Part shown: positions 1 to 64,000 of the stretch, piece by piece | Position numbering within the stretch: position 1 is the first letter of the stretch | Layout: each line of letters opens with the position of its first letter | Assembly: GCA_965230295.1 (NCBI GenBank) | Contig: OZ246001.1 | Location: 1,344,001-1,408,000 of the forward strand | Length of the DNA: 64,000 nt | Source of the DNA: Marinicella sp. | GTDB lineage: Bacteria; Pseudomonadota; Gammaproteobacteria; Xanthomonadales; Marinicellaceae | Direction of reading: 5' to 3' | The notes under the pieces: generated by a model | Told to the model about the DNA's origin: nothing | The model's database searches: none | The model's input: the letters and a program-made list of their open reading frames with translations, nothing else | Position numbers and translations under genes: made by a program

Positions 1-897
1 GCCTTTTTGGCTGCTAAAAATTTGGGTGAAGTGGATGCTGTGATCAATGTATATTTAGCCCAATCAGCATTCAGCCTTGAACAGTATCAATTAACTTTAG
101 ATGCTTTGAACAGTGCCGGTGAGGCGGTGGCGAAAATCCCATCGGTTTATCACATGCGCGGCCAGGCCCATTGGCTACTTAAACAACACAACATGGCCAT
201 GGCTGTGATGGATCAAGCCAGTTTGATCTTTCCTGATGACGCTTCATTTCAGCGCCGCAAAATATTTTACTTGATCGAACTGGGGTTGAATTCTACGGCA
301 GCTGAGCTGGGATTGAAATACCTGGAACAACACCAAGCCGATGCCAGTGATTATGTCGGTATTGGTAATGCCCTCCGAGTCTCAGGCAACTTGATCCTGG
401 CCTTGCGGTTTTTGGAACAAGCCAAATTGAAGTTCCCTCATAACACTGACATCATTAAAGCGTTGGCGGCTACCTACATCAGCAATCAGTCTTACCACTC
501 AGCGGCCCAATTGGTGCACCAATTGGCCCTGACTGAACCAGCCTTGCTCAGTGAAGCCGCTGAACTGTACCGCCGAGCAGGTCAACGACACATGGCTTTG
601 ACTTTGAACAGTTTGGTTGAAAATCAAGAAGATAAGATGAAACAACGGTTGGGTTTATTGATTGAATTAGCCAATTACGATCAAGCTGCAAGCATGGAAC
701 AGGACATCAAACGCACCCGCATAGACAGTGATGAAAACATCCAGTATGCCATGGCCTATGCTTTGTTCAAAGTCGGTGAATATGACCGCGCAGAACACTA
801 CCTGTCTCGCATCACCGATACTCAATTGTTCCAAAAAGCCGCAGAAGTCAGAAAAATCATGGCTGATTGCGAAACCGAACATTGGCGTTGTCAGTGA
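1..897 (+). CDS. Tetratricopeptide-repeat protein, probably 5'-truncated by the window edge; likely the TPR partner of a TonB/ExbBD cluster
   Basis: Repeated helical TPR-like units (HMRGQAHWLL, YAMAYALFKVGEYDRAEHYL). Lies directly upstream of a TonB-dependent receptor. Confidence 0.75.
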   Translation, partial: AFLAAKNLGEVDAVINVYLAQSAFSLEQYQLTLDALNSAGEAVAKIPSVYHMRGQAHWLLKQHNMAMAVMDQASLIFPDDASFQRRKIFYLIELGLNSTAAELGLKYLEQHQADASDYVGIGNALRVSGNLILALRFLEQAKLKFPHNTDIIKALAATYISNQSYHSAAQLVHQLALTEPALLSEAAELYRRAGQRHMALTLNSLVENQEDKMKQRLGLLIELANYDQAASMEQDIKRTRIDSDENIQYAMAYALFKVGEYDRAEHYLSRITDTQLFQKAAEVRKIMADCETEHWRCQ

Positions 898-940
898 CCA
901 CCTAACCAATTCATAAAACAGCTAAAAAACCGTCAACCTT

Positions 941-3900
941 ATGAACAGAATGAAGAATAAATGGGTCCTTGCCATCAGTTTGCTGATGACCACCTGGGCA
1001 GCACTGGCTGAAGACGCCACCATTAACATCTATGTGTTTCTTAAAGGCAGCCCATTGAGCCAAATTGACATCTATACCGATGATCAGTTGTTGGGCAGCA
1101 CCGACGCCAGTGGGTTGGCCAAAGTCTTGGTTGCTGCTGGCGATAAATCCCTGGTATTTAAAAATGGTTCGGAAACATTGTATGAGTACCCAGTTATCCT
1201 CTTGCCAAACGAACTGTTGCAGTTGCTGGTGGATTTCAAAATTGCTGGAGATCCCAGCCCTTTGGTTGATGTTGAAAGCTCCGTGGACAAATCCGCAGTC
1301 ACCACTGTTGCTACCGAAACTGCTGTTGATACGCCCATCGTTCCTATCATTGGGGTGATCACAGATGCAGAAAACCAGCGTCCAATAGTCGGTGCCAAGG
1401 TGTATATTTCGGGACGCTCGGAACATTTGGTGACCGATGCCGATGGTCGTTTCAGTACCGAAGTGAATGCTGGGTCTTATAACATCAGTGTGCTTCATGC
1501 TCAGTTCAACAGTCAAATCAAAAATAACCTCGATATCTCCAATCCGGATGCCAATGAAGTCAATATCGAATTGACCCCTGCCGGCGCAGAATTACCCGAG
1601 TTTGTGGTGGTTGAGCCCTTCATTGAAGGTTCCCTGGCTTCGGTGCTGGAAGAGCGCCGAGCGAATAATTCTGTGGCCAACTATTTGAGCATGGAACAAA
1701 TCAGCAAATCCGGTGATTCAGATGCAGCAGGGGCATTGAAGCGGGTGACTGGCTTAACCTTGGTTGACGGTAAATTCATCTTTATTCGTGGCTTGGGTGA
1801 ACGCTACTCAAGTACCTTGCTCAATGGGGCCAATTTACCGAGCCCAGACCCCACCCGTCGGGTCGTACCATTGGATTTATTCCCGACCAGCATCATTGAA
1901 TCGATTGAAGTACAAAAAGGTTATGCGGCCCATTTACCGGCAGAGTTTGGTGGCGGATCGGTGGTATTGAGAACCATCAACGTGCCAGATGAAAATTTCT
2001 TGAATGTTGGCATCTCTTATGGTCATAACAGTCAAACCACCGGTAAAAAGGGACTGAAATACAACGGCGGTGGAAGTGATTGGACCGGATTTGATGACGG
2101 TTCCAGGGCCTTACCCAGGGTCTTGGCTGATGCCATTGCTGGTGACACCGAACTGCGCCCCAATAATCCGTTTTTTGATGGTGGGTTCTCACCTGAAGAA
2201 TTGGAATTGTTTGGAGAGTCTTTGAACACCAATTACGACCTGCGTTTTGCTGACATCGATCCAGGAATGGGGTTTGATGCTGCCGGCGGCATGCGCTTTG
2301 ATCTAGATTCAGGAATGGCACTGGGTTTCTCCGCGGCACTTGAATATGGCAATGATTTTCAAACCCGTTCGGAACTCAGGCGCAGCTACAACATTTCAAG
2401 TGGTAGCGAATTGGGGTTGGAAAGTGAAGAGGTTTCAACCACCACAACCCGAGGCATCAATGCCAGCGGGTTTTTGACCACTGGGATAGAGTTTAATGAC
2501 TTACACCAACTTTCTGCCAATTACATGTTATTGCGCAGCACCCAGGACTTTTCTGAACAAGCCGAAGGGTTCAATGAAGATTTGGGTAACTCCAGGCGCA
2601 TTTCGGAATTACGCTGGTCAGAACGAGACCTGGCTTCTTTGCAAGTATTTGGTGAGCACAGCTACCCGGTCTTCAATGACTTACAACTGAAATGGCAATA
2701 CACCGATTCAGAAGCCACGTTTGACGAACCCGATAACCGGATTTATCGGTACGACCAACGTGATGAAGGGGATTTTGTATTCTCAACCAGAAATGACAGC
2801 AACTCTCGGGTGTTCAGAGAGCTGATCGATGAAAGTCGCAACATCCGTCATGATTGGTCACTGCCCATCACCTTTGGTAATCACCATGACTTTTTGTTTC
2901 AGTTTGGACAGAACTGGGTTAAAAAAGAACGCAATTCTGACATCAGACGCTTCGTTTTTGAAGATGTTGGACCCTTGGCCAATCAAGTCGATCGTACAGA
3001 TCCATTGAGTGGTATTTTGAACCCGGATTTTATCGACCCCACTGGTTACCAGTTAATTGAAGTGACACGATCGACCGATAACTATTTTGCCAATCTAGAC
3101 ATCAAAGGCACCTATTACGGTATTGATTATGCCTACAAAGAAAATCTGAGGTTCACATTGGGTGCACGGCACGAAACTTTTGATCAATCAGTGACCACTT
3201 TCCGATTGTTTGATCCTGACCAAAGTCCCATCACTGCCAGCCTGGCCGATGACGATTGGTTCCCAGCCTTCTCATCAACCTGGATCATGAACGATTCGCA
3301 CCAATTCCGCTTTAACTTCTCGGAAACAGCAACCAGGCCAGACTTCAAAGAATTGTCGCCTGCACAGTTCAAAGACCCCGTTTTGAACCGAAATGTGATT
3401 GGAAACCCGGATTTGGTGGTCGGTAAAATCACCCATTATGATTTGCGCTGGGACAAGTATTTTTCTCCTGGTGAGTTTGTTTCATTGAGCCTGTTTTACA
3501 AAGAATTTGAAAACCCCATTGAGGTGGCGATTTTCCCGGGCACATCAAACATCATCAGTTTTCAAAATGCCTTGGCTGCAGAAAACACTGGAATTGAGCT
3601 CGAAGTGTATAAAGATTTCTCGTTCTTCGGAGATCGTTTTGCCAACTTTTATGTCAGTGCCAATTACGCATACATCGATTCTGAAATTCAATTGAATACA
3701 GACGGTCCTTCTGGTCAAACCAACAACACCCGACCCTTGCAAGGCCAGTCTCCTTATGTGGCGAATGTGCAGTTGGGTTATGACAACAAAGACCGCGGCA
3801 TCAGCGCCTCTCTGTTGTTCAACAAATTTGGAGAACGGATTTCTGAAGCCGGCACCAGTGGACGGCCAGATATCTACGAACAACCTTTCAATCAAGTGGA

Positions 3901-4060
3901 TTTTGTTTATTCACATGCTTTTGCAAGGCGATGGAAAATCAGCTTCAAAGCGCAAAACCTGCTTGATGATGAAGTGGTTTTTCTGCAAGGTGAAGAAATT
4001 ACCCGCACCTTTACCCGCGGCAGAAGCTTCAGTTTAGGCATTTCTTTTGATGTTTTCTGA
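941..4060 (+). CDS. TonB-dependent outer-membrane receptor with N-terminal carboxypeptidase-regulatory-like extension
   Basis: Signal peptide, GVITDAENQRPIVGAKV domain, plug motif IRGLGERYSSTLLNG, barrel motifs (RPDFKEL, GNPDL, NLLD) and terminal Phe. Confidence 0.93.
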   Translation: MNRMKNKWVLAISLLMTTWAALAEDATINIYVFLKGSPLSQIDIYTDDQLLGSTDASGLAKVLVAAGDKSLVFKNGSETLYEYPVILLPNELLQLLVDFKIAGDPSPLVDVESSVDKSAVTTVATETAVDTPIVPIIGVITDAENQRPIVGAKVYISGRSEHLVTDADGRFSTEVNAGSYNISVLHAQFNSQIKNNLDISNPDANEVNIELTPAGAELPEFVVVEPFIEGSLASVLEERRANNSVANYLSMEQISKSGDSDAAGALKRVTGLTLVDGKFIFIRGLGERYSSTLLNGANLPSPDPTRRVVPLDLFPTSIIESIEVQKGYAAHLPAEFGGGSVVLRTINVPDENFLNVGISYGHNSQTTGKKGLKYNGGGSDWTGFDDGSRALPRVLADAIAGDTELRPNNPFFDGGFSPEELELFGESLNTNYDLRFADIDPGMGFDAAGGMRFDLDSGMALGFSAALEYGNDFQTRSELRRSYNISSGSELGLESEEVSTTTTRGINASGFLTTGIEFNDLHQLSANYMLLRSTQDFSEQAEGFNEDLGNSRRISELRWSERDLASLQVFGEHSYPVFNDLQLKWQYTDSEATFDEPDNRIYRYDQRDEGDFVFSTRNDSNSRVFRELIDESRNIRHDWSLPITFGNHHDFLFQFGQNWVKKERNSDIRRFVFEDVGPLANQVDRTDPLSGILNPDFIDPTGYQLIEVTRSTDNYFANLDIKGTYYGIDYAYKENLRFTLGARHETFDQSVTTFRLFDPDQSPITASLADDDWFPAFSSTWIMNDSHQFRFNFSETATRPDFKELSPAQFKDPVLNRNVIGNPDLVVGKITHYDLRWDKYFSPGEFVSLSLFYKEFENPIEVAIFPGTSNIISFQNALAAENTGIELEVYKDFSFFGDRFANFYVSANYAYIDSEIQLNTDGPSGQTNNTRPLQGQSPYVANVQLGYDNKDRGISASLLFNKFGERISEAGTSGRPDIYEQPFNQVDFVYSHAFARRWKISFKAQNLLDDEVVFLQGEEITRTFTRGRSFSLGISFDVF

Positions 4061-4078
4061 TTTCCTGCAAATCAATGG

Positions 4079-4107
4079 TTGTAATTCAATGTCAAACTCA
4101 ATATATT
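4079..4107 (+). promoter_or_regulatory. Putative sigma70 promoter of the thr operon (TTGTAA-N17-TATATT)
   Basis: Near-consensus hexamers with a 17-nt spacer; -10 lies 6 nt before the thrL ATG. Confidence 0.6.
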
Positions 4108-4113
4108 AGGGCC

Positions 4114-4176
4114 ATGCAAAACAGAATTGGCACAACCACAACCATTACCACAAGACAAAAACAGGTCATGTGCTGA
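4114..4176 (+). CDS. thrL: thr operon leader peptide MQNRIGTTTTITTRQKQVMC
   Basis: Read directly from the sequence: 20 codons with 6 Thr and 2 Ile, followed by a terminator hairpin, upstream of thrA. Not in the ORF track. Confidence 0.92.
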   Translation: MQNRIGTTTTITTRQKQVMC

Positions 4177-4192
4177 TTCGTTGAACTTTTTG

Positions 4193-4233
4193 AAAAAGCC
4201 CGTGACTTGGAAACAACTCACGGGCTTTTTTTT
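4193..4233 (+). terminator. thr attenuator terminator
   Basis: AAAAAGCCCGTGA-loop-TCACGGGC followed by a T-run, between thrL and thrA. Confidence 0.9.
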
Positions 4234-4263
4234 ACGCCAAAGTACGGCAATACAGATAAAACT

Positions 4264-6711
4264 ATGAAAGTGATGAAATTTGGTGGCTCTTCCCTGGCCA
4301 CAGCTGAAAAATTCAACCATGTGGTTGACTTGATAGAACAACAACAGCAACCCCTGTGTGCCGTGTTTTCAGCACCGCAAGGCATCACCAATGATTTGGT
4401 GGTTTTGATTGAGCTGATCAACCAACACCAAGAGCTGACCGCTCAACTGGATCTGATCAGCCAAAAGCTGTTAACCATCAGTACCGACTGTGCTGCCATC
4501 CGGGTCGATTTTGATGCCAGCAAGAGCCAACAACAAACCACCAATTTATTGGAACAACTGCGAACCTGGGCGCAAGGCAGCGCCATGATTGGCCATTGTC
4601 CAAAAACCACTGCGGCCCAAATCCTATCTACCGGTGAAAAATTCAGCACCTTGTTGGTGGCTACCCTGTTGCGCACCAAAAACCCAGTGACTGTATTAGA
4701 CCCCAGGCAGTTTATCTTCTCCGAGGATGATGCCGAAGAACCCATCGCTGATCTGGAACGCAGTGCCACTGCCTTCAAGCAGCATTACCCGGCACTGACT
4801 GACTTATCGGTGATGCCCGGATTTTATGGTGTTAACCCAGATGGAGAGTTGATCACTCTAGGGCGCAATGGCTCTGATTACTCTGCGGCCATATTGTCGG
4901 TCTGTGTAGCAGCAGCTGCTTGTGAAATCTGGACCGATGTCGACGGCATTTACAGCGTCGATCCCCGCTTGGTGGAACAAGCTCAGATGATTGAACAAAT
5001 GTCCTATCAGGAAGCCATGGAGTTGTCTTACTTTGGCGCCAAAGTTTTACATCCCAAAACCATCACCCCACTGGCCAAACACCAAATCAAGTGTGTGATC
5101 AAGAACACCCTCAAACCCAACCACCACGGCACTGTCATTTCAGCCGAAACCGACCAGCACAAAGCAGTCAAAGCCATTTCAAACCTGTCCGATGTCGCCA
5201 TGATCAACGTTTCGGGACCTGGCATGAAAGGCATGGTGGGCATGGCTGCCAGGGTTTTTGCAGCCATGAGTGAAGCCAATATATCAGTGATTCTGATCAG
5301 CCAATCCTCATCAGAATACAGCATCAGTTTTTGTGTCCCTGGTAACGAAGCCCAACGCGCCATACGCCACTTGAACACAGCTTTCAGGCTAGAACTGAAA
5401 AATGGTTTGTTAGAGCCCATTGATTGTCGTGATAACTTGGCCATCATCACCCTGATCGGTGATCGCATGCACCAACAAAAAGGCACCGCCAGTCGTTTTT
5501 TCAGCGCCCTTTCACACGCCCGGGTCAACATCATCGCCATTGCACAGGACTCTTCTGAGCGCAGCATATCAGCCGTGGTCAGATCAAAAAGGGTCGATGA
5601 TGCCGTGGTGATTTGTCACCAACAACTGTTCTTGAAGAAACCCAGAATTGATGCCTTCCTGATCGGCTGTGGTACCGTTGGTAAAGAATTGATCCAGCAA
5701 ATCAAAAAACAACAAGCTTGGTTACAAGATAAAAACATTGAATTGAATCTGGTAGGCATCGCCAACAGCAAGCAATGTTTACTCAAAGGCCAAGGCATCG
5801 ATCTTTCTGATTGGCAAGCTCAACTGACGGCTTGTGATGAAGGTTTGTCATTAGATCGCTTGAAACAGTTTGTGCGATCAGCACACTTGACCAACCCGGT
5901 GATCATCGACTGCACCAGTAACCAAGACATTGCCATGAATTACCTGAGTTATTTAGCCGCCAACTTTCATGTGGTGACTGCCAATAAAAAAGCCAACACT
6001 GAAAGCCTGGAGTATTATCATCAGCTGCACGACATGGCTGCACAAAGACAACGGCGATTCCTGTATGAAACCAATGTAGGTGCCGGACTACCCGTTATAG
6101 ACAACTTACAAAGCTTGCTAAGAGCGGGTGATGAATTGTTGCAATTTGAAGGCATACTGTCAGGATCTTTGTCCTACATCTTTGGCGAAATCCACCAAGG
6201 CTTGAGCTTGTCAGAAGCCACTCAGAAAGCCAGAGATTTGGGTTATACCGAGCCCAACCCAGCCGAAGATTTGAACGGCATGGATGTGGCCCGAAAAGTG
6301 TTGGTGATTGCCCGCGAAGCTGGTATGCCTTTGGAATTGTCTGATGTGGATTTACAGCCAGTGGTCCCTGAAGCATTGGCTGCCATCACCGATGGTGATG
6401 AGTTCATGACCAAGCTGCCCGATTATGACGCAGAATTTCAACAAATGATTGACGATGCAGAGGGTCAACAACAGAAACTGCGTTATGTGGCGGTCATCAA
6501 AGACAACCAATGTGCGGTTAAAATATTACCGGTGGATAAAACCCATCCTTTGTATGAAATTGAAGCGGGTGAAAATGCCTTGGCCATCAACACCCAGTAC
6601 TACCAACCCAAACCATTCATCATCCGGGGTTACGGCGCCGGTGCAGCCGTGACTGCGGCAGGCATGTTTGGCGACTTATTGAGAACCCTGGCCTGGGAAC
6701 AGGAACACTGA
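4264..6711 (+). CDS. thrA: Bifunctional aspartokinase I / homoserine dehydrogenase I
   Basis: MKVMKFGGSS, LGRNGSDYSA, WTDVDG, two ACT domains, GCGTVG, YETNVGAGLP, GYGAG. Start moved to ATG 4264. Confidence 0.97.
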   Translation: MKVMKFGGSSLATAEKFNHVVDLIEQQQQPLCAVFSAPQGITNDLVVLIELINQHQELTAQLDLISQKLLTISTDCAAIRVDFDASKSQQQTTNLLEQLRTWAQGSAMIGHCPKTTAAQILSTGEKFSTLLVATLLRTKNPVTVLDPRQFIFSEDDAEEPIADLERSATAFKQHYPALTDLSVMPGFYGVNPDGELITLGRNGSDYSAAILSVCVAAAACEIWTDVDGIYSVDPRLVEQAQMIEQMSYQEAMELSYFGAKVLHPKTITPLAKHQIKCVIKNTLKPNHHGTVISAETDQHKAVKAISNLSDVAMINVSGPGMKGMVGMAARVFAAMSEANISVILISQSSSEYSISFCVPGNEAQRAIRHLNTAFRLELKNGLLEPIDCRDNLAIITLIGDRMHQQKGTASRFFSALSHARVNIIAIAQDSSERSISAVVRSKRVDDAVVICHQQLFLKKPRIDAFLIGCGTVGKELIQQIKKQQAWLQDKNIELNLVGIANSKQCLLKGQGIDLSDWQAQLTACDEGLSLDRLKQFVRSAHLTNPVIIDCTSNQDIAMNYLSYLAANFHVVTANKKANTESLEYYHQLHDMAAQRQRRFLYETNVGAGLPVIDNLQSLLRAGDELLQFEGILSGSLSYIFGEIHQGLSLSEATQKARDLGYTEPNPAEDLNGMDVARKVLVIAREAGMPLELSDVDLQPVVPEALAAITDGDEFMTKLPDYDAEFQQMIDDAEGQQQKLRYVAVIKDNQCAVKILPVDKTHPLYEIEAGENALAINTQYYQPKPFIIRGYGAGAAVTAAGMFGDLLRTLAWEQEH

Positions 6712-6712
6712 A

Positions 6713-7663
6713 ATGCATGAAGTAACAGAAGTATTTGCCCCGGTATCCATTGGTAATGTCAGTGTCGGGTTTGATTCCTTGGGTTTGGCATTGAGGCCGA
6801 CTGATGGCCGCTTATTGGGCGATGTGGTGCAGGTTGAACTGAACAACCATGAAAGTACATTTTGCTTACAAGGAGATTTTGCTGACCGCTTGCCCAAAGA
6901 CAAAGAATCGAACATTGTATGGGATGTGTTGGTGGCCTATGAAACCGCGCTCCAGAAACAAAACATCAAGCCAGTGAATATACAGATAACGCTGAAAAAG
7001 AACATCCCGGTATGCAGCGGCTTGGGTTCCAGCGCGTGCTCAGTGGTGGCTGCCTTTGTGGCCTTGAATGAATTTTATGGGCGGCCTTTTGATGACAATC
7101 AGCTGCTGAAATTGATGGGTCAGGCCGAGGCTAAAATCAGCGGATCTTTGCATTATGACAATGTCGCACCCTGTTTTTTGGGCGGTATGCAGTTGATGCT
7201 ACATGACCAGAGTCAAGTGGCGTTATCACTGCCACTGTTTGAACACATTTATTGGGTGTTGGCTTACCCTGATGTGGTGGTCAGTACACAGGCTGCCCGT
7301 GTGTTGCTGCCACCCAAGTATGACCGTTCTACCTTGATCCGTTTTGGCCAAAACCTGGCCGGTTTTGTCGCGGCCTGCTACCAGCAAGACCAGGATTTGG
7401 CCTTTGCTTTATTGAAAGACGAAATTGCTGAGCCGTATCGAGCTGAATTGCTGCCCAATTTTCATCAAACCAAAAACCAGATGCTGGCCATGAACAGCCT
7501 GGCTGTAGGTATTTCCGGATCTGGACCTACCTTGTTCTCCGCTTGTGGAGATCTTGAGTCGGCCCAACACCAGGCAGCGTGGTTACAAGCAAATTACTTA
7601 CAGACAGAATACGGTTTTGTCGCCATCTGCCAAGCCGATGCCGATGGCACACGAACCCTTTAA
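6713..7663 (+). CDS. thrB: Homoserine kinase
   Basis: GNVSVGFDSLG, GHMP motif PVCSGLGSSA, HYDNVAP, ISGSGPT. Confidence 0.97.
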   Translation: MHEVTEVFAPVSIGNVSVGFDSLGLALRPTDGRLLGDVVQVELNNHESTFCLQGDFADRLPKDKESNIVWDVLVAYETALQKQNIKPVNIQITLKKNIPVCSGLGSSACSVVAAFVALNEFYGRPFDDNQLLKLMGQAEAKISGSLHYDNVAPCFLGGMQLMLHDQSQVALSLPLFEHIYWVLAYPDVVVSTQAARVLLPPKYDRSTLIRFGQNLAGFVAACYQQDQDLAFALLKDEIAEPYRAELLPNFHQTKNQMLAMNSLAVGISGSGPTLFSACGDLESAQHQAAWLQANYLQTEYGFVAICQADADGTRTL

Positions 7664-7674
7664 GGAAACCCACC

Positions 7675-8964
7675 ATGAAACTGAATAACCTCAAAGATGC
7701 TGACCAAATTGTCGATTTTGCCACCGCAGTCAAAACGGGCCTAGGCAACCAACAAGGCTTGTTTTTTCCTGCGAAGATCCCCCAGCTGGACAACATTGAT
7801 GAGTTGTTGGCCATGTCCACCCAAGCTCGAAACTTTTTCATCCTGAGGCCTTTTGTTCACGAAAACATTGACGATGACACCCTCAGGGAAATCATCGAAA
7901 TGACGTATGCTTTTCCATCACCGTTGAAAGCTGTGAACGGTCAGGTGCATTGTCTGGAATTATTTCATGGCCCGACACTGGCATTCAAAGACTTTGGCGC
8001 CCGCTTTATGGCCAATTGCTTACAACATTTCAGCACACAACAAGAAACAGGTAACGAAAAAATCACCATCCTGACTGCCACCTCTGGAGACACTGGCGCT
8101 GCAGTGGCGCATGCTTTTCATGGTTTGGACAACATTGAAGTGGTGATTTTGTTCCCCAAAGGCAAAATCAGTGAGCTGCAACAAAAAATGTTCACAACCT
8201 TGTCTGGTAACATCCGCACCATTGCGATAGATGGGGCTTTTGATGACTGTCAAAAACTGGTCAAACAAAGTTTTGATGACCTTGAACTGGTTCAGCAAGT
8301 GGGATTGAATTCGGCCAATTCGATCAACGTCAGTCGCTTGTTTGCACAGGTTTGTTACTATTTTGATGCACTGGCACAACTACCCTCAGCACAGCGTTCG
8401 CAAGCTGTGGTGGCTGTTCCCAGCGGTAATTTTGGTAACCTGTGTGCCGGCATCATCGCCAAAACCATGGGGTTACCGATCAAGCGATTCATCGCTTCTA
8501 CCAACCTCAATGACACCGTACCGCGTTACCTCAAAGACGGTGTTTGGGCTCCCAATGAAACGGTAGAAACTTTATCAAATGCCATGGATGTCAGTAAACC
8601 CAACAACTGGCCGCGCATAGAATACTTGATTGAGTCAGGACAATTTGACCGTGAACTGCTGTCAGGCTTATCGGTTGATGAAGCGGCCACTGCCGAAACT
8701 TTGAAGGACTTACATCGACAAGGCTACATCAGTGAGCCCCATGCAGCCGTTGCATACCAGGGCATCATTGGTCAACTGAAAGCCGAAGAAGTTGGCATCT
8801 TTTTGGGCACCGCCCACCCGGCCAAATTCAAAAGCACCGTAGAGGACATTTTAAAGCTTGAATTACCCCTGCCAAGGGCCATTGCTGAATGTGCAGAAAA
8901 ACCTGATTTGTCCTACAGCATAGAACCGGATTTTGCTGCACTGAAAGACTTTTTGTTGCCTTAA
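7675..8964 (+). CDS. thrC: Threonine synthase
   Basis: LELFHGPTLAFKDFG, ATSGDTG, NSANSIN, VPSGNFGN, TAHPAKF. AAGGA RBS precedes ATG 7675. Confidence 0.97.
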   Translation: MKLNNLKDADQIVDFATAVKTGLGNQQGLFFPAKIPQLDNIDELLAMSTQARNFFILRPFVHENIDDDTLREIIEMTYAFPSPLKAVNGQVHCLELFHGPTLAFKDFGARFMANCLQHFSTQQETGNEKITILTATSGDTGAAVAHAFHGLDNIEVVILFPKGKISELQQKMFTTLSGNIRTIAIDGAFDDCQKLVKQSFDDLELVQQVGLNSANSINVSRLFAQVCYYFDALAQLPSAQRSQAVVAVPSGNFGNLCAGIIAKTMGLPIKRFIASTNLNDTVPRYLKDGVWAPNETVETLSNAMDVSKPNNWPRIEYLIESGQFDRELLSGLSVDEAATAETLKDLHRQGYISEPHAAVAYQGIIGQLKAEEVGIFLGTAHPAKFKSTVEDILKLELPLPRAIAECAEKPDLSYSIEPDFAALKDFLLP

Positions 8965-9010
8965 TAAGAGTCACTTGACTTCAATAAGATGGCTTTATGG
9001 AAATAAATAC

Positions 9011-9042
9011 AGTTGGGAACAAACCATTGATTGCTCCCAACT
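9011..9042. terminator. Hairpin between convergent thrC and XRE gene
   Basis: AGTTGGGA...TCCCAACT inverted repeat with a large loop and no clear U-tail. Confidence 0.35.
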
Positions 9043-9072
9043 TCACACATCAATTTGTTTCTTTAAATTACC

Positions 9073-9783
9073 TTATGCAGATCTGAACTGAAAACCAAAA
9101 GCAAACATAAAAGCACCGGCCACGATTAACATCATGCCCAGTGATGACACCAAGTCATTTTTCATGGAGTCCAGGTCTTTTTCCTCTCTGAACTCATAGA
9201 CCCGTCGACCACCAGCCACATCTGCAATGAATACATTGCCCTCATAATGAGGCAAAGTAAGAAACACCATGTTTAGCCGCTGGCGGTTATTCTTGATCCG
9301 AACTTCAGCTTCTTCTTGTGATTCATTCAGCGCCCTTATGGGATTCTTATCAAACTGATAGATCGTTTCACCCACAGCAATGATGCCTGGAGACTCATAG
9401 ATGTATTCAGATTCTGCAAAGAATATGCCTTGACCACCCATAAAGAACAAACCAATTCCCAACACAACCACCAATGAAGCCATCGTAAATCGACGCTTTA
9501 GTAAGCGATTTTGCTTTTCTTTGACTGAGGCATACTCTGCTGCGACTTCAGGAATGTGAGTTAAATGCTGATCAATGTATGACTGGCTGAGGCTGTTTAT
9601 TAAATCCATTCCAGACATGTCAAAGGCCTGAGCTATTTTATGAATCACCTCATAGGATGGGGTACCTTTGTCGTTTTCTAATTTAGACAAATAGGACTGT
9701 TCAATGCCTGTTTTACCGGCCAACTCGGGTTGGGTTAAGTTTTCTGATGTTCTGAGTAATTTTATTTTTTCACTGAGTTTCAT
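9073..9783 (-). CDS. XRE-family HTH protein with two transmembrane helices and a periplasmic loop
   Basis: N-terminal LTQPELAGKTGIEQSYLSKLEND HTH; hydrophobic segments near aa 100-122 and at the C-terminus. Confidence 0.8.
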   Translation of the reverse strand: MKLSEKIKLLRTSENLTQPELAGKTGIEQSYLSKLENDKGTPSYEVIHKIAQAFDMSGMDLINSLSQSYIDQHLTHIPEVAAEYASVKEKQNRLLKRRFTMASLVVVLGIGLFFMGGQGIFFAESEYIYESPGIIAVGETIYQFDKNPIRALNESQEEAEVRIKNNRQRLNMVFLTLPHYEGNVFIADVAGGRRVYEFREEKDLDSMKNDLVSSLGMMLIVAGAFMFAFGFQFRSA

Positions 9784-9923
9784 GATAATCCAAATTTTAT
9801 TGAGAGCTTATATTCTTAGCTGTCATAACAGGAATATACAGATGAATATATGCACATATCAACGAATTTAAGGAATACCTTCGCGACTTTTTTCTGTTTA
9901 TTCATTTTAAGGGTATAAATCAA

Positions 9924-10006
9924 GTCATTGCGGGGCAGGAACAACCACGGCAATCCCATAACTACTATCCAGATTCAGGAGATTACTTCACTGCGTTTGC
10001 AATGAC
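9924..10006. repeat. Degenerate GTCATTGCG...GCAATGAC REP-like doublet
   Basis: Terminal inverted GTCATTGC/GCAATGAC with internal GGCAATCC/GAGATTAC arms. Confidence 0.55.
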
Positions 10007-10010
10007 AAGT

Positions 10011-11801
10011 TCAGCTTTCTGGTTCCTGTTGTTGGGCTTCCCACAGTTCAGCATAGGCGCCTTGGGCCGCCAGCAATTCTTCATGGGAGCCTTGTTCAAT
10101 GATTTGACCTTGATCCAGCACCATGATTTGATCGGCGTGTACCACAGTAGACAAGCGGTGGGCGATCACCAAATTGGTGGTGTTTTTGGCGATTTGTTGT
10201 AAAGCATTCAGTATCATTTGTTCCGACTTACTGTCCAACGATGAAGTGGCTTCATCAAACACCATGATGGGAGGCTTTTTCAAGATGGTTCTGGCAATGG
10301 CCACCCGTTGTTTCTCTCCGCCAGACAGCTTCAACCCACGTTCTCCCACCTGGGTTGTCGTTCCATCCGGTAGTTGGGCAATGAAATCATCCAAATAAGC
10401 CATGGTGATGGCTTGTTGGACTTCATCATCACTGGCGTCAGGACGACCATAACGGATGTTTTCCTGAATGGAGTCATTGAACAACACGGTATCCTGCGGC
10501 ACAATCCCAATCGTTTGACGTAAGGATTGTTGGGTCACCTCGCTGATGTTCTGTCCGTCGATTAAGATTTGTCCTTCAGTCGGGTCATAGAACCGAAATA
10601 ACAGTTTGACCAATGTTGATTTACCCGAACCACTGGCACCAACCACCGCCAGTGTCTCACCAGCAGGCACCTTAAAACTGATGCCCTTGATGATGCCTCT
10701 ATCAACCCGGTAGTGAAAGGCCACATCTTTAAACTCTATTTCACCCTGATTGATCTGCAGCAACTTGGCACCGGGCTGATCTTTGACCTCGGGGTCAATA
10801 TCAAGGATGTTGAACATATGTTCAATGTTGATCATGGATGTTTTGATTTCCCGGTAGACAAATCCCAAAGAACCCAAAGGAATGAACAGTTGCATCATGA
10901 AGGCATTGACCAAAACAAAGTCACCGACACTCATTTCACCATTTTGAACCCCCAAAACAGCCAGTAACATCATCGCTGTCATCGACAAACTGATGATCAA
11001 AGCTTGCCCGCCATTCAAAGCAAATAATGACAACCTGTTTTTTCTTTTTGCTTGTTCCAAACGCTTCAAGTTAACATCATATCGATCGGCTTCAAAAGCT
11101 TCATTGGTGTAATATTTGACCGTTTCATAGTTCAACAATGAATCGATGGCACGGCTGCTGCTGTCTGAATCAGCGGTGTTGGCGGCCCGCAAAAAGGCTT
11201 TGCGCCAATTGGTTATGCGCACCGAAAAAACGATGTATGTGATGATCGAAATCAATGTGGTCAAACCAAAAGCCCACCCATATTGGAACAGTAAAATTCC
11301 CACCACCAACAGGATTTCTATCAGTGCCGGTAAGATGCTGAACACCATGAAGCGCAACAAAAAACTGATGCCACCCACACCACGCTCTATGTCTCTGGCA
11401 ACCCCACCTGTTTTGCGGTTCAAATGGTAATCCAAATCCAAACGATGCAGGTGCACAAACACCTGGTGTGCTATGCGCCGCATGGCCCTTTCGGTGACTC
11501 GGCCAAACAAGGTGTCCCTGATCTCACCAAACAAAACATTGGCAAAACGCAAGCCTCCATAGACAAACACCAATGCCACCGGCGCCAGTAACCACTGGGA
11601 AGTATCTGTCGGCTCACCACCCAATTGATCAACCATACCCTTGATCATGAATGGCATACCCGTGGTAGCCAATTTGGCGCCCACTAAAAACATCAGTGCC
11701 AACAGCACCCTACCTTTGTACTCAGCCAGATAAGGCACCAACTTTTTCAGCACGCCCCAGTTTTCGGATTGGTTGGTATCAGGTGGTACTTGTCCGCGCA
11801 T
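10011..11801 (-). CDS. Atm1/ABCB7-like ABC exporter (fused permease-ATPase)
   Basis: Six-TM domain with DSLLNYETVKYY; Walker A GASGSGKST, LSGGEKQR, VFDEATSSLD, IAHRLST. Confidence 0.93.
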   Translation of the reverse strand: MRGQVPPDTNQSENWGVLKKLVPYLAEYKGRVLLALMFLVGAKLATTGMPFMIKGMVDQLGGEPTDTSQWLLAPVALVFVYGGLRFANVLFGEIRDTLFGRVTERAMRRIAHQVFVHLHRLDLDYHLNRKTGGVARDIERGVGGISFLLRFMVFSILPALIEILLVVGILLFQYGWAFGLTTLISIITYIVFSVRITNWRKAFLRAANTADSDSSSRAIDSLLNYETVKYYTNEAFEADRYDVNLKRLEQAKRKNRLSLFALNGGQALIISLSMTAMMLLAVLGVQNGEMSVGDFVLVNAFMMQLFIPLGSLGFVYREIKTSMINIEHMFNILDIDPEVKDQPGAKLLQINQGEIEFKDVAFHYRVDRGIIKGISFKVPAGETLAVVGASGSGKSTLVKLLFRFYDPTEGQILIDGQNISEVTQQSLRQTIGIVPQDTVLFNDSIQENIRYGRPDASDDEVQQAITMAYLDDFIAQLPDGTTTQVGERGLKLSGGEKQRVAIARTILKKPPIMVFDEATSSLDSKSEQMILNALQQIAKNTTNLVIAHRLSTVVHADQIMVLDQGQIIEQGSHEELLAAQGAYAELWEAQQQEPES

Positions 11802-11861
11802 ATTGGATCAAAATGGTCACTACAAATTGATTCATTGTAACAGCACCTGCTGATTAGGTGG

Positions 11862-12686
11862 TCACTGAGTTTTTCGTTTGATGTATGCCACTTTTTTAAT
11901 GATGAAGCTGCGCAAAGCTTCGGTGGTTTCAGCCACCAATAATTCACGATCTTTGGCTGCCACATCAATGTGTTCACGCCACACTGCAACACTGTTATGA
12001 GTCCAAACCATCCGCATGTTAACCTGATATCCTTCGTCCAACTCGCGGACAGAACCTTCAAACATGACGTCCACATTGAGGTGTTGCGCATACTCTTTGG
12101 GGCTGTATTTTTGCTCATCTGCATGCTCCAAAGCACTCACTGCAATGGCCCGTACATCGGCTTGTCGCGCCAGCATCTGGGTCAGCTCTTCTTGGAGCAT
12201 CACAACCAAATCCTGATCATTGGAGTCGATCAATTTGAAAGGCAATGTGGCCGTTTCCAATGGCAATGTCATGGTAGGTCGTGTCAAGTAATGATACAAA
12301 ACAGCAGCCATAATCACCAACACTGCCATGCCCACAAACCACCATTTTCTGTGCTGCCAAGTTTTGCCAGACACCGTATGTGTGGTTGTTTTGATTTGAT
12401 ACCCAAAGCCACGGACTGATTCAATCAAAGTCGCCGCCTCGCCCAACTGATCACGCAAAGACTTGACCTGCTGTTTAACCGTATCACGGCTGACCACTTT
12501 CTTTTGCCACACTTGTTCCAACAATTGATCCACAGAAACCACTGCCGGCGCCTTTAGCATTAAATGGGTCAACAATTCAAAAGAGGTAGGACTGAGGCTT
12601 AGCTTCTGGTCCTTGTAGGTCACTGTTTTTAGTGCTTGGTTCAATACCAAATGATCACATTGGATGACCTGATTTGCTGATGTCAT
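11862..12686 (-). CDS. ToxR/CadC-like membrane regulator: OmpR/PhoB winged helix, TM helix, periplasmic TolB-N/adenylate-cyclase-like domain
   Basis: LSPTSFELL...LLEQVW...IESVRGFGY wHTH; TM WWFVGMAVLVIMAAVLY; ATLPF...LNVDVMFEGSVR. Start moved to 12686. Confidence 0.82.
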   Translation of the reverse strand: MTSANQVIQCDHLVLNQALKTVTYKDQKLSLSPTSFELLTHLMLKAPAVVSVDQLLEQVWQKKVVSRDTVKQQVKSLRDQLGEAATLIESVRGFGYQIKTTTHTVSGKTWQHRKWWFVGMAVLVIMAAVLYHYLTRPTMTLPLETATLPFKLIDSNDQDLVVMLQEELTQMLARQADVRAIAVSALEHADEQKYSPKEYAQHLNVDVMFEGSVRELDEGYQVNMRMVWTHNSVAVWREHIDVAAKDRELLVAETTEALRSFIIKKVAYIKRKTQ

Positions 12687-12726
12687 TGTGCTGTTATGAG
12701 GCGAGGTAGGTACATGATCAACCATT

Positions 12727-12781
12727 CTAACCGAATCATCACCAAAACATAACGGCTTTCCCACCCAAATCTGACAGTAAA
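12727..12781. promoter_or_regulatory. Five degenerate 11-bp tandem units, a candidate winged-helix operator
   Basis: CTAACCGAATC/ATCACCAAAAC/ATAACGGCTTT/CCCACCCAAAT/CTGACAGTAAA with AC at 12730, 12741, 12752, 12763 and 12774. Confidence 0.4.
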
Positions 12782-12831
12782 AATTGACCCATTCGATAAT
12801 ATGGTTGGTATTCAACATTGAGCATATAAAC

Positions 12832-13302
12832 ATGAAAATTGTTATACCCATCGCCATCATCTTGCTGGGCGTATTGACCCTCAACAGGGCCAATGCCGAA
12901 TGGCAATTGTTGTATCAAAATGACCGCAATGGTCAACCATTGGATGGTACCAAGACTGCCTTGTTTCAAGCGATAAGAGATGGCCATAAACTCCGGGTGG
13001 TGTGGCGCACCAGTCGCAAAAATGATCCCAAAAGCTTTGTTGAGCATGTGATTGAACCGGTGTTCGTCACCAATGCCAGTGACCTAGAGGTGTTTATACA
13101 AACACCTGAGCACATCGCACAAACCAGTTATTGGGACACTGAGCTACAAGATTTCAATGTTCCGGCAGTGGTTTGGCGAGGGTTGTTATCAACCACGGGG
13201 CGCTTCATGGCCGTGTGGTATGACCGGGGTTCAGGACAAGTGATACGCCGTTATCCTCAACGGGTCCAAATCAGCTGGTTTGCTCAAATTGAAAAAAATT
13301 AA
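12832..13302 (+). CDS. Secreted hypothetical protein, paralog of the next gene
   Basis: Signal peptide ending ANA-E; WQLLY..N..G....G.K..L...I.DG...RVVW motif. Confidence 0.75.
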   Translation: MKIVIPIAIILLGVLTLNRANAEWQLLYQNDRNGQPLDGTKTALFQAIRDGHKLRVVWRTSRKNDPKSFVEHVIEPVFVTNASDLEVFIQTPEHIAQTSYWDTELQDFNVPAVVWRGLLSTTGRFMAVWYDRGSGQVIRRYPQRVQISWFAQIEKN

Positions 13303-13320
13303 TTCTTAAGGAGACACGTT

Positions 13321-13773
13321 ATGAAAACATCCTGGTTATTTTTGATCCTCTCAGCCACTTTGCTTACAAGCTGTACCACTTTGCCCAGCAAATCTGCTGC
13401 TGATTGGCAGCTGTTGTATCACCACAATGCCGAAGGCAAAGCCATCGCTGGTGACAAACAACGATTGATCCAAACCATATTAGACGGCAGACCAATCCGT
13501 GTGGTTTGGCCAATCAGGGATGATTTCATTCATGTGGCTGATGCTGGATTTTTGACCGTTATGAACGGTGAAGTTTTTGCCCAATTGGATGGCATTATCA
13601 GACAAATACCTGATCGAGAAACCCGCCGGAGTATCGCTTTGGATGCCAAGGAACAAAGCCAATGGCATGCGATCGTTGCCACCACAGGCCAAATACAGAG
13701 TTTTCAAAGTATCAAGTCAACTTTAGGAAGCAATCAATTCACTTATCGATGGTATGGGTTAGTTACTGAATAA
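13321..13773 (+). CDS. Lipoprotein, paralog of the upstream secreted protein
   Basis: AAGGAG RBS; lipobox LTSC; same WQLLY...RVVW and EVFxQ motifs. Confidence 0.78.
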   Translation: MKTSWLFLILSATLLTSCTTLPSKSAADWQLLYHHNAEGKAIAGDKQRLIQTILDGRPIRVVWPIRDDFIHVADAGFLTVMNGEVFAQLDGIIRQIPDRETRRSIALDAKEQSQWHAIVATTGQIQSFQSIKSTLGSNQFTYRWYGLVTE

Positions 13774-13849
13774 AATGTCAATTGTCTGTGGCCAACCCCT
13801 CGAGAAAATTTAACGTCATTGCCTCAGGTATCAATTAAAGCAATCAACT

Positions 13850-14557
13850 TCAATCATCCAACTCACAGTGGTTGGCATCACATTTCAGTTGAGTCTTTTT
13901 TTCGACTTTTTTTCTTTGTTTGCCCAAGCTGCGGCATTTTCTTTTCAAGAATTCATCGTTGCCGTTTTCCCAATCTTGGTCACAGCCGGTGGCCATTTTA
14001 AAAGGCATGGTAAATTCTTGTTTGAAGACCACTTTGGGTGAACGCCAAGGCTCGGCTATCAGCACCACCCATTGATCGTGATTGGTCGGATCATCATCTT
14101 GATAAAAGCCCACACCTATTTGGTTTTGTAAGGCAAAAAACTCACCCTTGCCCAACACATGATCGTTGTGTTTACCGCTTTCTCGTAAGAATTCCATTGC
14201 CAATGTGGCGTTTTTCAAGTCACGGACGACAGCTTCCACCTGGTTGCCTGATACAGGATAATAATCAGCTGCCCTGAAACCACCTTTTATCAAAACCTGA
14301 TTGGGGGTGATTTCTGGATCAGCGGAGTTGTTTGCTAGCTGTTCAGCCCTTTGTTGGGCTATTTCTGCCAATAATTGGTTACATTGTAAAACCGGTCTTT
14401 GTTGGTCAGCATGATCAATGATCAACAATGCCAAATCGGCTGCTTGCTGATTCATGCCACATAGATCGACCGGATCCAGATCCTCGCTGTGAACGGGTGC
14501 GATTGATAACAGATTTAATAACAATATAAAGTAGGCAAATGTTCTGAAGGCTGTCAT
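13850..14557 (-). CDS. Secreted CAP/SCP-like domain protein
   Basis: Signal peptide; LAEIAQQRAE, ESGKHNDHVLG, QIGVGF, WVVL resemble the CAP fold. Start moved to 14557. Confidence 0.65.
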   Translation of the reverse strand: MTAFRTFAYFILLLNLLSIAPVHSEDLDPVDLCGMNQQAADLALLIIDHADQQRPVLQCNQLLAEIAQQRAEQLANNSADPEITPNQVLIKGGFRAADYYPVSGNQVEAVVRDLKNATLAMEFLRESGKHNDHVLGKGEFFALQNQIGVGFYQDDDPTNHDQWVVLIAEPWRSPKVVFKQEFTMPFKMATGCDQDWENGNDEFLKRKCRSLGKQRKKVEKKTQLKCDANHCELDD

Positions 14558-14605
14558 GCATGGATTATAGTTGACTGACTTCGTTGATGCCACAATCAGC
14601 ATTGG

Positions 14606-15784
14606 TTATTCTGTGTCGTTTTCAATCACACTGATGGCTTGGTTATTGGGCACCACCGATTCGCGGAAATGATTCAGGGCTTTGTCAGATTCTCCCTGTT
14701 CTTGGTAAATCAAACCCAACAGCTGATTCACTTCTTGACTGGGGTCTATAGCCAACACTTGCAACAGTAAACTTTCTGCCTGATCCCACTGTTTTTTGGC
14801 CACGTGCAGCTTGGCATTACACAACAGTACAGCCGCATTTTTCGGGTGTTGTACCAGCCACTTTTCTGCCACTTTCAACCGGTGATTGAGGTTGTGCGGC
14901 AAAGCTGACCAATAAACCACCAGCTGGTCATCGAACTTGGACTTTTGTGTTTTTTCAATGTAACTGGTGAGGTCTTGATAGGCACCCAGTCGCAAGCCGT
15001 TCTCACAATAGGTATGGCTGTAGTTGGCTTGTTGTTTCTTGTTCAGATCCTGCCAGATTTGTTGTAACTCCTCTTGGGATTCTGCTTCAGCAAAACGCTC
15101 CAAAGTCACTTGCTGTTTGAGTTGGTTGCTTTGTTGGTGGCTGATCAATGCCAACTTTTCAGCTTTTGGAATGGTGCTTTGTAAGCGTTTCCAATCCTTG
15201 GTTAACTGGGTGGCTTCAGTCAATAAATGCACAGCTCTGGGGTTATTCGGATAGGTTTTTAAAATCAGCTCAAGCAACGGCATGGCGCGTTCGGCTTGTC
15301 CTGATTTAATCCAGATTTCACAACGGGTCAAATCCACAGTCAAGGGGTTATCAATCACCGCTTCGGCCTGGTCCAAATGGGCTTCTGCACGGGTTAATTC
15401 TTGTTGTGCCACCGCAGCCCTGGCCGCAGCCATATAACTGAGCTCTGGGGTGGGGCTTTTTTGTACCGAAGCCAGCAACAGTTTTTCAGCTTGAGGCCAT
15501 TTACCCTCACTGAGGGCTAATAAGCCACGAGCAAACTTTTTGCGACTTTGGTTGGCTGACAAATGGTTGACTGCTTTTTTCGGTGCTTTGAGTAAACTGT
15601 AAACCAACCAAATGGCTAAAAAAACCAATGCCAACAATATACCGGCAGCAATGGCCGTCATCTGGATTTGGTATCCCAGTAATTCGACCTGAATCAAACC
15701 CGGGTTTTTCAACAATTGGGGTGTGAGCCAAGCCGCCGCCAGCAACAGCGTGACCAACAAAAATATTTTGATGATTTTGATCAT
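14606..15784 (-). CDS. hemY: HemY-family membrane TPR protein
   Basis: Two N-terminal TMs, GLLALSEGKWPQAEKLL, YMAAARAA, AEKWL...PKNAAVLL; overlaps the hemX stop. Confidence 0.85.
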   Translation of the reverse strand: MIKIIKIFLLVTLLLAAAWLTPQLLKNPGLIQVELLGYQIQMTAIAAGILLALVFLAIWLVYSLLKAPKKAVNHLSANQSRKKFARGLLALSEGKWPQAEKLLLASVQKSPTPELSYMAAARAAVAQQELTRAEAHLDQAEAVIDNPLTVDLTRCEIWIKSGQAERAMPLLELILKTYPNNPRAVHLLTEATQLTKDWKRLQSTIPKAEKLALISHQQSNQLKQQVTLERFAEAESQEELQQIWQDLNKKQQANYSHTYCENGLRLGAYQDLTSYIEKTQKSKFDDQLVVYWSALPHNLNHRLKVAEKWLVQHPKNAAVLLCNAKLHVAKKQWDQAESLLLQVLAIDPSQEVNQLLGLIYQEQGESDKALNHFRESVVPNNQAISVIENDTE

Positions 15785-16911
15785 AGGTCCAAACCTTTCA
15801 GTTCTTTGATCAAAACATCAATGTTTAAATCAGCTGGCACATCTGCCACCACCTTTTGGGCTGCCAAGGATTTAATCTGTTCCACCAAAGCCTGTTCTGT
15901 TGACAGCTGTTGTGCCAACAAATTGGCTGATTGGTTTAAAGTGTCTTGCCAGCCTGTTTGCTGTTGCATGGTTAAATTCAAACCGGCTTGATACAACTGC
16001 CTATCCAATTGCATTTTTAATTCCATCAATTGCACCGACGATGTCAATTCACTGTCATCAGAGATTTTTTTGACACTGATAAACCGGTCGTACCAGTGAC
16101 CCTCATCAGCCGCCTCAACGGTGGGCAATTCCAATGACTTAACTTTTTCCACCAGATTCTGTAATGACTGTTTCAAACTGGCAGTATCTGGTGTCTCAAT
16201 TTGCCTGATGCGATTGGCCAATTGTTGTAACTGCCTGTTCATTGCGGCACTGACATGGGCAGATGACAAATAACGATCCAGGCCTGAAGCCGCTGCACCA
16301 ATTTGTCCAGTGTCCAACAATGTTTGGGTGGTTAAGAGGGTTTGTACCGTTGCTGTGCTTTGAATTTGATTCAGTAATTCCGGAGACATTTCCCGAACCC
16401 CTGAATCCAGAGACAGGCTGGTGAATTGTTGCTGTAATGCTCGAATGGTTTCAACCTGATCTTCCAGTTGTTGTTCAAGTTGTTGTAATGAGCGCTCATT
16501 GGCTGAGTTATCAAAAGGATCTGCTGCACCAGGCTGTTGATTGGCCAGATTTTTCACTTCTGCGAGACCCTGTTGAACCGCGCTCAATTGGGTTTTCAGC
16601 TGTTGAATTTCTGCTTTGGCTTCTGACAGCTGCACACCTAGCGATTGATTGGCTTGTTGCAGTTGCTCAATTTCGGCTTGTGACGAAACAGCCTGGATGG
16701 GTGAATCGTCTTGCTGCCAATTCTGATAAAACAAATAACCCGCAATCCCTAAGGCAACAACTGACAGCAATAAACTGAAGCCACTACCAGACTTTTTAAT
16801 CACCACGGCAGGCTCTGCCTGATCTTGTTCGTTTGGCTCAGTGACTGTGGTTTCAACAGCATCATCCTCTTGTTCATTGACTTCTGAGTCTTCTATTTGG
16901 TCTTTATCCAT
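15781..16911 (-). CDS. hemX: HemX-like membrane-anchored coiled-coil protein
   Basis: Acidic N-terminus, single TM, long coiled coil, WYDRFISVKKI; upstream of and coupled to hemY. Confidence 0.7.
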   Translation of the reverse strand: MDKDQIEDSEVNEQEDDAVETTVTEPNEQDQAEPAVVIKKSGSGFSLLLSVVALGIAGYLFYQNWQQDDSPIQAVSSQAEIEQLQQANQSLGVQLSEAKAEIQQLKTQLSAVQQGLAEVKNLANQQPGAADPFDNSANERSLQQLEQQLEDQVETIRALQQQFTSLSLDSGVREMSPELLNQIQSTATVQTLLTTQTLLDTGQIGAAASGLDRYLSSAHVSAAMNRQLQQLANRIRQIETPDTASLKQSLQNLVEKVKSLELPTVEAADEGHWYDRFISVKKISDDSELTSSVQLMELKMQLDRQLYQAGLNLTMQQQTGWQDTLNQSANLLAQQLSTEQALVEQIKSLAAQKVVADVPADLNIDVLIKELKGLDL

Positions 16912-17062
16912 AACAAAATAATGTTTCTAATCTTTCAATTTTAACTCAGCGACTTAAACAGATCACTGATAGAGTTGTCAGTTTGACATTAAATGTGTAT
17001 TTTTTTGCCGACTGGTTTAAACTTGGGTTTGTTAACATTTTAAATTATTTGACTGTAAACAT

Positions 17063-17389
17063 ATGAAAACAACTGTGATTTTTTGCCTATTTTTATCATT
17101 GGTCGCTTGTTCTGAAAGCAACACCACAGAAACCAACCCATCGGTTGAATCGCCCAATGGCTCAGTAGAAAAACCCAATAAGTTCAAAGTGGCCGCGATC
17201 AAAAAAGTCAAGCTGGCCAATGCTGGCTTCGATGATACACAAGCCACTTGCGTGGTCGAACAAATGACTGCTGGTGGAAAGATTGGCTTGGGCGAGATCA
17301 ATCAAATGCGCCTCGATGAGGCCAATATGTCTGACAACGCCAGTAACTTGATCGAAGCTTACCAGACAGCAATCAATCATTGTGAGTGA
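17063..17389 (+). CDS. Small hypothetical lipoprotein
   Basis: Lipobox LVAC; two further Cys. Confidence 0.7.
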   Translation: MKTTVIFCLFLSLVACSESNTTETNPSVESPNGSVEKPNKFKVAAIKKVKLANAGFDDTQATCVVEQMTAGGKIGLGEINQMRLDEANMSDNASNLIEAYQTAINHCE

Positions 17390-17784
17390 TGGTACCAGCT
17401 GAACAAAAAGTCCTCGGAGGCTGCTTTTGTGGCCAAATTAATTTTGAATTCACCGCCGGCGATTATCTGGTGGCCAACTGTCACTGCCACATGTGCCGAC
17501 AGACCAGTGGTGCGCCCTTCGTTACCTGGGTTGTCGTGCCAAAACCGGCATTTAAATACACCCGAGGCCAACCCAAAACATTGGTTTCATCAACCAAAGG
17601 GCGGCGTGAATTTTGTGCCGACTGTGGCACACCCATGGTGTTTTACACCACCGATCGACCTGATGATCTGGACATCACCACCGGCAGTTTGAAAACCCCT
17701 GAAGATTTCAAACCGACCCGAGCTGTTCATGAAGCATCAAAACTGAAGTGGCTACAACATACCGAAAGTCAGCAAAACAGTTAA
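17389..17784 (+). CDS. GFA/CENP-V family Zn-binding protein
   Basis: GGCFCG, CHCHMCR and FCADCGT motifs. Confidence 0.92.
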   Translation: MVPAEQKVLGGCFCGQINFEFTAGDYLVANCHCHMCRQTSGAPFVTWVVVPKPAFKYTRGQPKTLVSSTKGRREFCADCGTPMVFYTTDRPDDLDITTGSLKTPEDFKPTRAVHEASKLKWLQHTESQQNS

Positions 17785-19460
17785 TTTTTTCGTTTAACTA
17801 CCGTCAGCCAAGGCCTGACTTCAGCAGGCGGTTGCTGGCAGAGTAGCTCAATGGTTTCATTGTTCTTGGTTTTGACTGCAACGGTTTGACCTTGTTGACA
17901 ACGCATGCTCACTTGATCAAAGAGCACATGACCCTCCGAACCAATCGCCAAATCCATAATGTGGGTCACTTCCATACCGCTTTTTAAATGCTGACAAGAC
18001 AGGTTGGCTCCGACTGTAAATGAGTGCTTACTTTTGTGATAACTGTAACCGCCACAGTCGATCATCATTAAATGCTTGAAGGCCAATTCAGCTGCTTTTT
18101 TCGCCTGCATGGGGTGCTTTTTCTGCCCTTTGACCGTCAGACCCACCGCGGAAAATGCTTGCTGCATGAAGGCGTTTGGTCGTTCTTGTGGTTCACTCAA
18201 TAAGGTGATCAAATTAGCCACATTGCTTTGATTATCTGTTAACAGTAACAGGCTCTTAATATACTGAGATGGTGTTAAAACCAAATCAGATTGTTTGACC
18301 CTGCTCATTAAATCACGCCAAAAATCAAACAAATCTAACTGGTCATTTTTCTGTTGCACTGCCAATTCAGTAAGCCAAGCAATGGTGGCACCACATTGGT
18401 AATACACTGAAAAATTATGGTGCCCTGCAAAATGGGTAACCTGGTGTCCATTTAACAAATCCAGACAGCCATTTAAATATTGTTCATGGGCCTTCGCAGC
18501 ATCCTCTTCATCCCAAACACCTAAATAAACCAATGACCGGACTGCAAAGGCATCTGCCCCACCTTCATGAATCCAACTGGATTCTCGCTCTTCATCACTT
18601 TTTATCAATTGAGAATTCCACAAATGCGCCGCTTCATGGGCCAAAAAATGCAACAAACCTTGTAAATTTTCTGGGGATTCTTGATTCCAATCATCTCCGG
18701 TTAAATTCAACTGGATCAATCCGGGTAAAGTCCCTCCAGAATACTGAGTACCAGGGCTTTCACTGCTGGAGAAACTGAAATAAATCACAGGGGTAAAGTC
18801 CAGAGCCAAACCTGTCTTTTGTGTATAGAATTCAAACAACTTAGGTAAGCTTGAAGTCAGTTTTTGTTTCACCCAATCAGGCAACCCTCCATCGATCACA
18901 CCCATCATCCCGTCACTTTGAATGGGTTTCAATGCACCGAAATAGACATAGGTTCCTTGCCAGTTTTTATCATTCCATCGATATTCATGCTGACTCATCT
19001 GACCGTCAATAATGATGTGTGAATTCTTTTGAGGCATGAAGGTGAATTCATGAGCCATCTTTTTATCTGCTTCAGTGGCCAATAACAAATGTCCGGTATA
19101 CAACAACAATCCGCCGTCACTGAAAGCAAAGTTCAACTCGTAGTCTTTTGGCGTTGTGCGAAAATCAGAATCAAAACCAACCGACAATTGATCAAACAAT
19201 GTGCCATCAACAGATTCAATGATGTCTTGGTTGTCTTTGCCTTTTGACCATTTTAAATGGCTGCCTTTCAAACGCCATTTATCTCGAGGTAAGGACCCCA
19301 ACCGATAGAAATAAACTTGATGAACCGCATAGGGCAATTGATAATTTATTTGCCAGGCCCCTGATTCATTTTTTTGGACCTTTACTTTGATGACTGAATC
19401 ACCCTGCGCAGCACTAACAACAGATACAAAGAAAAGCAAAATAAGCCACAAAACTTTCAT
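17781..19460 (-). CDS. Secreted gluzincin-type (M61/M1-like) metallopeptidase
   Basis: Signal peptide; AHEAAHLWN (HExxH) plus WIHEGGA; YYQCG. Start moved to 19460. Confidence 0.75.
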   Translation of the reverse strand: MKVLWLILLFFVSVVSAAQGDSVIKVKVQKNESGAWQINYQLPYAVHQVYFYRLGSLPRDKWRLKGSHLKWSKGKDNQDIIESVDGTLFDQLSVGFDSDFRTTPKDYELNFAFSDGGLLLYTGHLLLATEADKKMAHEFTFMPQKNSHIIIDGQMSQHEYRWNDKNWQGTYVYFGALKPIQSDGMMGVIDGGLPDWVKQKLTSSLPKLFEFYTQKTGLALDFTPVIYFSFSSSESPGTQYSGGTLPGLIQLNLTGDDWNQESPENLQGLLHFLAHEAAHLWNSQLIKSDEERESSWIHEGGADAFAVRSLVYLGVWDEEDAAKAHEQYLNGCLDLLNGHQVTHFAGHHNFSVYYQCGATIAWLTELAVQQKNDQLDLFDFWRDLMSRVKQSDLVLTPSQYIKSLLLLTDNQSNVANLITLLSEPQERPNAFMQQAFSAVGLTVKGQKKHPMQAKKAAELAFKHLMMIDCGGYSYHKSKHSFTVGANLSCQHLKSGMEVTHIMDLAIGSEGHVLFDQVSMRCQQGQTVAVKTKNNETIELLCQQPPAEVRPWLTVVKRKN

Positions 19461-19539
19461 CACAGTCCCACCAAAATCTAAATCATACAAGTTATTTAGA
19501 CGCTGAGCACAGCATTTTGGTTACATTTAATTCCTTTGG

Positions 19540-20955
19540 TTAAACCACCATACCGCAACCATGGCGCCTGAAATCAGCCACGGCCGTGGTGGTGGCTCCT
19601 GCTTGTACGGCATTGACTCCACCAAAATACAGGTTGTGGTTGTGCCATTCACTGTTGATCGGGCATTGTTTGAGGATGGCACTGTGAGCCTCAGCAGCAA
19701 AGCCTGGTTCAATGTCCAAATGACCATTTTCAAAATGCATGCGGGGTGATTCGATGGCATGTTTCAGAATTTTCTCACCATTGACCAAATGATTGATGAC
19801 CTGAAACAAAGCTGATTTGATGCGATTTGAGCCGCCGGTGCCCATGGCATACTGACGTTCGGGATGAATGATGAGGGTCGGCGACATCATGGACCGCAGC
19901 CTTTGGTGTGAATCCCATGCAAAAAAACCTTGTGGGTTGATGTCCTCTTCTCCCAAAAAATTATTCATCATGAAGCCGGTTCCAGGTACCACATGACCAT
20001 TGCCTTCACCATTGGATAATGTCAAGCTGGCTAGGTTACCTTCACTGTCAGCCACACTCATGTGGGTGGTGCCTCTGGACACTTCTGCCATGGGGTTACG
20101 TTTCAAATCATCGGCATGTTGCATGGCTTCCAACACCGCCAATTCATCATAACGTGACTTCAGTCGTTTCAATTGTTCAACAATCAAATGACCGCCACTG
20201 CTGGGTTGTGGATTGGTATACAGCTGATGTCCGTTGATGTTCAGCTGCAAAGGATCCCGAACTTTACATTGGTATTGAGCGAAATCCTCCAGACTCATCA
20301 AGCCATTGGGCTTTCGGCTAATGACATCAGCCAATTGCCCTTGATAAAACCAGTCATGATCTGCATTTGACAGGGTGTCAAGAAATCGTGCCAACTGGAT
20401 ATTCTTCCATACAGAACCGGTGGTGAATCCTCTAAACAAGTCAATGGCTTCAGGGGTGGCTTCAAGAATCGGTTTCAGAATCATCGACACATAAGCCTGC
20501 TGGTGGTTGACTTGTATCCCTTGTTCGGCAGCGATGATCGCTGGATGCGCAATTTGCGTCAAAGGTAATGAACACAGCCGTTGATGGATTTTGAAAATGC
20601 CAGCGGGCACCCCGGGAACAGCTGCTGCAGCATGGCCAATGTGAAATTCTTGTTTGCGGGTACCAAAATCACCCATAATGGGAAAAAAATCCAATTCCTC
20701 CGGATCGATGTTATCTATGGGTTGCAGTGGCGTGTCAGAAAAAAAATCCAACAACTTGGGTGGTTGTTCAGGTCCGGCTGCCAATAAAAATCCACCACCA
20801 CCGGGTGAAGCCAACAACGGCTCTGACACAAATGACATCATCATGGCAGCCAAAATGGCATCGAAAGCGTTGCCGCCTTGACGCAGGATTTGAGCGGCTG
20901 CTTCAGCGGTTTTGGGGTGGCCGGCAGCGATGGCATGTGGGCGCGATAGAGTCAT
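19540..20955 (-). CDS. ggt: Gamma-glutamyltransferase family protein
   Basis: GGNAFDA, SPGGGGF, VPGVPAG, nucleophile GTTHMSVAD, MNNFLG, SMMSPT, GGSNRI. No obvious signal peptide. Confidence 0.88.
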   Translation of the reverse strand: MTLSRPHAIAAGHPKTAEAAAQILRQGGNAFDAILAAMMMSFVSEPLLASPGGGGFLLAAGPEQPPKLLDFFSDTPLQPIDNIDPEELDFFPIMGDFGTRKQEFHIGHAAAAVPGVPAGIFKIHQRLCSLPLTQIAHPAIIAAEQGIQVNHQQAYVSMILKPILEATPEAIDLFRGFTTGSVWKNIQLARFLDTLSNADHDWFYQGQLADVISRKPNGLMSLEDFAQYQCKVRDPLQLNINGHQLYTNPQPSSGGHLIVEQLKRLKSRYDELAVLEAMQHADDLKRNPMAEVSRGTTHMSVADSEGNLASLTLSNGEGNGHVVPGTGFMMNNFLGEEDINPQGFFAWDSHQRLRSMMSPTLIIHPERQYAMGTGGSNRIKSALFQVINHLVNGEKILKHAIESPRMHFENGHLDIEPGFAAEAHSAILKQCPINSEWHNHNLYFGGVNAVQAGATTTAVADFRRHGCGMVV

Positions 20956-21062
20956 TTGGCTTGAATGGTCGTCTAAATTCAAAATGACCATTGTATGTCA
21001 TGCCAAAACCATGTCAAAACAATTATAATAGCCACATCACTAAACCACGATTAATACTGAAA

Positions 21063-22337
21063 ATGGACAACAATCATAACCTGTTTACCCAAGCACAAAA
21101 ATTCATCCCTGGCGGCGTTAATTCGCCAGTCCGGGCATTCAAAGGCGTCGGTGGAGAGCCGCTTTTTATTGCCACAGCCCAAGGACCACGCATGATTGAT
21201 GTCAACGGCAAGTCTTATATTGATTACATCGGTAGCTGGGGGCCGATGATAGCAGGACACAGCAATGAACAGGTGCTGGCAGCTGTTCATGCTGCTGTCG
21301 ATCGAGGTCTGAGTTTTGGCGCACCGGCAGAAGCAGAAGTCACTTTGGCCGAGCAAATTTGTGCCATGATTCCATCGATTGAGCTGGTGAGGATGGTTAA
21401 CTCAGGTACGGAGGCCACCATGAGCGCCATCCGCTTGGCGCGTGGTTTCACTGGCCGCGATAAAATCATTAAATTTGAAGGTTGTTACCACGGTCATGCT
21501 GATTCTTTCTTGGTCAAAGCGGGCAGTGGGGTGTTGACCTTAGGTATTCCTGGCTCCCCTGGTGTACCCGATGCAGTGGCTGATTTGACCTTAACGGTTC
21601 CTTTCAATGATCTGGAAAGCTTAAGCCAGGTGATGACCGAAGTGGGTAATGAAGTGGCAGCCATCATTGTTGAACCCATTGCTGGCAACATGAACATGAT
21701 TGAACCCTTGCCTGGTTATTTGGAAGGCATGCGATCATTGTGTGATGAATATGGTTCTGTGTTGATTTTTGATGAAGTGATGACCGGATTTCGGGTGGCC
21801 AAAGGTGGCGCCCAGGAATTGTATGGCATCAAGCCAGACTTAACTACATTTGGTAAAGTGATCGGTGGCGGCTTACCAGTCGGTGCTTTTGGTGGTCGTC
21901 ACGACATCATGAGTCACATCGCACCCAGTGGTCCGGTATATCAAGCAGGCACTTTATCGGGTAATCCGTTGGCCATGGCAGCTGGATCAGCAATGATGAA
22001 AATCATTTCAGAACCAGATTTTTATACACAGTTAGGCGCTCAGACAAAGCAACTGACCACAGGTTTACAAGCGGTGGCCGATGAGGCTGGCGTGCCATTT
22101 TCAACCTGTCACCAAGGTGGCATGTTCGGTCTGTTCTTCACAGATCAAGCGGTACATCGATTTGAAGATTTGAGCCATTGTGATGAAGATCACTTTAAGC
22201 GATTTTTCCACGCCATGCTGGAAGCCGGGGTTTACCTGGCTCCCTCAGCTTACGAAGCCGGGTTTGTCAGTTCAAAACACACGGATGACATCATTGAACA
22301 AACCCTCGCAGCAGCGAAGGCTGCAATCAGGGCATAA
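21063..22337 (+). CDS. hemL: Glutamate-1-semialdehyde 2,1-aminomutase
   Basis: [50 protein letters not shown]. Confidence 0.97.
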
Positions 22338-22339
22338 GC

Positions 22340-24235
22340 ATGGAACCTACCGGTTGGGTCAAAGACGTTTACGATTGGATTCAAGCCAACCCCAACTGGA
22401 CAGGTATCCTGATATTTCTGTTTGCCTTCACTGAATCTATCTTACTGGTCGGCATCGTTTTTCCAGGTGCTGCATTTTTGGTCAGCCTCGGTGCTTTGAT
22501 TGGTCTGGGTATTTTGGACTTTTACACCGCCTGGATCTGGGCTTCCATGGGCGGGTTTGTGGGCGACGGGATCAGCTTTTGGATCGGTCATAAATACAAG
22601 CAACGCTTGTTAAAAATGTGGCCAATTTACAAATTTCCCGATTTAATAGCCAAAGGCCAAGACTTTTTTAGGAAATACGGTGGTATCAGTGTTTTTATCG
22701 GCCGTTTTGTAGGTCCGGTCAGGCCCATCATCCCGGCAATTGGCGGCATGATGGGGATGGGCGTTAAACGATACATCATCATCAGCGCGGTGGCTTCCAT
22801 CTTATGGGCACCCTTCTACTTACTACCAGGCATGTTGTTTGGATCGGCCATGGAAACCATGGCCAAAGTGGCTGTGAAAATGTCCGTCCTGGTGGTGGTC
22901 TTGGTGGTACTGGTTTGGGTCGCCTACTGGGTCATCAATATCTTCTATCAGCTGTTGATGCCAAGAACCTATCGCTGGTTAAGTAATTTATTGGCCTGGA
23001 CCCAAAGGCACCCCACTCTAGGGAAATTAACTTCAGGGTTGGTCGATCCCAGACAACCGGAAAAAGGCTCACTGGCGATGTTGGCGGTGCTGTTACTGGC
23101 CTTCTTGGTGGCTGCCATATGGTTTGCTGCGATCAACGACACCTTGGTGCGCTGGAACCAAAGTACGGAATCCTTCTTTTATGCATTCCATAATCCATGG
23201 ACCGTCCTGCCGATGAAATGGTTGTTGTTCCTGGGTCATGACCTGAGTGTGTTACTCATCACTTTAACGGTCGCCCTGTGGTTTTTATACCGCCGCATGA
23301 CTCTGGTGTTGAACCATTGGTTACTGCTGTCGCTGACTGCCTATGTCTTCTCTGTGCTGATCAGCAAGGCAGGACATGAAGAATGGCAGTTCTTGGCTTC
23401 TCATCATGTTTTCTGGTTCACCGCAGTGTCTTGTTTTTGGGCCATTTTGGTGGCAGGTGCCTATCCAATAAAATTCCGCAGCTGGCCTTATGTACTGTCT
23501 GGTGTGTTGATATTACTCCATGCTTTTGCCACCTTGTTTTTCTATCAAATGAACCTGACGATGGTGGTGCTGTCGATCCTGTCAGGCAGCATTTGGTCCA
23601 TGTTGATCGGTATCGCATTTCGCACCCGGAATCGCAAACAATTCCTCGGACTGCCGGTTAAAATCACCTTCATCACAACGGCCATGTTGGCGCCATTGGT
23701 GACCTGGGTCTTTTTTTCCAGTTCCACCGAGGTCACCAAACCTGCCTGGCTACTAGAACAATCCAGTGAAAAAACCACCGGATGGGCCAACACCGGTGAA
23801 CAAGAATTGGACATCACCCTGGTGGCCGAGTTGCCTGTGCTCGAGCAACAATTGAAGGCCACAGGCTGGCAATCCATTCAGCCCAGAACCTGGGGCAATG
23901 TTTACCAAGCACTGCGGGTTGAACCGGAAGCAGCCGAACTGCCATTATTTTCATACGTTCACAGGGGTGAGGTGGAACAGCTGTTGATGAGTAAAACCAC
24001 GGACGATGAATTGATCGCCTTGCGAGTTTGGCATGAACAAACTGCAGCTGATGATCAGTTCAAAGGCACCCTAACCAGACACCTGCGGGACACTGATCTG
24101 TATTTATTTAACCACTGGGGTTTTAAAAATAATGTCAGCGATAAATCCAGCCTCACTGAATCATTGAAAAACAGCCATTTCATCATCGACTTCATGGCAG
24201 ATGATTCTCTGTTAATCAGGCAAAAAAGAAAATGA
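22340..24235 (+). CDS. DedA/VTT-domain membrane protein with degenerate PAP2-like and LssY-C-like regions
   Basis: DedA motifs ESILLVG, GDGISFWIG, GRFVGPVR; multi-TM C-terminal half; LKATGW and ALRVW tail. Confidence 0.8.
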   Translation: MEPTGWVKDVYDWIQANPNWTGILIFLFAFTESILLVGIVFPGAAFLVSLGALIGLGILDFYTAWIWASMGGFVGDGISFWIGHKYKQRLLKMWPIYKFPDLIAKGQDFFRKYGGISVFIGRFVGPVRPIIPAIGGMMGMGVKRYIIISAVASILWAPFYLLPGMLFGSAMETMAKVAVKMSVLVVVLVVLVWVAYWVINIFYQLLMPRTYRWLSNLLAWTQRHPTLGKLTSGLVDPRQPEKGSLAMLAVLLLAFLVAAIWFAAINDTLVRWNQSTESFFYAFHNPWTVLPMKWLLFLGHDLSVLLITLTVALWFLYRRMTLVLNHWLLLSLTAYVFSVLISKAGHEEWQFLASHHVFWFTAVSCFWAILVAGAYPIKFRSWPYVLSGVLILLHAFATLFFYQMNLTMVVLSILSGSIWSMLIGIAFRTRNRKQFLGLPVKITFITTAMLAPLVTWVFFSSSTEVTKPAWLLEQSSEKTTGWANTGEQELDITLVAELPVLEQQLKATGWQSIQPRTWGNVYQALRVEPEAAELPLFSYVHRGEVEQLLMSKTTDDELIALRVWHEQTAADDQFKGTLTRHLRDTDLYLFNHWGFKNNVSDKSSLTESLKNSHFIIDFMADDSLLIRQKRK

Positions 24236-25710
24236 AACTGTTGCTATCCATCCTAATTCTGGCTGCCGCCTCTGTGGCAGTGATTTATACGTTCAGAACA
24301 CCAGCGCCTGAAGTGTTTCATGCTGATTTTGTCGGCAGTGAAGTCTGTGGCGACTGCCATTGGATCAATTATGATGCCTGGAAAAAATCACCACACCACA
24401 ACATTGCGAGGTTACCTGCAAGTGATTCAGTTGTGGGTGATTTCTCAGATGGTGATTACTATTTCCCGCAACAGGATTTAGAAGATGAGAATGAATTGCC
24501 AGCAGCAAAAATGTACCAGCGTGCCGGGGAGTTCTTTATGGCCCTTCGCGACATAGGCACTGACAGTTATTCTGAATTTAAAATAGCCAAAGTGATAGGT
24601 TATCAATACCGACAAACCTATTTAACACAAGAAGAAGGTGGTGTGCTTAGGCGGCTGCCAATCCAATGGTCTGTACCACGTCAGGACTTTTTTGCTTATT
24701 GGAATGAACAAGAACAATCACCACAATCTGTGCATGATTTATGGGAGCAAATGAAGCCCCTGAACTCAGCCTGGAATTTATATTGTGCCAGGTGCCATAC
24801 CACCAACTTACAGGAATACAGCAAAGATCAGGCACACACCCAAGCCAATGTAGAGTGGACAGAAATTGGTGTGGGTTGTGAAGTTTGCCATGGCCCAGGC
24901 AGCAAACATGTGGACTACATGAATGGACACCCCATCAACCGCTTGGCATCATGGTTCGACCAAAACCTGTTTCAAAAGACAGCCCCTTTTATCATCAATG
25001 CCGCCAACCAACAACAAGGCTTTGCCTTGAGTGTGTGTGCCCGTTGCCACGGGGCAGACATATTCCGCAAAAGACAACCTTTGTACCGCAACTACAAACC
25101 AGGGTTTGATGCCAACGGCAACCTCAATGATTTGTCCCCCTATTTTACCGAAGCACCCCTGGAACCTGGCAGAACCTTCCCAACCATCGAGGTCTGGGAA
25201 GACGGCCGACCCAAAGGGCTGGGAACCTTGTTTCGGTCTTTTGCTGATTCCAGCCACTACCAAGCCACTGACATGCGCTGTTATACTTGCCACGACCCGC
25301 ACAACAACAAAAAACCGGCATCTACAGGACTGTTAAGACCAACTTCACAGAGCAATGAGTTTTGTATGAGTTGCCATGCACCAATTGCTGAAAATCCAGA
25401 CGCACATACAAAACACAAAGCGGGCAGTAAAGGCTCCTATTGCTATGATTGTCATATGCCCAAAAACATACTCAATCAAGTCGCCGGCGTGCCGCATTTT
25501 GTTCGCAGCCACAACATGGGATCAATCCCTAATCCCTTGTTATCAAAACGGATGGGCACCTCAAAGTCACCCAATGCCTGCCTTGAATGCCATCAAGACC
25601 AAAGCAACGATTGGGCCATCAATCATTTGCGTGATTGGGGCATGGATAAACACCTGATAGAAACAGATTTACACCTGCAGCGCAACGCCACTTCCGATAC
25701 GGTCCACTGA
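24232..25710 (+). CDS. Membrane-anchored octaheme cytochrome c (c554-like family)
   Basis: Eight CxxCH motifs: CGDCH, CARCH, CEVCH, CARCH, CYTCH, CMSCH, CYDCH, CLECH; GCEVCHGPGS; N-terminal anchor. Confidence 0.9.
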   Translation: MKLLLSILILAAASVAVIYTFRTPAPEVFHADFVGSEVCGDCHWINYDAWKKSPHHNIARLPASDSVVGDFSDGDYYFPQQDLEDENELPAAKMYQRAGEFFMALRDIGTDSYSEFKIAKVIGYQYRQTYLTQEEGGVLRRLPIQWSVPRQDFFAYWNEQEQSPQSVHDLWEQMKPLNSAWNLYCARCHTTNLQEYSKDQAHTQANVEWTEIGVGCEVCHGPGSKHVDYMNGHPINRLASWFDQNLFQKTAPFIINAANQQQGFALSVCARCHGADIFRKRQPLYRNYKPGFDANGNLNDLSPYFTEAPLEPGRTFPTIEVWEDGRPKGLGTLFRSFADSSHYQATDMRCYTCHDPHNNKKPASTGLLRPTSQSNEFCMSCHAPIAENPDAHTKHKAGSKGSYCYDCHMPKNILNQVAGVPHFVRSHNMGSIPNPLLSKRMGTSKSPNACLECHQDQSNDWAINHLRDWGMDKHLIETDLHLQRNATSDTVH

Positions 25711-25715
25711 CCCCT

Positions 25716-26468
25716 TCAACGGGGACTGATGAATTTAACGGTCAAATCTTTTTCAAACACATCCTGGTATCTTTGATAGGGCAGCACTTCAATCTGAGCC
25801 AAAGCCAACATCACTTCTGACGCCAGTTGTTGGTCTATGAAGCAGTCTTCCTGCAACTGGCTTTTAAAAGGTAAACCACCAGGCATTTGTTGGATGTCTA
25901 CGGTGCAAGTGCCCGAAATTTGATTCTCAACCCAGGCATTTTTAAACACCAGTACCATTTGATTCAGGTACCTGGTTAAGGTGGGATTTTCGTTATCCAA
26001 GTATTGCTTTTCGTTGTCGTTGGTGAAGGTGGCATAGAACAGGCTGCGGTAAACTTGATCAGCAAAGATCTGACTAGAAAGTTCTAATTGGTTGGGGTTC
26101 AAAATGACACTGCTGAAGGTCGGCTGCAATCCCAGCGAGTCAGAAATCGTAAGCCGCAAAGTCAATGTCTGGTCATTTTCATACAAGTCTCCTTGTAACA
26201 CATAGCGGATACCAACCAACTGCCAGGCCAACATGTTGTCCACATCTTCCGGTGCATCATAACGGAACGGCATACTGAACAAACCGGTGCTCGACAAAGC
26301 CTGGATGATGTGATTTTCTACTGTTACCGCAGGGCTGAATCCATCACCATGGTAAGTGAATGGTAACGCCACAAACTGAACCGGCTTACTTTGATCTCCC
26401 ACCACCAACAACTCAACCTCTGCTTGTGCAAGCAATGGTAAACACAACATCATAAGGACCCATTTCAT
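25716..26468 (-). CDS. Periplasmic protein: TolB N-terminal-like domain fused to a TolA/TonB C-terminal-like domain
   Basis: Signal peptide AQA-E; VALPF, LSSTGLF, AWQLVG.RYVLQG; then Y...M....KNAW......CTVDI...PGG...LPY....VF......F. Confidence 0.55.
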   Translation of the reverse strand: MKWVLMMLCLPLLAQAEVELLVVGDQSKPVQFVALPFTYHGDGFSPAVTVENHIIQALSSTGLFSMPFRYDAPEDVDNMLAWQLVGIRYVLQGDLYENDQTLTLRLTISDSLGLQPTFSSVILNPNQLELSSQIFADQVYRSLFYATFTNDNEKQYLDNENPTLTRYLNQMVLVFKNAWVENQISGTCTVDIQQMPGGLPFKSQLQEDCFIDQQLASEVMLALAQIEVLPYQRYQDVFEKDLTVKFISPR

Positions 26469-26584
26469 TCCCTCATTTTATCACAGCCTTTAATGACGTA
26501 AGCTGTCTTGGATTATTTGCCGACTGAGCAGCAGAAATCACACATTTCGGGTGATACAATGGGCATTTTTCAAAACTCAACATC

Positions 26585-27439
26585 ATGGTTAGACTCAGAA
26601 TCGGCGGCGTGCCTGAACATTACAACATACCCTGGCACATGGCACGAAAATCAGGGGCCTTACAAGCAGCTGGCATCAAACCGGAATGGACCGACTTTTA
26701 CGAAGGTACCGGCGGTATGATCCAAGCCATCAAGAATGATGAACTTGATGTGGCCATACTGCTGACTGAAGGGGCCATTTCAGGCATATCGAGAAGCGCC
26801 AATTATAAAATTGTGTCTTTTTACACCGATTCACCGATCATCTGGGGCATCCATGTTCCGGCAGAATCTGACATCACCGATGTCAACGAAATCTACCACC
26901 ACCGCTATGCCATCAGCCGTTATGGCTCTGGCTCACACCTGATGCCTTACGTCCATGCCAGACAAAAAAATTGGCCGGTTCATAAACTACAATTCAGGGT
27001 CATTAACAATTTAGATGGCGCCAGAATGGCTTTTCGCGAAGACCAGGCCGATGTGTTTTTCTGGGAAAAGTTCACCACCAAGCCGTACGTTGATAATGGC
27101 GAGTTCAGACGCATTGGCGAATGCCCAACACCATGGTCTTGTTTTGTGGTGGTGGCCAGCCACCAGACCTTAACGTTACATGCTGACAAAGTAAAAGCCT
27201 TGCTTGAGGAAACCTTCAAGCAAGCCCAAAACTTATACAACGATCCTGATCGTGTGGACATCATCTCAAAGCAATTTGATTTACTGCCTGAAGACGTCGA
27301 AGAATGGTTATCATACACCCGATGGGGCCGAAAAATTGAACTGAAAAAGGATGTGTTGGTCGAAACCACTGACACATTGAAAGATTTGGGGCTGGTGTAT
27401 CAAAAATTCGACCCTAAAAATTTATACCATGAATTTTAA
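26585..27439 (+). CDS. Type 2 periplasmic-binding-fold protein (NMT1/SsuA-like) without a signal peptide
   Basis: GGVPEHYNIPW, GTGGM, ISRYGSGSHLM, FFWEKFTTKPY, TPWSCF. Confidence 0.8.
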   Translation: MVRLRIGGVPEHYNIPWHMARKSGALQAAGIKPEWTDFYEGTGGMIQAIKNDELDVAILLTEGAISGISRSANYKIVSFYTDSPIIWGIHVPAESDITDVNEIYHHRYAISRYGSGSHLMPYVHARQKNWPVHKLQFRVINNLDGARMAFREDQADVFFWEKFTTKPYVDNGEFRRIGECPTPWSCFVVVASHQTLTLHADKVKALLEETFKQAQNLYNDPDRVDIISKQFDLLPEDVEEWLSYTRWGRKIELKKDVLVETTDTLKDLGLVYQKFDPKNLYHEF

Positions 27440-27460
27440 TAAGACATAAGGGTCTGAGTC

Positions 27461-28825
27461 ATGACCAAAGGATGGTTGATAAAAACAGCATTGATTTTAT
27501 TAACAGGTCTTTTGATAAGCCATGTATTCTCTTTATGGCCTGAAAGAAAACCAATCGAAGATCGGAGTCAACATAACCTTACCGTCAGCCAGCCTAATTT
27601 AGTTACCTTTCAGAATCCAACATCACGCCGCAAAACCAAACCTGAATCCATTCAACCAAAACAACTGGACTCAGTCGAGTCAGAACCGGTTTCAAACATT
27701 GACACCAATCAATCGACAGAAAACACCCAAGCTTTAAGTTTCCTTGCTGTTTACCGCATGTATCGACAGTGGCGAACATGTCGTGATTTTCATGACATCA
27801 TCAATGACACAGTGGTCTATGATGCCCGCAGTGAACTCGAAAACAGAGCAAGGCGCATCAACAACAAAGCCAACAACGCCCCATCAGAAGTACAAATTGC
27901 TGCCTTACACAACCATGCCATCATGTGTGTTCACATCTTTCAACAAGCCCAAAAAATGGACCTGCCAGATGCAGGGTTGAAGCCTGGTTCATCTTTATCT
28001 GAACCCCACTTAACCAGTAAGCGATTTTTACGTCATTTGCGCCAGTTGAAACCACAAAATGAACAAGAACAGGCCATAGCCAACGTTTTGCAGCTGACCC
28101 ATCAATGGAACGAAGCCTTCAAAACAGTGTTACAAGTGTTGGCCGGGAATGACAGCCAAAACCCGGATTTGATCGCAGCGTTGAATCAAGAGATACAATC
28201 ATTGCGCACAGAACAATTTAAATTGCTCCGACTGCAACAAGGCACCGATAAAAAGGATGAACCCAACGAAGAACTTTTCAAGCTTTTCTTGCAAATTGAG
28301 CAGAAAGAAAAAGAAATGCAGAAACTGTTGGTGGTGGATGAAACACAATTGAAATCTGCTTTGAGTGAATTTTCTGCAAGCAACAACACCTTGTATGATC
28401 AACTGACATCAAATAATCCGGATGTGTTTTACGAAGCACACACCACACTTGAGCGCAGCAGGAACTTGACTGATCTTGGCTTAAATATGCATAAAGAAAA
28501 CGAACTGAGAGAAACGAAAAGACTATTCGTGGAATACGTGCCACCTGAAGATATCTTGCTGCAATCCATGGAGTTCAACGAACCGATATGGCTGCGCTCT
28601 TTAATTCCGTATGCCACCCAATTATACACTTGTGAACTGGGCGCCGATTGTGGCCCTGACAGCGAGTGGATCAAGCACCACTGTTTCAATGGTTTCATGA
28701 CCTTGAATCCAAAAAGTTGTGATTCAGACCTGCAAACCTATTACCAGCAGCACCTGCTCAGTCCCAACCAGTGGCAAGATGTGCAATTGATATTGATGGC
28801 CATCAGGAATCTGTATGAAACTTAA
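27461..28825 (+). CDS. Membrane-anchored Cys-rich hypothetical protein A (coiled-coil insertion)
   Basis: N-terminal TM, low-complexity linker, C-terminal YATQLYTCELGADCGP motif; paralog of 29693-31045. Confidence 0.8.
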   Translation: MTKGWLIKTALILLTGLLISHVFSLWPERKPIEDRSQHNLTVSQPNLVTFQNPTSRRKTKPESIQPKQLDSVESEPVSNIDTNQSTENTQALSFLAVYRMYRQWRTCRDFHDIINDTVVYDARSELENRARRINNKANNAPSEVQIAALHNHAIMCVHIFQQAQKMDLPDAGLKPGSSLSEPHLTSKRFLRHLRQLKPQNEQEQAIANVLQLTHQWNEAFKTVLQVLAGNDSQNPDLIAALNQEIQSLRTEQFKLLRLQQGTDKKDEPNEELFKLFLQIEQKEKEMQKLLVVDETQLKSALSEFSASNNTLYDQLTSNNPDVFYEAHTTLERSRNLTDLGLNMHKENELRETKRLFVEYVPPEDILLQSMEFNEPIWLRSLIPYATQLYTCELGADCGPDSEWIKHHCFNGFMTLNPKSCDSDLQTYYQQHLLSPNQWQDVQLILMAIRNLYET

Positions 28826-29696
28826 ATTGACGATCCCGATAATGACTTTGTTTGGTCTCTGGCTGTTTTGGCTACTGCCAACCGACACTGAACTGTCACA
28901 ACAGCAGCAATCATCCACCCCCAATAAAATCAACCAACAAAAGGCTGAACCCACAACGCCAGAAAAGCCATCTACTACACAAGCTGTGCAGCTGGCCACT
29001 ACTGATAAGCAATTGGAAGCCATTCTTCAGGAGATACTTCCCATGCGCTTCAGCACTGATCCTTATATTGAATTGCATGCGTTAAGACAGGTGCTGTGGG
29101 CTTGTCATAAAGACTCTGAACCGATTGAATTGTTTAAAGTCTATGGTGAAATTCAGCAACCTCAACTCGATTGGCAAAAACGATTACAAGAAGTTTGTCT
29201 GAGTCATCGCCATCAGTATCCAACACTGCTCACTGAAATACCTGAACGCGAATGGCTCGCCAAAATAGAACCCCAAACATCTTTGGGGCACCGCATTAAA
29301 AACAAATCCAGGCTGTTGGACTCCAAAACCAGAAGGCAAGAAAATTTATATTTAATCAAAGCGGGAATCAACACCGAAAACAGTGCGCTGATCTTGAGAA
29401 ACAACCGAATGCTGGAGTACATCATGACCGACCCAACTGATTTTGCTCATGTGATCCAAAGTCAAGACTGGCGATATACCTACCAGGTGGTTGAACTGGC
29501 AACCACTTTGATAGCCTGTCGATATCAAAACGGCTTGGGCTGTGCGCCTGAGTCAGGTTTAATGATCGGCTATTGTGCACGCCGACCGGATTCATGTGGT
29601 TTCGATTTCATCACCTGGTTTCAAAACAATACGTTACCGGGCATGCAACTGGATGTAGAATTGATGCAGCAATATTTATTGGAATCCAATTCATGA
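28815..29696 (+). CDS. Membrane-anchored Cys-rich hypothetical protein B
   Basis: N-terminal TM; FSTDPYIEL; ACRYQNGLGC...CGFDF..WFQ..TLPGMQ.DVE; paralog of 31035-31958. Confidence 0.8.
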   Translation: MKLKLTIPIMTLFGLWLFWLLPTDTELSQQQQSSTPNKINQQKAEPTTPEKPSTTQAVQLATTDKQLEAILQEILPMRFSTDPYIELHALRQVLWACHKDSEPIELFKVYGEIQQPQLDWQKRLQEVCLSHRHQYPTLLTEIPEREWLAKIEPQTSLGHRIKNKSRLLDSKTRRQENLYLIKAGINTENSALILRNNRMLEYIMTDPTDFAHVIQSQDWRYTYQVVELATTLIACRYQNGLGCAPESGLMIGYCARRPDSCGFDFITWFQNNTLPGMQLDVELMQQYLLESNS

Positions 29697-31045
29697 AAAG
29701 CCTGCGGTCTTTTGTTTTCTTGTTGACAGTCATGATACTGCTATTGGCGCTATTTTGGTGGTCAGAAAGAAAGCAGGGTCAGCAACGGTCATTGAGCCAA
29801 CCCAATGTGGTATCCATGCAGACCGATGAGCCTGCCTCAACAGAAGAATCGGCATCCAATAAGCCAGCCACAACCCAACAAAGCGATGACACAATCAACG
29901 ATACAGCCATTGCCGAGCAGAACGAATCGACTCCTGAGAAAAAAGAACTCACTTATTTGGAGGTGTATCGGATGAATCGGCAGTTTGTTGCTTGCCAGGC
30001 TGAAATTTATCATTTAATCGAAGACCCCAATGACGACCCCATAAAAGTTTTACATAACAAACTGAATCGTTTAAGTGGTCAAAAACAAGTGCCATTAACG
30101 CCCACTCAACAGCAGATCAGCTCAGTAAACAAGCACCAGGAATCCTGCAGTCTGCTGTTAGAAACCATCAGAATCATGGATTTATCCCCTGAAATCACTG
30201 AGCAGGACAACAATGACAAGGCATTCAACCAAACCAAAGAACAACTGTATAACTTACTCAACGAAACCAAGCCAAAAACAACCAAAGAACAATCCATAGC
30301 AGCAGTGTTACAACTCAAAACACAGTGGCAAACACTGTTTAATGAAATCCTTGCCATATCAGAAGGTAGCGATCAAAAGAACAGTGATGCCATTGCTGAT
30401 TTGAACCGACAAGCCGGTCAATTAAAAACCACAATCAATCAACTTGTTGAAGAATTGAAACTGGCTACCGATACCGAATCATTGCAATTGGAATTGAATG
30501 AAGTTTCTAAGCAGTACGACCGGATTCAAGATGAAATAAAAGGTTTGTATTGGGTTGACACCGATGCACGAGATCAGTCCATTGCCCATTTCAATGTCAT
30601 CAATGATCAGCTTTTCAATCGTTTATCCAGTTTGGATCCAGATGTGTTTTACGAAACCCAAATGACTTTGGAAAAAAACGAGAACATCAAATATTTTGGT
30701 CATGCGCCCTATAAGGACATTGGTCTTTATGAGGCCAAAATGCCTTTTGTTGAATACGTTTCCCCAGGAGATGTGGTGATGCAAATATTGGACTTGCATG
30801 ATGATGAATTGTTTCGTTTGGTGATTCAATATGCCACCCAACTCTATCTTTGTGAATTGGGCGCCGACTGTGGGCCCGGCAGCACATGGATCAAGTACTA
30901 CTGTTTTCAGAGTTATAATGAAATTGACGCCAGGAGTTGTGATTTGGATTTGACCAGTTATTTACAAAACCACAGACTCAGCGAAAACCATTGGCAAGAT
31001 GTGATTTGGGTGCTTGAAACATTGCGAGGCCTGTATGGCCAATAA
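29693..31045 (+). CDS. Membrane-anchored Cys-rich hypothetical protein A'
   Basis: ATGA overlap with the previous stop; PDVFYE, FVEYV.P.D, YATQLYLCELGADCGP. Confidence 0.8.
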   Translation: MKSLRSFVFLLTVMILLLALFWWSERKQGQQRSLSQPNVVSMQTDEPASTEESASNKPATTQQSDDTINDTAIAEQNESTPEKKELTYLEVYRMNRQFVACQAEIYHLIEDPNDDPIKVLHNKLNRLSGQKQVPLTPTQQQISSVNKHQESCSLLLETIRIMDLSPEITEQDNNDKAFNQTKEQLYNLLNETKPKTTKEQSIAAVLQLKTQWQTLFNEILAISEGSDQKNSDAIADLNRQAGQLKTTINQLVEELKLATDTESLQLELNEVSKQYDRIQDEIKGLYWVDTDARDQSIAHFNVINDQLFNRLSSLDPDVFYETQMTLEKNENIKYFGHAPYKDIGLYEAKMPFVEYVSPGDVVMQILDLHDDELFRLVIQYATQLYLCELGADCGPGSTWIKYYCFQSYNEIDARSCDLDLTSYLQNHRLSENHWQDVIWVLETLRGLYGQ

Positions 31046-31958
31046 AATCTGGGTGCTGTTGTTACTTGCCTCTATCGGCTTGTTGTTGTGGGTGACCCTG
31101 TGGCCGACATCAGTATTCGAGCCCAACCCAACGAACCACCTCGACAGTGACTTGAAACCGGTTTCAACACAGTCAGATGTTGTTGCAGACGTTTCTGAAA
31201 AAACAGCGCAAACCATTGCACCTGAAACCAAAAACACGCCATCTGATGGGGCTGAAAAACTCGATCCATGGCAACAAAAAGTTCTGCAAGAAATCGACTC
31301 ACGCCTGTTCAGCGACGACCCTTATGTCGAGCTGTATTCATTGGAGTTTCTCGTTGGTCAGTGCCGAGATCAAGACATAGTTGAGCGATTGTTTGTAGGT
31401 AAAGGCCCCTTTTATCAATCACAACAGCAACTGGCCAAGAAGCTTCAACAACAATGCGCTGAACTGAGAACACAATACCAGGAGTATTTGAGTTTCCCAG
31501 AACATGAACAATTGATCCAGGCTTTTGAGCCGAACAGTCGCATGGGTCGATTGTTGAAACAAGTGAACAACCCCAATTTAACCCCATTGGATCGCAGTGA
31601 ATTGTCATCATCGATTCTAAAACAAGCCATCAAAGAACGAAACAGTTCGAGCTTGATGTACTCGGTGTTCATTGCCCGCTTTGGTTCATTGACCACCTTA
31701 CCCCTGGCTGGGGTGATCAATTCAAATGATCAAGATTATATCAATCAAATGTCCAGCATGGCTTTGATGATGATGGCTTGCCAGTACCAAGGTGGCCGCA
31801 CCTGTGAAAGCACCTCTTTTTACATGATCATCATGTGTTCACAACAGCCCGCTGCCTGTGGGTTGGACTTTCCCAGTTGGTTCCAAAAAACCACTTTGCC
31901 AGGCATGCAACGGGATGTGGAAAAGTTGATGACTTTTTTCTCACAATACGGCCAATAA
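31035..31958 (+). CDS. Membrane-anchored Cys-rich hypothetical protein B'
   Basis: N-terminal TM; FSDDPYVEL; ACQYQGGRTC...CGLDF..WFQ..TLPGMQRDVE. Confidence 0.8.
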   Translation: MANKIWVLLLLASIGLLLWVTLWPTSVFEPNPTNHLDSDLKPVSTQSDVVADVSEKTAQTIAPETKNTPSDGAEKLDPWQQKVLQEIDSRLFSDDPYVELYSLEFLVGQCRDQDIVERLFVGKGPFYQSQQQLAKKLQQQCAELRTQYQEYLSFPEHEQLIQAFEPNSRMGRLLKQVNNPNLTPLDRSELSSSILKQAIKERNSSSLMYSVFIARFGSLTTLPLAGVINSNDQDYINQMSSMALMMMACQYQGGRTCESTSFYMIIMCSQQPAACGLDFPSWFQKTTLPGMQRDVEKLMTFFSQYGQ

Positions 31959-31973
31959 CCTAAACAGCTCAAT

Positions 31974-32088
31974 GACATCGACTCAAGTCGATGCTCCGGT
32001 TAGAGTTCTGGAGCGTTGACTTCAGTCAACGTTGGCTGAGTAGAGTTTATGGTCATCTGGCGTTCACTTCGACTCCGCTCAGTTAACG
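31974..32088. repeat. REP-like cluster (GAC-TTCA-GTC hairpin doublet plus CTTCGACTCCGCTCAG unit)
   Basis: CATCGACTCAAGTCGATGCTCC...GGAGCGTTGACTTCAGTCAACG; related to 43266-43437. Confidence 0.7.
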
Positions 32089-32318
32089 CCAAAAAACAAT
32101 CATTACCTCCTCTATACAGGTTTTCTTGAGCAACATGAAAGAAGGGAAGCAAGGCACTTTTTTATGGCGAACATTCATGTTCGACTCAATCAATGACTGT
32201 TCGAAACCGGTTTTTGTGCGAAGCGCAAAAGAAGGTAAGGACAGCACGTCTTATGTTATACTTTTCGCCCAACCGGGCTTCTCAAGCCCTGATTACAATA
32301 ATTCAACGGGAGCAACAT

Positions 32319-34061
32319 ATGTCTGATCAGCAGGTGACTGCAACAGGCCCCATCACCCGTGGCGCGTATCCGGAGTTGACGCCACATGCGGTGATTGTGG
32401 GTTATTTCTTGGGGGTGATCCTGGCCATTTCAATTGGCTACGCTTCACTGAAATTGGGCTTTTCCATCGAAGGTTCGGAACTGGCCGCCATCCTGGGTTT
32501 TGGTATCCTGCGTGGCATCATGCGGCGCCGATCCATCATTGAAAACAATGTGGCACAAACCGTTGCCTCCGCGGTCAACGGTGCTTCATCAGGCATGATG
32601 TTTTCGGTACCGGCGATCTTTATCCTGGGCTACGCCACAGAATTCAACCCTTATGTCTTAACCTTTGGTGCCATTGCTGGCGCCTTTTTAGGCATAGCTT
32701 TCATCATACCGCTGCGCAAGCAAATGATCGACTATGAACGACTCACCTACCCAGGCGGCGTCGCAGTGGCTTCCATTTTGAAATCACCCGGAGCCGGCAT
32801 CAACAAAGCCATTTTGTTACTCGGCGCCATGGTGGTCTCGGGCTTGGTTCACGTTGTCACCATTTATTACAACATCCACGATTGGCATTTGTTTGACCAA
32901 CTCGGGCTGCCCGCTTACCTCAACGGTACCTGGTACCTGTCACTGATGACCATCGGTGTGGCTTTCATTGCTGGCCGCGGTGGTTTGGCTTTCATCATCG
33001 GGGGCTTTGTTTGTTACTGGATCATTGCACCCTTACTGGACATCACTGGCATGTTTCCCACCAACGCCGCTGGTGAAGTGGTTTCTGACCCGAACCAACT
33101 GCGTTTGATGTTGTTCCGTCCTACCGGTATCGGCATGCTGATCGGCGGCGCCATCGTTGGCGTGATTTTCGCCTTACCATTGATTAAATCTGCGGTTAAA
33201 TCGATGCAATCATCGGCCAAGAGCGAAGCGGCCATGAGCAAAGATGAGCTACCCATTAAATTGCTGTATTTCGCAGTGGCCGCAGCGGCCATACTGTTGT
33301 GTATTATGGCCATCACTTCAGCCCAAGAAGTCAGCCTGGTCCACGGCTTGATGATGGGTGTCTTGGGGACCTTATGGATCTGGATGGCCGGCATCATTTT
33401 GTCTGAAGCCATCGGTCGAACCAACTGGTCACCTTTATCCGGCATGACCTTGATTGCGGTGACCTTATTGATCATGATTACTCAGCTGTTTGGCGGCATG
33501 AGTACCGGATCAGCGATCGTGGCTGCGGTGACCGTTGGTGCCGCGACCTGTGTGGCGATGAGTCAGGCCACGGATTTGATGCTGGACATGAAAACCGGTT
33601 ACCTGGTCGGTGCCACACCCCGAAAACAACAACTGGGTCAATTCTTTGGCGCCTGGTTAGGACCCATCGTGGTCATCATCTTGATTTTCACCTTAGACAA
33701 AGCCTTCGGATTGGGCGGCGATGAATTCCCTGCACCACAAGGCCAGGCTTTGGCCTCGATGGTTGAAGGCATCACCGGTGGTGATGTGCCCACTGAAAAA
33801 TACATCGCAGGTGCCGTCTTGGGTGGCTTGTTGTCATTGTTACAAACCGGCTTGGGTATCACTGTTGGCTTGGGTTTCTACCTGCCGTTCAACATCGTGT
33901 TGACCTACGCCATCGGTACCTTGTTGCGTGAAATCGTCGATCGCACCAAAGGCAAACCCTGGTCTGAGAACAAAGGCATACCGATTGCCGCTGGTTTGAT
34001 TGTGGGTGAAGCTTTGGTTGGTGTGGGTAACGCCATTTACGTCATTGCCAAAGCAGGATAA
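32319..34061 (+). CDS. OPT/YSL-family oligopeptide transporter
   Basis: PELTPHA, LKLG, IIENNVAQT, IPLRKQMI, LTYPGG, P.SGMTL, DMKTGYLVGATP..QQ, APQ, GLIVGEAL. Confidence 0.93.
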   Translation: MSDQQVTATGPITRGAYPELTPHAVIVGYFLGVILAISIGYASLKLGFSIEGSELAAILGFGILRGIMRRRSIIENNVAQTVASAVNGASSGMMFSVPAIFILGYATEFNPYVLTFGAIAGAFLGIAFIIPLRKQMIDYERLTYPGGVAVASILKSPGAGINKAILLLGAMVVSGLVHVVTIYYNIHDWHLFDQLGLPAYLNGTWYLSLMTIGVAFIAGRGGLAFIIGGFVCYWIIAPLLDITGMFPTNAAGEVVSDPNQLRLMLFRPTGIGMLIGGAIVGVIFALPLIKSAVKSMQSSAKSEAAMSKDELPIKLLYFAVAAAAILLCIMAITSAQEVSLVHGLMMGVLGTLWIWMAGIILSEAIGRTNWSPLSGMTLIAVTLLIMITQLFGGMSTGSAIVAAVTVGAATCVAMSQATDLMLDMKTGYLVGATPRKQQLGQFFGAWLGPIVVIILIFTLDKAFGLGGDEFPAPQGQALASMVEGITGGDVPTEKYIAGAVLGGLLSLLQTGLGITVGLGFYLPFNIVLTYAIGTLLREIVDRTKGKPWSENKGIPIAAGLIVGEALVGVGNAIYVIAKAG

Positions 34062-34073
34062 GGAGATTTAATT

Positions 34074-34610
34074 ATGAAAAATATAGCATTTATTTTAGTG
34101 ATCCTGACCTTCCTGGCAGGTGCCTTTCTGGCCTCTCTGGATGAGCGAGCCATGAACTGGACTTACTTTGCACCCGTGATGTTGGTCGGATTCATTGCCG
34201 CATTTCTGTATAAAAAAGCAGCCAGCGAAGCCGCCAAACACGGTGACTTGTTACAGAACAACAAACAGGTTTTGATCGATTCATTGAATAATTTATTGAA
34301 CAACCTGGAAGCCCTCAATGGCCGCAAAGACAAAGTGCCTACCTATGAGATGCGCTTTGAAATCGACAAGTTATTCCGCGAAGACTTGATGAATTTCGCC
34401 GAAGCCAGGGAATCGATGAAACACCTGTTCGGCATCCAGCATTACGCCGACATCATGTCCAGCTTCGCCGCCGGCGAACGCTACATCAACCGCGTGTGGT
34501 CAGCCTCAACCGACGGCTACGTGGATGAAGTGATGATGTACGTCGAAAAAGCCCTGTCACAATTCCAACACGCCAAAGAGGAATTCAACATCGCTTTGAA
34601 TGGAGGCTAA
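34074..34610 (+). CDS. Hypothetical membrane protein in an operon with OPT
   Basis: GGAG RBS; two N-terminal TMs; FAAGERYINRVWSASTDGY block. Confidence 0.8.
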   Translation: MKNIAFILVILTFLAGAFLASLDERAMNWTYFAPVMLVGFIAAFLYKKAASEAAKHGDLLQNNKQVLIDSLNNLLNNLEALNGRKDKVPTYEMRFEIDKLFREDLMNFAEARESMKHLFGIQHYADIMSSFAAGERYINRVWSASTDGYVDEVMMYVEKALSQFQHAKEEFNIALNGG

Positions 34611-34615
34611 TTAAC

Positions 34616-34653
34616 CGTCATCTTGACCGAGTCAAGCGAGCGGAGAAATCTCC
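34616..34653. repeat. Single CGTCATCTTGA-type REP-like unit
   Basis: Resembles the left arm of the 45064-45185 doublet (GTCATCTTGA...ATCTCC). Confidence 0.5.
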
Positions 34654-34677
34654 AAACGCTCATGGGTCATCCAAAAC

Positions 34678-34704
34678 AAAAGGCCGCAATCTGCGGCCTT
34701 TTTT
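34678..34704 (+). terminator. Rho-independent terminator, possibly bidirectional
   Basis: AAAAGGCCGCA-ATC-TGCGGCCTTTTTT. Confidence 0.88.
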
Positions 34705-34714
34705 ATATCCTTAA

Positions 34715-34880
34715 CGTAGGTTGGCGCTGAGCACAGCGAAGCCCAACATCAGATTGGAAACATCAAAATTATCTGATACCAAAAATCATGCACAATGAAT
34801 TCCCAAAAACAAAACTGATTGGCAATCCGTCAGATCATTAAAGAACATGTTGGGCTTCTCTGACGATCAGCCCAACCTAT
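34715..34880. repeat. GTAG-type REP inverted doublet (REPIN), left flank of the Rhs island
   Basis: CGTAGGTTGGCGCTGAGCACAGCGAAGCCCAACA ... TGTTGGGCTTCTCTGACGATCAGCCCAACCTA. Confidence 0.82.
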
Positions 34881-34907
34881 CTTGCTAACAAGATTCATTG
34901 CTTTAAA

Positions 34908-35216
34908 TTATTCATCAAAATAAGGCTCATGATCTACCCAGTAAATATCATACTTTTTACTAAGGCGTTTGATGAATGGCTCCAAGTTTGTAGCAATGTT
35001 TATTGCTTGAACAGAATCCATTCCATATACAGTAAACCCAGGCTCATTTATACCTTCAATAGATATATCACAAGCATAACAATCCTGACTTGGCTGATCA
35101 TTTTTATCAAACTCATTTGCATGATACGGCATACTTATTTTGATTGTAAATTCGCTTAAATTTGATATCCCCTTAATTGAGTAATATAGTTTCCTTACAG
35201 CAATTATACTTTTCAT
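34908..35216 (-). CDS. Putative Rhs immunity protein (resembles DUF6968)
   Basis: 102 aa, 5 nt downstream of the Rhs stop, AT-rich; IAVR...I..P...YACDI.I.G......YGMDSVQAI.IA pattern. Confidence 0.65.
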   Translation of the reverse strand: MKSIIAVRKLYYSIKGISNLSEFTIKISMPYHANEFDKNDQPSQDCYACDISIEGINEPGFTVYGMDSVQAINIATNLEPFIKRLSKKYDIYWVDHEPYFDE

Positions 35217-35221
35217 AACAT

Positions 35222-38200
35222 TTAATCTTCACTCATACATTGATCATACGCGTCTTGAGCTGCATGGAAACATGCAAACATTTTTCGATGACTTAAACCT
35301 GCACATGTAGCTAATATACTTTGTTTCAATGCCTCACAACTTTTTCTTTTATCGTTTTGGGCCTTACATTCTTCATCACAATTTTCATTATCTTCAGAAT
35401 CAGAAAAATAACCCCATGCTGCTGCAATTCCTAGGCCAACATATTTACAAGCATTAATAATAATGGCAGCATCACATGCTGGATTAATTGGCCCACCAAT
35501 AGCACATGATCCAAGAGTAGCTTCCGTTTGCGCTCCATTAGGGTCGAAATAATTTACAGGATTTCCTAAAACAAATGTATATGTATTCCATCCAGCAACT
35601 TGCCCAATCGGATCACTCTGCACATACCGACTCGTACCCGGATCATAATCCCTGAAGTAATTATAGTTCAAGCCTGATTCAGCGTCATAGTATTGTCCAG
35701 GGAAGCGCATATTGAATTCGAAATTGACCTGGTCACCATCCACATCTTCATCAGGTGCGGTGGTGCCGAAGGCATCAGATTCCCAGGACCAGATACGTAC
35801 ACCGGCATCATTGGTGATCCAGCGTGGGGTGTTCAAATGGTCGGTTTGGATGTAGTAAAAATTCTGATCACCCGAACTGCTGGTTTCTACCCTCGCCACT
35901 GGTCGGTTACCCAGCCAGATGGTTTCACGGTCCCACAGATGAGAACCAGGGATGTATGCTGATTCATGAACCAACTGACCCTGCTCATCATAGACAAACA
36001 AATAGTCTGTCCCATTGATTTTCTTGCGTATCCGCTGACCAATGCCATTATGAAAGTATTCAGCAATTGCATTTCTGCCCGTACCAAAATCTGACATGCG
36101 GTTGGCCTGATCGTATAACCAAGCATGGTCTCCCATGTCAGGTGCTGATAAAGTGTTACCATTGGCATCATAACCACGTGGTTTGACTGCACCCACATTC
36201 AACATTTTGTTACTGTTGGCATCAATGGTGTAATTGACTGTCGGGTTTATGCCTTCTTGTTTGCTGGTTCGGTTACCCAACTGATCATAAGTCAGTGTGG
36301 TTGACTCATGTGAGTCATAGGTCAATCGATCCAATGCATCGTAGGAGAAACCATCGTTGTTGGCGGTAAGCTCACGGGTGATTGTTGTGATGTTGTGGTT
36401 GTTATCATAAGCATAAGCCGCTGTCACATCGACACCGTAGTTATAATCAATCAAACGGTAACCATCATCGTAATTGGCGTTGTAGTTCTTACCATTACCA
36501 AAGTTGATGGACTTGACTGGGCCAAAGGGTAAGTAAGTCACCAGATCAACCACTGTTTCGGCCTGCCCATCAATGGTCGTGGTGATTTTCTGCACTTGAT
36601 TCAGATCATCATACTCATAAGTCAACTCCAACCCTGAGGGATATGTCATTTTTTCTATTCTGTTATAATCATCATAGTCATAATCCAGATCCAGGTTGTT
36701 GTAACCAGCATGGGTAAATGGGGTAAACCCACCTACCACCTGAATCTTGTTGGTTTGGTTCCCAAAACCGTCATAACTGAAAGTGGTAGAACCTGTTTGA
36801 TCCGTAAACGAAGACAACTGTCCGATGCCATTTGTGCCCTGATCATAGACATATGTGGTATCTAATGAATTGTCTGTATAGTCTATAAATGTGATGCGTC
36901 CTCTGCCATCGTAAGACATACCAACAGTCACACCTTTGGCATCGGTCTTGCTGGTCATGTTACCTGCTTCATCATAAACATAACTGGTGGTGCCCGTATC
37001 CGGACTGACCAACGTAATCAGATTACCAAAATCATCATAGTGATAGGTGGTGATGTTCCCTCTGGCATCGGTAACGGTTTTTACCCGCTCACCGGCATCA
37101 TATGTGAAACTGGTTGTGGTGTTGGCTGTAAGTGGATTGGTGCCTTGGTAATCTTGGTTAATCTGACTCAGCCGTTTTAATGTATCGTAACTGTATTCTG
37201 TGTTGACGCTATTGCCATTGGTTTGAGAATCCAGAGTGCCATTGCTGCCATAGTCGTAAGTTGTAGTCACTCCCGATTGTTGCATGGTGGCCAAAAAGTC
37301 ATAATCATCAAATGTTTGGATGATTTGTTTTTTCAATACATCATTCAGATCGTAGGTTCTTTCTCCCAGCTGATTGCCTTCGGTATCCAGCTCATATTCA
37401 ACATAGTTTCCTAACTGATCGGTCACTCGGGTCACCCGCAAAGCACCATCGTAGGTCAGGGTTAATGTGGTTTCTTCAGGTGAACCATAGTTTCGTTTCA
37501 CTGATTGGATATGACCGGTGGGTAAATAAGTAAACTGAGTTTGTATAATGGCAGTGGCATTATCACTCAAACTGCTCACATCCACACGATCCGTATCGGC
37601 ATCATAGAAATTGATTAAAGTAAGGCCGTTGGGGCGATCTTCAGACTTGATCTTGCCAGTGGCTGACCATTGGATGTTATCACGTTCAATAATGCCTGCT
37701 GGTCCTGTGACTTTCTCCAGGCGATTGCGGTTTTCCACCGGCAATGCGGTGTCAGCATAATACTGATACACGGTCTCATCCACATTACCGGGCCTTGGGC
37801 CATCCATGCGACTGATTTGATTGAACGGTCCGTTGTATTCATAGGTGGTGGTTTTGCTGATGGCTGTTCCATCAGGCTTGAAGCCATTGACTGTCATGGA
37901 AGTCATTTGGCCATTCAAATCATAAACATAGTTGGTGACTTTGTTATTGCTGCCATAAACCGAAGGTTCAGTGATTGATGTGACCTTACCGATAAAGCGT
38001 GAATCGTAAGTGTAATCGGTTCGGCGCGCATCTGTGGTACCAAAGGCTTCGATTTTATAAGCATATTGACCTTTTGAATCATAGTTGTAGTACTTGGTTG
38101 TAACTCCATCAACCGTCTTGCTGATTAAATCATTGGTCACAGGATCGTATTCAAATGAACTGTTGTCGTTAGAGCACGATGAACAGCCAGGACCCGTGAT

Positions 38201-39637
38201 GCTTTTGATCTGCCAGATGCCATTGTTTTGTTCCACTTCATAGGTACTGACTTTGCCACGTGAGTTGGTGACTTTTCGTTTGTTAGGTTCCCCAGGATAA
38301 AAGTCATAATCGATTTTTAATTCTTCAACATGCACATCCGGATCAGTCACATGGTGTTTTTCATAATTGGCCCGGTCTTCACTGTCATAACCATAGGTGG
38401 CAAATCGCTGGCCTACCTGGTTAATATCATGCCGATTGGTAATACCTGTTAATAAGAGCCTACTGCTGGTCTCGTAGTGGAACGATTTGATGGTGTTGTC
38501 TGGATATATAATTTCTTCTAACATATTTCTATCGGTGTAATTAAACCTCCATTCATTACCAACATGATCCGTTATGGTTTGTGGTTTAATTTCAAGGGAA
38601 CTGTTATTGCTGTATCCAAAGGTCACATAAGTGCCATCATCAGCAGTGATTTTATCTATCTTTGAACCACTTTCATACGTAATAGAAACTGTCCTACCAT
38701 TATCAACGACTTCAACCAATTTACCCCAAATGTCGTATTTTTCAATCTCACCTTGATTGGTGTGTAACACCCAGCCATCAACAGTTTGACTTAAAATTTC
38801 ACTCGATGAGGATTGGTTAACCCAAACACCATTTATCTTTTGGAAGAATACACCGCGACCTGTTTCTCGATATGCATAAATACTTTCAATACCATCAGCT
38901 AAGAAAGTACCTTGAGACATTTTTTTCGAGTAAGTATGGGTCCAACCTCGCCCCATAGGCAGACCATATAATGCGGACGATTTGGCTCTTGAAGAGTTAT
39001 AAAAAGCCGAAAAAGGAATTAAATCTGAGTTTAACTCTATATTTTCTTCATGAAACTTATTTCCTGTCGCTGTGTTGATGGGGTTACCTGCATTGGTTCC
39101 ACATTGATTGCCATCGTTTTCAGGATCATGCACTTTTTTACACATGAATTTACCCTGCGCAGTGACATACTCAGGCAACACACCACCAGGGCAGCCGACA
39201 GTACGGTTTTTTCTAATATTTAACGGCCCCGTGCCCGTAACACAATCAGTGGGATCTGAAAGTGACCATTGATGAAATTCAACTTTAATCCGTTTATTGT
39301 TTCTATGGGCAACACCATATACAAACTCTGGAAAATCTCGATACCCTCCACTACAGGATATTGGCCTTGGCTGTGGGTCGCCCTCAGGAGGAAAACCATC
39401 ATCTTCAATCTTAGTGGTTACCCCACAGTTGCTAGGATAAGCTACGTTCATTCCAGTATCTTCTGCTTCTCCGGCACTTGTAAAACCATATTTGGTATGT
39501 TCACAATTATGATATGAGTAATCCCAATTACCAATTATTAAATCAGTGTAACTTGTCTCAGCTGTAGCAGAACTCAATAAAATAGATTCAAGGATTAAGA
39601 AAAAGCAAGCATAAGTTTTGATGTTCATAATTTTCAT
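35222..39637 (-). CDS. Rhs/YD-repeat polymorphic toxin-like protein with a signal peptide and a Cys-rich C-terminal tip
   Basis: GNPINTATGNKF (DUF6531-like), many YxYD repeats, DHLNTPR, RFPGQYYDAESGLNYNYFRDYDP, DPIG...FDPNG cleavage motif. Confidence 0.95.
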   Translation of the reverse strand: MKIMNIKTYACFFLILESILLSSATAETSYTDLIIGNWDYSYHNCEHTKYGFTSAGEAEDTGMNVAYPSNCGVTTKIEDDGFPPEGDPQPRPISCSGGYRDFPEFVYGVAHRNNKRIKVEFHQWSLSDPTDCVTGTGPLNIRKNRTVGCPGGVLPEYVTAQGKFMCKKVHDPENDGNQCGTNAGNPINTATGNKFHEENIELNSDLIPFSAFYNSSRAKSSALYGLPMGRGWTHTYSKKMSQGTFLADGIESIYAYRETGRGVFFQKINGVWVNQSSSSEILSQTVDGWVLHTNQGEIEKYDIWGKLVEVVDNGRTVSITYESGSKIDKITADDGTYVTFGYSNNSSLEIKPQTITDHVGNEWRFNYTDRNMLEEIIYPDNTIKSFHYETSSRLLLTGITNRHDINQVGQRFATYGYDSEDRANYEKHHVTDPDVHVEELKIDYDFYPGEPNKRKVTNSRGKVSTYEVEQNNGIWQIKSITGPGCSSCSNDNSSFEYDPVTNDLISKTVDGVTTKYYNYDSKGQYAYKIEAFGTTDARRTDYTYDSRFIGKVTSITEPSVYGSNNKVTNYVYDLNGQMTSMTVNGFKPDGTAISKTTTYEYNGPFNQISRMDGPRPGNVDETVYQYYADTALPVENRNRLEKVTGPAGIIERDNIQWSATGKIKSEDRPNGLTLINFYDADTDRVDVSSLSDNATAIIQTQFTYLPTGHIQSVKRNYGSPEETTLTLTYDGALRVTRVTDQLGNYVEYELDTEGNQLGERTYDLNDVLKKQIIQTFDDYDFLATMQQSGVTTTYDYGSNGTLDSQTNGNSVNTEYSYDTLKRLSQINQDYQGTNPLTANTTTSFTYDAGERVKTVTDARGNITTYHYDDFGNLITLVSPDTGTTSYVYDEAGNMTSKTDAKGVTVGMSYDGRGRITFIDYTDNSLDTTYVYDQGTNGIGQLSSFTDQTGSTTFSYDGFGNQTNKIQVVGGFTPFTHAGYNNLDLDYDYDDYNRIEKMTYPSGLELTYEYDDLNQVQKITTTIDGQAETVVDLVTYLPFGPVKSINFGNGKNYNANYDDGYRLIDYNYGVDVTAAYAYDNNHNITTITRELTANNDGFSYDALDRLTYDSHESTTLTYDQLGNRTSKQEGINPTVNYTIDANSNKMLNVGAVKPRGYDANGNTLSAPDMGDHAWLYDQANRMSDFGTGRNAIAEYFHNGIGQRIRKKINGTDYLFVYDEQGQLVHESAYIPGSHLWDRETIWLGNRPVARVETSSSGDQNFYYIQTDHLNTPRWITNDAGVRIWSWESDAFGTTAPDEDVDGDQVNFEFNMRFPGQYYDAESGLNYNYFRDYDPGTSRYVQSDPIGQVAGWNTYTFVLGNPVNYFDPNGAQTEATLGSCAIGGPINPACDAAIIINACKYVGLGIAAAWGYFSDSEDNENCDEECKAQNDKRKSCEALKQSILATCAGLSHRKMFACFHAAQDAYDQCMSED

Positions 39638-39773
39638 GATTTTTATATTGATTAGTTATAAATTCGTACTCCACTCATTAGGCTCGCCATCTAATTTCAT
39701 TTATTTTCAAATTTTCTTGTCTTGCTGTATGATCAATCATATAAACTCAAGCAGTTTCAGCTTATTTTGATAT

Positions 39774-40322
39774 ATGGAAAAGACTTCACAAAATCCCAGA
39801 AAAATCGTTCATAACAATGAAATCAATGAGTTGATTGAGGCCACCATGAAAACCATTAAGTTGATGGCCAAAAGAAAAAAAAGAATCTACAACCAAAACA
39901 CTTTACAAACCACAGAAATCGTTCATGAAACCTATTTGAAGTTGGTTAAAAACCAAGCATCTAAATGGAATGACAAGACCCATTTTTTAATCACCTTTTC
40001 CCATGCCATGAAAAATTTATTGATTGATCGTTACAGAAAGAAAATGAGCATTAAAAGAGGTGAGGGTTTATTGGCTTTGGACATCGATTCAACTTCAGTG
40101 CAAATTGCCATGCCAGACCAATTGGCCTTAAATTGGATTGGTTTGGAAATGAAACTGACAGAACTGAAGAAAATTGACCCTGATGCCCACGATATCGTAC
40201 TACTGCGCTATTTTGCTGGTCTAGAAATAGCAGAAACTGCCTCAACTTTAAAGCTCAGCGAACGCTCAGTGAGTAGAAAATGGACTTTTGCCAGAACCTG
40301 GCTACATACCCATCTGGAATAA
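39774..40322 (+). CDS. ECF sigma factor of the STK-associated ECF43/TIGR02999-like type
   Basis: NTLQTTEIVHETYLKL, HF......M.NLLIDRYR....KRG, LRYFAGL...ETA..L..SERSV.R.W.FAR.WL. Confidence 0.88.
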   Translation: MEKTSQNPRKIVHNNEINELIEATMKTIKLMAKRKKRIYNQNTLQTTEIVHETYLKLVKNQASKWNDKTHFLITFSHAMKNLLIDRYRKKMSIKRGEGLLALDIDSTSVQIAMPDQLALNWIGLEMKLTELKKIDPDAHDIVLLRYFAGLEIAETASTLKLSERSVSRKWTFARTWLHTHLE

Positions 40323-40326
40323 ATAC

Positions 40327-42891
40327 ATGAACAAAGACACGCAAAAAATATTTGAACACCTGATCACTTTGGATGAATCAGAACAACAAAAATACATCGA
40401 TGAGACTTGCTCAAACGACCCAGAACTGAAAAAATTACTGAGCCAGTTATTAGCCACGCATAACAACTTAAATACTTATAACAGCGATCAAATAGAATCT
40501 GATTTAATAGCGGTTTTATCTGAAAACACTGAGGCAGAATTACCAGCTGAATCAAGTATAACCATCGACCACATCAACTTTAAAGGCTATCAAGTGATTC
40601 AAAAACTCGATTCCGGTGGTATGGGCGATGTCTTTTTATGTAAACCGACCAATAAAGACTTCAGTAATCAGGTGGCCATCAAATTGCTCAAAGCTGATTC
40701 AACAGAAGGACAATCAAAACAAAGGTTTTTACATGAACAAAAAATACTGTCGCGCTTAAAGCATCCCAATATTTCAACCTTTATTGATGCCAGTTTCACG
40801 TCTGATGAAAGGCCTTATGTGGTGATGGAGTATTGTGAAGGTGAGCCCATCATCTCTTTTTCAAACAACAATCAATTGAGCGTTAAGGAACGGATCGATA
40901 TTTTCTTGAAATTATGCGATGCAGTGCAATATGCCCATAACAACTTAATCATTCACAGAGACATTAAACCCAGCAATATTTTGGTTACACAAGATGACTT
41001 GAAATTACTGGACTTTGGTATTTCCAAAGCATTAGATGCGCAAGAAAAATTAACCCGAACAGGCCTCCATGCCATGACGCCTGCTTATGCCAGCCCTGAA
41101 CAGTTGGCAGGGAAAACAGTTAACTTGGCCACAGATGTATATTCATTGGGTGTGGTACTGTATGAATTACTGACTGAATCACGTCCGTTTTCAAATGAGA
41201 AACTAACACCAGCTCAATATGAAAGTGCAGTCAATAACATTGAACCTGAATTACCCAGCAAAAGAGTCAATTCAAATAAATTGAGTAAAGAGTTAACTGG
41301 TGATTTAGACTTGATTGTTGCCAAAGCCATCAGAGGTGATGTGTCCGAACGATTTAATAATGTCACTGAACTCAGTGATGAGTTAAAAAGGTATCAAGCA
41401 GGCTTGCCTATCAGAACCAATAAGTCCGGATACCCTTATTACATCAAGAAATTCATCAACAGACACAAAACTGCTGTGATGTTAAGTTCACTTTCACTGA
41501 TATCAATCATTTCATTGTTGGTCTTTACAGTTTTTCAAAACATAGAAATCACTTTACAAAAAGACAATGCCATTCAAGAGAGAAACAAAGCTCAAGTTTT
41601 ATCCGAAACATTCAGTCTGGCTTTCAAAAATGCCGACCCAACACAATCTTTTGACAAAGAAGTCACTGCTAAAGATGTACTTAAACAGGCCCAAAATTTG
41701 ATTCAGAACAAATCGAATATCAATGAAAACACAAAAGCTGGTCTAATTTTAGATATCACCAGTACTTATATAAATACTGGTAATTACCTCGAGGCACTGG
41801 AATTGTTAGATGATCCGTCTCTCAATCATGCTGAGCTTACTGAAAAAGAACAAATAAGGTATTACAGCCAAAAAATTAGATCATTACTGTCACTTCGGAA
41901 ACAAGAAAGTGCAATCGATGTTTATAACAAGATACCTGCATCATTGCGTACAAACGAATACATATTGTCTGCTTCTGCTTTTCTAGATGTTTCAATGGGC
42001 AAATACAATGAAGCAGAAGAAAAATATAAATTGTTGTATGAAACCTCTTCCCCTGAAAGCGATCATTATCTACAAAATTGTGTTAATTTTGTAAACGCTT
42101 TGGTCATTAAATTTGAAAACAAAGAAGCCATAAAGATAGCGACAGATTGCCTGGAAACATCTGAAGTAGACGTTTATGATCAAAGAAAGAAATGGGAGCT
42201 AAGTAGGCTTTACAATGAATTAGGACATGCTTATGGCTATGATAAACAATATGAATTATCTAATGAAACCTATTTTGAAGGTTTAGAAATAAGAAAAGCA
42301 ATACTTGATGAAAATCATCTTTTCGTGACTGACATGCATAATGCCATTGGCAGCAATTATTCACAACTTGGTGATTTTGACCTGGCGATGGAATACTATT
42401 TAGTGGCCCTGAATGGGACAATTAATCATTTTGGTGAAGGACACCCCAACACCTTTATGAACTTGTACAACATAGGTCTTGCCTACGGCCGTAATGAAGA
42501 TTACGAGACTTCAGAACAATATTTCTTAGAAATCATTAAACATCTAGATACGCCAGAAAAAAAAGAAGCCCTTAATATGGCCTTTGTTCATCATGCCCTT
42601 GGGTTAACTAGAGTCTCTTTAAATAAAATAGATGAGGCTATTGAATCTTTCGAAGTCAGCACAAAAATGTTTACCAAAGCTGGCTCTGGTTTTTTGAATA
42701 ATGCTGCTACATCTCAAACAGAACTTGCTAGTATTTACCTTAACAAAGGCCAATATGATATGTCTAAAAGGTATCTTGATAAAATTTTGCCAATTATTGA
42801 AAGTTTCAAAGAGCACCGTGATTATCAAAGGTATTTGGATGTAAAAAATGAATTTGATAAAACACAAGAAACTTTAAAAACTAATTCTTAG
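40327..42891 (+). CDS. Membrane Hanks-type Ser/Thr kinase with a periplasmic TPR sensor
   Basis: SGGMGDVF, VAIK, HRDIKPSN, DFG, MTPAYASPEQ, DVYSLG; one TM; TPR repeats. Start moved to 40327. Confidence 0.93.
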   Translation: MNKDTQKIFEHLITLDESEQQKYIDETCSNDPELKKLLSQLLATHNNLNTYNSDQIESDLIAVLSENTEAELPAESSITIDHINFKGYQVIQKLDSGGMGDVFLCKPTNKDFSNQVAIKLLKADSTEGQSKQRFLHEQKILSRLKHPNISTFIDASFTSDERPYVVMEYCEGEPIISFSNNNQLSVKERIDIFLKLCDAVQYAHNNLIIHRDIKPSNILVTQDDLKLLDFGISKALDAQEKLTRTGLHAMTPAYASPEQLAGKTVNLATDVYSLGVVLYELLTESRPFSNEKLTPAQYESAVNNIEPELPSKRVNSNKLSKELTGDLDLIVAKAIRGDVSERFNNVTELSDELKRYQAGLPIRTNKSGYPYYIKKFINRHKTAVMLSSLSLISIISLLVFTVFQNIEITLQKDNAIQERNKAQVLSETFSLAFKNADPTQSFDKEVTAKDVLKQAQNLIQNKSNINENTKAGLILDITSTYINTGNYLEALELLDDPSLNHAELTEKEQIRYYSQKIRSLLSLRKQESAIDVYNKIPASLRTNEYILSASAFLDVSMGKYNEAEEKYKLLYETSSPESDHYLQNCVNFVNALVIKFENKEAIKIATDCLETSEVDVYDQRKKWELSRLYNELGHAYGYDKQYELSNETYFEGLEIRKAILDENHLFVTDMHNAIGSNYSQLGDFDLAMEYYLVALNGTINHFGEGHPNTFMNLYNIGLAYGRNEDYETSEQYFLEIIKHLDTPEKKEALNMAFVHHALGLTRVSLNKIDEAIESFEVSTKMFTKAGSGFLNNAATSQTELASIYLNKGQYDMSKRYLDKILPIIESFKEHRDYQRYLDVKNEFDKTQETLKTNS

Positions 42892-42979
42892 ATTCGGATA
42901 ATAAGTGCAATTTAATCATGCAGCGAGTAATTCCACTTGCTGAACCAAAATAATTCGGAAAGTAAAAAAAAATGAATCC

Positions 42980-43139
42980 CGTAGGTTGGTGCTGAGGCAC
43001 GAAGCCCAACACCAGATCACAAATAATAGAAAAGCCTTAAAAAAGTTGCCCCAATAAAATTCCAACTCAAATTTACATTACAATTCATCAGGCCATTGAG
43101 GGTTGATGTTGGGCTTCTCTTACGATCAACCCAACTTAC
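42980..43139. repeat. GTAG-type REP inverted doublet (REPIN), right flank of the Rhs island
   Basis: CGTAGGTTGGTGCTGAGGCACGAAGCCCAACA ... TGTTGGGCTTCTCTTACGATCAACCCAACTTAC; same orientation as 34715-34880. Confidence 0.82.
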
Positions 43140-43154
43140 CTTGCTATTCCATCT

Positions 43155-43266
43155 TGTCATCCTGCGGCTAGACCGCTGGATCCAGCTATGAAATGTCATG
43201 TTTTTTTTACTGAAATGAAAATTGATTTTTACCTACCTGGATCCCGGATCGAGGTCCGGGATGACG
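43155..43266. repeat. GTCATCC...GGATGAC (CGTC-type) REP doublet
   Basis: TGTCATCCTGCGG...GGATCCAG and CTGGATCCCGG...CCGGGATGACG. Confidence 0.78.
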
Positions 43267-43437
43267 GGGACTGAAGTCCCCGCTCCAAGAATAAAATAGG
43301 AGCGTCGACTTCAGTCGACGTTATCTGTCAAAATGGAGATCTAATCGTTCACTGAGCGAAGCCGAAGTGAATTCTATAAAATCCAATTGGCTTCGACTCT
43401 CGCCTGTACTGAGCCTGTCGAAGTGCTCAGCCAGCGA
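43266..43437. repeat. Further REP-like units (GGGGACTGAAGTCCCC/GTCGACTTCAGTCGAC doublet; CTGAGC...CGAAG/CTTCGAC...GCTCAG doublet)
   Basis: Direct reading of the hairpins; related to 31974-32088. Confidence 0.72.
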
Positions 43438-43469
43438 CTGATATTTTTATGACTTTAAAGATATGAGAT

Positions 43470-43979
43470 TCAATCCAAGCCGGCCAAGTAATTCGCCAAC
43501 TGTTCCATACCGGCGCCCCAGCCTTTACCGTGGTCTTCTCTGGTGGCTTCAAAGGCAGCCAATTCGGCTTCGCTGGCATCCCTTGGCTCCCACAGGAAGG
43601 TCAGGCGGGTACGGTCTTCGCCAATTTCTTCGAACTGCAAAGTCGCCAGCATGTGTTTGGGCCAGTTGGGGATGTGTGGCATATAGACAATCTCACCTTG
43701 TTCGTTGGACATGTATTGTAAAAACACCAACTTGTCGGGTGATTGGACGGTTTCATACTGTGTGAACAACCACATTTCATGGCCATTGGGCATGGTGATT
43801 TTGTGCAAGGAACTACCGCCATCAACAATGTCTGCCTCGACAAACTCACAGCGACAGCCTGGCATCGGAAACATCCAGTTGTTCAGATGATGAACCTGGG
43901 TCCAGGCATTGAACACCAGCTGTCTGGGTGCATCGAATTCTCGGGTGATGGCGGAAGGTTTGGTTTCAGTTGATTTCAT
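43470..43979 (-). CDS. SRPBCC/AHSA1 (START-like) domain protein
   Basis: ITREFDAPRQLVFNAWT, PDKLVF, HGKGWGAGMEQLANYL. Confidence 0.9.
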   Translation of the reverse strand: MKSTETKPSAITREFDAPRQLVFNAWTQVHHLNNWMFPMPGCRCEFVEADIVDGGSSLHKITMPNGHEMWLFTQYETVQSPDKLVFLQYMSNEQGEIVYMPHIPNWPKHMLATLQFEEIGEDRTRLTFLWEPRDASEAELAAFEATREDHGKGWGAGMEQLANYLAGLD

Positions 43980-44316
43980 CAGATGGGTCCTTGGTTTGTA
44001 TGGTGGTTAAATAACTGTCCAGTTGATCCAAAGTGCCTCCCCAATATTTTTTAAATTGGTGGATCCATTGTTGAATCGGGCGCAGTTCATTGGGCTGGAC
44101 TCGATAATAACGGTATCGACCGGCTTTGCGCTCGGTCACCAGGTTGACCGCTTTCAACACACCCAAATGTTTTGACACCATTGGTTGGGGCCATGACATG
44201 GCATCCACCAAATCATTGACCGTCATTTCCTCCAGCACCAGCTGTTCAATCAGCGCCCTGCGTTTGGGTTCACCGATTGCACTGAAGACATCATGTGTTG
44301 TTTTGAGTCGAGCCAT
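43966..44316 (-). CDS. ArsR/SmtB-family transcriptional regulator
   Basis: DVFSAIGEPKRR, VSKHLGVLKAVNLV, GRYRYY; overlaps the SRPBCC gene. Confidence 0.92.
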   Translation of the reverse strand: MARLKTTHDVFSAIGEPKRRALIEQLVLEEMTVNDLVDAMSWPQPMVSKHLGVLKAVNLVTERKAGRYRYYRVQPNELRPIQQWIHQFKKYWGGTLDQLDSYLTTIQTKDPSDEIN

Positions 44317-44322
44317 GGATAC

Positions 44323-44350
44323 ATTATATTCCCATATGAGAATATGTCAA
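44323..44350 (-). promoter_or_regulatory. Consensus sigma70 promoter TTGACA-N16-TATAAT overlapped by the palindrome ATATTCCCATATGAGAATAT (candidate ArsR operator)
   Basis: Minus-strand TTGACA at 44350-44345 and TATAAT at 44328-44323; palindrome at 44326-44345. Confidence 0.8.
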
Positions 44351-44422
44351 TCATTTATTATTACCTTTAGAACATCCCTATGAATCACCACAAAAAAAGC
44401 GGCCATCAAAACACCTTGAACT

Positions 44423-44451
44423 TTGAAACCAATCATTCAGAGGTATATACT
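44423..44451 (+). promoter_or_regulatory. Putative sigma70 promoter TTGAAA-N17-TATACT
   Basis: Hexamers and spacing; followed by a GAGGAGG RBS and ATG 44478. Confidence 0.6.
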
Positions 44452-44477
44452 AATAAGAAACAATAATTGAGGAGGTC

Positions 44478-45050
44478 ATGATGTCTGTTTCTTTGATGCA
44501 ACTGTGGTTGCCTATTCTCTTAAGTGGCTTGTTTTGCTGGATGGCCAGTGCCATTTTTCATATGGTGATCAAACACCACAATGCCGATTACAAACAACTC
44601 GAAAATGAAGACCAGGTGGCTGAGGCCATGAATGCCAACAAACCTGGACCTGGCTTGTATAACCTGCCGTACTGCATCGACATGAAAGACATGAACGATG
44701 AGAACATGATCAAGAAGTTTGATCGTGGACCTGTGGCGATGATCGCCGTTTTCAATGATGGCATGCCACCGATGGGTAAGTTGCTGATGCAACAAATCCT
44801 GTTTTTCATTTTGGGCGGTGTGCTGATTGCCTATGCAGCCACATTGTCTTTGGCCGCTGGCGCCGATTACTTGGAAGTGTTTCGGGTGGTGATGGTTACT
44901 GGCTTCCTGGCTTTTGGCTGGGGACTGATACCCTTCTCGATCTGGATGGGACACCCTTGGTCAAATTGTATTCGGTTTTTGATTGACGCGCTGTTTTATG
45001 GCGCCATCACCGCCGGCACCTTTGCCTGGCTGTGGCCGGCTGCTGGTTGA
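44478..45050 (+). CDS. Hypothetical multi-TM membrane protein
   Basis: Strong RBS; about four hydrophobic helices; PGLY, GP.A, IWMG.PW, WLWP. Confidence 0.82.
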   Translation: MMSVSLMQLWLPILLSGLFCWMASAIFHMVIKHHNADYKQLENEDQVAEAMNANKPGPGLYNLPYCIDMKDMNDENMIKKFDRGPVAMIAVFNDGMPPMGKLLMQQILFFILGGVLIAYAATLSLAAGADYLEVFRVVMVTGFLAFGWGLIPFSIWMGHPWSNCIRFLIDALFYGAITAGTFAWLWPAAG

Positions 45051-45063
45051 TTGCATTTAAAAG

Positions 45064-45185
45064 GTCATCTTGAGCGAAGCGAAGCGCAGTCGAAAGATCT
45101 CCTGAAGTTGGGTGGTGTGCATCGAAATGTCAGCCTGACTAAAATTCAGGAGATCCCTCGGTTCGCTTCGCTCTCTCGGAATGAC
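45064..45185. repeat. GTCAT...ATGAC (CGTC-type) REP doublet between convergent genes
   Basis: GTCATCTTGAGCGAAGCGAA...GATCTCCTGAA / TTCAGGAGATC...TTCGCTTCGCTC...GAATGAC. Confidence 0.8.
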
Positions 45186-45196
45186 ATTTAAAACAG

Positions 45197-45889
45197 TCAA
45201 ACTTTCAACACACCCAACAACTCACCAAAATGATGAATCTCGTGGTCGTGGTCTTGAAAGTCGTGATCTTGTTTCCTCAAGTTAAACCAACAGGTCTGCA
45301 TACCAAAGTCTGCGGCACCCTGGATGTCACAGCGGTAATTGTCACCGACCATCAACACTTTTGAAGGATCATCCCAATTCATCAAGTCACAAGCATGGGC
45401 AAAAATTTCCGGCTCTGGTTTGGCTACCCCCAATTCTTCAGAAATCACCAACGCCCCAAAATGCTGCTGAATCTCGCTGTTGGCAAAGCGTGGTTTTTGC
45501 ACCCGAGACAAACCATTGGTGATAATGGCCATTTCACAATGTGGAGATAAATGTGACAACGTCTCTGCCACCGCATCCAATAAGAATTGATGCTGCGCCA
45601 GTTCATCCAAATAATGCAAGCTGAAGGTGTGGTGATCGGTGTTGGCCACACCCACATACTCGAAAATGCGTTCGGCCCGTCGTTGTTTCAATTGGGCGAT
45701 GGTGATTTCTTTGGCATCCAACTGCTGCCACATGGCGACATTCATCTGGCGGTAATAAGCCACCAAACCATCAGGGGTTGGCATCTCAAAGTGTTGTAAA
45801 GTGTTCACCAAGGCAGCCGCTTCGGCCTGATCGAAATCAAACAAGGTGTTATCGGCATCAAAAACCAAACGCCGGACTTTAAGGTTCAC
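45197..45889 (-). CDS. yjjG: YjjG-family HAD nucleotidase
   Basis: FDADNTLFDF, IITNG, ISEELGVAKP, LMVGDN...DI.GA. Confidence 0.85.
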   Translation of the reverse strand: MNLKVRRLVFDADNTLFDFDQAEAAALVNTLQHFEMPTPDGLVAYYRQMNVAMWQQLDAKEITIAQLKQRRAERIFEYVGVANTDHHTFSLHYLDELAQHQFLLDAVAETLSHLSPHCEMAIITNGLSRVQKPRFANSEIQQHFGALVISEELGVAKPEPEIFAHACDLMNWDDPSKVLMVGDNYRCDIQGAADFGMQTCWFNLRKQDHDFQDHDHEIHHFGELLGVLKV

Positions 45890-46863
45890 AAGATGCCTCG
45901 CTGAGTCAGGTTCGCTTTGATGTCGGCCAGTGTTTTGGCCAATGGGGTGATGCTGTAACCCAAATCATCTTTGGCTTTTTGACTGCTACAACTGTAGTGG
46001 TGCGAGATGATCTGCAAAGATTCAGGGGTTAAGTCTGGCGGATTACCAGTGACATAGCCAAAAGCAGACTTCAGCTTGGCCACCAGCTTAATGATGGCCA
46101 TCGGTTTGCGGCGTTTGGTGACCTTGATGGCAAAGGCGTCTGCCACCTGATCAATGAACTGATCAAAGTTCAAATTATGACCGCCGAAGATGTAATGCTC
46201 ACCAGTCTGCCCTTGTTCTGCCGCCATGATACAACCGGCAGCCACATCCCTGACATCGACAAATGACCCTGCACCCACAGGCACGGTGGGTAAAGTGTCA
46301 CTGATCATCATTTTGAACAAACGGATCCAGTTGTGTTGGTCATCAGGGCCAATGATGTGGGTTGGATTGACCACCAGGGCATTGAGTTTTTGCGCATGGT
46401 CTTTGATCAATTGTTCAGCCATGCTCTTGGTTTTCACATAATTCACCCAACTGTCCAAACCATGTTGTTCCGAGGCTTCGGTGAGCTCAACCATGCCCGG
46501 ATGATCGACACCAAATGTGGTGATGGATGACACATGCACCCATTTTTTGGCCTGCTGTTCAATGGCCGTTTGGATCAAGTTCAGCGTGCCCATGATGTTG
46601 GTTTCAGTTTGTGTGGGGTTGTTTTTGCGCCAGGTGTTGGTGTCGGCTGCGGTGTGAAAAATACAATCCACTTCAGCGGGTACGGCCTGGAGCATGGATT
46701 CTTTGCTCAACAAATCTGCCTGTACATAGTTAACCCCTTCGATGGCATTTTCTGGTATGCTTCGACACATCGCGGTTACTTGCCAATCGGCTTGTAACAA
46801 CTGTTGGCATAAGTGCCTACCCAAAAATCCTGTTGAGCCAGTTACAAAAGCAGTCTTTGTCAT
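45886..46863 (-). CDS. NAD-dependent epimerase/dehydratase (dihydroflavonol-reductase-like)
   Basis: VTGSTGFLG, HVSS, YVKTK, FVDVRDVA. Start moved to 46863. Confidence 0.9.
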   Translation of the reverse strand: MTKTAFVTGSTGFLGRHLCQQLLQADWQVTAMCRSIPENAIEGVNYVQADLLSKESMLQAVPAEVDCIFHTAADTNTWRKNNPTQTETNIMGTLNLIQTAIEQQAKKWVHVSSITTFGVDHPGMVELTEASEQHGLDSWVNYVKTKSMAEQLIKDHAQKLNALVVNPTHIIGPDDQHNWIRLFKMMISDTLPTVPVGAGSFVDVRDVAAGCIMAAEQGQTGEHYIFGGHNLNFDQFIDQVADAFAIKVTKRRKPMAIIKLVAKLKSAFGYVTGNPPDLTPESLQIISHHYSCSSQKAKDDLGYSITPLAKTLADIKANLTQRGIL

Positions 46864-46931
46864 GGTTTTTGGTCCGCTGAATAAAACACACAGTTTAATC
46901 GAAACATTAAAAGAGGTCATTGAAAATAATC

Positions 46932-48266
46932 ATGGAAGCCATGCCATTCAAACGGCACATCACCCAAACCGTGAAGTTGTCACTGCCACTGATCATCAGT
47001 CAGATCACAGTGGTGGCCATGACATTCGTTGATACGGTGATGGCAGGGCGTTTGGGCTCAGTGACCCTGGCGGCCGTCGCTGTGGGCAGCTCTTTGTGGT
47101 CGACTGCCATCTTGTTTGTGTTTGGTATTTTGATGGCCATTCCATCGGTGGTGTCAGCCATGGACGGTGCTGATGAACATGACAAGATTGCACCTTTTTT
47201 CCGCCAGACTTTGTGGTTGGCCCTGATCCTTGGATTGATATTCACGGTGGTGATTCGTTTTATGGATCCCTTGTTTGCGGTGTTCAACACCCAGGCTGAA
47301 GTGATCCCGGAAGCCACCGCTTATTTGAAGGCTTTGTCATGGGGTGTGATGCCACTGTCGTTTTTCGTGGCTTTCCGCTATTTGGCCGATGGCTTGTCCA
47401 TCACCAAAACCACCATGTACGTCAGCTTTTTGGGCTTGTTGTTGAACATCCCGCTGAATTACATTTTGATGTTTGGCAAGTTGGGTTTCCCTGCCATGGG
47501 CGCCCAAGGTTGTGGCTATGCCACTGCCACCGTTTTGATGGTCCAAATGTTGGCTTATACCATCATCACCCACAAGCACAGCATCATTGGATCTTATCAA
47601 ATATTCAAACGATTTGACCAACCCGTCTGGCCTGAAATCTGGGGCTTCTTTCGCCTCGGTTTTCCAGTCGGCATGTCGATGTTTGCTGAAGTCGGATTTT
47701 TTGCCATCATCACCCTGCTGGCCTCCTCATTGGCCACCGAAACTGTGGCGGCACACCAGATTGCTTTGAACTTTGCTTCCCTGCTGTTCATGGTGCCTTT
47801 GGGGCTGTCCATGGGCATCACCATTCGGGTTGGTAATGCGGTCGGGCGCAAGAACCCGGTCGACATCAAAAACGCGGGCTTCTATGGCATCTCCTTGGTG
47901 CTGATCACACAAATTTTTGCGGCCTCAGTCACGGTGCTGTTTGCACCACAAATCGTGGCCTTGTATACCAAGGACATGGCCGTGGCCACCATTGCCATCA
48001 ACCTGCTGTTTTATGCCGCCGTCTTTCAACTGTCCGATGGCATCCAAGTGGCATCAGCCGGGGCTTTGCGCGGTATCAAAGACATGAATTTCATCATGCT
48101 CAGCAACATCTTTTCCTTCTGGTTGTTGGGCTTTGTGGTGTCCTGGTATTTGTGTTTTGAACGCGGTCTGGGTGCGCCTGGTTTGTGGATCGGCATCATT
48201 GTTGGCTTGACCGCTGCAGCCGTTCTGAACACCATCCGTTTCAAGTTGAAATCTCGGGCGCATTAA
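46932..48266 (+). CDS. norM: MATE-family efflux pump (NorM-like)
   Basis: VDTVMAGRLG, NIPLNYILMFGKLG.P.MG..GCG.AT, AAHQIALNF, FQLSDGIQ...GALRG.KD. Start is 46932 or 46941. Confidence 0.88.
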   Translation: MEAMPFKRHITQTVKLSLPLIISQITVVAMTFVDTVMAGRLGSVTLAAVAVGSSLWSTAILFVFGILMAIPSVVSAMDGADEHDKIAPFFRQTLWLALILGLIFTVVIRFMDPLFAVFNTQAEVIPEATAYLKALSWGVMPLSFFVAFRYLADGLSITKTTMYVSFLGLLLNIPLNYILMFGKLGFPAMGAQGCGYATATVLMVQMLAYTIITHKHSIIGSYQIFKRFDQPVWPEIWGFFRLGFPVGMSMFAEVGFFAIITLLASSLATETVAAHQIALNFASLLFMVPLGLSMGITIRVGNAVGRKNPVDIKNAGFYGISLVLITQIFAASVTVLFAPQIVALYTKDMAVATIAINLLFYAAVFQLSDGIQVASAGALRGIKDMNFIMLSNIFSFWLLGFVVSWYLCFERGLGAPGLWIGIIVGLTAAAVLNTIRFKLKSRAH

Positions 48267-48394
48267 GATCTGCTTTAACCTTAAAAATTCATTCATTATT
48301 AAACACTCGTTCACATTTTTTCGGCGCAATTCCAGCTAAAATTTCCACCGTACTTTGTACCGAAAAGAGAGCTGATTTTCAGCTCGACCAGCCA

Positions 48395-48585
48395 CCTTGG
48401 TTAGGCAGGTCATGTAATCAGGTTGGTTTGACCAGAGGTCAATATAAACCTGATGAAATGACCGATTAGCCGTGAAGCGGAGCGGAGCCAGAAAGGTGAG
48501 TAAAAAACCAAAGAAATGATCGCAGGGACGCTTTTACTTTTGTAAAAAACTAAAGTAAAAGAAGCCCCAAGATCATTCCTTATGT
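48395..48585. repeat. Structured intergenic repeat, copy 1
   Basis: CTTGGTTAGGCAGGTCATGTAA...ATGACCGATTAGCCGTGAAGC...CGCTTTTACTTTTG...GAAGCCCCAAGATCATTCCTTATGT; shared with 58905-59283 and 51745-51797. Confidence 0.75.
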
Positions 48586-48772
48586 GAAGATAATATCCTA
48601 AGTTATTGATATTTGGTTCGGCGAAAAATTTAAAAAATATTCTCCTTGCCAGCGGTCAAAAAAATAAGATATTATCAACTGGATGAGAGAGTAGTGTCGG
48701 GGACCAATCAGTATCAAAAATTCAAAGATACGGACCTGTGTAGTGTAACCATTAATAAGCCAAAAGAGTCAA

Positions 48773-51655
48773 ATGCAGCAGACAGATCAAGAGCAGAACG
48801 AAACCAACCAAGTTCAAGGAACAGAACCCAACCACCCAAACAAAGATCAACAAGAAACCACCGCAGAAAATTCACGCTTTAAAGTGATCAGACGCAATGG
48901 AAAGGTGACTTCTTATGATCAATCCAAAATTCAAGTGGCCATGACCAAAGCGTTTTTGGCAGTTGAAGGCGGGCAAGCAGCGGCCTCAAGACGCATCAGA
49001 GAAACCGTTGAAAAATTAGTCGAACAAGTGCATTACGCGCTGTTCAGACACATGGATGATGGTGGCACTGTTCACATTGAAGACATCCAGGACCAGGTCG
49101 AACTGTCCATGATGCGTGCCGGTGAGCACAAAGCCGCACGTAATTATGTGCTGTACCGTGAAAAACAAAACGAGAAGCGCGCCCGTGCCAAAGCCAAAGC
49201 GGCGAAGAAAGAAAGCACTCCGGCTGAACCACAAGAAGTTTTGCATGTGATCGATGCTGAAGGCAACCGCAAGCCTCTGGATTTCGAACGCATTGACACC
49301 CTGATCACCGAAGCCACCCGTGGCTTGAAAGGCGTGACCAAAGAATTGATCACCAAAGACGTGCGTCGCAATCTGTTCGATGGCATGGCCGAAGATGACG
49401 TCAATGCCTCATTGACCATGTCTGCAAGGGTATTGATTGAAAAAGATCCAAACTATTCACACGTTACGGCACGGTTGTTGATGGATGCCATCCGCACCGA
49501 AGCCCTCAGCTTCATTTATGCCGAACAAAAAACAGCCACCCAAAAAGACATGGCTGACATTTACCCCGATTACTTTGGTAAATACCTACAACGCGGTATT
49601 GAGCTGAATTTGTTGGATCCCGAGTTGGGTCGTTATGACATCGAACGTTTGTCCAAAGCCATCAAACCCGAGCGTGACAAGAAATTCACTTACCTGGGAC
49701 TACAAACCCTGTTCGATCGCTACTTCATTCACATGGGTAAAACCCGCATTGAACTGCCCCAGGCTTTCTTCATGCGTGTTTCCATGGGCTTGGCCATCAA
49801 CGAGATTGACCGCGAAGCCAGAGCGATTGAATTTTACGACCTGCTCAGCTCATTTGATTTCATGAGCTCAACCCCAACCTTATTCAACTCAGGTACCTTG
49901 CGTCCACAGCTGTCCAGCTGCTACTTGACCACCGTGCCCGATGATTTGGACGGCATTTTCAGCGCCATCAAAGACGACGCCATGCTGTCTAAATATGCCG
50001 GCGGCTTGGGCAACGACTGGACCCGCGTCCGTGGTTTGGGTTCACACATCAAAGGCACCAACGGTGAATCACAAGGCGTGGTACCGTTCTTGAAAGTGGC
50101 CAATGACACGGCAGTGGCCGTGAACCAGGGTGGTAAACGCAAAGGCGCCATGTGTGCCTACCTGGAAACCTGGCACATTGACATGGAAGAGTTTTTGGAA
50201 TTGCGTAAGAACACCGGTGATGATCGCCGCCGAACGCATGACATGAACACGGCCAACTGGATTCCGGACCTGTTCATGGAACGTGTTGCCAAAGACGAGA
50301 CCTGGACTTTGTTCTCGCCAGAAGAAACCCCTGAATTGCATGATTTGTATGGTCAGGAATTCAAAGAGCAGTACGAATCTTATGAACAACTGGCCGCCGA
50401 AGGCAAAATCAAGAACTTCAAGAAAGTAGAAGCCAATGAATTGTGGCGCAAGATGCTGGGCATGTTGTTCGAAACCGGACACCCATGGATCACCTTCAAG
50501 GATCCTTGCAACATCCGTTCACCACAAAGACATGTGGGCGTGGTGCACTCGTCAAACCTGTGTACCGAAATCACCTTGAACACGTCTGATGAAGAAATCG
50601 CGGTGTGTAACCTGGGTTCAGTGAACCTGCCACACCATGTGAATGAACAAGGCATCGACCACAAGAAACTGAAGAAAACCATCACCACTGCCATGCGCAT
50701 GCTGGACAACGTGATTGACTACAATTTCTATTCAGTGCCACAAGCCAGACGCTCTAACCTGCGTCACCGTCCGGTCGGACTGGGCCTGATGGGCTTCCAG
50801 GATGCCTTATACATCCAGGACTTGGCTTATGCCACCGAAGCGGCGATTGAATTTGCTGACAACACCATGGAAGCGGTTTCTTACTACGCCATCAATGCAT
50901 CCAGTGACCTGGCTGAAGAACGCGGCACCTACCCATCTTATGACGGTTCATTGTGGTCACAAGGTATCTTACCGATCGATTCAGTTGAAATGCTGAAAAC
51001 CGAACGTGGACAGTTCATTGAACAAGACCAAAGCATGACCATGGACTGGGATGAGCTGCGCGAAAAAGTCAAAACCCAAGGCATGCGAAACTCCAACACC
51101 ATGGCGATTGCACCAACCGCCACCATCTCTAACATCTCAGGTGTGTCTCAATCGGTAGAGCCGGTTTACCAAAACCTGTTTGTTAAATCCAACCTGTCTG
51201 GTGAGTTCACCGTGATCAACCCTTACCTGGTTGAAGACTTGAAAGCCCTGGACATGTGGGATGACGTGATGGTCAACGACTTAAAATACTTCGATGGCAG
51301 TGTTCAACCCATCGACCGGGTACCTGATAACCTGAAAGCCAAATACGCCACCGCTTTTGAAGTGGATCCGCGTTGGTTGGTGGAAGCGGCCTCACGTCGC
51401 CAAAAATGGATCGATCAAGGTCAGTCTCTGAACCTTTACATGGTTGAGCCATCAGGTAAGAAACTGGATTCCCTGTATAAATTGGCTTGGGTCCGTGGCC
51501 TGAAAACCACTTATTACCTGCGTTCAATTGGCGCCACCCACGTTGAGAAAAGCGTGGATACCAGTTCGAACCAGGCGCCGGTAACCACCCAGCCCGGATC
51601 ACAAGCCCCGCAAGCCTGCTCCATCTTGGACCCAGACTGCGAAGCTTGTCAGTAA
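48773..51655 (+). CDS. nrdA: Class Ia ribonucleotide reductase alpha subunit with two ATP cones
   Basis: VIRRNG cone plus a second cone, TPTLFNSG, QLSSC, SNLCTEI, APTATIS, KTTYYLR, C-terminal CEACQ. Confidence 0.96.
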   Translation: MQQTDQEQNETNQVQGTEPNHPNKDQQETTAENSRFKVIRRNGKVTSYDQSKIQVAMTKAFLAVEGGQAAASRRIRETVEKLVEQVHYALFRHMDDGGTVHIEDIQDQVELSMMRAGEHKAARNYVLYREKQNEKRARAKAKAAKKESTPAEPQEVLHVIDAEGNRKPLDFERIDTLITEATRGLKGVTKELITKDVRRNLFDGMAEDDVNASLTMSARVLIEKDPNYSHVTARLLMDAIRTEALSFIYAEQKTATQKDMADIYPDYFGKYLQRGIELNLLDPELGRYDIERLSKAIKPERDKKFTYLGLQTLFDRYFIHMGKTRIELPQAFFMRVSMGLAINEIDREARAIEFYDLLSSFDFMSSTPTLFNSGTLRPQLSSCYLTTVPDDLDGIFSAIKDDAMLSKYAGGLGNDWTRVRGLGSHIKGTNGESQGVVPFLKVANDTAVAVNQGGKRKGAMCAYLETWHIDMEEFLELRKNTGDDRRRTHDMNTANWIPDLFMERVAKDETWTLFSPEETPELHDLYGQEFKEQYESYEQLAAEGKIKNFKKVEANELWRKMLGMLFETGHPWITFKDPCNIRSPQRHVGVVHSSNLCTEITLNTSDEEIAVCNLGSVNLPHHVNEQGIDHKKLKKTITTAMRMLDNVIDYNFYSVPQARRSNLRHRPVGLGLMGFQDALYIQDLAYATEAAIEFADNTMEAVSYYAINASSDLAEERGTYPSYDGSLWSQGILPIDSVEMLKTERGQFIEQDQSMTMDWDELREKVKTQGMRNSNTMAIAPTATISNISGVSQSVEPVYQNLFVKSNLSGEFTVINPYLVEDLKALDMWDDVMVNDLKYFDGSVQPIDRVPDNLKAKYATAFEVDPRWLVEAASRRQKWIDQGQSLNLYMVEPSGKKLDSLYKLAWVRGLKTTYYLRSIGATHVEKSVDTSSNQAPVTTQPGSQAPQACSILDPDCEACQ

Positions 51656-51744
51656 TAGAGTTGCGTAGCAACTGAAAATCATCTGGCCGGTTGGTGAGCA
51701 CAGCGAATCAGAGGCCAGGTGCGAAAAATGAAGACATGTTCGAA

Positions 51745-51797
51745 GCGGCCGCTTTCACTTTTGGCAACAAAAGTGAATGAAGTCCCAAGAACATACC
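51745..51797. repeat. Structured intergenic repeat, 3' partial copy between nrdA and nrdB
   Basis: GCGGCCGCTTTCACTTTTGGCAACAAAAGTGAATGAAGTCCCAAG matches 59136-59153 and 59255-59269. Confidence 0.72.
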
Positions 51798-52007
51798 AAT
51801 TTGCAAGTCCTGCGGGCTCTTCAAGTTTTTTCACTCTAATTTGACGAGCCTGTTGGCACCATAACGCATGTTGTGGGGTATTAAAGATGTATCAAAGCTT
51901 CGGTTTTCATGGACTGTGAAAGTGGAGCTGAAAAAAAACGTGTAGATGTAGAGGTGTGTAGCCTAAGACATCGTAATCAACAATAACAAAAACAGAGCAA
52001 CAATATC

Positions 52008-53255
52008 ATGATGAATTGGGACGATCCACTTGGACTGGGTAACAACAAAGAAGAAAAACCAGCACCAGTGGCCAAAACAGAACCGGCCAAAGCGCCGATC
52101 AAAGAAACAGCCGTTGTAGCCGAAAAAGCTGAAGTTGAGGCACCAAAAATTCAGGCTGAAGAAGCCGTGGCCAAGTACCAGACCGAACAGGAACCGGCTG
52201 CCGCGATCAACGTCACCAAAGAGAACACCTACGAAAATGCCATGAGCGGTGTGGAGCCTGTGCGTGCTGAAGACAAGCGGGTGATCAACGGTCTGACCGA
52301 CGTGAACCAATTGGCCCCGTTCAAATACCCTTGGGCCTGGAAGTTCTTCCTGAACGCCAACAAAAATCACTGGACGCCACTGGACATCAACATGACCCAG
52401 GACGTACATGACTACAACAAGACCCTGACCGAAGACGAAAAACACGTCTACCAGAATGTTTTGTCATACTTGACCACTTCAGACATCCTGGCGATGCGCA
52501 ACATTGGCCTGGCGGTGATGGAAAAAATGTCAGCGCCTGAATTACAAATCTACCAGGCACGTCAGGTCTATGAAGAAGCCTTGCACACGTGGACCTACCA
52601 GCACTGCATCGAAACCATTGGCCTGGACCAAGGTGAGATTTACAACCGCTACCGCGTGGTGCCAGAGATCAACCAAAAAATCCAAGTGGCCAACCGCCGC
52701 CTGAACAGCATCCTGCGGCCCAACATCGACCTGAACGACCCGGACGAAATGGAAAACTTCGTACTGGCCTACATGTTTTTTGGCGCCATCTTCGAAGGCT
52801 GCTGGTTCTACAACGGCTTCAGCCCGATCTTCGCTTTACAAAGACGTGGCCTGATGAAAGGCACTGCCGAACAGTTGCAGTACATCATGCGCGATGAAGT
52901 GATGCACGCCTCTTTCGGCATCCGCGTGTGCAAGCAGATCATCGAAGAAGAAAAAATCACCATCGACCCGGCCAAGATTCGCCACATGTGGGACGAGTCA
53001 GAAGCAGCCGAAGCCGGCTACGCCAAGTACCTGCTCCGACGCCCGATCCTCGGCTACTCCGCCGAAGACCACATCGAGCAGTTCCGCTACATCGCCAACC
53101 GCAGAGCACGACAACTCGGCATCGACGAACCCTTCCCAGGCGCCGAATGCACCCTACCCTGGCTCGATGAACAATCCAACCTAAGAAAAGAAAAGAACTT
53201 CTTTGAAACAAGAGTCACCGAATACCAAACCGGTGGAGCGCTGAGTTGGGATTGA
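52008..53255 (+). CDS. nrdB: Class Ia ribonucleotide reductase beta subunit
   Basis: SDILA, EEALHTWTY, FEGCWFY, RDEVMH, KEKNFFETRVTEYQ. Confidence 0.96.
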   Translation: MMNWDDPLGLGNNKEEKPAPVAKTEPAKAPIKETAVVAEKAEVEAPKIQAEEAVAKYQTEQEPAAAINVTKENTYENAMSGVEPVRAEDKRVINGLTDVNQLAPFKYPWAWKFFLNANKNHWTPLDINMTQDVHDYNKTLTEDEKHVYQNVLSYLTTSDILAMRNIGLAVMEKMSAPELQIYQARQVYEEALHTWTYQHCIETIGLDQGEIYNRYRVVPEINQKIQVANRRLNSILRPNIDLNDPDEMENFVLAYMFFGAIFEGCWFYNGFSPIFALQRRGLMKGTAEQLQYIMRDEVMHASFGIRVCKQIIEEEKITIDPAKIRHMWDESEAAEAGYAKYLLRRPILGYSAEDHIEQFRYIANRRARQLGIDEPFPGAECTLPWLDEQSNLRKEKNFFETRVTEYQTGGALSWD

Positions 53256-53281
53256 TTGGATTAACTTAAACGAGTAAGAAT

Positions 53282-53308
53282 AAGCCTGTGATAATCACGG
53301 GCTTTTTT
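53282..53308 (+). terminator. Rho-independent terminator after nrdB
   Basis: AAGCCTGTGAT-A-ATCACGGGCTTTTTT. Confidence 0.85.
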
Positions 53309-53605
53309 GTAAATGCAATAATGACTTGAGCCGAACCAAAACCAAGAAAGTGTTTTCATCACAAGACCACATTGATGCCACCAAAGACGTTGAGTGTGGC
53401 AAATATGCTGCTATCATCGATGCAGTGATGTACGCACAAAAGGATTGGGTGGTGGTCGTGCATACATTAAAGCATGTGGCGTGTGTTAAAGGTCAATGAT
53501 AACCGAAGTAATCAGTCTAGAGTGTTGAAGTTTAACGCTCTGGTTTAACAAAAACCATGTTGGATAGGCATAAGCCCATCCATCATTCAAACCACAGTTA
53601 TTTAT

Positions 53606-56600
53606 TCAATCACAAGGATGGCCCATCAATTGGGTTAATCGAGTCACATCAATGGAGCCGGATGGAAAATTGCTTATGTTACTTTCCCATTGAAAAGTTG
53701 CTTGGGTATCATCAACTAATGTGAAACTTAAATCGCCCCAGTTAGACAGTGATAAATCTTCAGCGTTGAAGTTCGGAGGAAAATCTGCTCCGGCACCACT
53801 GATTGCAGTGATTTGAGCACTGTTACCAGTAATGGGACCGGTCCCAAGTAGCCAGTATTGTTCTCCATTCAAATAAGTATACCAAGCCAACAAAATATTT
53901 TGGTTAGAGCCATCATCTATCACATTAACCATCAGCCCATGCCCACTTTGATTCTGGTCATACCATGAACCGCTGTGACAAGAACGAATACCAGATGCAT
54001 CTGAATGGTCTGGAAAAATTTGAGTTATGCGCTCAATATTAAACCCGCCTGAAGCGTTTTCGAAGTAATCTGAAGACCAAGTTAATCGTCCTGTGGCTGC
54101 TGAATCAAAATACAATTTGATGGTGCCCCAGGAATGTATAACCACATCTTCAGAATTAAATCCTTCAACGGGAAATCCGGTTCCAGTAGTGATGTTCATG
54201 TCAATTTCTACATGGTTGTTTTCGACTTCGCCAACACCAATTAACCATACAGGCTTACCATCTAAATAGGTATACCAGGCTGCCAATATGGCTGGTGCGT
54301 TATTTTGTTCAATGATTTCAAGCTGTAGCCCATGGCCAGACTGTTCAGGGTTGTACCAATTACCACTGATTTGTTCGTCAATCATATATTCTGACTTACC
54401 ATTTGGGTAGTAAGTTCTTAAAGTACCACCACTCCAAACCAGCATGTTTTTGCCAGTCCAGACTGCTTTATGGTTTGCGGTGATTGCCGGAGCCCCAACT
54501 AAATCTGTTTCTACCCATGAATTGTTTGCAGGATTATATTTGCCACCATTTCTTGTTAGAGAAAAACGTCCAGGAACATTTTCTCCATCTCCACCCCAAA
54601 CGATCATTTCGTTCCCCGTCCAAACCGCAGTATGTGATTCTTTTGGACCCAGAAAATCTGGAGCCAATATTTCTTCTGTCATGTAATTAGATGGGTTAAA
54701 TTTATATCCAGTGACAGCGCCTTGTCTGGTGGTACCACCCCAAGTGATGAGTGAGTCATCAGCCCATACAGCAGTATGCTTGGCAGTGTGATATGGAAAA
54801 TCACCTTGGTATTCAATTTGTTGCCAACTGTCTGATTCAGGGTAATAAATAAAATTCTGGTTTAAAGCTCTGTTATCACGATACTCACCACCCCATATAA
54901 TCATTTCGTTGTTGGTCCACGTGGCTGTGTGGAAACGTCGTCCTTGAGGTGCATCTAGCACTGAAGTGGGTGTCCAAGTGTTGGAAAAAGGGTTAAACCT
55001 GCCGCCAGTATTGGTGTTTATACCTTCAGATCGTCCGCCCCAGACAATCATTTCTTCACCGGTCCATACGCTGGTGTGATTAATTCTGGCTTCAGGAGCT
55101 CCTTCTAAAGTAACTTCAGTCCAATTATTGGAGACAGGGTTGTAAATGCCACCAGTATTTAATCCATTCTCCCAGGTACCTCCTCCCCAAATGATCATCT
55201 CACTACCCGTCCAAACTGCAGTATGTAAATAACGTGGAGCAGGCGCATTGATGGTATTGATAGCTAACCATCGATCAGTAATTGGATCATATAACCCACC
55301 TGTATCGGCACCAATGTTGTAGTCAATTTGACCGCCCCATACAATCATTTCAGCACCAGTCCAGATGGTACTGTTATAGCCTCTATGTGCGGGAGAGCCA
55401 GGTGTTTCATTGGTCAAAATCCAGCTGTTATTAGTTGGATTGTAACGACCACCTGTGTTTGAATTACTACCACCCCAAACTATCATTTCGGTACCTGTCC
55501 AAACAGCAGAATGATCACTTTTTCGAATTGGGGCTCCCGCCGCAGTGACGGATCGCCATTGGTTCATCTCAGGGCTGTATACGCCACCAGATATTTCATT
55601 TGAACTTCCATTATGTCCACCCCATGTAATCATTTCATCGCCTGTCCATATTAACGTGTTGTAGCTGCTTGTCGGTGGTTGGTTTTCGATTGACATCTGA
55701 GTCCAGGTGTCTGTAATTGGATTATAAACGCCTCCAAAACGGTGCGAGGATGCACTGCTGGAGCTGCCCCAAATCAGCATTTTGTCACCGGTCCACACCG
55801 CATGATGTCGATATCGGGCTGCTGGTGCATTTGCCTTTGATATCGATTCCCATCTGTCTTGTGTCAAGTTGTATTTTGCACCCGATTCAAGATAGCCATT
55901 GGACTCACCACTTCGGTCTCTTCCGCCCCAAATAATCAACTCCGTTCCTGTCCATACTGCAGCACTGAAGTCCCTTAGGGAAGGTGCATTTTCATGACTT
56001 ATTGCCCGCCAACTGTTGGTCACAAAATCATAAATATGGCCGTGGTCCGGCTCATAATTAAAAGCGAATCCATCCCAAATGATCATGTACCTTCCTGCTG
56101 CAAAAGCTTGATGATATGAACGGGGGCTGGGTGCATTTTCAAGGTTTAGATCAGACCATGAATCATCATTAGGGTTATATAGTTTTCCATCCTGAAAATA
56201 ACCATCATAATTATTGCCACCCCAAACAACCATCTGTGAACCTGTCCAAATCGCACTGTGATAAACCCTGCCTTGAGGAGCGTTTTCTAAACTGATTGGC
56301 ACCCAACTGTCAGTAATCGGGTTGTATTTAAAACCGTCCTGATGAAAAATCAAATCGCTACCACTGCTGACACCACCCCAAATAATCATTTCTGAACCAG
56401 TCCAAATGGCAGTGTGGCCATATCTGGGTTCGGGAATGAAAGTTTGCCATTCTCCTAATTCATTGTTCAAATCATTCAATTTGGATTTCTTTTTGAGAGG
56501 GAAGTCATTCAACCTGAGCTTATGAGCAAGCCCTTTAATGCGGATTGTATTAACAGCTTTTTCTGTAGAGAGCCACCATTGATCAAACAACTTTTTACCC

Positions 56601-57379
56601 CAGCTTTCTATTTCAACTACAATCCATTCATTGGTTGACTTAATTAATTTTTCGGTAAAAAAGAAATCAGTGGTTTCTTGTAAAGGCAACATGTCATCAT
56701 TTAATTGCGCATTAAGGACAGTGAGTTTTTTGTGGAAGTCTTCCTCAGGCAGTTCTTTCACATCAAACAACGCTTCCAAAGACTGAGTTTGACTGTTTTC
56801 TAAGTGGTATTTAAACTGATAAATCACACTTTCAGGACTGTCACTATTCAGGCTGGATTTGGAAGATGACCTGACTTGATTGATTGTTTGTTTCAGTGAT
56901 GTATTTTCCTGATTATGGCTTTGGTAATATTTTCGGATGTTTCGCTCAACAAGATAAGGTCTGGAAATACATTCAGCAATTGTATTTGGGTCATTATTCA
57001 ACAATTGAAACAAGGCTTTTAAGTGTTCAGTGTCTTGACTTCTCCTGATCATTCTATCCAGATCCTCTTGTAATGAGTCAAGAGTAATTTCTACTTGATA
57101 CAATTCAATCAATGCCTGTTCCATTTTTACAGACTTTAAAACTTTGTCAGTTAATTTTTGAATTTTTAAATTAACATTTGAACTCGTTTTGGTGGTGTTC
57201 TTTGTCAGGTTCTGAATTCTTAATTCTTGATAAAATGCTTCAATTTCTTGCTGACAAATAACACGCTGAGCGATGTAATCATCGTTGGATAGTTTATGCC
57301 ATTGTGATTTTTCAGCGTAAGCTTGATTGAACGCAAATAAAGTAATCAGTAACGCAGCAATCCTAAGTAATCTGATCAT
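53606..57379 (-). CDS. Large secreted Kelch-repeat protein (14 blades) with a duplicated C-terminal beta domain
   Basis: Signal peptide AYA-E; 14 x H.AVWTG.EMI.WGG...GG.YNP..NSW; two repeats beginning SG.WY...QSGHG. Confidence 0.88.
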   Translation of the reverse strand: MIRLLRIAALLITLFAFNQAYAEKSQWHKLSNDDYIAQRVICQQEIEAFYQELRIQNLTKNTTKTSSNVNLKIQKLTDKVLKSVKMEQALIELYQVEITLDSLQEDLDRMIRRSQDTEHLKALFQLLNNDPNTIAECISRPYLVERNIRKYYQSHNQENTSLKQTINQVRSSSKSSLNSDSPESVIYQFKYHLENSQTQSLEALFDVKELPEEDFHKKLTVLNAQLNDDMLPLQETTDFFFTEKLIKSTNEWIVVEIESWGKKLFDQWWLSTEKAVNTIRIKGLAHKLRLNDFPLKKKSKLNDLNNELGEWQTFIPEPRYGHTAIWTGSEMIIWGGVSSGSDLIFHQDGFKYNPITDSWVPISLENAPQGRVYHSAIWTGSQMVVWGGNNYDGYFQDGKLYNPNDDSWSDLNLENAPSPRSYHQAFAAGRYMIIWDGFAFNYEPDHGHIYDFVTNSWRAISHENAPSLRDFSAAVWTGTELIIWGGRDRSGESNGYLESGAKYNLTQDRWESISKANAPAARYRHHAVWTGDKMLIWGSSSSASSHRFGGVYNPITDTWTQMSIENQPPTSSYNTLIWTGDEMITWGGHNGSSNEISGGVYSPEMNQWRSVTAAGAPIRKSDHSAVWTGTEMIVWGGSNSNTGGRYNPTNNSWILTNETPGSPAHRGYNSTIWTGAEMIVWGGQIDYNIGADTGGLYDPITDRWLAINTINAPAPRYLHTAVWTGSEMIIWGGGTWENGLNTGGIYNPVSNNWTEVTLEGAPEARINHTSVWTGEEMIVWGGRSEGINTNTGGRFNPFSNTWTPTSVLDAPQGRRFHTATWTNNEMIIWGGEYRDNRALNQNFIYYPESDSWQQIEYQGDFPYHTAKHTAVWADDSLITWGGTTRQGAVTGYKFNPSNYMTEEILAPDFLGPKESHTAVWTGNEMIVWGGDGENVPGRFSLTRNGGKYNPANNSWVETDLVGAPAITANHKAVWTGKNMLVWSGGTLRTYYPNGKSEYMIDEQISGNWYNPEQSGHGLQLEIIEQNNAPAILAAWYTYLDGKPVWLIGVGEVENNHVEIDMNITTGTGFPVEGFNSEDVVIHSWGTIKLYFDSAATGRLTWSSDYFENASGGFNIERITQIFPDHSDASGIRSCHSGSWYDQNQSGHGLMVNVIDDGSNQNILLAWYTYLNGEQYWLLGTGPITGNSAQITAISGAGADFPPNFNAEDLSLSNWGDLSFTLVDDTQATFQWESNISNFPSGSIDVTRLTQLMGHPCD

Positions 57380-57463
57380 AATGAGAATTTTTTATTGAGA
57401 ATGAAAGTCCATTAGTAGACTATAAATTATAAAGCAATGGCTGAATTAATCAAAGTCAATTGC

Positions 57464-57488
57464 AATCAATGGGTCAGAGTTACTGATT
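57464..57488 (+). repeat. AATCAATGGG(G)TCAGAGT-type short repeat
   Basis: Similar copies at 61245-61267 (reverse) and 63380-63405. Confidence 0.6.
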
Positions 57489-57603
57489 CATAACACTTGT
57501 GAGTCGAAACAAATGATACAAAGACTTCAATTCTGATTGAAGCTGGATCACCAATCATGCATACTCATTACCAGGATTTCATTAACCAACCCAAGTCAAA
57601 ACC

Positions 57604-57909
57604 ATGATTGAACTCATTCCAGCCGCAGTCATTTTTCTGATCGAAGTGGTGCTGCTGGTGCTTTGGTTCAGATCGCGCCGGCGCAAGGATGGCAAAGAAC
57701 GCTGGCTTTGTTTCTGTGGTTTTTTGCTGGGTCAAGTTTATTTGCTGTGGGAAGTTTGGCAGGTCAGTCATACCGGAAAACCGTTGCCTGGTTCTGTCGA
57801 GCAAAAAATGCTGATGGGTAGGATCGTGTTAGGCACATCATTGGGTGGTCTTTTTACGATTATAGGACTGTTTTATTTAAGCTTTGCCACATTTCAAAAA
57901 CGTTCATAA
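57604..57909 (+). CDS. Small hypothetical three-TM membrane protein
   Basis: Three hydrophobic segments; followed by a strong hairpin. Confidence 0.55.
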   Translation: MIELIPAAVIFLIEVVLLVLWFRSRRRKDGKERWLCFCGFLLGQVYLLWEVWQVSHTGKPLPGSVEQKMLMGRIVLGTSLGGLFTIIGLFYLSFATFQKRS

Positions 57910-57922
57910 CCTATGAATCAGC

Positions 57923-57955
57923 CACCCGCGCTGAAGATGATTTTCAGCGCGGGTG
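57923..57955. terminator. Perfect 13-bp hairpin between convergent genes
   Basis: CACCCGCGCTGAA-N7-TTCAGCGCGGGTG. Confidence 0.6.
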
Positions 57956-58028
57956 CAGACAATGCCTTGATGCCAGTGATTCTAGGCCATCATTTCTTCG
58001 CGGTTGCTGATCCTTTAGGACCATTGGT

Positions 58029-58718
58029 TTATTCTTGTGGCATGGATTGATCCATTGGCATCGGTGTATTGAGCAATTCAATGTTTAAAACCTCAAACCG
58101 CCAACCATCCACATTTTCACCACTTCTCGGCCAACGCACTTCGCCAAATTCGACCATCTCACCAAAAGTGGTGTATTGTTCTTCGTTTTGGGTGGTCCCT
58201 GCTTTTAATAAATCACCATTTTCTGCTAACAATACCCACCCTAAATAATCTTTATTTTTATAGAAACTTAATTTCATGCCATGTCGTTCCAAATGTAAAC
58301 TCTGATCATTCAGGGCGATCAGCTTCAGTTTGTGGTACAAAGTTTTGTACCATGAAGAAATTTCATTTTTTAGTCGGTCTTCGCTAAAAGGCTTGAGTGA
58401 TGTTTCAGTTTTTGACCAACCAAAATCTTCAGTAAATGAACGCTCGCGATCCATATCAAAATTGTTTAATTGAGTGTGGTGTGAAGGCTTTTCCAAACTA
58501 TACCACTGCTCTTGAATGTATGGCAGACGCGCAGCAGGGTGATGATTAACGGCTTTGTTATGTAATGTCTTGGCCTGTGACCAGATCTCTTGACCACCCA
58601 CTGCGTTTAAAAATTTTAAGCCCAATGCTCTGGCCTCATCATCTTCGGCGAAACATGTATTCATGGAAAATAGGCCAATTAAGACAACAGTGATTTGTTT
58701 AATCATAATGAGTTTCAT
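58029..58718 (-). CDS. Secreted hypothetical protein (possibly an outer-membrane lipoprotein-sorting-like fold)
   Basis: Signal peptide CFA-E; LNAVGG...W...KTL and FGEVRWP patterns. Confidence 0.65.
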   Translation of the reverse strand: MKLIMIKQITVVLIGLFSMNTCFAEDDEARALGLKFLNAVGGQEIWSQAKTLHNKAVNHHPAARLPYIQEQWYSLEKPSHHTQLNNFDMDRERSFTEDFGWSKTETSLKPFSEDRLKNEISSWYKTLYHKLKLIALNDQSLHLERHGMKLSFYKNKDYLGWVLLAENGDLLKAGTTQNEEQYTTFGEMVEFGEVRWPRSGENVDGWRFEVLNIELLNTPMPMDQSMPQE

Positions 58719-58904
58719 ACGTTTCCTTTGTTTGTTGTTGAAACAATGATATTAATGAAAAACATCAGCCATTTTGATCCTATTATATGAATGTATGGGT
58801 TTTCTATTTGAAACAACCTTTTTGAATGATGAATGTTGGTTAGAAACAACCTGCCCGTAAAGAGGTATACCTCAGGAGAACTGTCGGACAGTTTGACTGG
58901 CGCA

Positions 58905-59283
58905 CTTGGTTAGGCAGATCATGTAAGAATGGCGATTTGACAAAGTCAAGAAGCCTTGATGGAATGATCGATAAGCCGTGAAGCTAAAGCTAAGCTGGTC
59001 GCTTCCGCATCGATCCCCAGGACGGGGTGAATGCAGAGAATTGTTGGGAACAATTCCTGCCTGCTCTCGCGACAGACCTACATCCTTGTAGGCCAGTCAG
59101 AGAGTGTAAGCCCGAGGTACTATGCTATGGCCGCTGCGGCCGCTTTCACTTTTGTAGGAACAGACATGCAGTGCGAAGCAACTGCTCAGACAATAGTCTG
59201 TAAAGGTCGGTTTATTTGCGCAGCAAATATGAAGACCTGTCAGACCATGAACCAGAATGAAGTCCCAAGGACATTCCTTATGT
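58905..59283. repeat. Structured intergenic repeat, copy 2, expanded by extra hairpin modules
   Basis: Same 5' and 3' blocks as 48395-48585, with inserted hairpins (GAATTGTT/AACAATTC, CCTACA/TGTAGG, CAGAC/GTCTG, ATTTGC/GCAAAT). Confidence 0.75.
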
Positions 59284-59315
59284 CCTTTATGACTTAATTA
59301 TCCAGGCCGCTGTTA

Positions 59316-59753
59316 TCAGTGCAAAAGTCTGTGAATGATTCCTGGATAAATGATTTTGATCACAATGGCGACAAAAACCAATCCTGCTAGGATGGCCCAT
59401 AATTTCTTATGAGTCATTGGCCGGTTATTGGAGGCCTCAGGCAAGACATTGAATCGGTATCCGTTTTTTGAAATGCTGCTGATGGCATTTTCAATGCCAA
59501 ATTTTTTCAGTACAACTTTAAGTTTATAAATGTGTTTACGCAACGCTGGTTTGCCAACACCGTGATTTCCATCCCAAAGTTTTTGCACCAACTCATCAGT
59601 GGTACACACCTCTCCTTTATTGACGATTAAATGCTTAAGCAATCGCATGCTTTTCGGTTCAATTTTTACAACCCTTTTTTGACCCTTTTGATCAAATTTG
59701 AGCTCGTTAGAGTCCGGCAAGATTGATAGGCTGTTATTGATTTTAATGGTCAT
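59316..59753 (-). CDS. Minimal ToxR/CadC-like winged-helix regulator with a C-terminal TM
   Basis: IEPKSMRLL..L....GEV....LV..LW, ISSISKNGYRF, then LWAILAGLVFVAIVIKII. Confidence 0.85.
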   Translation of the reverse strand: MTIKINNSLSILPDSNELKFDQKGQKRVVKIEPKSMRLLKHLIVNKGEVCTTDELVQKLWDGNHGVGKPALRKHIYKLKVVLKKFGIENAISSISKNGYRFNVLPEASNNRPMTHKKLWAILAGLVFVAIVIKIIYPGIIHRLLH

Positions 59754-59761
59754 AAGGAATT

Positions 59762-59782
59762 AAAAAAGGACAAAAAATGGAC
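59762..59782. promoter_or_regulatory. 11-bp-period direct repeat, a candidate wHTH operator
   Basis: AAAAAAGGAC AAAAAATGGAC, with GGAC at 59768 and 59779. Confidence 0.4.
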
Positions 59783-59850
59783 ACTCTTAATTTGATAAAT
59801 CCTAGGTATTTTAACTACAGTTTAGCATACATGATAACGATTTATTGAAC

Positions 59851-61179
59851 ATGAAAAGATACATAAATTTATTGATATTTACAATGATGAGCCTGACTTT
59901 TGGGTTCATATACCAGAATCAAGCACATGCCATCAGCACATATGTGGGTGAGATCAACCTGGCCGGAGACATTCGCCAATTTGAACTGGAGTACGATCCC
60001 AATGCCAAGCACAAAATCCGTTGGGGCATTGAGCAATCCGGACGTCATCGGTTGCCGTTAAAGCAGTTTGAGTTTGATGACAGCAATAACAGCTTTTCAG
60101 GCGTACTCAGTTTTATTGGACACGATGTCAGCGGGCGCATTCAAGGTACGATCAATGCAGAGTCCATCAAGGGTGTTTTGAATTGGCAAAATGAAAAAAT
60201 CAACTTCTCTCTCAAACCAACCAACACCGCCATGTCTTATACAGAAGAAAACCTGGTGTTTCACAATGGTGAAATCAAAATTACCGGAACACTCATATTA
60301 CCCAAAACATCTGACCATGGCTTCCCTGCAGTGATCTTTATTCATGGTTCAGGCTCAGCCTCAAGGTGGTGGGGAATGTATTGGGCATCAGAGCTGTCGA
60401 AAATTGGCGTTGCCAGTTTGTTATACGATAAAAGGGGCAGCGGAGGATCAACCGGACATTGGATCACATCTTCACTTGATGATTTATCTGGCGATGTTGT
60501 GGCAGGCATCGAGGTGCTCAAAACGCACCCAAAAATTGACCCGAAGAAAATTGGTTTGTATGGTGTCAGCCAGGGTGGTTGGATCATCAGTCGCGTGAGC
60601 AGGCTGTCTGATTCTGTGGCATTTGCAATGGTGAATTCTGGTGGCGGTGTCTCACCATATGATGAAGAAATATTTTCCTATAACACCCATATGCAATTTT
60701 CCGGAATAGATGAATTTGGGCGCCAAGCAGGCATTGAGATGGTTGATCAATATATGGCATACCTGGAAACTGGCGAAGGCAGAAGTGAACTGAAAAAGCA
60801 AATGGAACTCCACAAGGACACAGCCTGGTTCAAAGTTTTGGGCATTGATCGTATCTTTGTTTCACCAGAGAACAGAGTCAATTGGGCATGGGTGCCCACA
60901 TATGAGCCTGAACAAGACATCAGTCAAATGAAACAACCCATCCTGTTGATGTTTGGCTCACAAGACCATCAACAACCGGTAGAAAAATCCATCAAAGCAT
61001 GGCAGTCTGCGCTTGATTTGGCTAAAAACACCAATTACCAAATCAAGGTTTATGAAAAAGCCGGTCATGCCCTGGTCATTGGAGGACATCATGCAAAAGG
61101 GTTTCCTCAATATGCTGAAAACCACATTCAAGACATGAAAAATTGGTTGCTGAAACACGAGATACCCCAAAAAAACTGA
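59851..61179 (+). CDS. Secreted alpha/beta hydrolase (S9/S15-like)
   Basis: Signal peptide; HGSG, YDKRGSG.S.G, nucleophile GVSQGG, acid D in GSQD, AGH. Confidence 0.88.
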   Translation: MKRYINLLIFTMMSLTFGFIYQNQAHAISTYVGEINLAGDIRQFELEYDPNAKHKIRWGIEQSGRHRLPLKQFEFDDSNNSFSGVLSFIGHDVSGRIQGTINAESIKGVLNWQNEKINFSLKPTNTAMSYTEENLVFHNGEIKITGTLILPKTSDHGFPAVIFIHGSGSASRWWGMYWASELSKIGVASLLYDKRGSGGSTGHWITSSLDDLSGDVVAGIEVLKTHPKIDPKKIGLYGVSQGGWIISRVSRLSDSVAFAMVNSGGGVSPYDEEIFSYNTHMQFSGIDEFGRQAGIEMVDQYMAYLETGEGRSELKKQMELHKDTAWFKVLGIDRIFVSPENRVNWAWVPTYEPEQDISQMKQPILLMFGSQDHQQPVEKSIKAWQSALDLAKNTNYQIKVYEKAGHALVIGGHHAKGFPQYAENHIQDMKNWLLKHEIPQKN

Positions 61180-61244
61180 TTCCAAAATAAGAAATCAATA
61201 TGGGATGGGGACAGAAAATCAGATAATTAAAGAAAGCAAAAAAA

Positions 61245-61267
61245 CAATGACTCTGACCCCTTTGATT
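61245..61267 (-). repeat. AATCAAAGGGGTCAGAGTCATTG short repeat
   Basis: Reverse copy of the 57464/63380 family; a degenerate GGGGACAGA partner lies at about 61207. Confidence 0.6.
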
Positions 61268-61301
61268 CTGATTCCGCTGATTTTAATAAGCTGGCTACCA
61301 A

Positions 61302-61799
61302 CTAATCCTTAATTTGGCAGTTGCTGATTAATTGTTCCAGGATGGTTGTTACCATCGACAATTGATCTGCCGAAATGCCACTCAATGCGGTTGCTCGATT
61401 TCGGGTTCTTATCTTTCTCAGTTGGGACAATGTTTCCCGGGCTTTTGGGGTTAATTTCAGCAAAAACTTCCTTCGGTCCTGATGGTTGATGGCTCTTTTT
61501 AAGTAGCCTTTTTTGATGATTAAATCAATCATGCGTGTGATTGATGCATTGTCTTTGAAAACCAAGGCAGCTATCTGGCTTTGGCTTAAATCAGGGCGCT
61601 GTTCAATGAAGCTCAACACCAAAGCCTGATCAACCGTAATGTCACCTATTTTTTCATCAAACTGATGCTGGGCATATTTCTTGTATTGTTTGATGGTCCG
61701 CTCTATGGTGTAAAAAATAGTTTTGCTGGGTGCTAAATCGGCATATTCATGCTGCCATTCTGCTTGGTCAACGTTATTTCTTAGGTTCTTATTTTTCAT
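61302..61799 (-). CDS. MarR-family transcriptional regulator
   Basis: ITVDQ..VL, KDNASITRMID....KGYL.R.....DRRKF...LT. Confidence 0.92.
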   Translation of the reverse strand: MKNKNLRNNVDQAEWQHEYADLAPSKTIFYTIERTIKQYKKYAQHQFDEKIGDITVDQALVLSFIEQRPDLSQSQIAALVFKDNASITRMIDLIIKKGYLKRAINHQDRRKFLLKLTPKARETLSQLRKIRTRNRATALSGISADQLSMVTTILEQLISNCQIKD

Positions 61800-63291
61800 C
61801 GATCATACGTTTCGTCAGTTTTCGTTTCTGGATGGTTGCTTCATCATTTGGATACAGCTTGAGGCTGATGTCATAACTCTTGATCGCTTCCTTATATCGA
61901 CCCAAATCACGATAAACATCACCCATTGCCAAATGCACCGATTCATCATCTGGTGCTATTTTAACAACCATTTGCAGGATTTTCAGCGCAGCCTGGTTGG
62001 ACTGTTGTTTTCGATACTGGTTGCTTTCATGAAGCATAAGGTGGACTGACACTTTGTTCTCAAATAAATCCAATTGCCTTCGAGCCGCATCCAGCCCTTC
62101 TTTCTCAAACACCTGTAGAACCTTTTGCGTGTTAAAAAATCGATCTGTGTGCGCAGTTCGACCGCCCAGTTCACGGCGGATGAACGACCTCATTTCATAC
62201 CATCCGTTCATGGCTGCTTGGTTAGAGAGGGTAACCACTACATAACCGGAATCAACAAATACATCCAGATTGGCCGACACGCCTGAAGCGCCCCCGCTGT
62301 GACCGAAAGATGTTTCCTCATCCATTTTATACAAGCTGAGTCCATAACCGTAACCACGACCATTTTGGTCGGTGCTCATTAATTGCAAAGTTTCTTTGGC
62401 AATGATTTTATGCGTGGTTAATGCATTGGCAAATGCCAAGAAATCGTGTGCCGTAGAATAAGCACCACCTGCCGAACTACCGATCTCACCTCCTAAGCCT
62501 GTTTCAATCCAGGCCATTTGGTCCATTGAAAATTGATAGGTTCGGGCCAACTCATCAACCACCTGATCATTGCGCCAACCAGTATGTTTCATCCCCGCTG
62601 GTACAAAGATGCTTTGTTTGATGTGATCATAATAGCTGCGACTGGTGATTTTTTCGATGATTAAACCGAGCAACAAATAGCCGGAATTACTGTATTGTGC
62701 GTTTTCACCAGGTACGAAGTTCAGAGGTTCATTTTCAAAGAACGGTAAAAAGTCTGTCAGCTCTCTGATTGTGTTTTTGGGGTGGTTGTCATACTTTTCG
62801 TTGAAATAGTCGCTCAGACCTGACTTGTGTGTCAGTAATTGGTGGATAGTCACTTTGCTTTTAACGATTTCACTGGGATAATCAGGTAAAAATTCTCCAA
62901 CAGTGTCTTCAAGCTTAAGCTTACCTGCCTCAACTAGTTGCATGATGGCCACTGCTGTGAACATTTTTGCCATTGATGCGGTTTGGAATTTAGTAGAAAT
63001 TCTATTGGGAACCCCATGACTCAAGTCAGCATAGCCACTTGCATGTTCAACCAGGATCTTGTTGTTTTTTGCAATCAAAACGACCCCGTTATACTTTTGA
63101 TTTTCTTTCAGGTATTCTCGAATGTTGGTCAGCTGTGGCTCATTGAAATCTGATTCAGCTTGGGTGACATTGCTGAAAATAATCAATATAGACAGTACCC
63201 GCCACAACATCGAAAACATTGATGCCAGTGGAGTTTTCCATACATAAAAGGTGCGTGTATTGATGTTCGGTTTTATTGTGTTGGTGTTCAT
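61789..63291 (-). CDS. Beta-lactamase-like serine hydrolase with C-terminal TPRs
   Basis: ASMAK (SxxK), LLTHKSG, YSNSGY, GHSG; TPR tail. Confidence 0.9.
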   Translation of the reverse strand: MNTNTIKPNINTRTFYVWKTPLASMFSMLWRVLSILIIFSNVTQAESDFNEPQLTNIREYLKENQKYNGVVLIAKNNKILVEHASGYADLSHGVPNRISTKFQTASMAKMFTAVAIMQLVEAGKLKLEDTVGEFLPDYPSEIVKSKVTIHQLLTHKSGLSDYFNEKYDNHPKNTIRELTDFLPFFENEPLNFVPGENAQYSNSGYLLLGLIIEKITSRSYYDHIKQSIFVPAGMKHTGWRNDQVVDELARTYQFSMDQMAWIETGLGGEIGSSAGGAYSTAHDFLAFANALTTHKIIAKETLQLMSTDQNGRGYGYGLSLYKMDEETSFGHSGGASGVSANLDVFVDSGYVVVTLSNQAAMNGWYEMRSFIRRELGGRTAHTDRFFNTQKVLQVFEKEGLDAARRQLDLFENKVSVHLMLHESNQYRKQQSNQAALKILQMVVKIAPDDESVHLAMGDVYRDLGRYKEAIKSYDISLKLYPNDEATIQKRKLTKRMIDEK

Positions 63292-63337
63292 GATTCAGCC
63301 GGTTACCTAAATATCAAAGCATTCTATATGATATTAA

Positions 63338-63349
63338 TTGATATATCAA
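63338..63349. promoter_or_regulatory. Palindrome TTGATATATCAA, a candidate MarR operator
   Basis: Perfect 12-bp palindrome plus ATATCAAA half-sites at 63311 and 63358, upstream of the hydrolase-marR operon. Confidence 0.5.
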
Positions 63350-63379
63350 ATATAACCATATCAAATATTGGACTTGCAG

Positions 63380-63405
63380 AATCAATGGGGGCAGAGCTGT
63401 TGATT
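63380..63405 (+). repeat. AATCAATGGGGGCAGAG...TTGATT short repeat
   Basis: Third copy of the family. Confidence 0.55.
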
Positions 63406-63941
63406 CAGGTTCTCATCATCACATTCTGTATAAGAGGAAATAAATGATATTTTTTAGCTTTAAAATCAATAAATAGCACCTTATCTGGCAAATAATAAAC
63501 TTTGTCTTTTGATATTAATATTCTTGTTCAATCAAAATTCAAGAAATCACCGTATTTTTGGCAAAGAGTTTCAACGAAATAAAGAACAACTCTAAATACA
63601 AAAATTTCATTCAAACTGGACTTACACGTAATGGTTGGTACTGCTGCCCTTGCATTGATGTGCATCCTCATTCCATCAATTTTCACCCCTTTTTATGTAG
63701 GAAATCATTGACAAGCCTTTAAGAAGTTTGCCATAGCTATGAACTATTAATTAGTACATTATGGTACTGATCAAGGACTTTAAGGGTTGGTTTTCTGAAG
63801 AACTCGATGGGTTGTATTTGATGATTGAAAACAATAAATTCAGCACTTCTACACTCACTGTTGACCGCATCAAAAAACGGCACAGGGTACCAAAACCTCA
63901 ATAATTACCTTGAATAATGTTCAATCATTGGGAGAATGAAA

Positions 63942-64000
63942 ATGAAATACATAAATCTGATCTGTACGGCTTTGGGTCTCAGCCTGATATCGTGCATGGG
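63942..64000 (+). CDS. Start of a probable lipoprotein, truncated by the window edge
   Basis: GGAGA RBS; MKYINLICTALGLSLISC lipobox-like signal. Confidence 0.55.
   Translation, partial: MKYINLICTALGLSLISCM

Follow-up and report, generated by a model that had tools for sequence, protein, structure and literature searches.

According to the available sections of PMC13147305, the consensus motif of ECF43 sigma factors is QTTA; there and in the accessible part of PMC8999054, the activating step is described as phosphorylation of the motif threonine. The output is known for only a few ECF43–kinase pairs: in Xanthomonas it is a T6SS, in Vibrio resistance to polymyxin. In Xanthomonas citri, the ECF43 sigma factor EcfK, whose motif reads QATE, and the TPR-bearing Hanks kinase PknS control a T6SS, with amoebae as the cue (PMC13147305). 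In Vibrio parahaemolyticus, EcfP, the partner of PknT, lacks the acidic DAED motif and carries a threonine at the matching place (STTA); phosphorylation supplies the charge for RNA polymerase binding, polymyxin is the cue, and the output is a polymyxin resistance regulon (PMC8999054).

On the toxin side, PAAR-Rhs effectors of T6SSs are built from DUF6531, a YD shell, an Rhs core and a variable tip, followed directly 3′ by a small gene. WapA of Bacillus subtilis is an Rhs/YD toxin with an immunity protein that is exported through Sec and does not need a T6SS. We know of no kinase–sigma control of WapA, and the control and export of T6SS-less Rhs toxins in two-membrane bacteria are poorly known. 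A sequence-only reading of the Marinicella DNA studied here had proposed that a signal-peptide Rhs toxin is coupled to an ECF43-like sigma factor and its kinase, and knew of no description of such coupling; the literature searched indeed yielded no description of an Rhs toxin coupled to an ECF43–kinase pair.

The locus of this marine bacterium lies in a window of 64,000 nucleotides, the whole stretch of DNA that was analysed. Its four genes, the 136-bp gap between the two divergent pairs, the QTTE motif, the single membrane helix and the TPR array of the earlier reading were all confirmed (Table 1). With TIGR02999 and PF07638 used as stand-ins for the ECF Hub group HMMs, the sigma factor scored 143.2 bits against TIGR02999 (cut-off 126.15) and matched PF07638 over its full length (residues 18–181). 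QTTE occupies residues 45–48, a position equated with DAED by eye through the flanking IVHETY pattern, and is invariant in 8/8 aligned orthologues. A scan of the four genes and 15 flanking ORFs turned up no anti-sigma domain, in agreement with what the earlier reading had said of the adjacent genes. The profile match, a threonine motif in place of DAED, a co-encoded Hanks kinase and the absence of an anti-sigma domain in that neighborhood thus identify the protein as ECF43-type by the features examined, profile stand-ins included, and bear out the earlier assignment. T47 is the predicted phospho-acceptor, and the linker contains a Ser/Thr cluster (DSTS) within residues 96–120.

Table 1. Features of the Marinicella locus, in window positions except where residues are given
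Feature	Position	Strand	Size or composition	Basis or remark
Palindromic terminator-like hairpin	34678..34702	.	11-pair stem, then T run	Left edge of insertion
Inserted DNA (approximate)	34703..43469	.	~8.7 kb	Low GC and empty sites in relatives
Imperfect direct repeat, left copy	34715..34887	+		Near cassette end
DUF6968-like small gene	34908-35216	-	102 aa	ORF
rhs	35222-39637	-	1471 aa	ORF
Rhs signal-peptide-like N-terminus	residues ~1-26
Rhs Cys-rich N-domain	residues ~28-183		7 Cys
Rhs DUF6531	residues 184-261			YD/RHS shell after
Rhs core	residues 1288-1368
Rhs Cys-rich C-terminal tip	residues ~1369-1471; DNA 35225-35533		~100 aa, 9 Cys
rhs–sigma gap	39638-39773		136 bp
Candidate ECF-type rhs promoter	39664..39689	-	TGGCGAGCCTAATGAGTGGAGTACGA	Ends 26 nt before rhs ATG
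Candidate sigma-70-like promoter of sigma–kinase operon	39706..39733	+	TTCAAA-16-TATGAT	Promoter scan
Sigma gene	39774-40322	+	182 aa	ORF
Kinase gene	ORF 40288-42891; feature 40327..42891	+		ORF; likely ATG 40327
Imperfect direct repeat, right copy	42980..43146	+		Near other cassette end

The likely kinase start codon lies 4 bp past the sigma stop. The product is laid out as a Hanks-type Ser/Thr kinase: an N-terminal extension precedes the kinase domain, and a single membrane helix separates that domain from a ~440-aa TPR-rich C-terminal region. Counted from the TTG at 40288, Pkinase spans residues 101–356, with the motifs GGMGDV at 110, VAIK at 129, HRDIKPSN at 223 and DFG at 242; the TPR families fall at ~623–751, and a single hydrophobic segment is seen in 19-residue windows starting at 394–405. 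Its catalytic motifs, together with the lone membrane helix and the TPR sensor at the C-terminus, make this a PknS-like receptor kinase, in keeping with the TPR-sensor kinase of the earlier reading. Given the single helix and the basic residues before it, the TPR region is predicted to face the periplasm.

Compared through published descriptions, the Marinicella pair resembles EcfK/PknS of X. citri, which belongs to the same order, in that Q-x-T-E replaces the acidic motif (QATE in EcfK, QTTE here; PMC13147305). Both pairs also have a Ser/Thr-containing linker and a kinase with an N-terminal extension, one helix and periplasmic TPRs, and both sigma genes adjoin an antagonism system (available parts of PMC13147305 and PMC6653060). 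QTTE keeps one acidic residue, like the motif of EcfK and unlike that of EcfP. The outputs differ: EcfK/PknS controls a T6SS and EcfP a resistance regulon, whereas the proposed output here is a toxin, encoded in one Sec-signal Rhs operon of a genome without T6SS markers.

The Rhs protein matches RHS_repeat (5.6e-30), DUF6531 and Rhs_assc_core (Pfam, NCBIfam), and TIGR03696 matches its core (5.9e-21). The YD/RHS repeats, Rhs-associated core and variable C-terminal tip place it in the Rhs family. Its only hydrophobic window is N-terminal and ends SATA/ET, so that the protein seems to begin with a Sec signal peptide, and each of the six Rhs-core proteins in the genome starts with such a hydrophobic N-terminus. 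The genome is closed (one contig, 97.9% complete), and none of the T6SS markers TssC, Hcp, PAAR and TssK (PF05943, PF05638, PF05488, PF05936) was found in it. By these four marker families, the PAAR/VgrG linkage and genomic T6SS that mark T6SS Rhs effectors are both missing here, which supports the T6SS independence proposed earlier. Unlike PAAR-Rhs effectors, the Marinicella protein has no PAAR domain, and its Sec-like N-terminus leads into a Cys-rich domain. WapA is the closer parallel as a signal-peptide Rhs-type polymorphic toxin; its host, however, has a single membrane, whereas the Marinicella protein must also cross an outer membrane, and we know of no route by which a Sec-exported Rhs protein does so.

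The four genes behave as one unit, inherited and moved together, as seen from their low GC, the direct repeats at both ends and the empty site in two relatives; this supports the self-contained unit of the earlier reading. GC is 0.394 in the insertion versus 0.449 in the window. The ~170-bp imperfect repeats share a 41-nt block with 90% identity and a ~40-nt block with 87% identity, both at the same 8.26-kb spacing, and blastn found only one further partial match in the genome. Apart from the four genes, the insertion contains the repeats and a REP-like stretch, and nothing more. The two genes that flank the insertion stand side by side in G017:C16 and G012:C198, where the hairpin AAAAGGCCGC...GCGGCCTTTT also lies inside the empty-site gaps (88 bp and 76 bp, respectively). 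G017 carries a 78%-identical cassette at a different place in its genome. No tRNA gene that might serve as an integration site was found within the window. An insertion with repeats also means that the linkage could reflect joint transfer: the two gene pairs may merely share mobile or variable DNA, with the targets of the sigma factor elsewhere and rhs served by an unrelated promoter of its own.

The distribution of the linkage bears on this alternative. Among 10 loci of the sigma orthogroup (at least 184 bits), a divergent Rhs gene is present at four and a divergent RTX gene at one; the other five have no adjoining Rhs or other large secreted gene, and this half of the orthologous loci without Rhs speaks for joint travel without regulation. 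A tblastn search found no Rhs remnants at the six orthologous sigma–kinase loci lacking Rhs. Seen from the Rhs side, 44 Marinicellaceae genomes gave 15 Rhs matches of the subfamily, 10 of them with a readable 5′ side; sigma and kinase genes adjoin six of these (four divergent, two in tandem as sigma–kinase–Rhs) and are absent from the other four. Several features argue against mere co-transfer. The divergent and tandem layouts belong to two separate kinase clades, so that the link occurs in two gene orders and two kinase lineages; the kinases of linked pairs are only 32–36% identical; and linked loci sit at different chromosomal sites, the cassette flanks differing among G000, G017 and G192. 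The Rhs-linked kinases of the divergent type do not form one clade (AU p 0.0002), which implies that the link either persisted through deep divergence or arose more than once.

Beyond the family, the adjacency was not found. A genome collection scan placed Rhs beside 3 of 31 sigma loci, all three being among the Marinicellaceae loci above, and beside none of the remaining 28; a metagenome scan gave 0/19, and Rhs loci elsewhere in the order gave 0/20. The expectation that the adjacency recurs in other genomes therefore holds within Marinicellaceae (6/10 Rhs loci) and fails outside it: among the sets scanned, the coupling is confined to this family. The sigma–kinase pairing itself is general, with a kinase match beside 29/31 related sigma loci of the genome collection scan; in the two exceptions, the contig ends inside the sigma gene (L099) or a kinase fragment lies on the opposite strand (L120). 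The Marinicella genome holds 10 sigma–kinase pairs, only one of which adjoins Rhs; paralogous pairs adjoin large adhesin-like proteins with NHL, Big_9, cadherin and FG-GAP domains.

We then turned to the intergenic region. Generic conservation tests of the rhs–sigma gap were not significant, a result that favors joint transfer: 200/200 dinucleotide shuffles reached the observed number of identical columns among three independent genomes, and 85/176 reached the observed value in an information-weighted three-way comparison. A directional element points the other way. The bipartite motif TGNC-N19-CG(A/T) is oriented towards rhs in 6/6 linked loci, or about five independent cases since G000 and G017 are close kin, its final CG(A/T) form having been picked after all six were seen, which makes it partly post hoc; by comparison, nine control regions of non-Rhs loci contained one match. 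A looser version, fixed before the tandem loci were seen, matched one of the two. The motif ends 26–37 nt before the ATG in five linked loci and 93 nt before it in one, a shuffled 150-nt region contains it by chance in 0 to 2% of cases, and genome-wide the strict form precedes just two genes, one of which is rhs. One stretch of the motif region (GGACAT, then a T run) is found upstream of the G003 sigma gene too, at an Rhs-less locus, so that its role might instead lie with the sigma operon. The nine remaining sigma genes of the genome showed no shared motif upstream, and no autoregulation motif was detected before the two tandem-type sigma genes. The sections of the literature consulted offered no ECF43 promoter motif for comparison. 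As for the sigma–kinase operon, the scan that yielded TTCAAA-16-TATGAT was overall no richer than shuffles; similar TTGAAA-17-TATxxT sites were seen by eye upstream of the G021 and G003 orthologues.

A search for RNA runs containing this DNA returned none; gene neighborhood and this partly post-hoc motif lead us to infer that the sigma factor controls rhs transcription. Characterised ECF43 regulons do reach beyond neighboring genes, as with polymyxin resistance under EcfP (available part of PMC8999054), and the sigma factor here might likewise act elsewhere. Weighing the motif and the two lineages against the insertion and the flat conservation tests, we regard shared travel without regulation as unlikely. 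We favor, with modest confidence, the reading in which a four-gene cassette, inherited and moved as a unit, ties a toxin operon to a signal pathway. Its recurrence in relatives suggests that the toxin is made only on signal.

In the mechanism that we propose for this coupling, the membrane kinase would read a cue through its TPR region outside the cytoplasm and probably switch on the adjacent sigma factor by phosphorylating it, most plausibly at T47 of QTTE and perhaps at the linker Ser/Thr residues too. The added charge would let the sigma factor bind RNA polymerase, and the holoenzyme would transcribe rhs and the small gene from a private promoter that lies directly before rhs; the sigma–kinase operon itself would run from an ordinary sigma-70-like promoter. 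Because the genome has no T6SS, the Rhs protein is proposed to be exported via the Sec pathway, its shell carrying a small Cys-rich toxin tip, while the DUF6968-like protein would protect the producer. The phospho-sigma switch of an ECF43 factor and its kinase is the known part of this scheme, and a Sec-exported Rhs toxin as its output is the new part.

The logic could also run in reverse. TPR arrays usually bind proteins, and the Sec signal of Rhs would carry it through the very compartment that the TPR region is predicted to face, so the kinase might sense exported Rhs or toxin damage and drive feedback or defence, for example by raising immunity. Strong divergence from locus to locus is seen in the N-domain of Rhs as well as in the sensor region of the kinase, which would suit such a loop. 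A dedicated Rhs sensor is nevertheless a poor fit to a sigma lineage that also adjoins an RTX protein and housekeeping genes, and the known ECF43 kinases answer outside cues, amoebae and polymyxin (PMC13147305 and PMC8999054, as far as available). We accordingly consider a reversed or looped circuit improbable.

Whether the exported protein is a toxin can be judged from its tip and from the gene that follows. In polymorphic toxins, a complete core precedes a variable tip. Here the core is complete with a DPxG-type end, and tips differ between orthologous shells: compared with the G192 Rhs, the shell is 51% identical, the N-domain differs and the tips bear no relation to each other. Among proteins of similar length, a single relative of the tip was found. 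Neither the tip nor the N-domain matched a Pfam family at E up to 5, the tip had no match of at least 0.9 in the Atlas, and no toxic fold was identified. The small gene starts 5 bp past the rhs stop. Its product (P0001) scored 21.6 bits against DUF6968 (PF22302), below the gathering cut-off of 27; since 31/60 members of its family match DUF6968 at E up to 0.001, with 66.4 bits for the G393 relative, we describe it as a distant DUF6968 relative rather than a scored member. The family comprises 104 cluster representatives, and a member lies directly 3′ of the Rhs end in 6/7 genomes of the order, in two of which the tip end is present along with it. In two genomes other than this one, the last 39–67 residues of the tip recur upstream of P0001 relatives.

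The AF2 model of the small protein has a pLDDT of 92.7, and a Foldseek search of it against the PDB returned no structure with an E of 0.001 or less. Complex prediction of the small protein with the Rhs tip (residues 1365–1471) scored 0.03. The 102-aa protein has no hydrophobic segment and no signal peptide; a signal-less small protein and a Cys-rich tip form an unusual pairing for a toxin acting outside the cytoplasm.

From architecture and neighborhood, the Rhs protein is likely a polymorphic toxin, its toxicity being that of a candidate, and the small protein is likely the immunity protein of its tip; the immunity gene proposed earlier gains weight from the way its family follows Rhs 3′ ends. 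That the Rhs protein is instead a surface or adhesion protein and the small gene no immunity gene would agree with a tip lacking any recognised family or toxic fold and with the adhesin-like neighbors of the paralogous sigma–kinase pairs, yet it runs against the polymorphic-toxin layout, the differing tips on orthologous shells and a small-gene family that tracks Rhs 3′ ends and co-occurs with the same tip end, and we hold it to be very improbable.

The cassette offers a compact case in which to study the proposed gating, with one kinase, one sigma factor, one candidate promoter and one toxin operon. The DUF6968 family also gains a likely role in Rhs-linked immunity. A wider reading, offered tentatively and in our view possible rather than probable, is that Marinicellaceae carry mobile 'sense-and-strike' cassettes: a phospho-activated ECF43 sigma factor would serve essentially one private promoter of a Sec-exported Rhs protein, the whole unit of sensor kinase, sigma factor, toxin and immunity gene would change its place in the chromosome while lacking its own recombinase, and the link would have been kept or rebuilt in two kinase–sigma lineages and two gene orders. 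Were this wider reading true, it would represent the first case of sigma-factor phosphorylation gating the transcription of a polymorphic toxin, as well as a natural orthogonal sigma switch with a single promoter. Should the link itself be true, toxins aimed at other bacteria or at predators would join the processes controlled by sigma phosphorylation, the cassette would give a handle on the cue sensed by such TPR kinases, and it would point to a class of signal-peptide Rhs proteins found more widely in the order.

All four ORFs of the cassette were recovered where the sequence-only reading had placed them, with a 136-bp gap between the divergent rhs and sigma genes. The host genome (G000) is a single contig of 4.008 Mb with a GC content of 44% and a completeness of 97.9%.

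Features of the window and paralogous sigma genes of the same genome
Feature	Position	Strand	Remark
102-aa gene	34908-35216	-	ORF call
Rhs gene, 1471 aa	35222-39637	-	ORF; ends 5 bp before the start of the 102-aa gene
Sigma gene, 182 aa	39774-40322	+	ORF call
Kinase ORF	40288-42891	+	likely ATG at 40327, 4 bp past the sigma stop
Imperfect direct repeats	34715-34887 and 42980-43146		near both cassette ends
Terminator hairpin	34678-34702		
REP-like stretch	43150-43330		GC-rich, palindromic; just inside the right insert end
Sigma-70-like site	39706-39733		sigma operon
Four ORFs in a row	27461-31958	+	454, 293, 490 and 314 aa; none matched a Pfam family (E 1e-4 or better)
1257-aa protein	53606-57379	-	mostly Kelch and beta-propeller repeats
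Paralogous sigma genes in G000	C1:1522272, 1600254, 1159942, 3451110, 3246864, 2290581, 2031902, 2520369, 3157254		

The sigma protein matched PF07638 across its full length and TIGR02999 with 143.2 bits (cut-off 126.15). According to passages of two papers (PMC13147305, PMC8999054), ECF43 sigmas carry the consensus QTTA in place of the acidic DAED motif (QATE in EcfK of Xanthomonas citri and STTA in EcfP of Vibrio parahaemolyticus), and the co-encoded Hanks kinase phosphorylates the Thr of this motif, providing a charge required for RNA polymerase binding; EcfK additionally uses a Thr in its linker. In the window sigma, QTTE occupies residues 45-48 and was invariant in 8/8 aligned orthologues, and a DSTS cluster is present in the linker. 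The kinase combines catalytic motifs, a single hydrophobic segment and TPR matches at ~623-751, which matches the published layout of PknS, the kinase partner of EcfK. The ECF43 identity of the sigma is well supported.

G000 encodes ten ECF43-like sigmas, nine of which exceed the TIGR02999 cut-off and one of which falls just short of it, each adjoining a TPR kinase of ~850-960 aa; two additional, weaker sigma-like matches also adjoin kinases. Only the window pair adjoins an Rhs gene, while some other pairs adjoin large secreted-looking proteins and the remainder housekeeping genes. A 1306-aa NHL/Big_9/cadherin-like protein (C1:3153229-3157149; L057:9230-13150) is encoded divergently, 105 bp from its sigma, and a 547-aa FG-GAP protein (C1:2288610-2290253; L054:7611-9254) divergently from a sigma-kinase pair, beside an endonuclease I gene. 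The paralogous pairs may often have a neighboring secreted protein as their output. Such pairs are common in the order: 39/41 genomes contained kinase matches of E 1e-60 or better. At one locus (G117:C62; L088 and L089) the pair is tandemly duplicated with equal sigma-profile scores, and the copies are separated by three ~245-aa ORFs that match no Pfam family.

Recurrence of the adjacency in other genomes, a check proposed by the sequence-only reading, was examined from both sides. Using a sigma profile built from five orthologues (184 bits or more), we found ten loci in 401 genomes of the order: four had a divergent Rhs (G000, G017, G021:C84 and G192:C7), one (G192:C32) a divergent 1163-aa RTX protein, and five neither. 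Beyond the RTX gene (L090:6524-14555) lie genes for a 712-aa S74 chaperone-domain protein and then a 739-aa PMP-repeat protein. From the Rhs side, 44 Marinicellaceae genomes gave 15 matches at E 1e-80 or better, five of them unjudgeable (three fragments and two whose 5' side abuts a contig end). Sigma and kinase genes adjoin 6/10 judgeable Rhs genes, four divergently and two in tandem (G022:C5 and G021:C22), where sigma, kinase and Rhs follow in that order on one strand. The tandem-type sigmas likewise have QTTE, and their kinases form a separate starred clade that includes one G000 paralogue. The four divergent Rhs-linked entries do not group as one clade in the kinase tree (AU p 0.0002) but are split between two starred subclades, each also containing an Rhs-less entry. 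No Rhs remnants were found at sigma-kinase loci without Rhs. The link was seen at 0/20 Rhs loci from the rest of the order (searched to a distance of 1.5 kb), 0/28 further sigma loci in a genome collection scan and 0/19 metagenome sigma loci.

The cassette sits in the genome as an insertion. GC content is 0.394 across 34703-43469 versus 0.449 for the window, and the flanking genes (a 178-aa gene and an AHSA1-like gene) are immediate neighbors in G017:C16 and G012:C198, spaced by 88 and 76 bp, with only the terminator hairpin between them. The G017 cassette, whose kinase is 78% identical, occupies another genomic site, beside a cobalamin adenosyltransferase gene. The unity of the cassette is well supported. 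No recombinase or tRNA gene was found inside or beside the insert. Copies of the REP-like stretch occur at seven other G000 sites (30-34 nt, 88-93% identity).

The Rhs protein contains DUF6531, RHS repeats and an Rhs core. Its sole hydrophobic window is the N-terminus, which, judged from sequence, looks like a candidate Sec signal; one Cys-rich region follows it, and another forms the 100-aa tip after the core. A signal-like hydrophobic N-terminus is present in all six Rhs-core proteins of G000 (6/6) and in two Rhs proteins from other families, which argues that signal-peptide Rhs proteins are a wider class in the order. Family searches of the G000 genome found none of the T6SS markers TssC, Hcp, PAAR and TssK. 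The shells of the G000 and G192:C7 proteins are 51% identical over 1209 residues, with unrelated N-domains and tips; at four loci the tip is uniformly small and rich in Cys, and the window tip has one relative (57% identity) among proteins of similar length. Elsewhere in G000 (C1:926769-951622) lies a cluster of three giant ORFs (3164, 1360 and 3699 aa), of which the first two each have an Rhs core and a signal-like N-terminus; there is no sigma-kinase pair in the vicinity.

The family of the 102-aa protein comprises 104 cluster representatives, with a DUF6968 match in 31/60 scanned members. A member is present in 7/401 genomes of the order and in six of these lies directly 3' of an Rhs gene; in two of the six, the last 39-67 tip residues are also conserved. 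A cognate toxin-immunity pair would be expected to show such a pattern, and the toxin-immunity layout is likewise well supported. The protein was modeled with a high-confidence fold (pLDDT 92.7), comparison of which with solved folds gave nothing at E 0.001 or better, and a literature search on DUF6968 found no paper. In G022:C5 (L161:4100-5250), a ~68-aa ORF with two hydrophobic stretches, read by eye 3' of the tandem-type Rhs, may encode a membrane immunity protein; farther along in the same direction the sequence contains a run of N.

Alignment of the intergenic regions pointed to TG(G/T)C(C/G)-N18-CGA in the rhs orientation. Two generic tests of three-way intergenic conservation were both non-significant; no conservation of the whole region is claimed. 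In the tandem loci, where only the rhs direction makes sense for the motif, TGACAAGGT occurs together with CGA or CGT at equal spacing. A loose pattern, fixed before these loci were found, matched 1/2 of them; the relaxed TGNC-N19-CG(A/T), set post hoc, matched 6/6 linked loci, among which G000 and G017 are close kin. In five loci the motif ends 26-37 nt ahead of the rhs ATG, and in the remaining one the distance is 93 nt. By chance it would turn up in 0 to 2% of shuffled 150-nt regions, and 1/9 control regions from loci without Rhs contained it. Genome-wide, the strict pattern had 235 matches, 11 of them intergenic; two lay within 150 nt upstream of a same-strand gene, one of these being rhs. 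One part of the region, GGACAT with a T run, also occurs upstream of the G003 sigma, at a locus without Rhs. The scan that gave the sigma-70-like site was as a whole no richer than shuffles. We rate TGNC-N19-CG(A/T) as a suggestive candidate for the rhs promoter motif.

From the recurrence of the neighborhood and this motif, we infer that the sigma drives rhs. The main rival is that the Rhs and sigma-kinase genes were transferred together with no regulation between them. A cue-gated toxin cassette is the best-supported account: the kinase would sense a cue and phosphorylate the sigma, which would then use a private promoter to transcribe rhs, as the predicted toxin gene, together with the putative immunity gene. 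The sequence-only reading knew of no description of this coupling, and our full-text search agreed, finding no paper in which an Rhs gene is tied to an ECF sigma with a Hanks kinase, and none on such a module. The phospho-sigma switch is already known; what is new is its Rhs output and its arrangement as a cassette.
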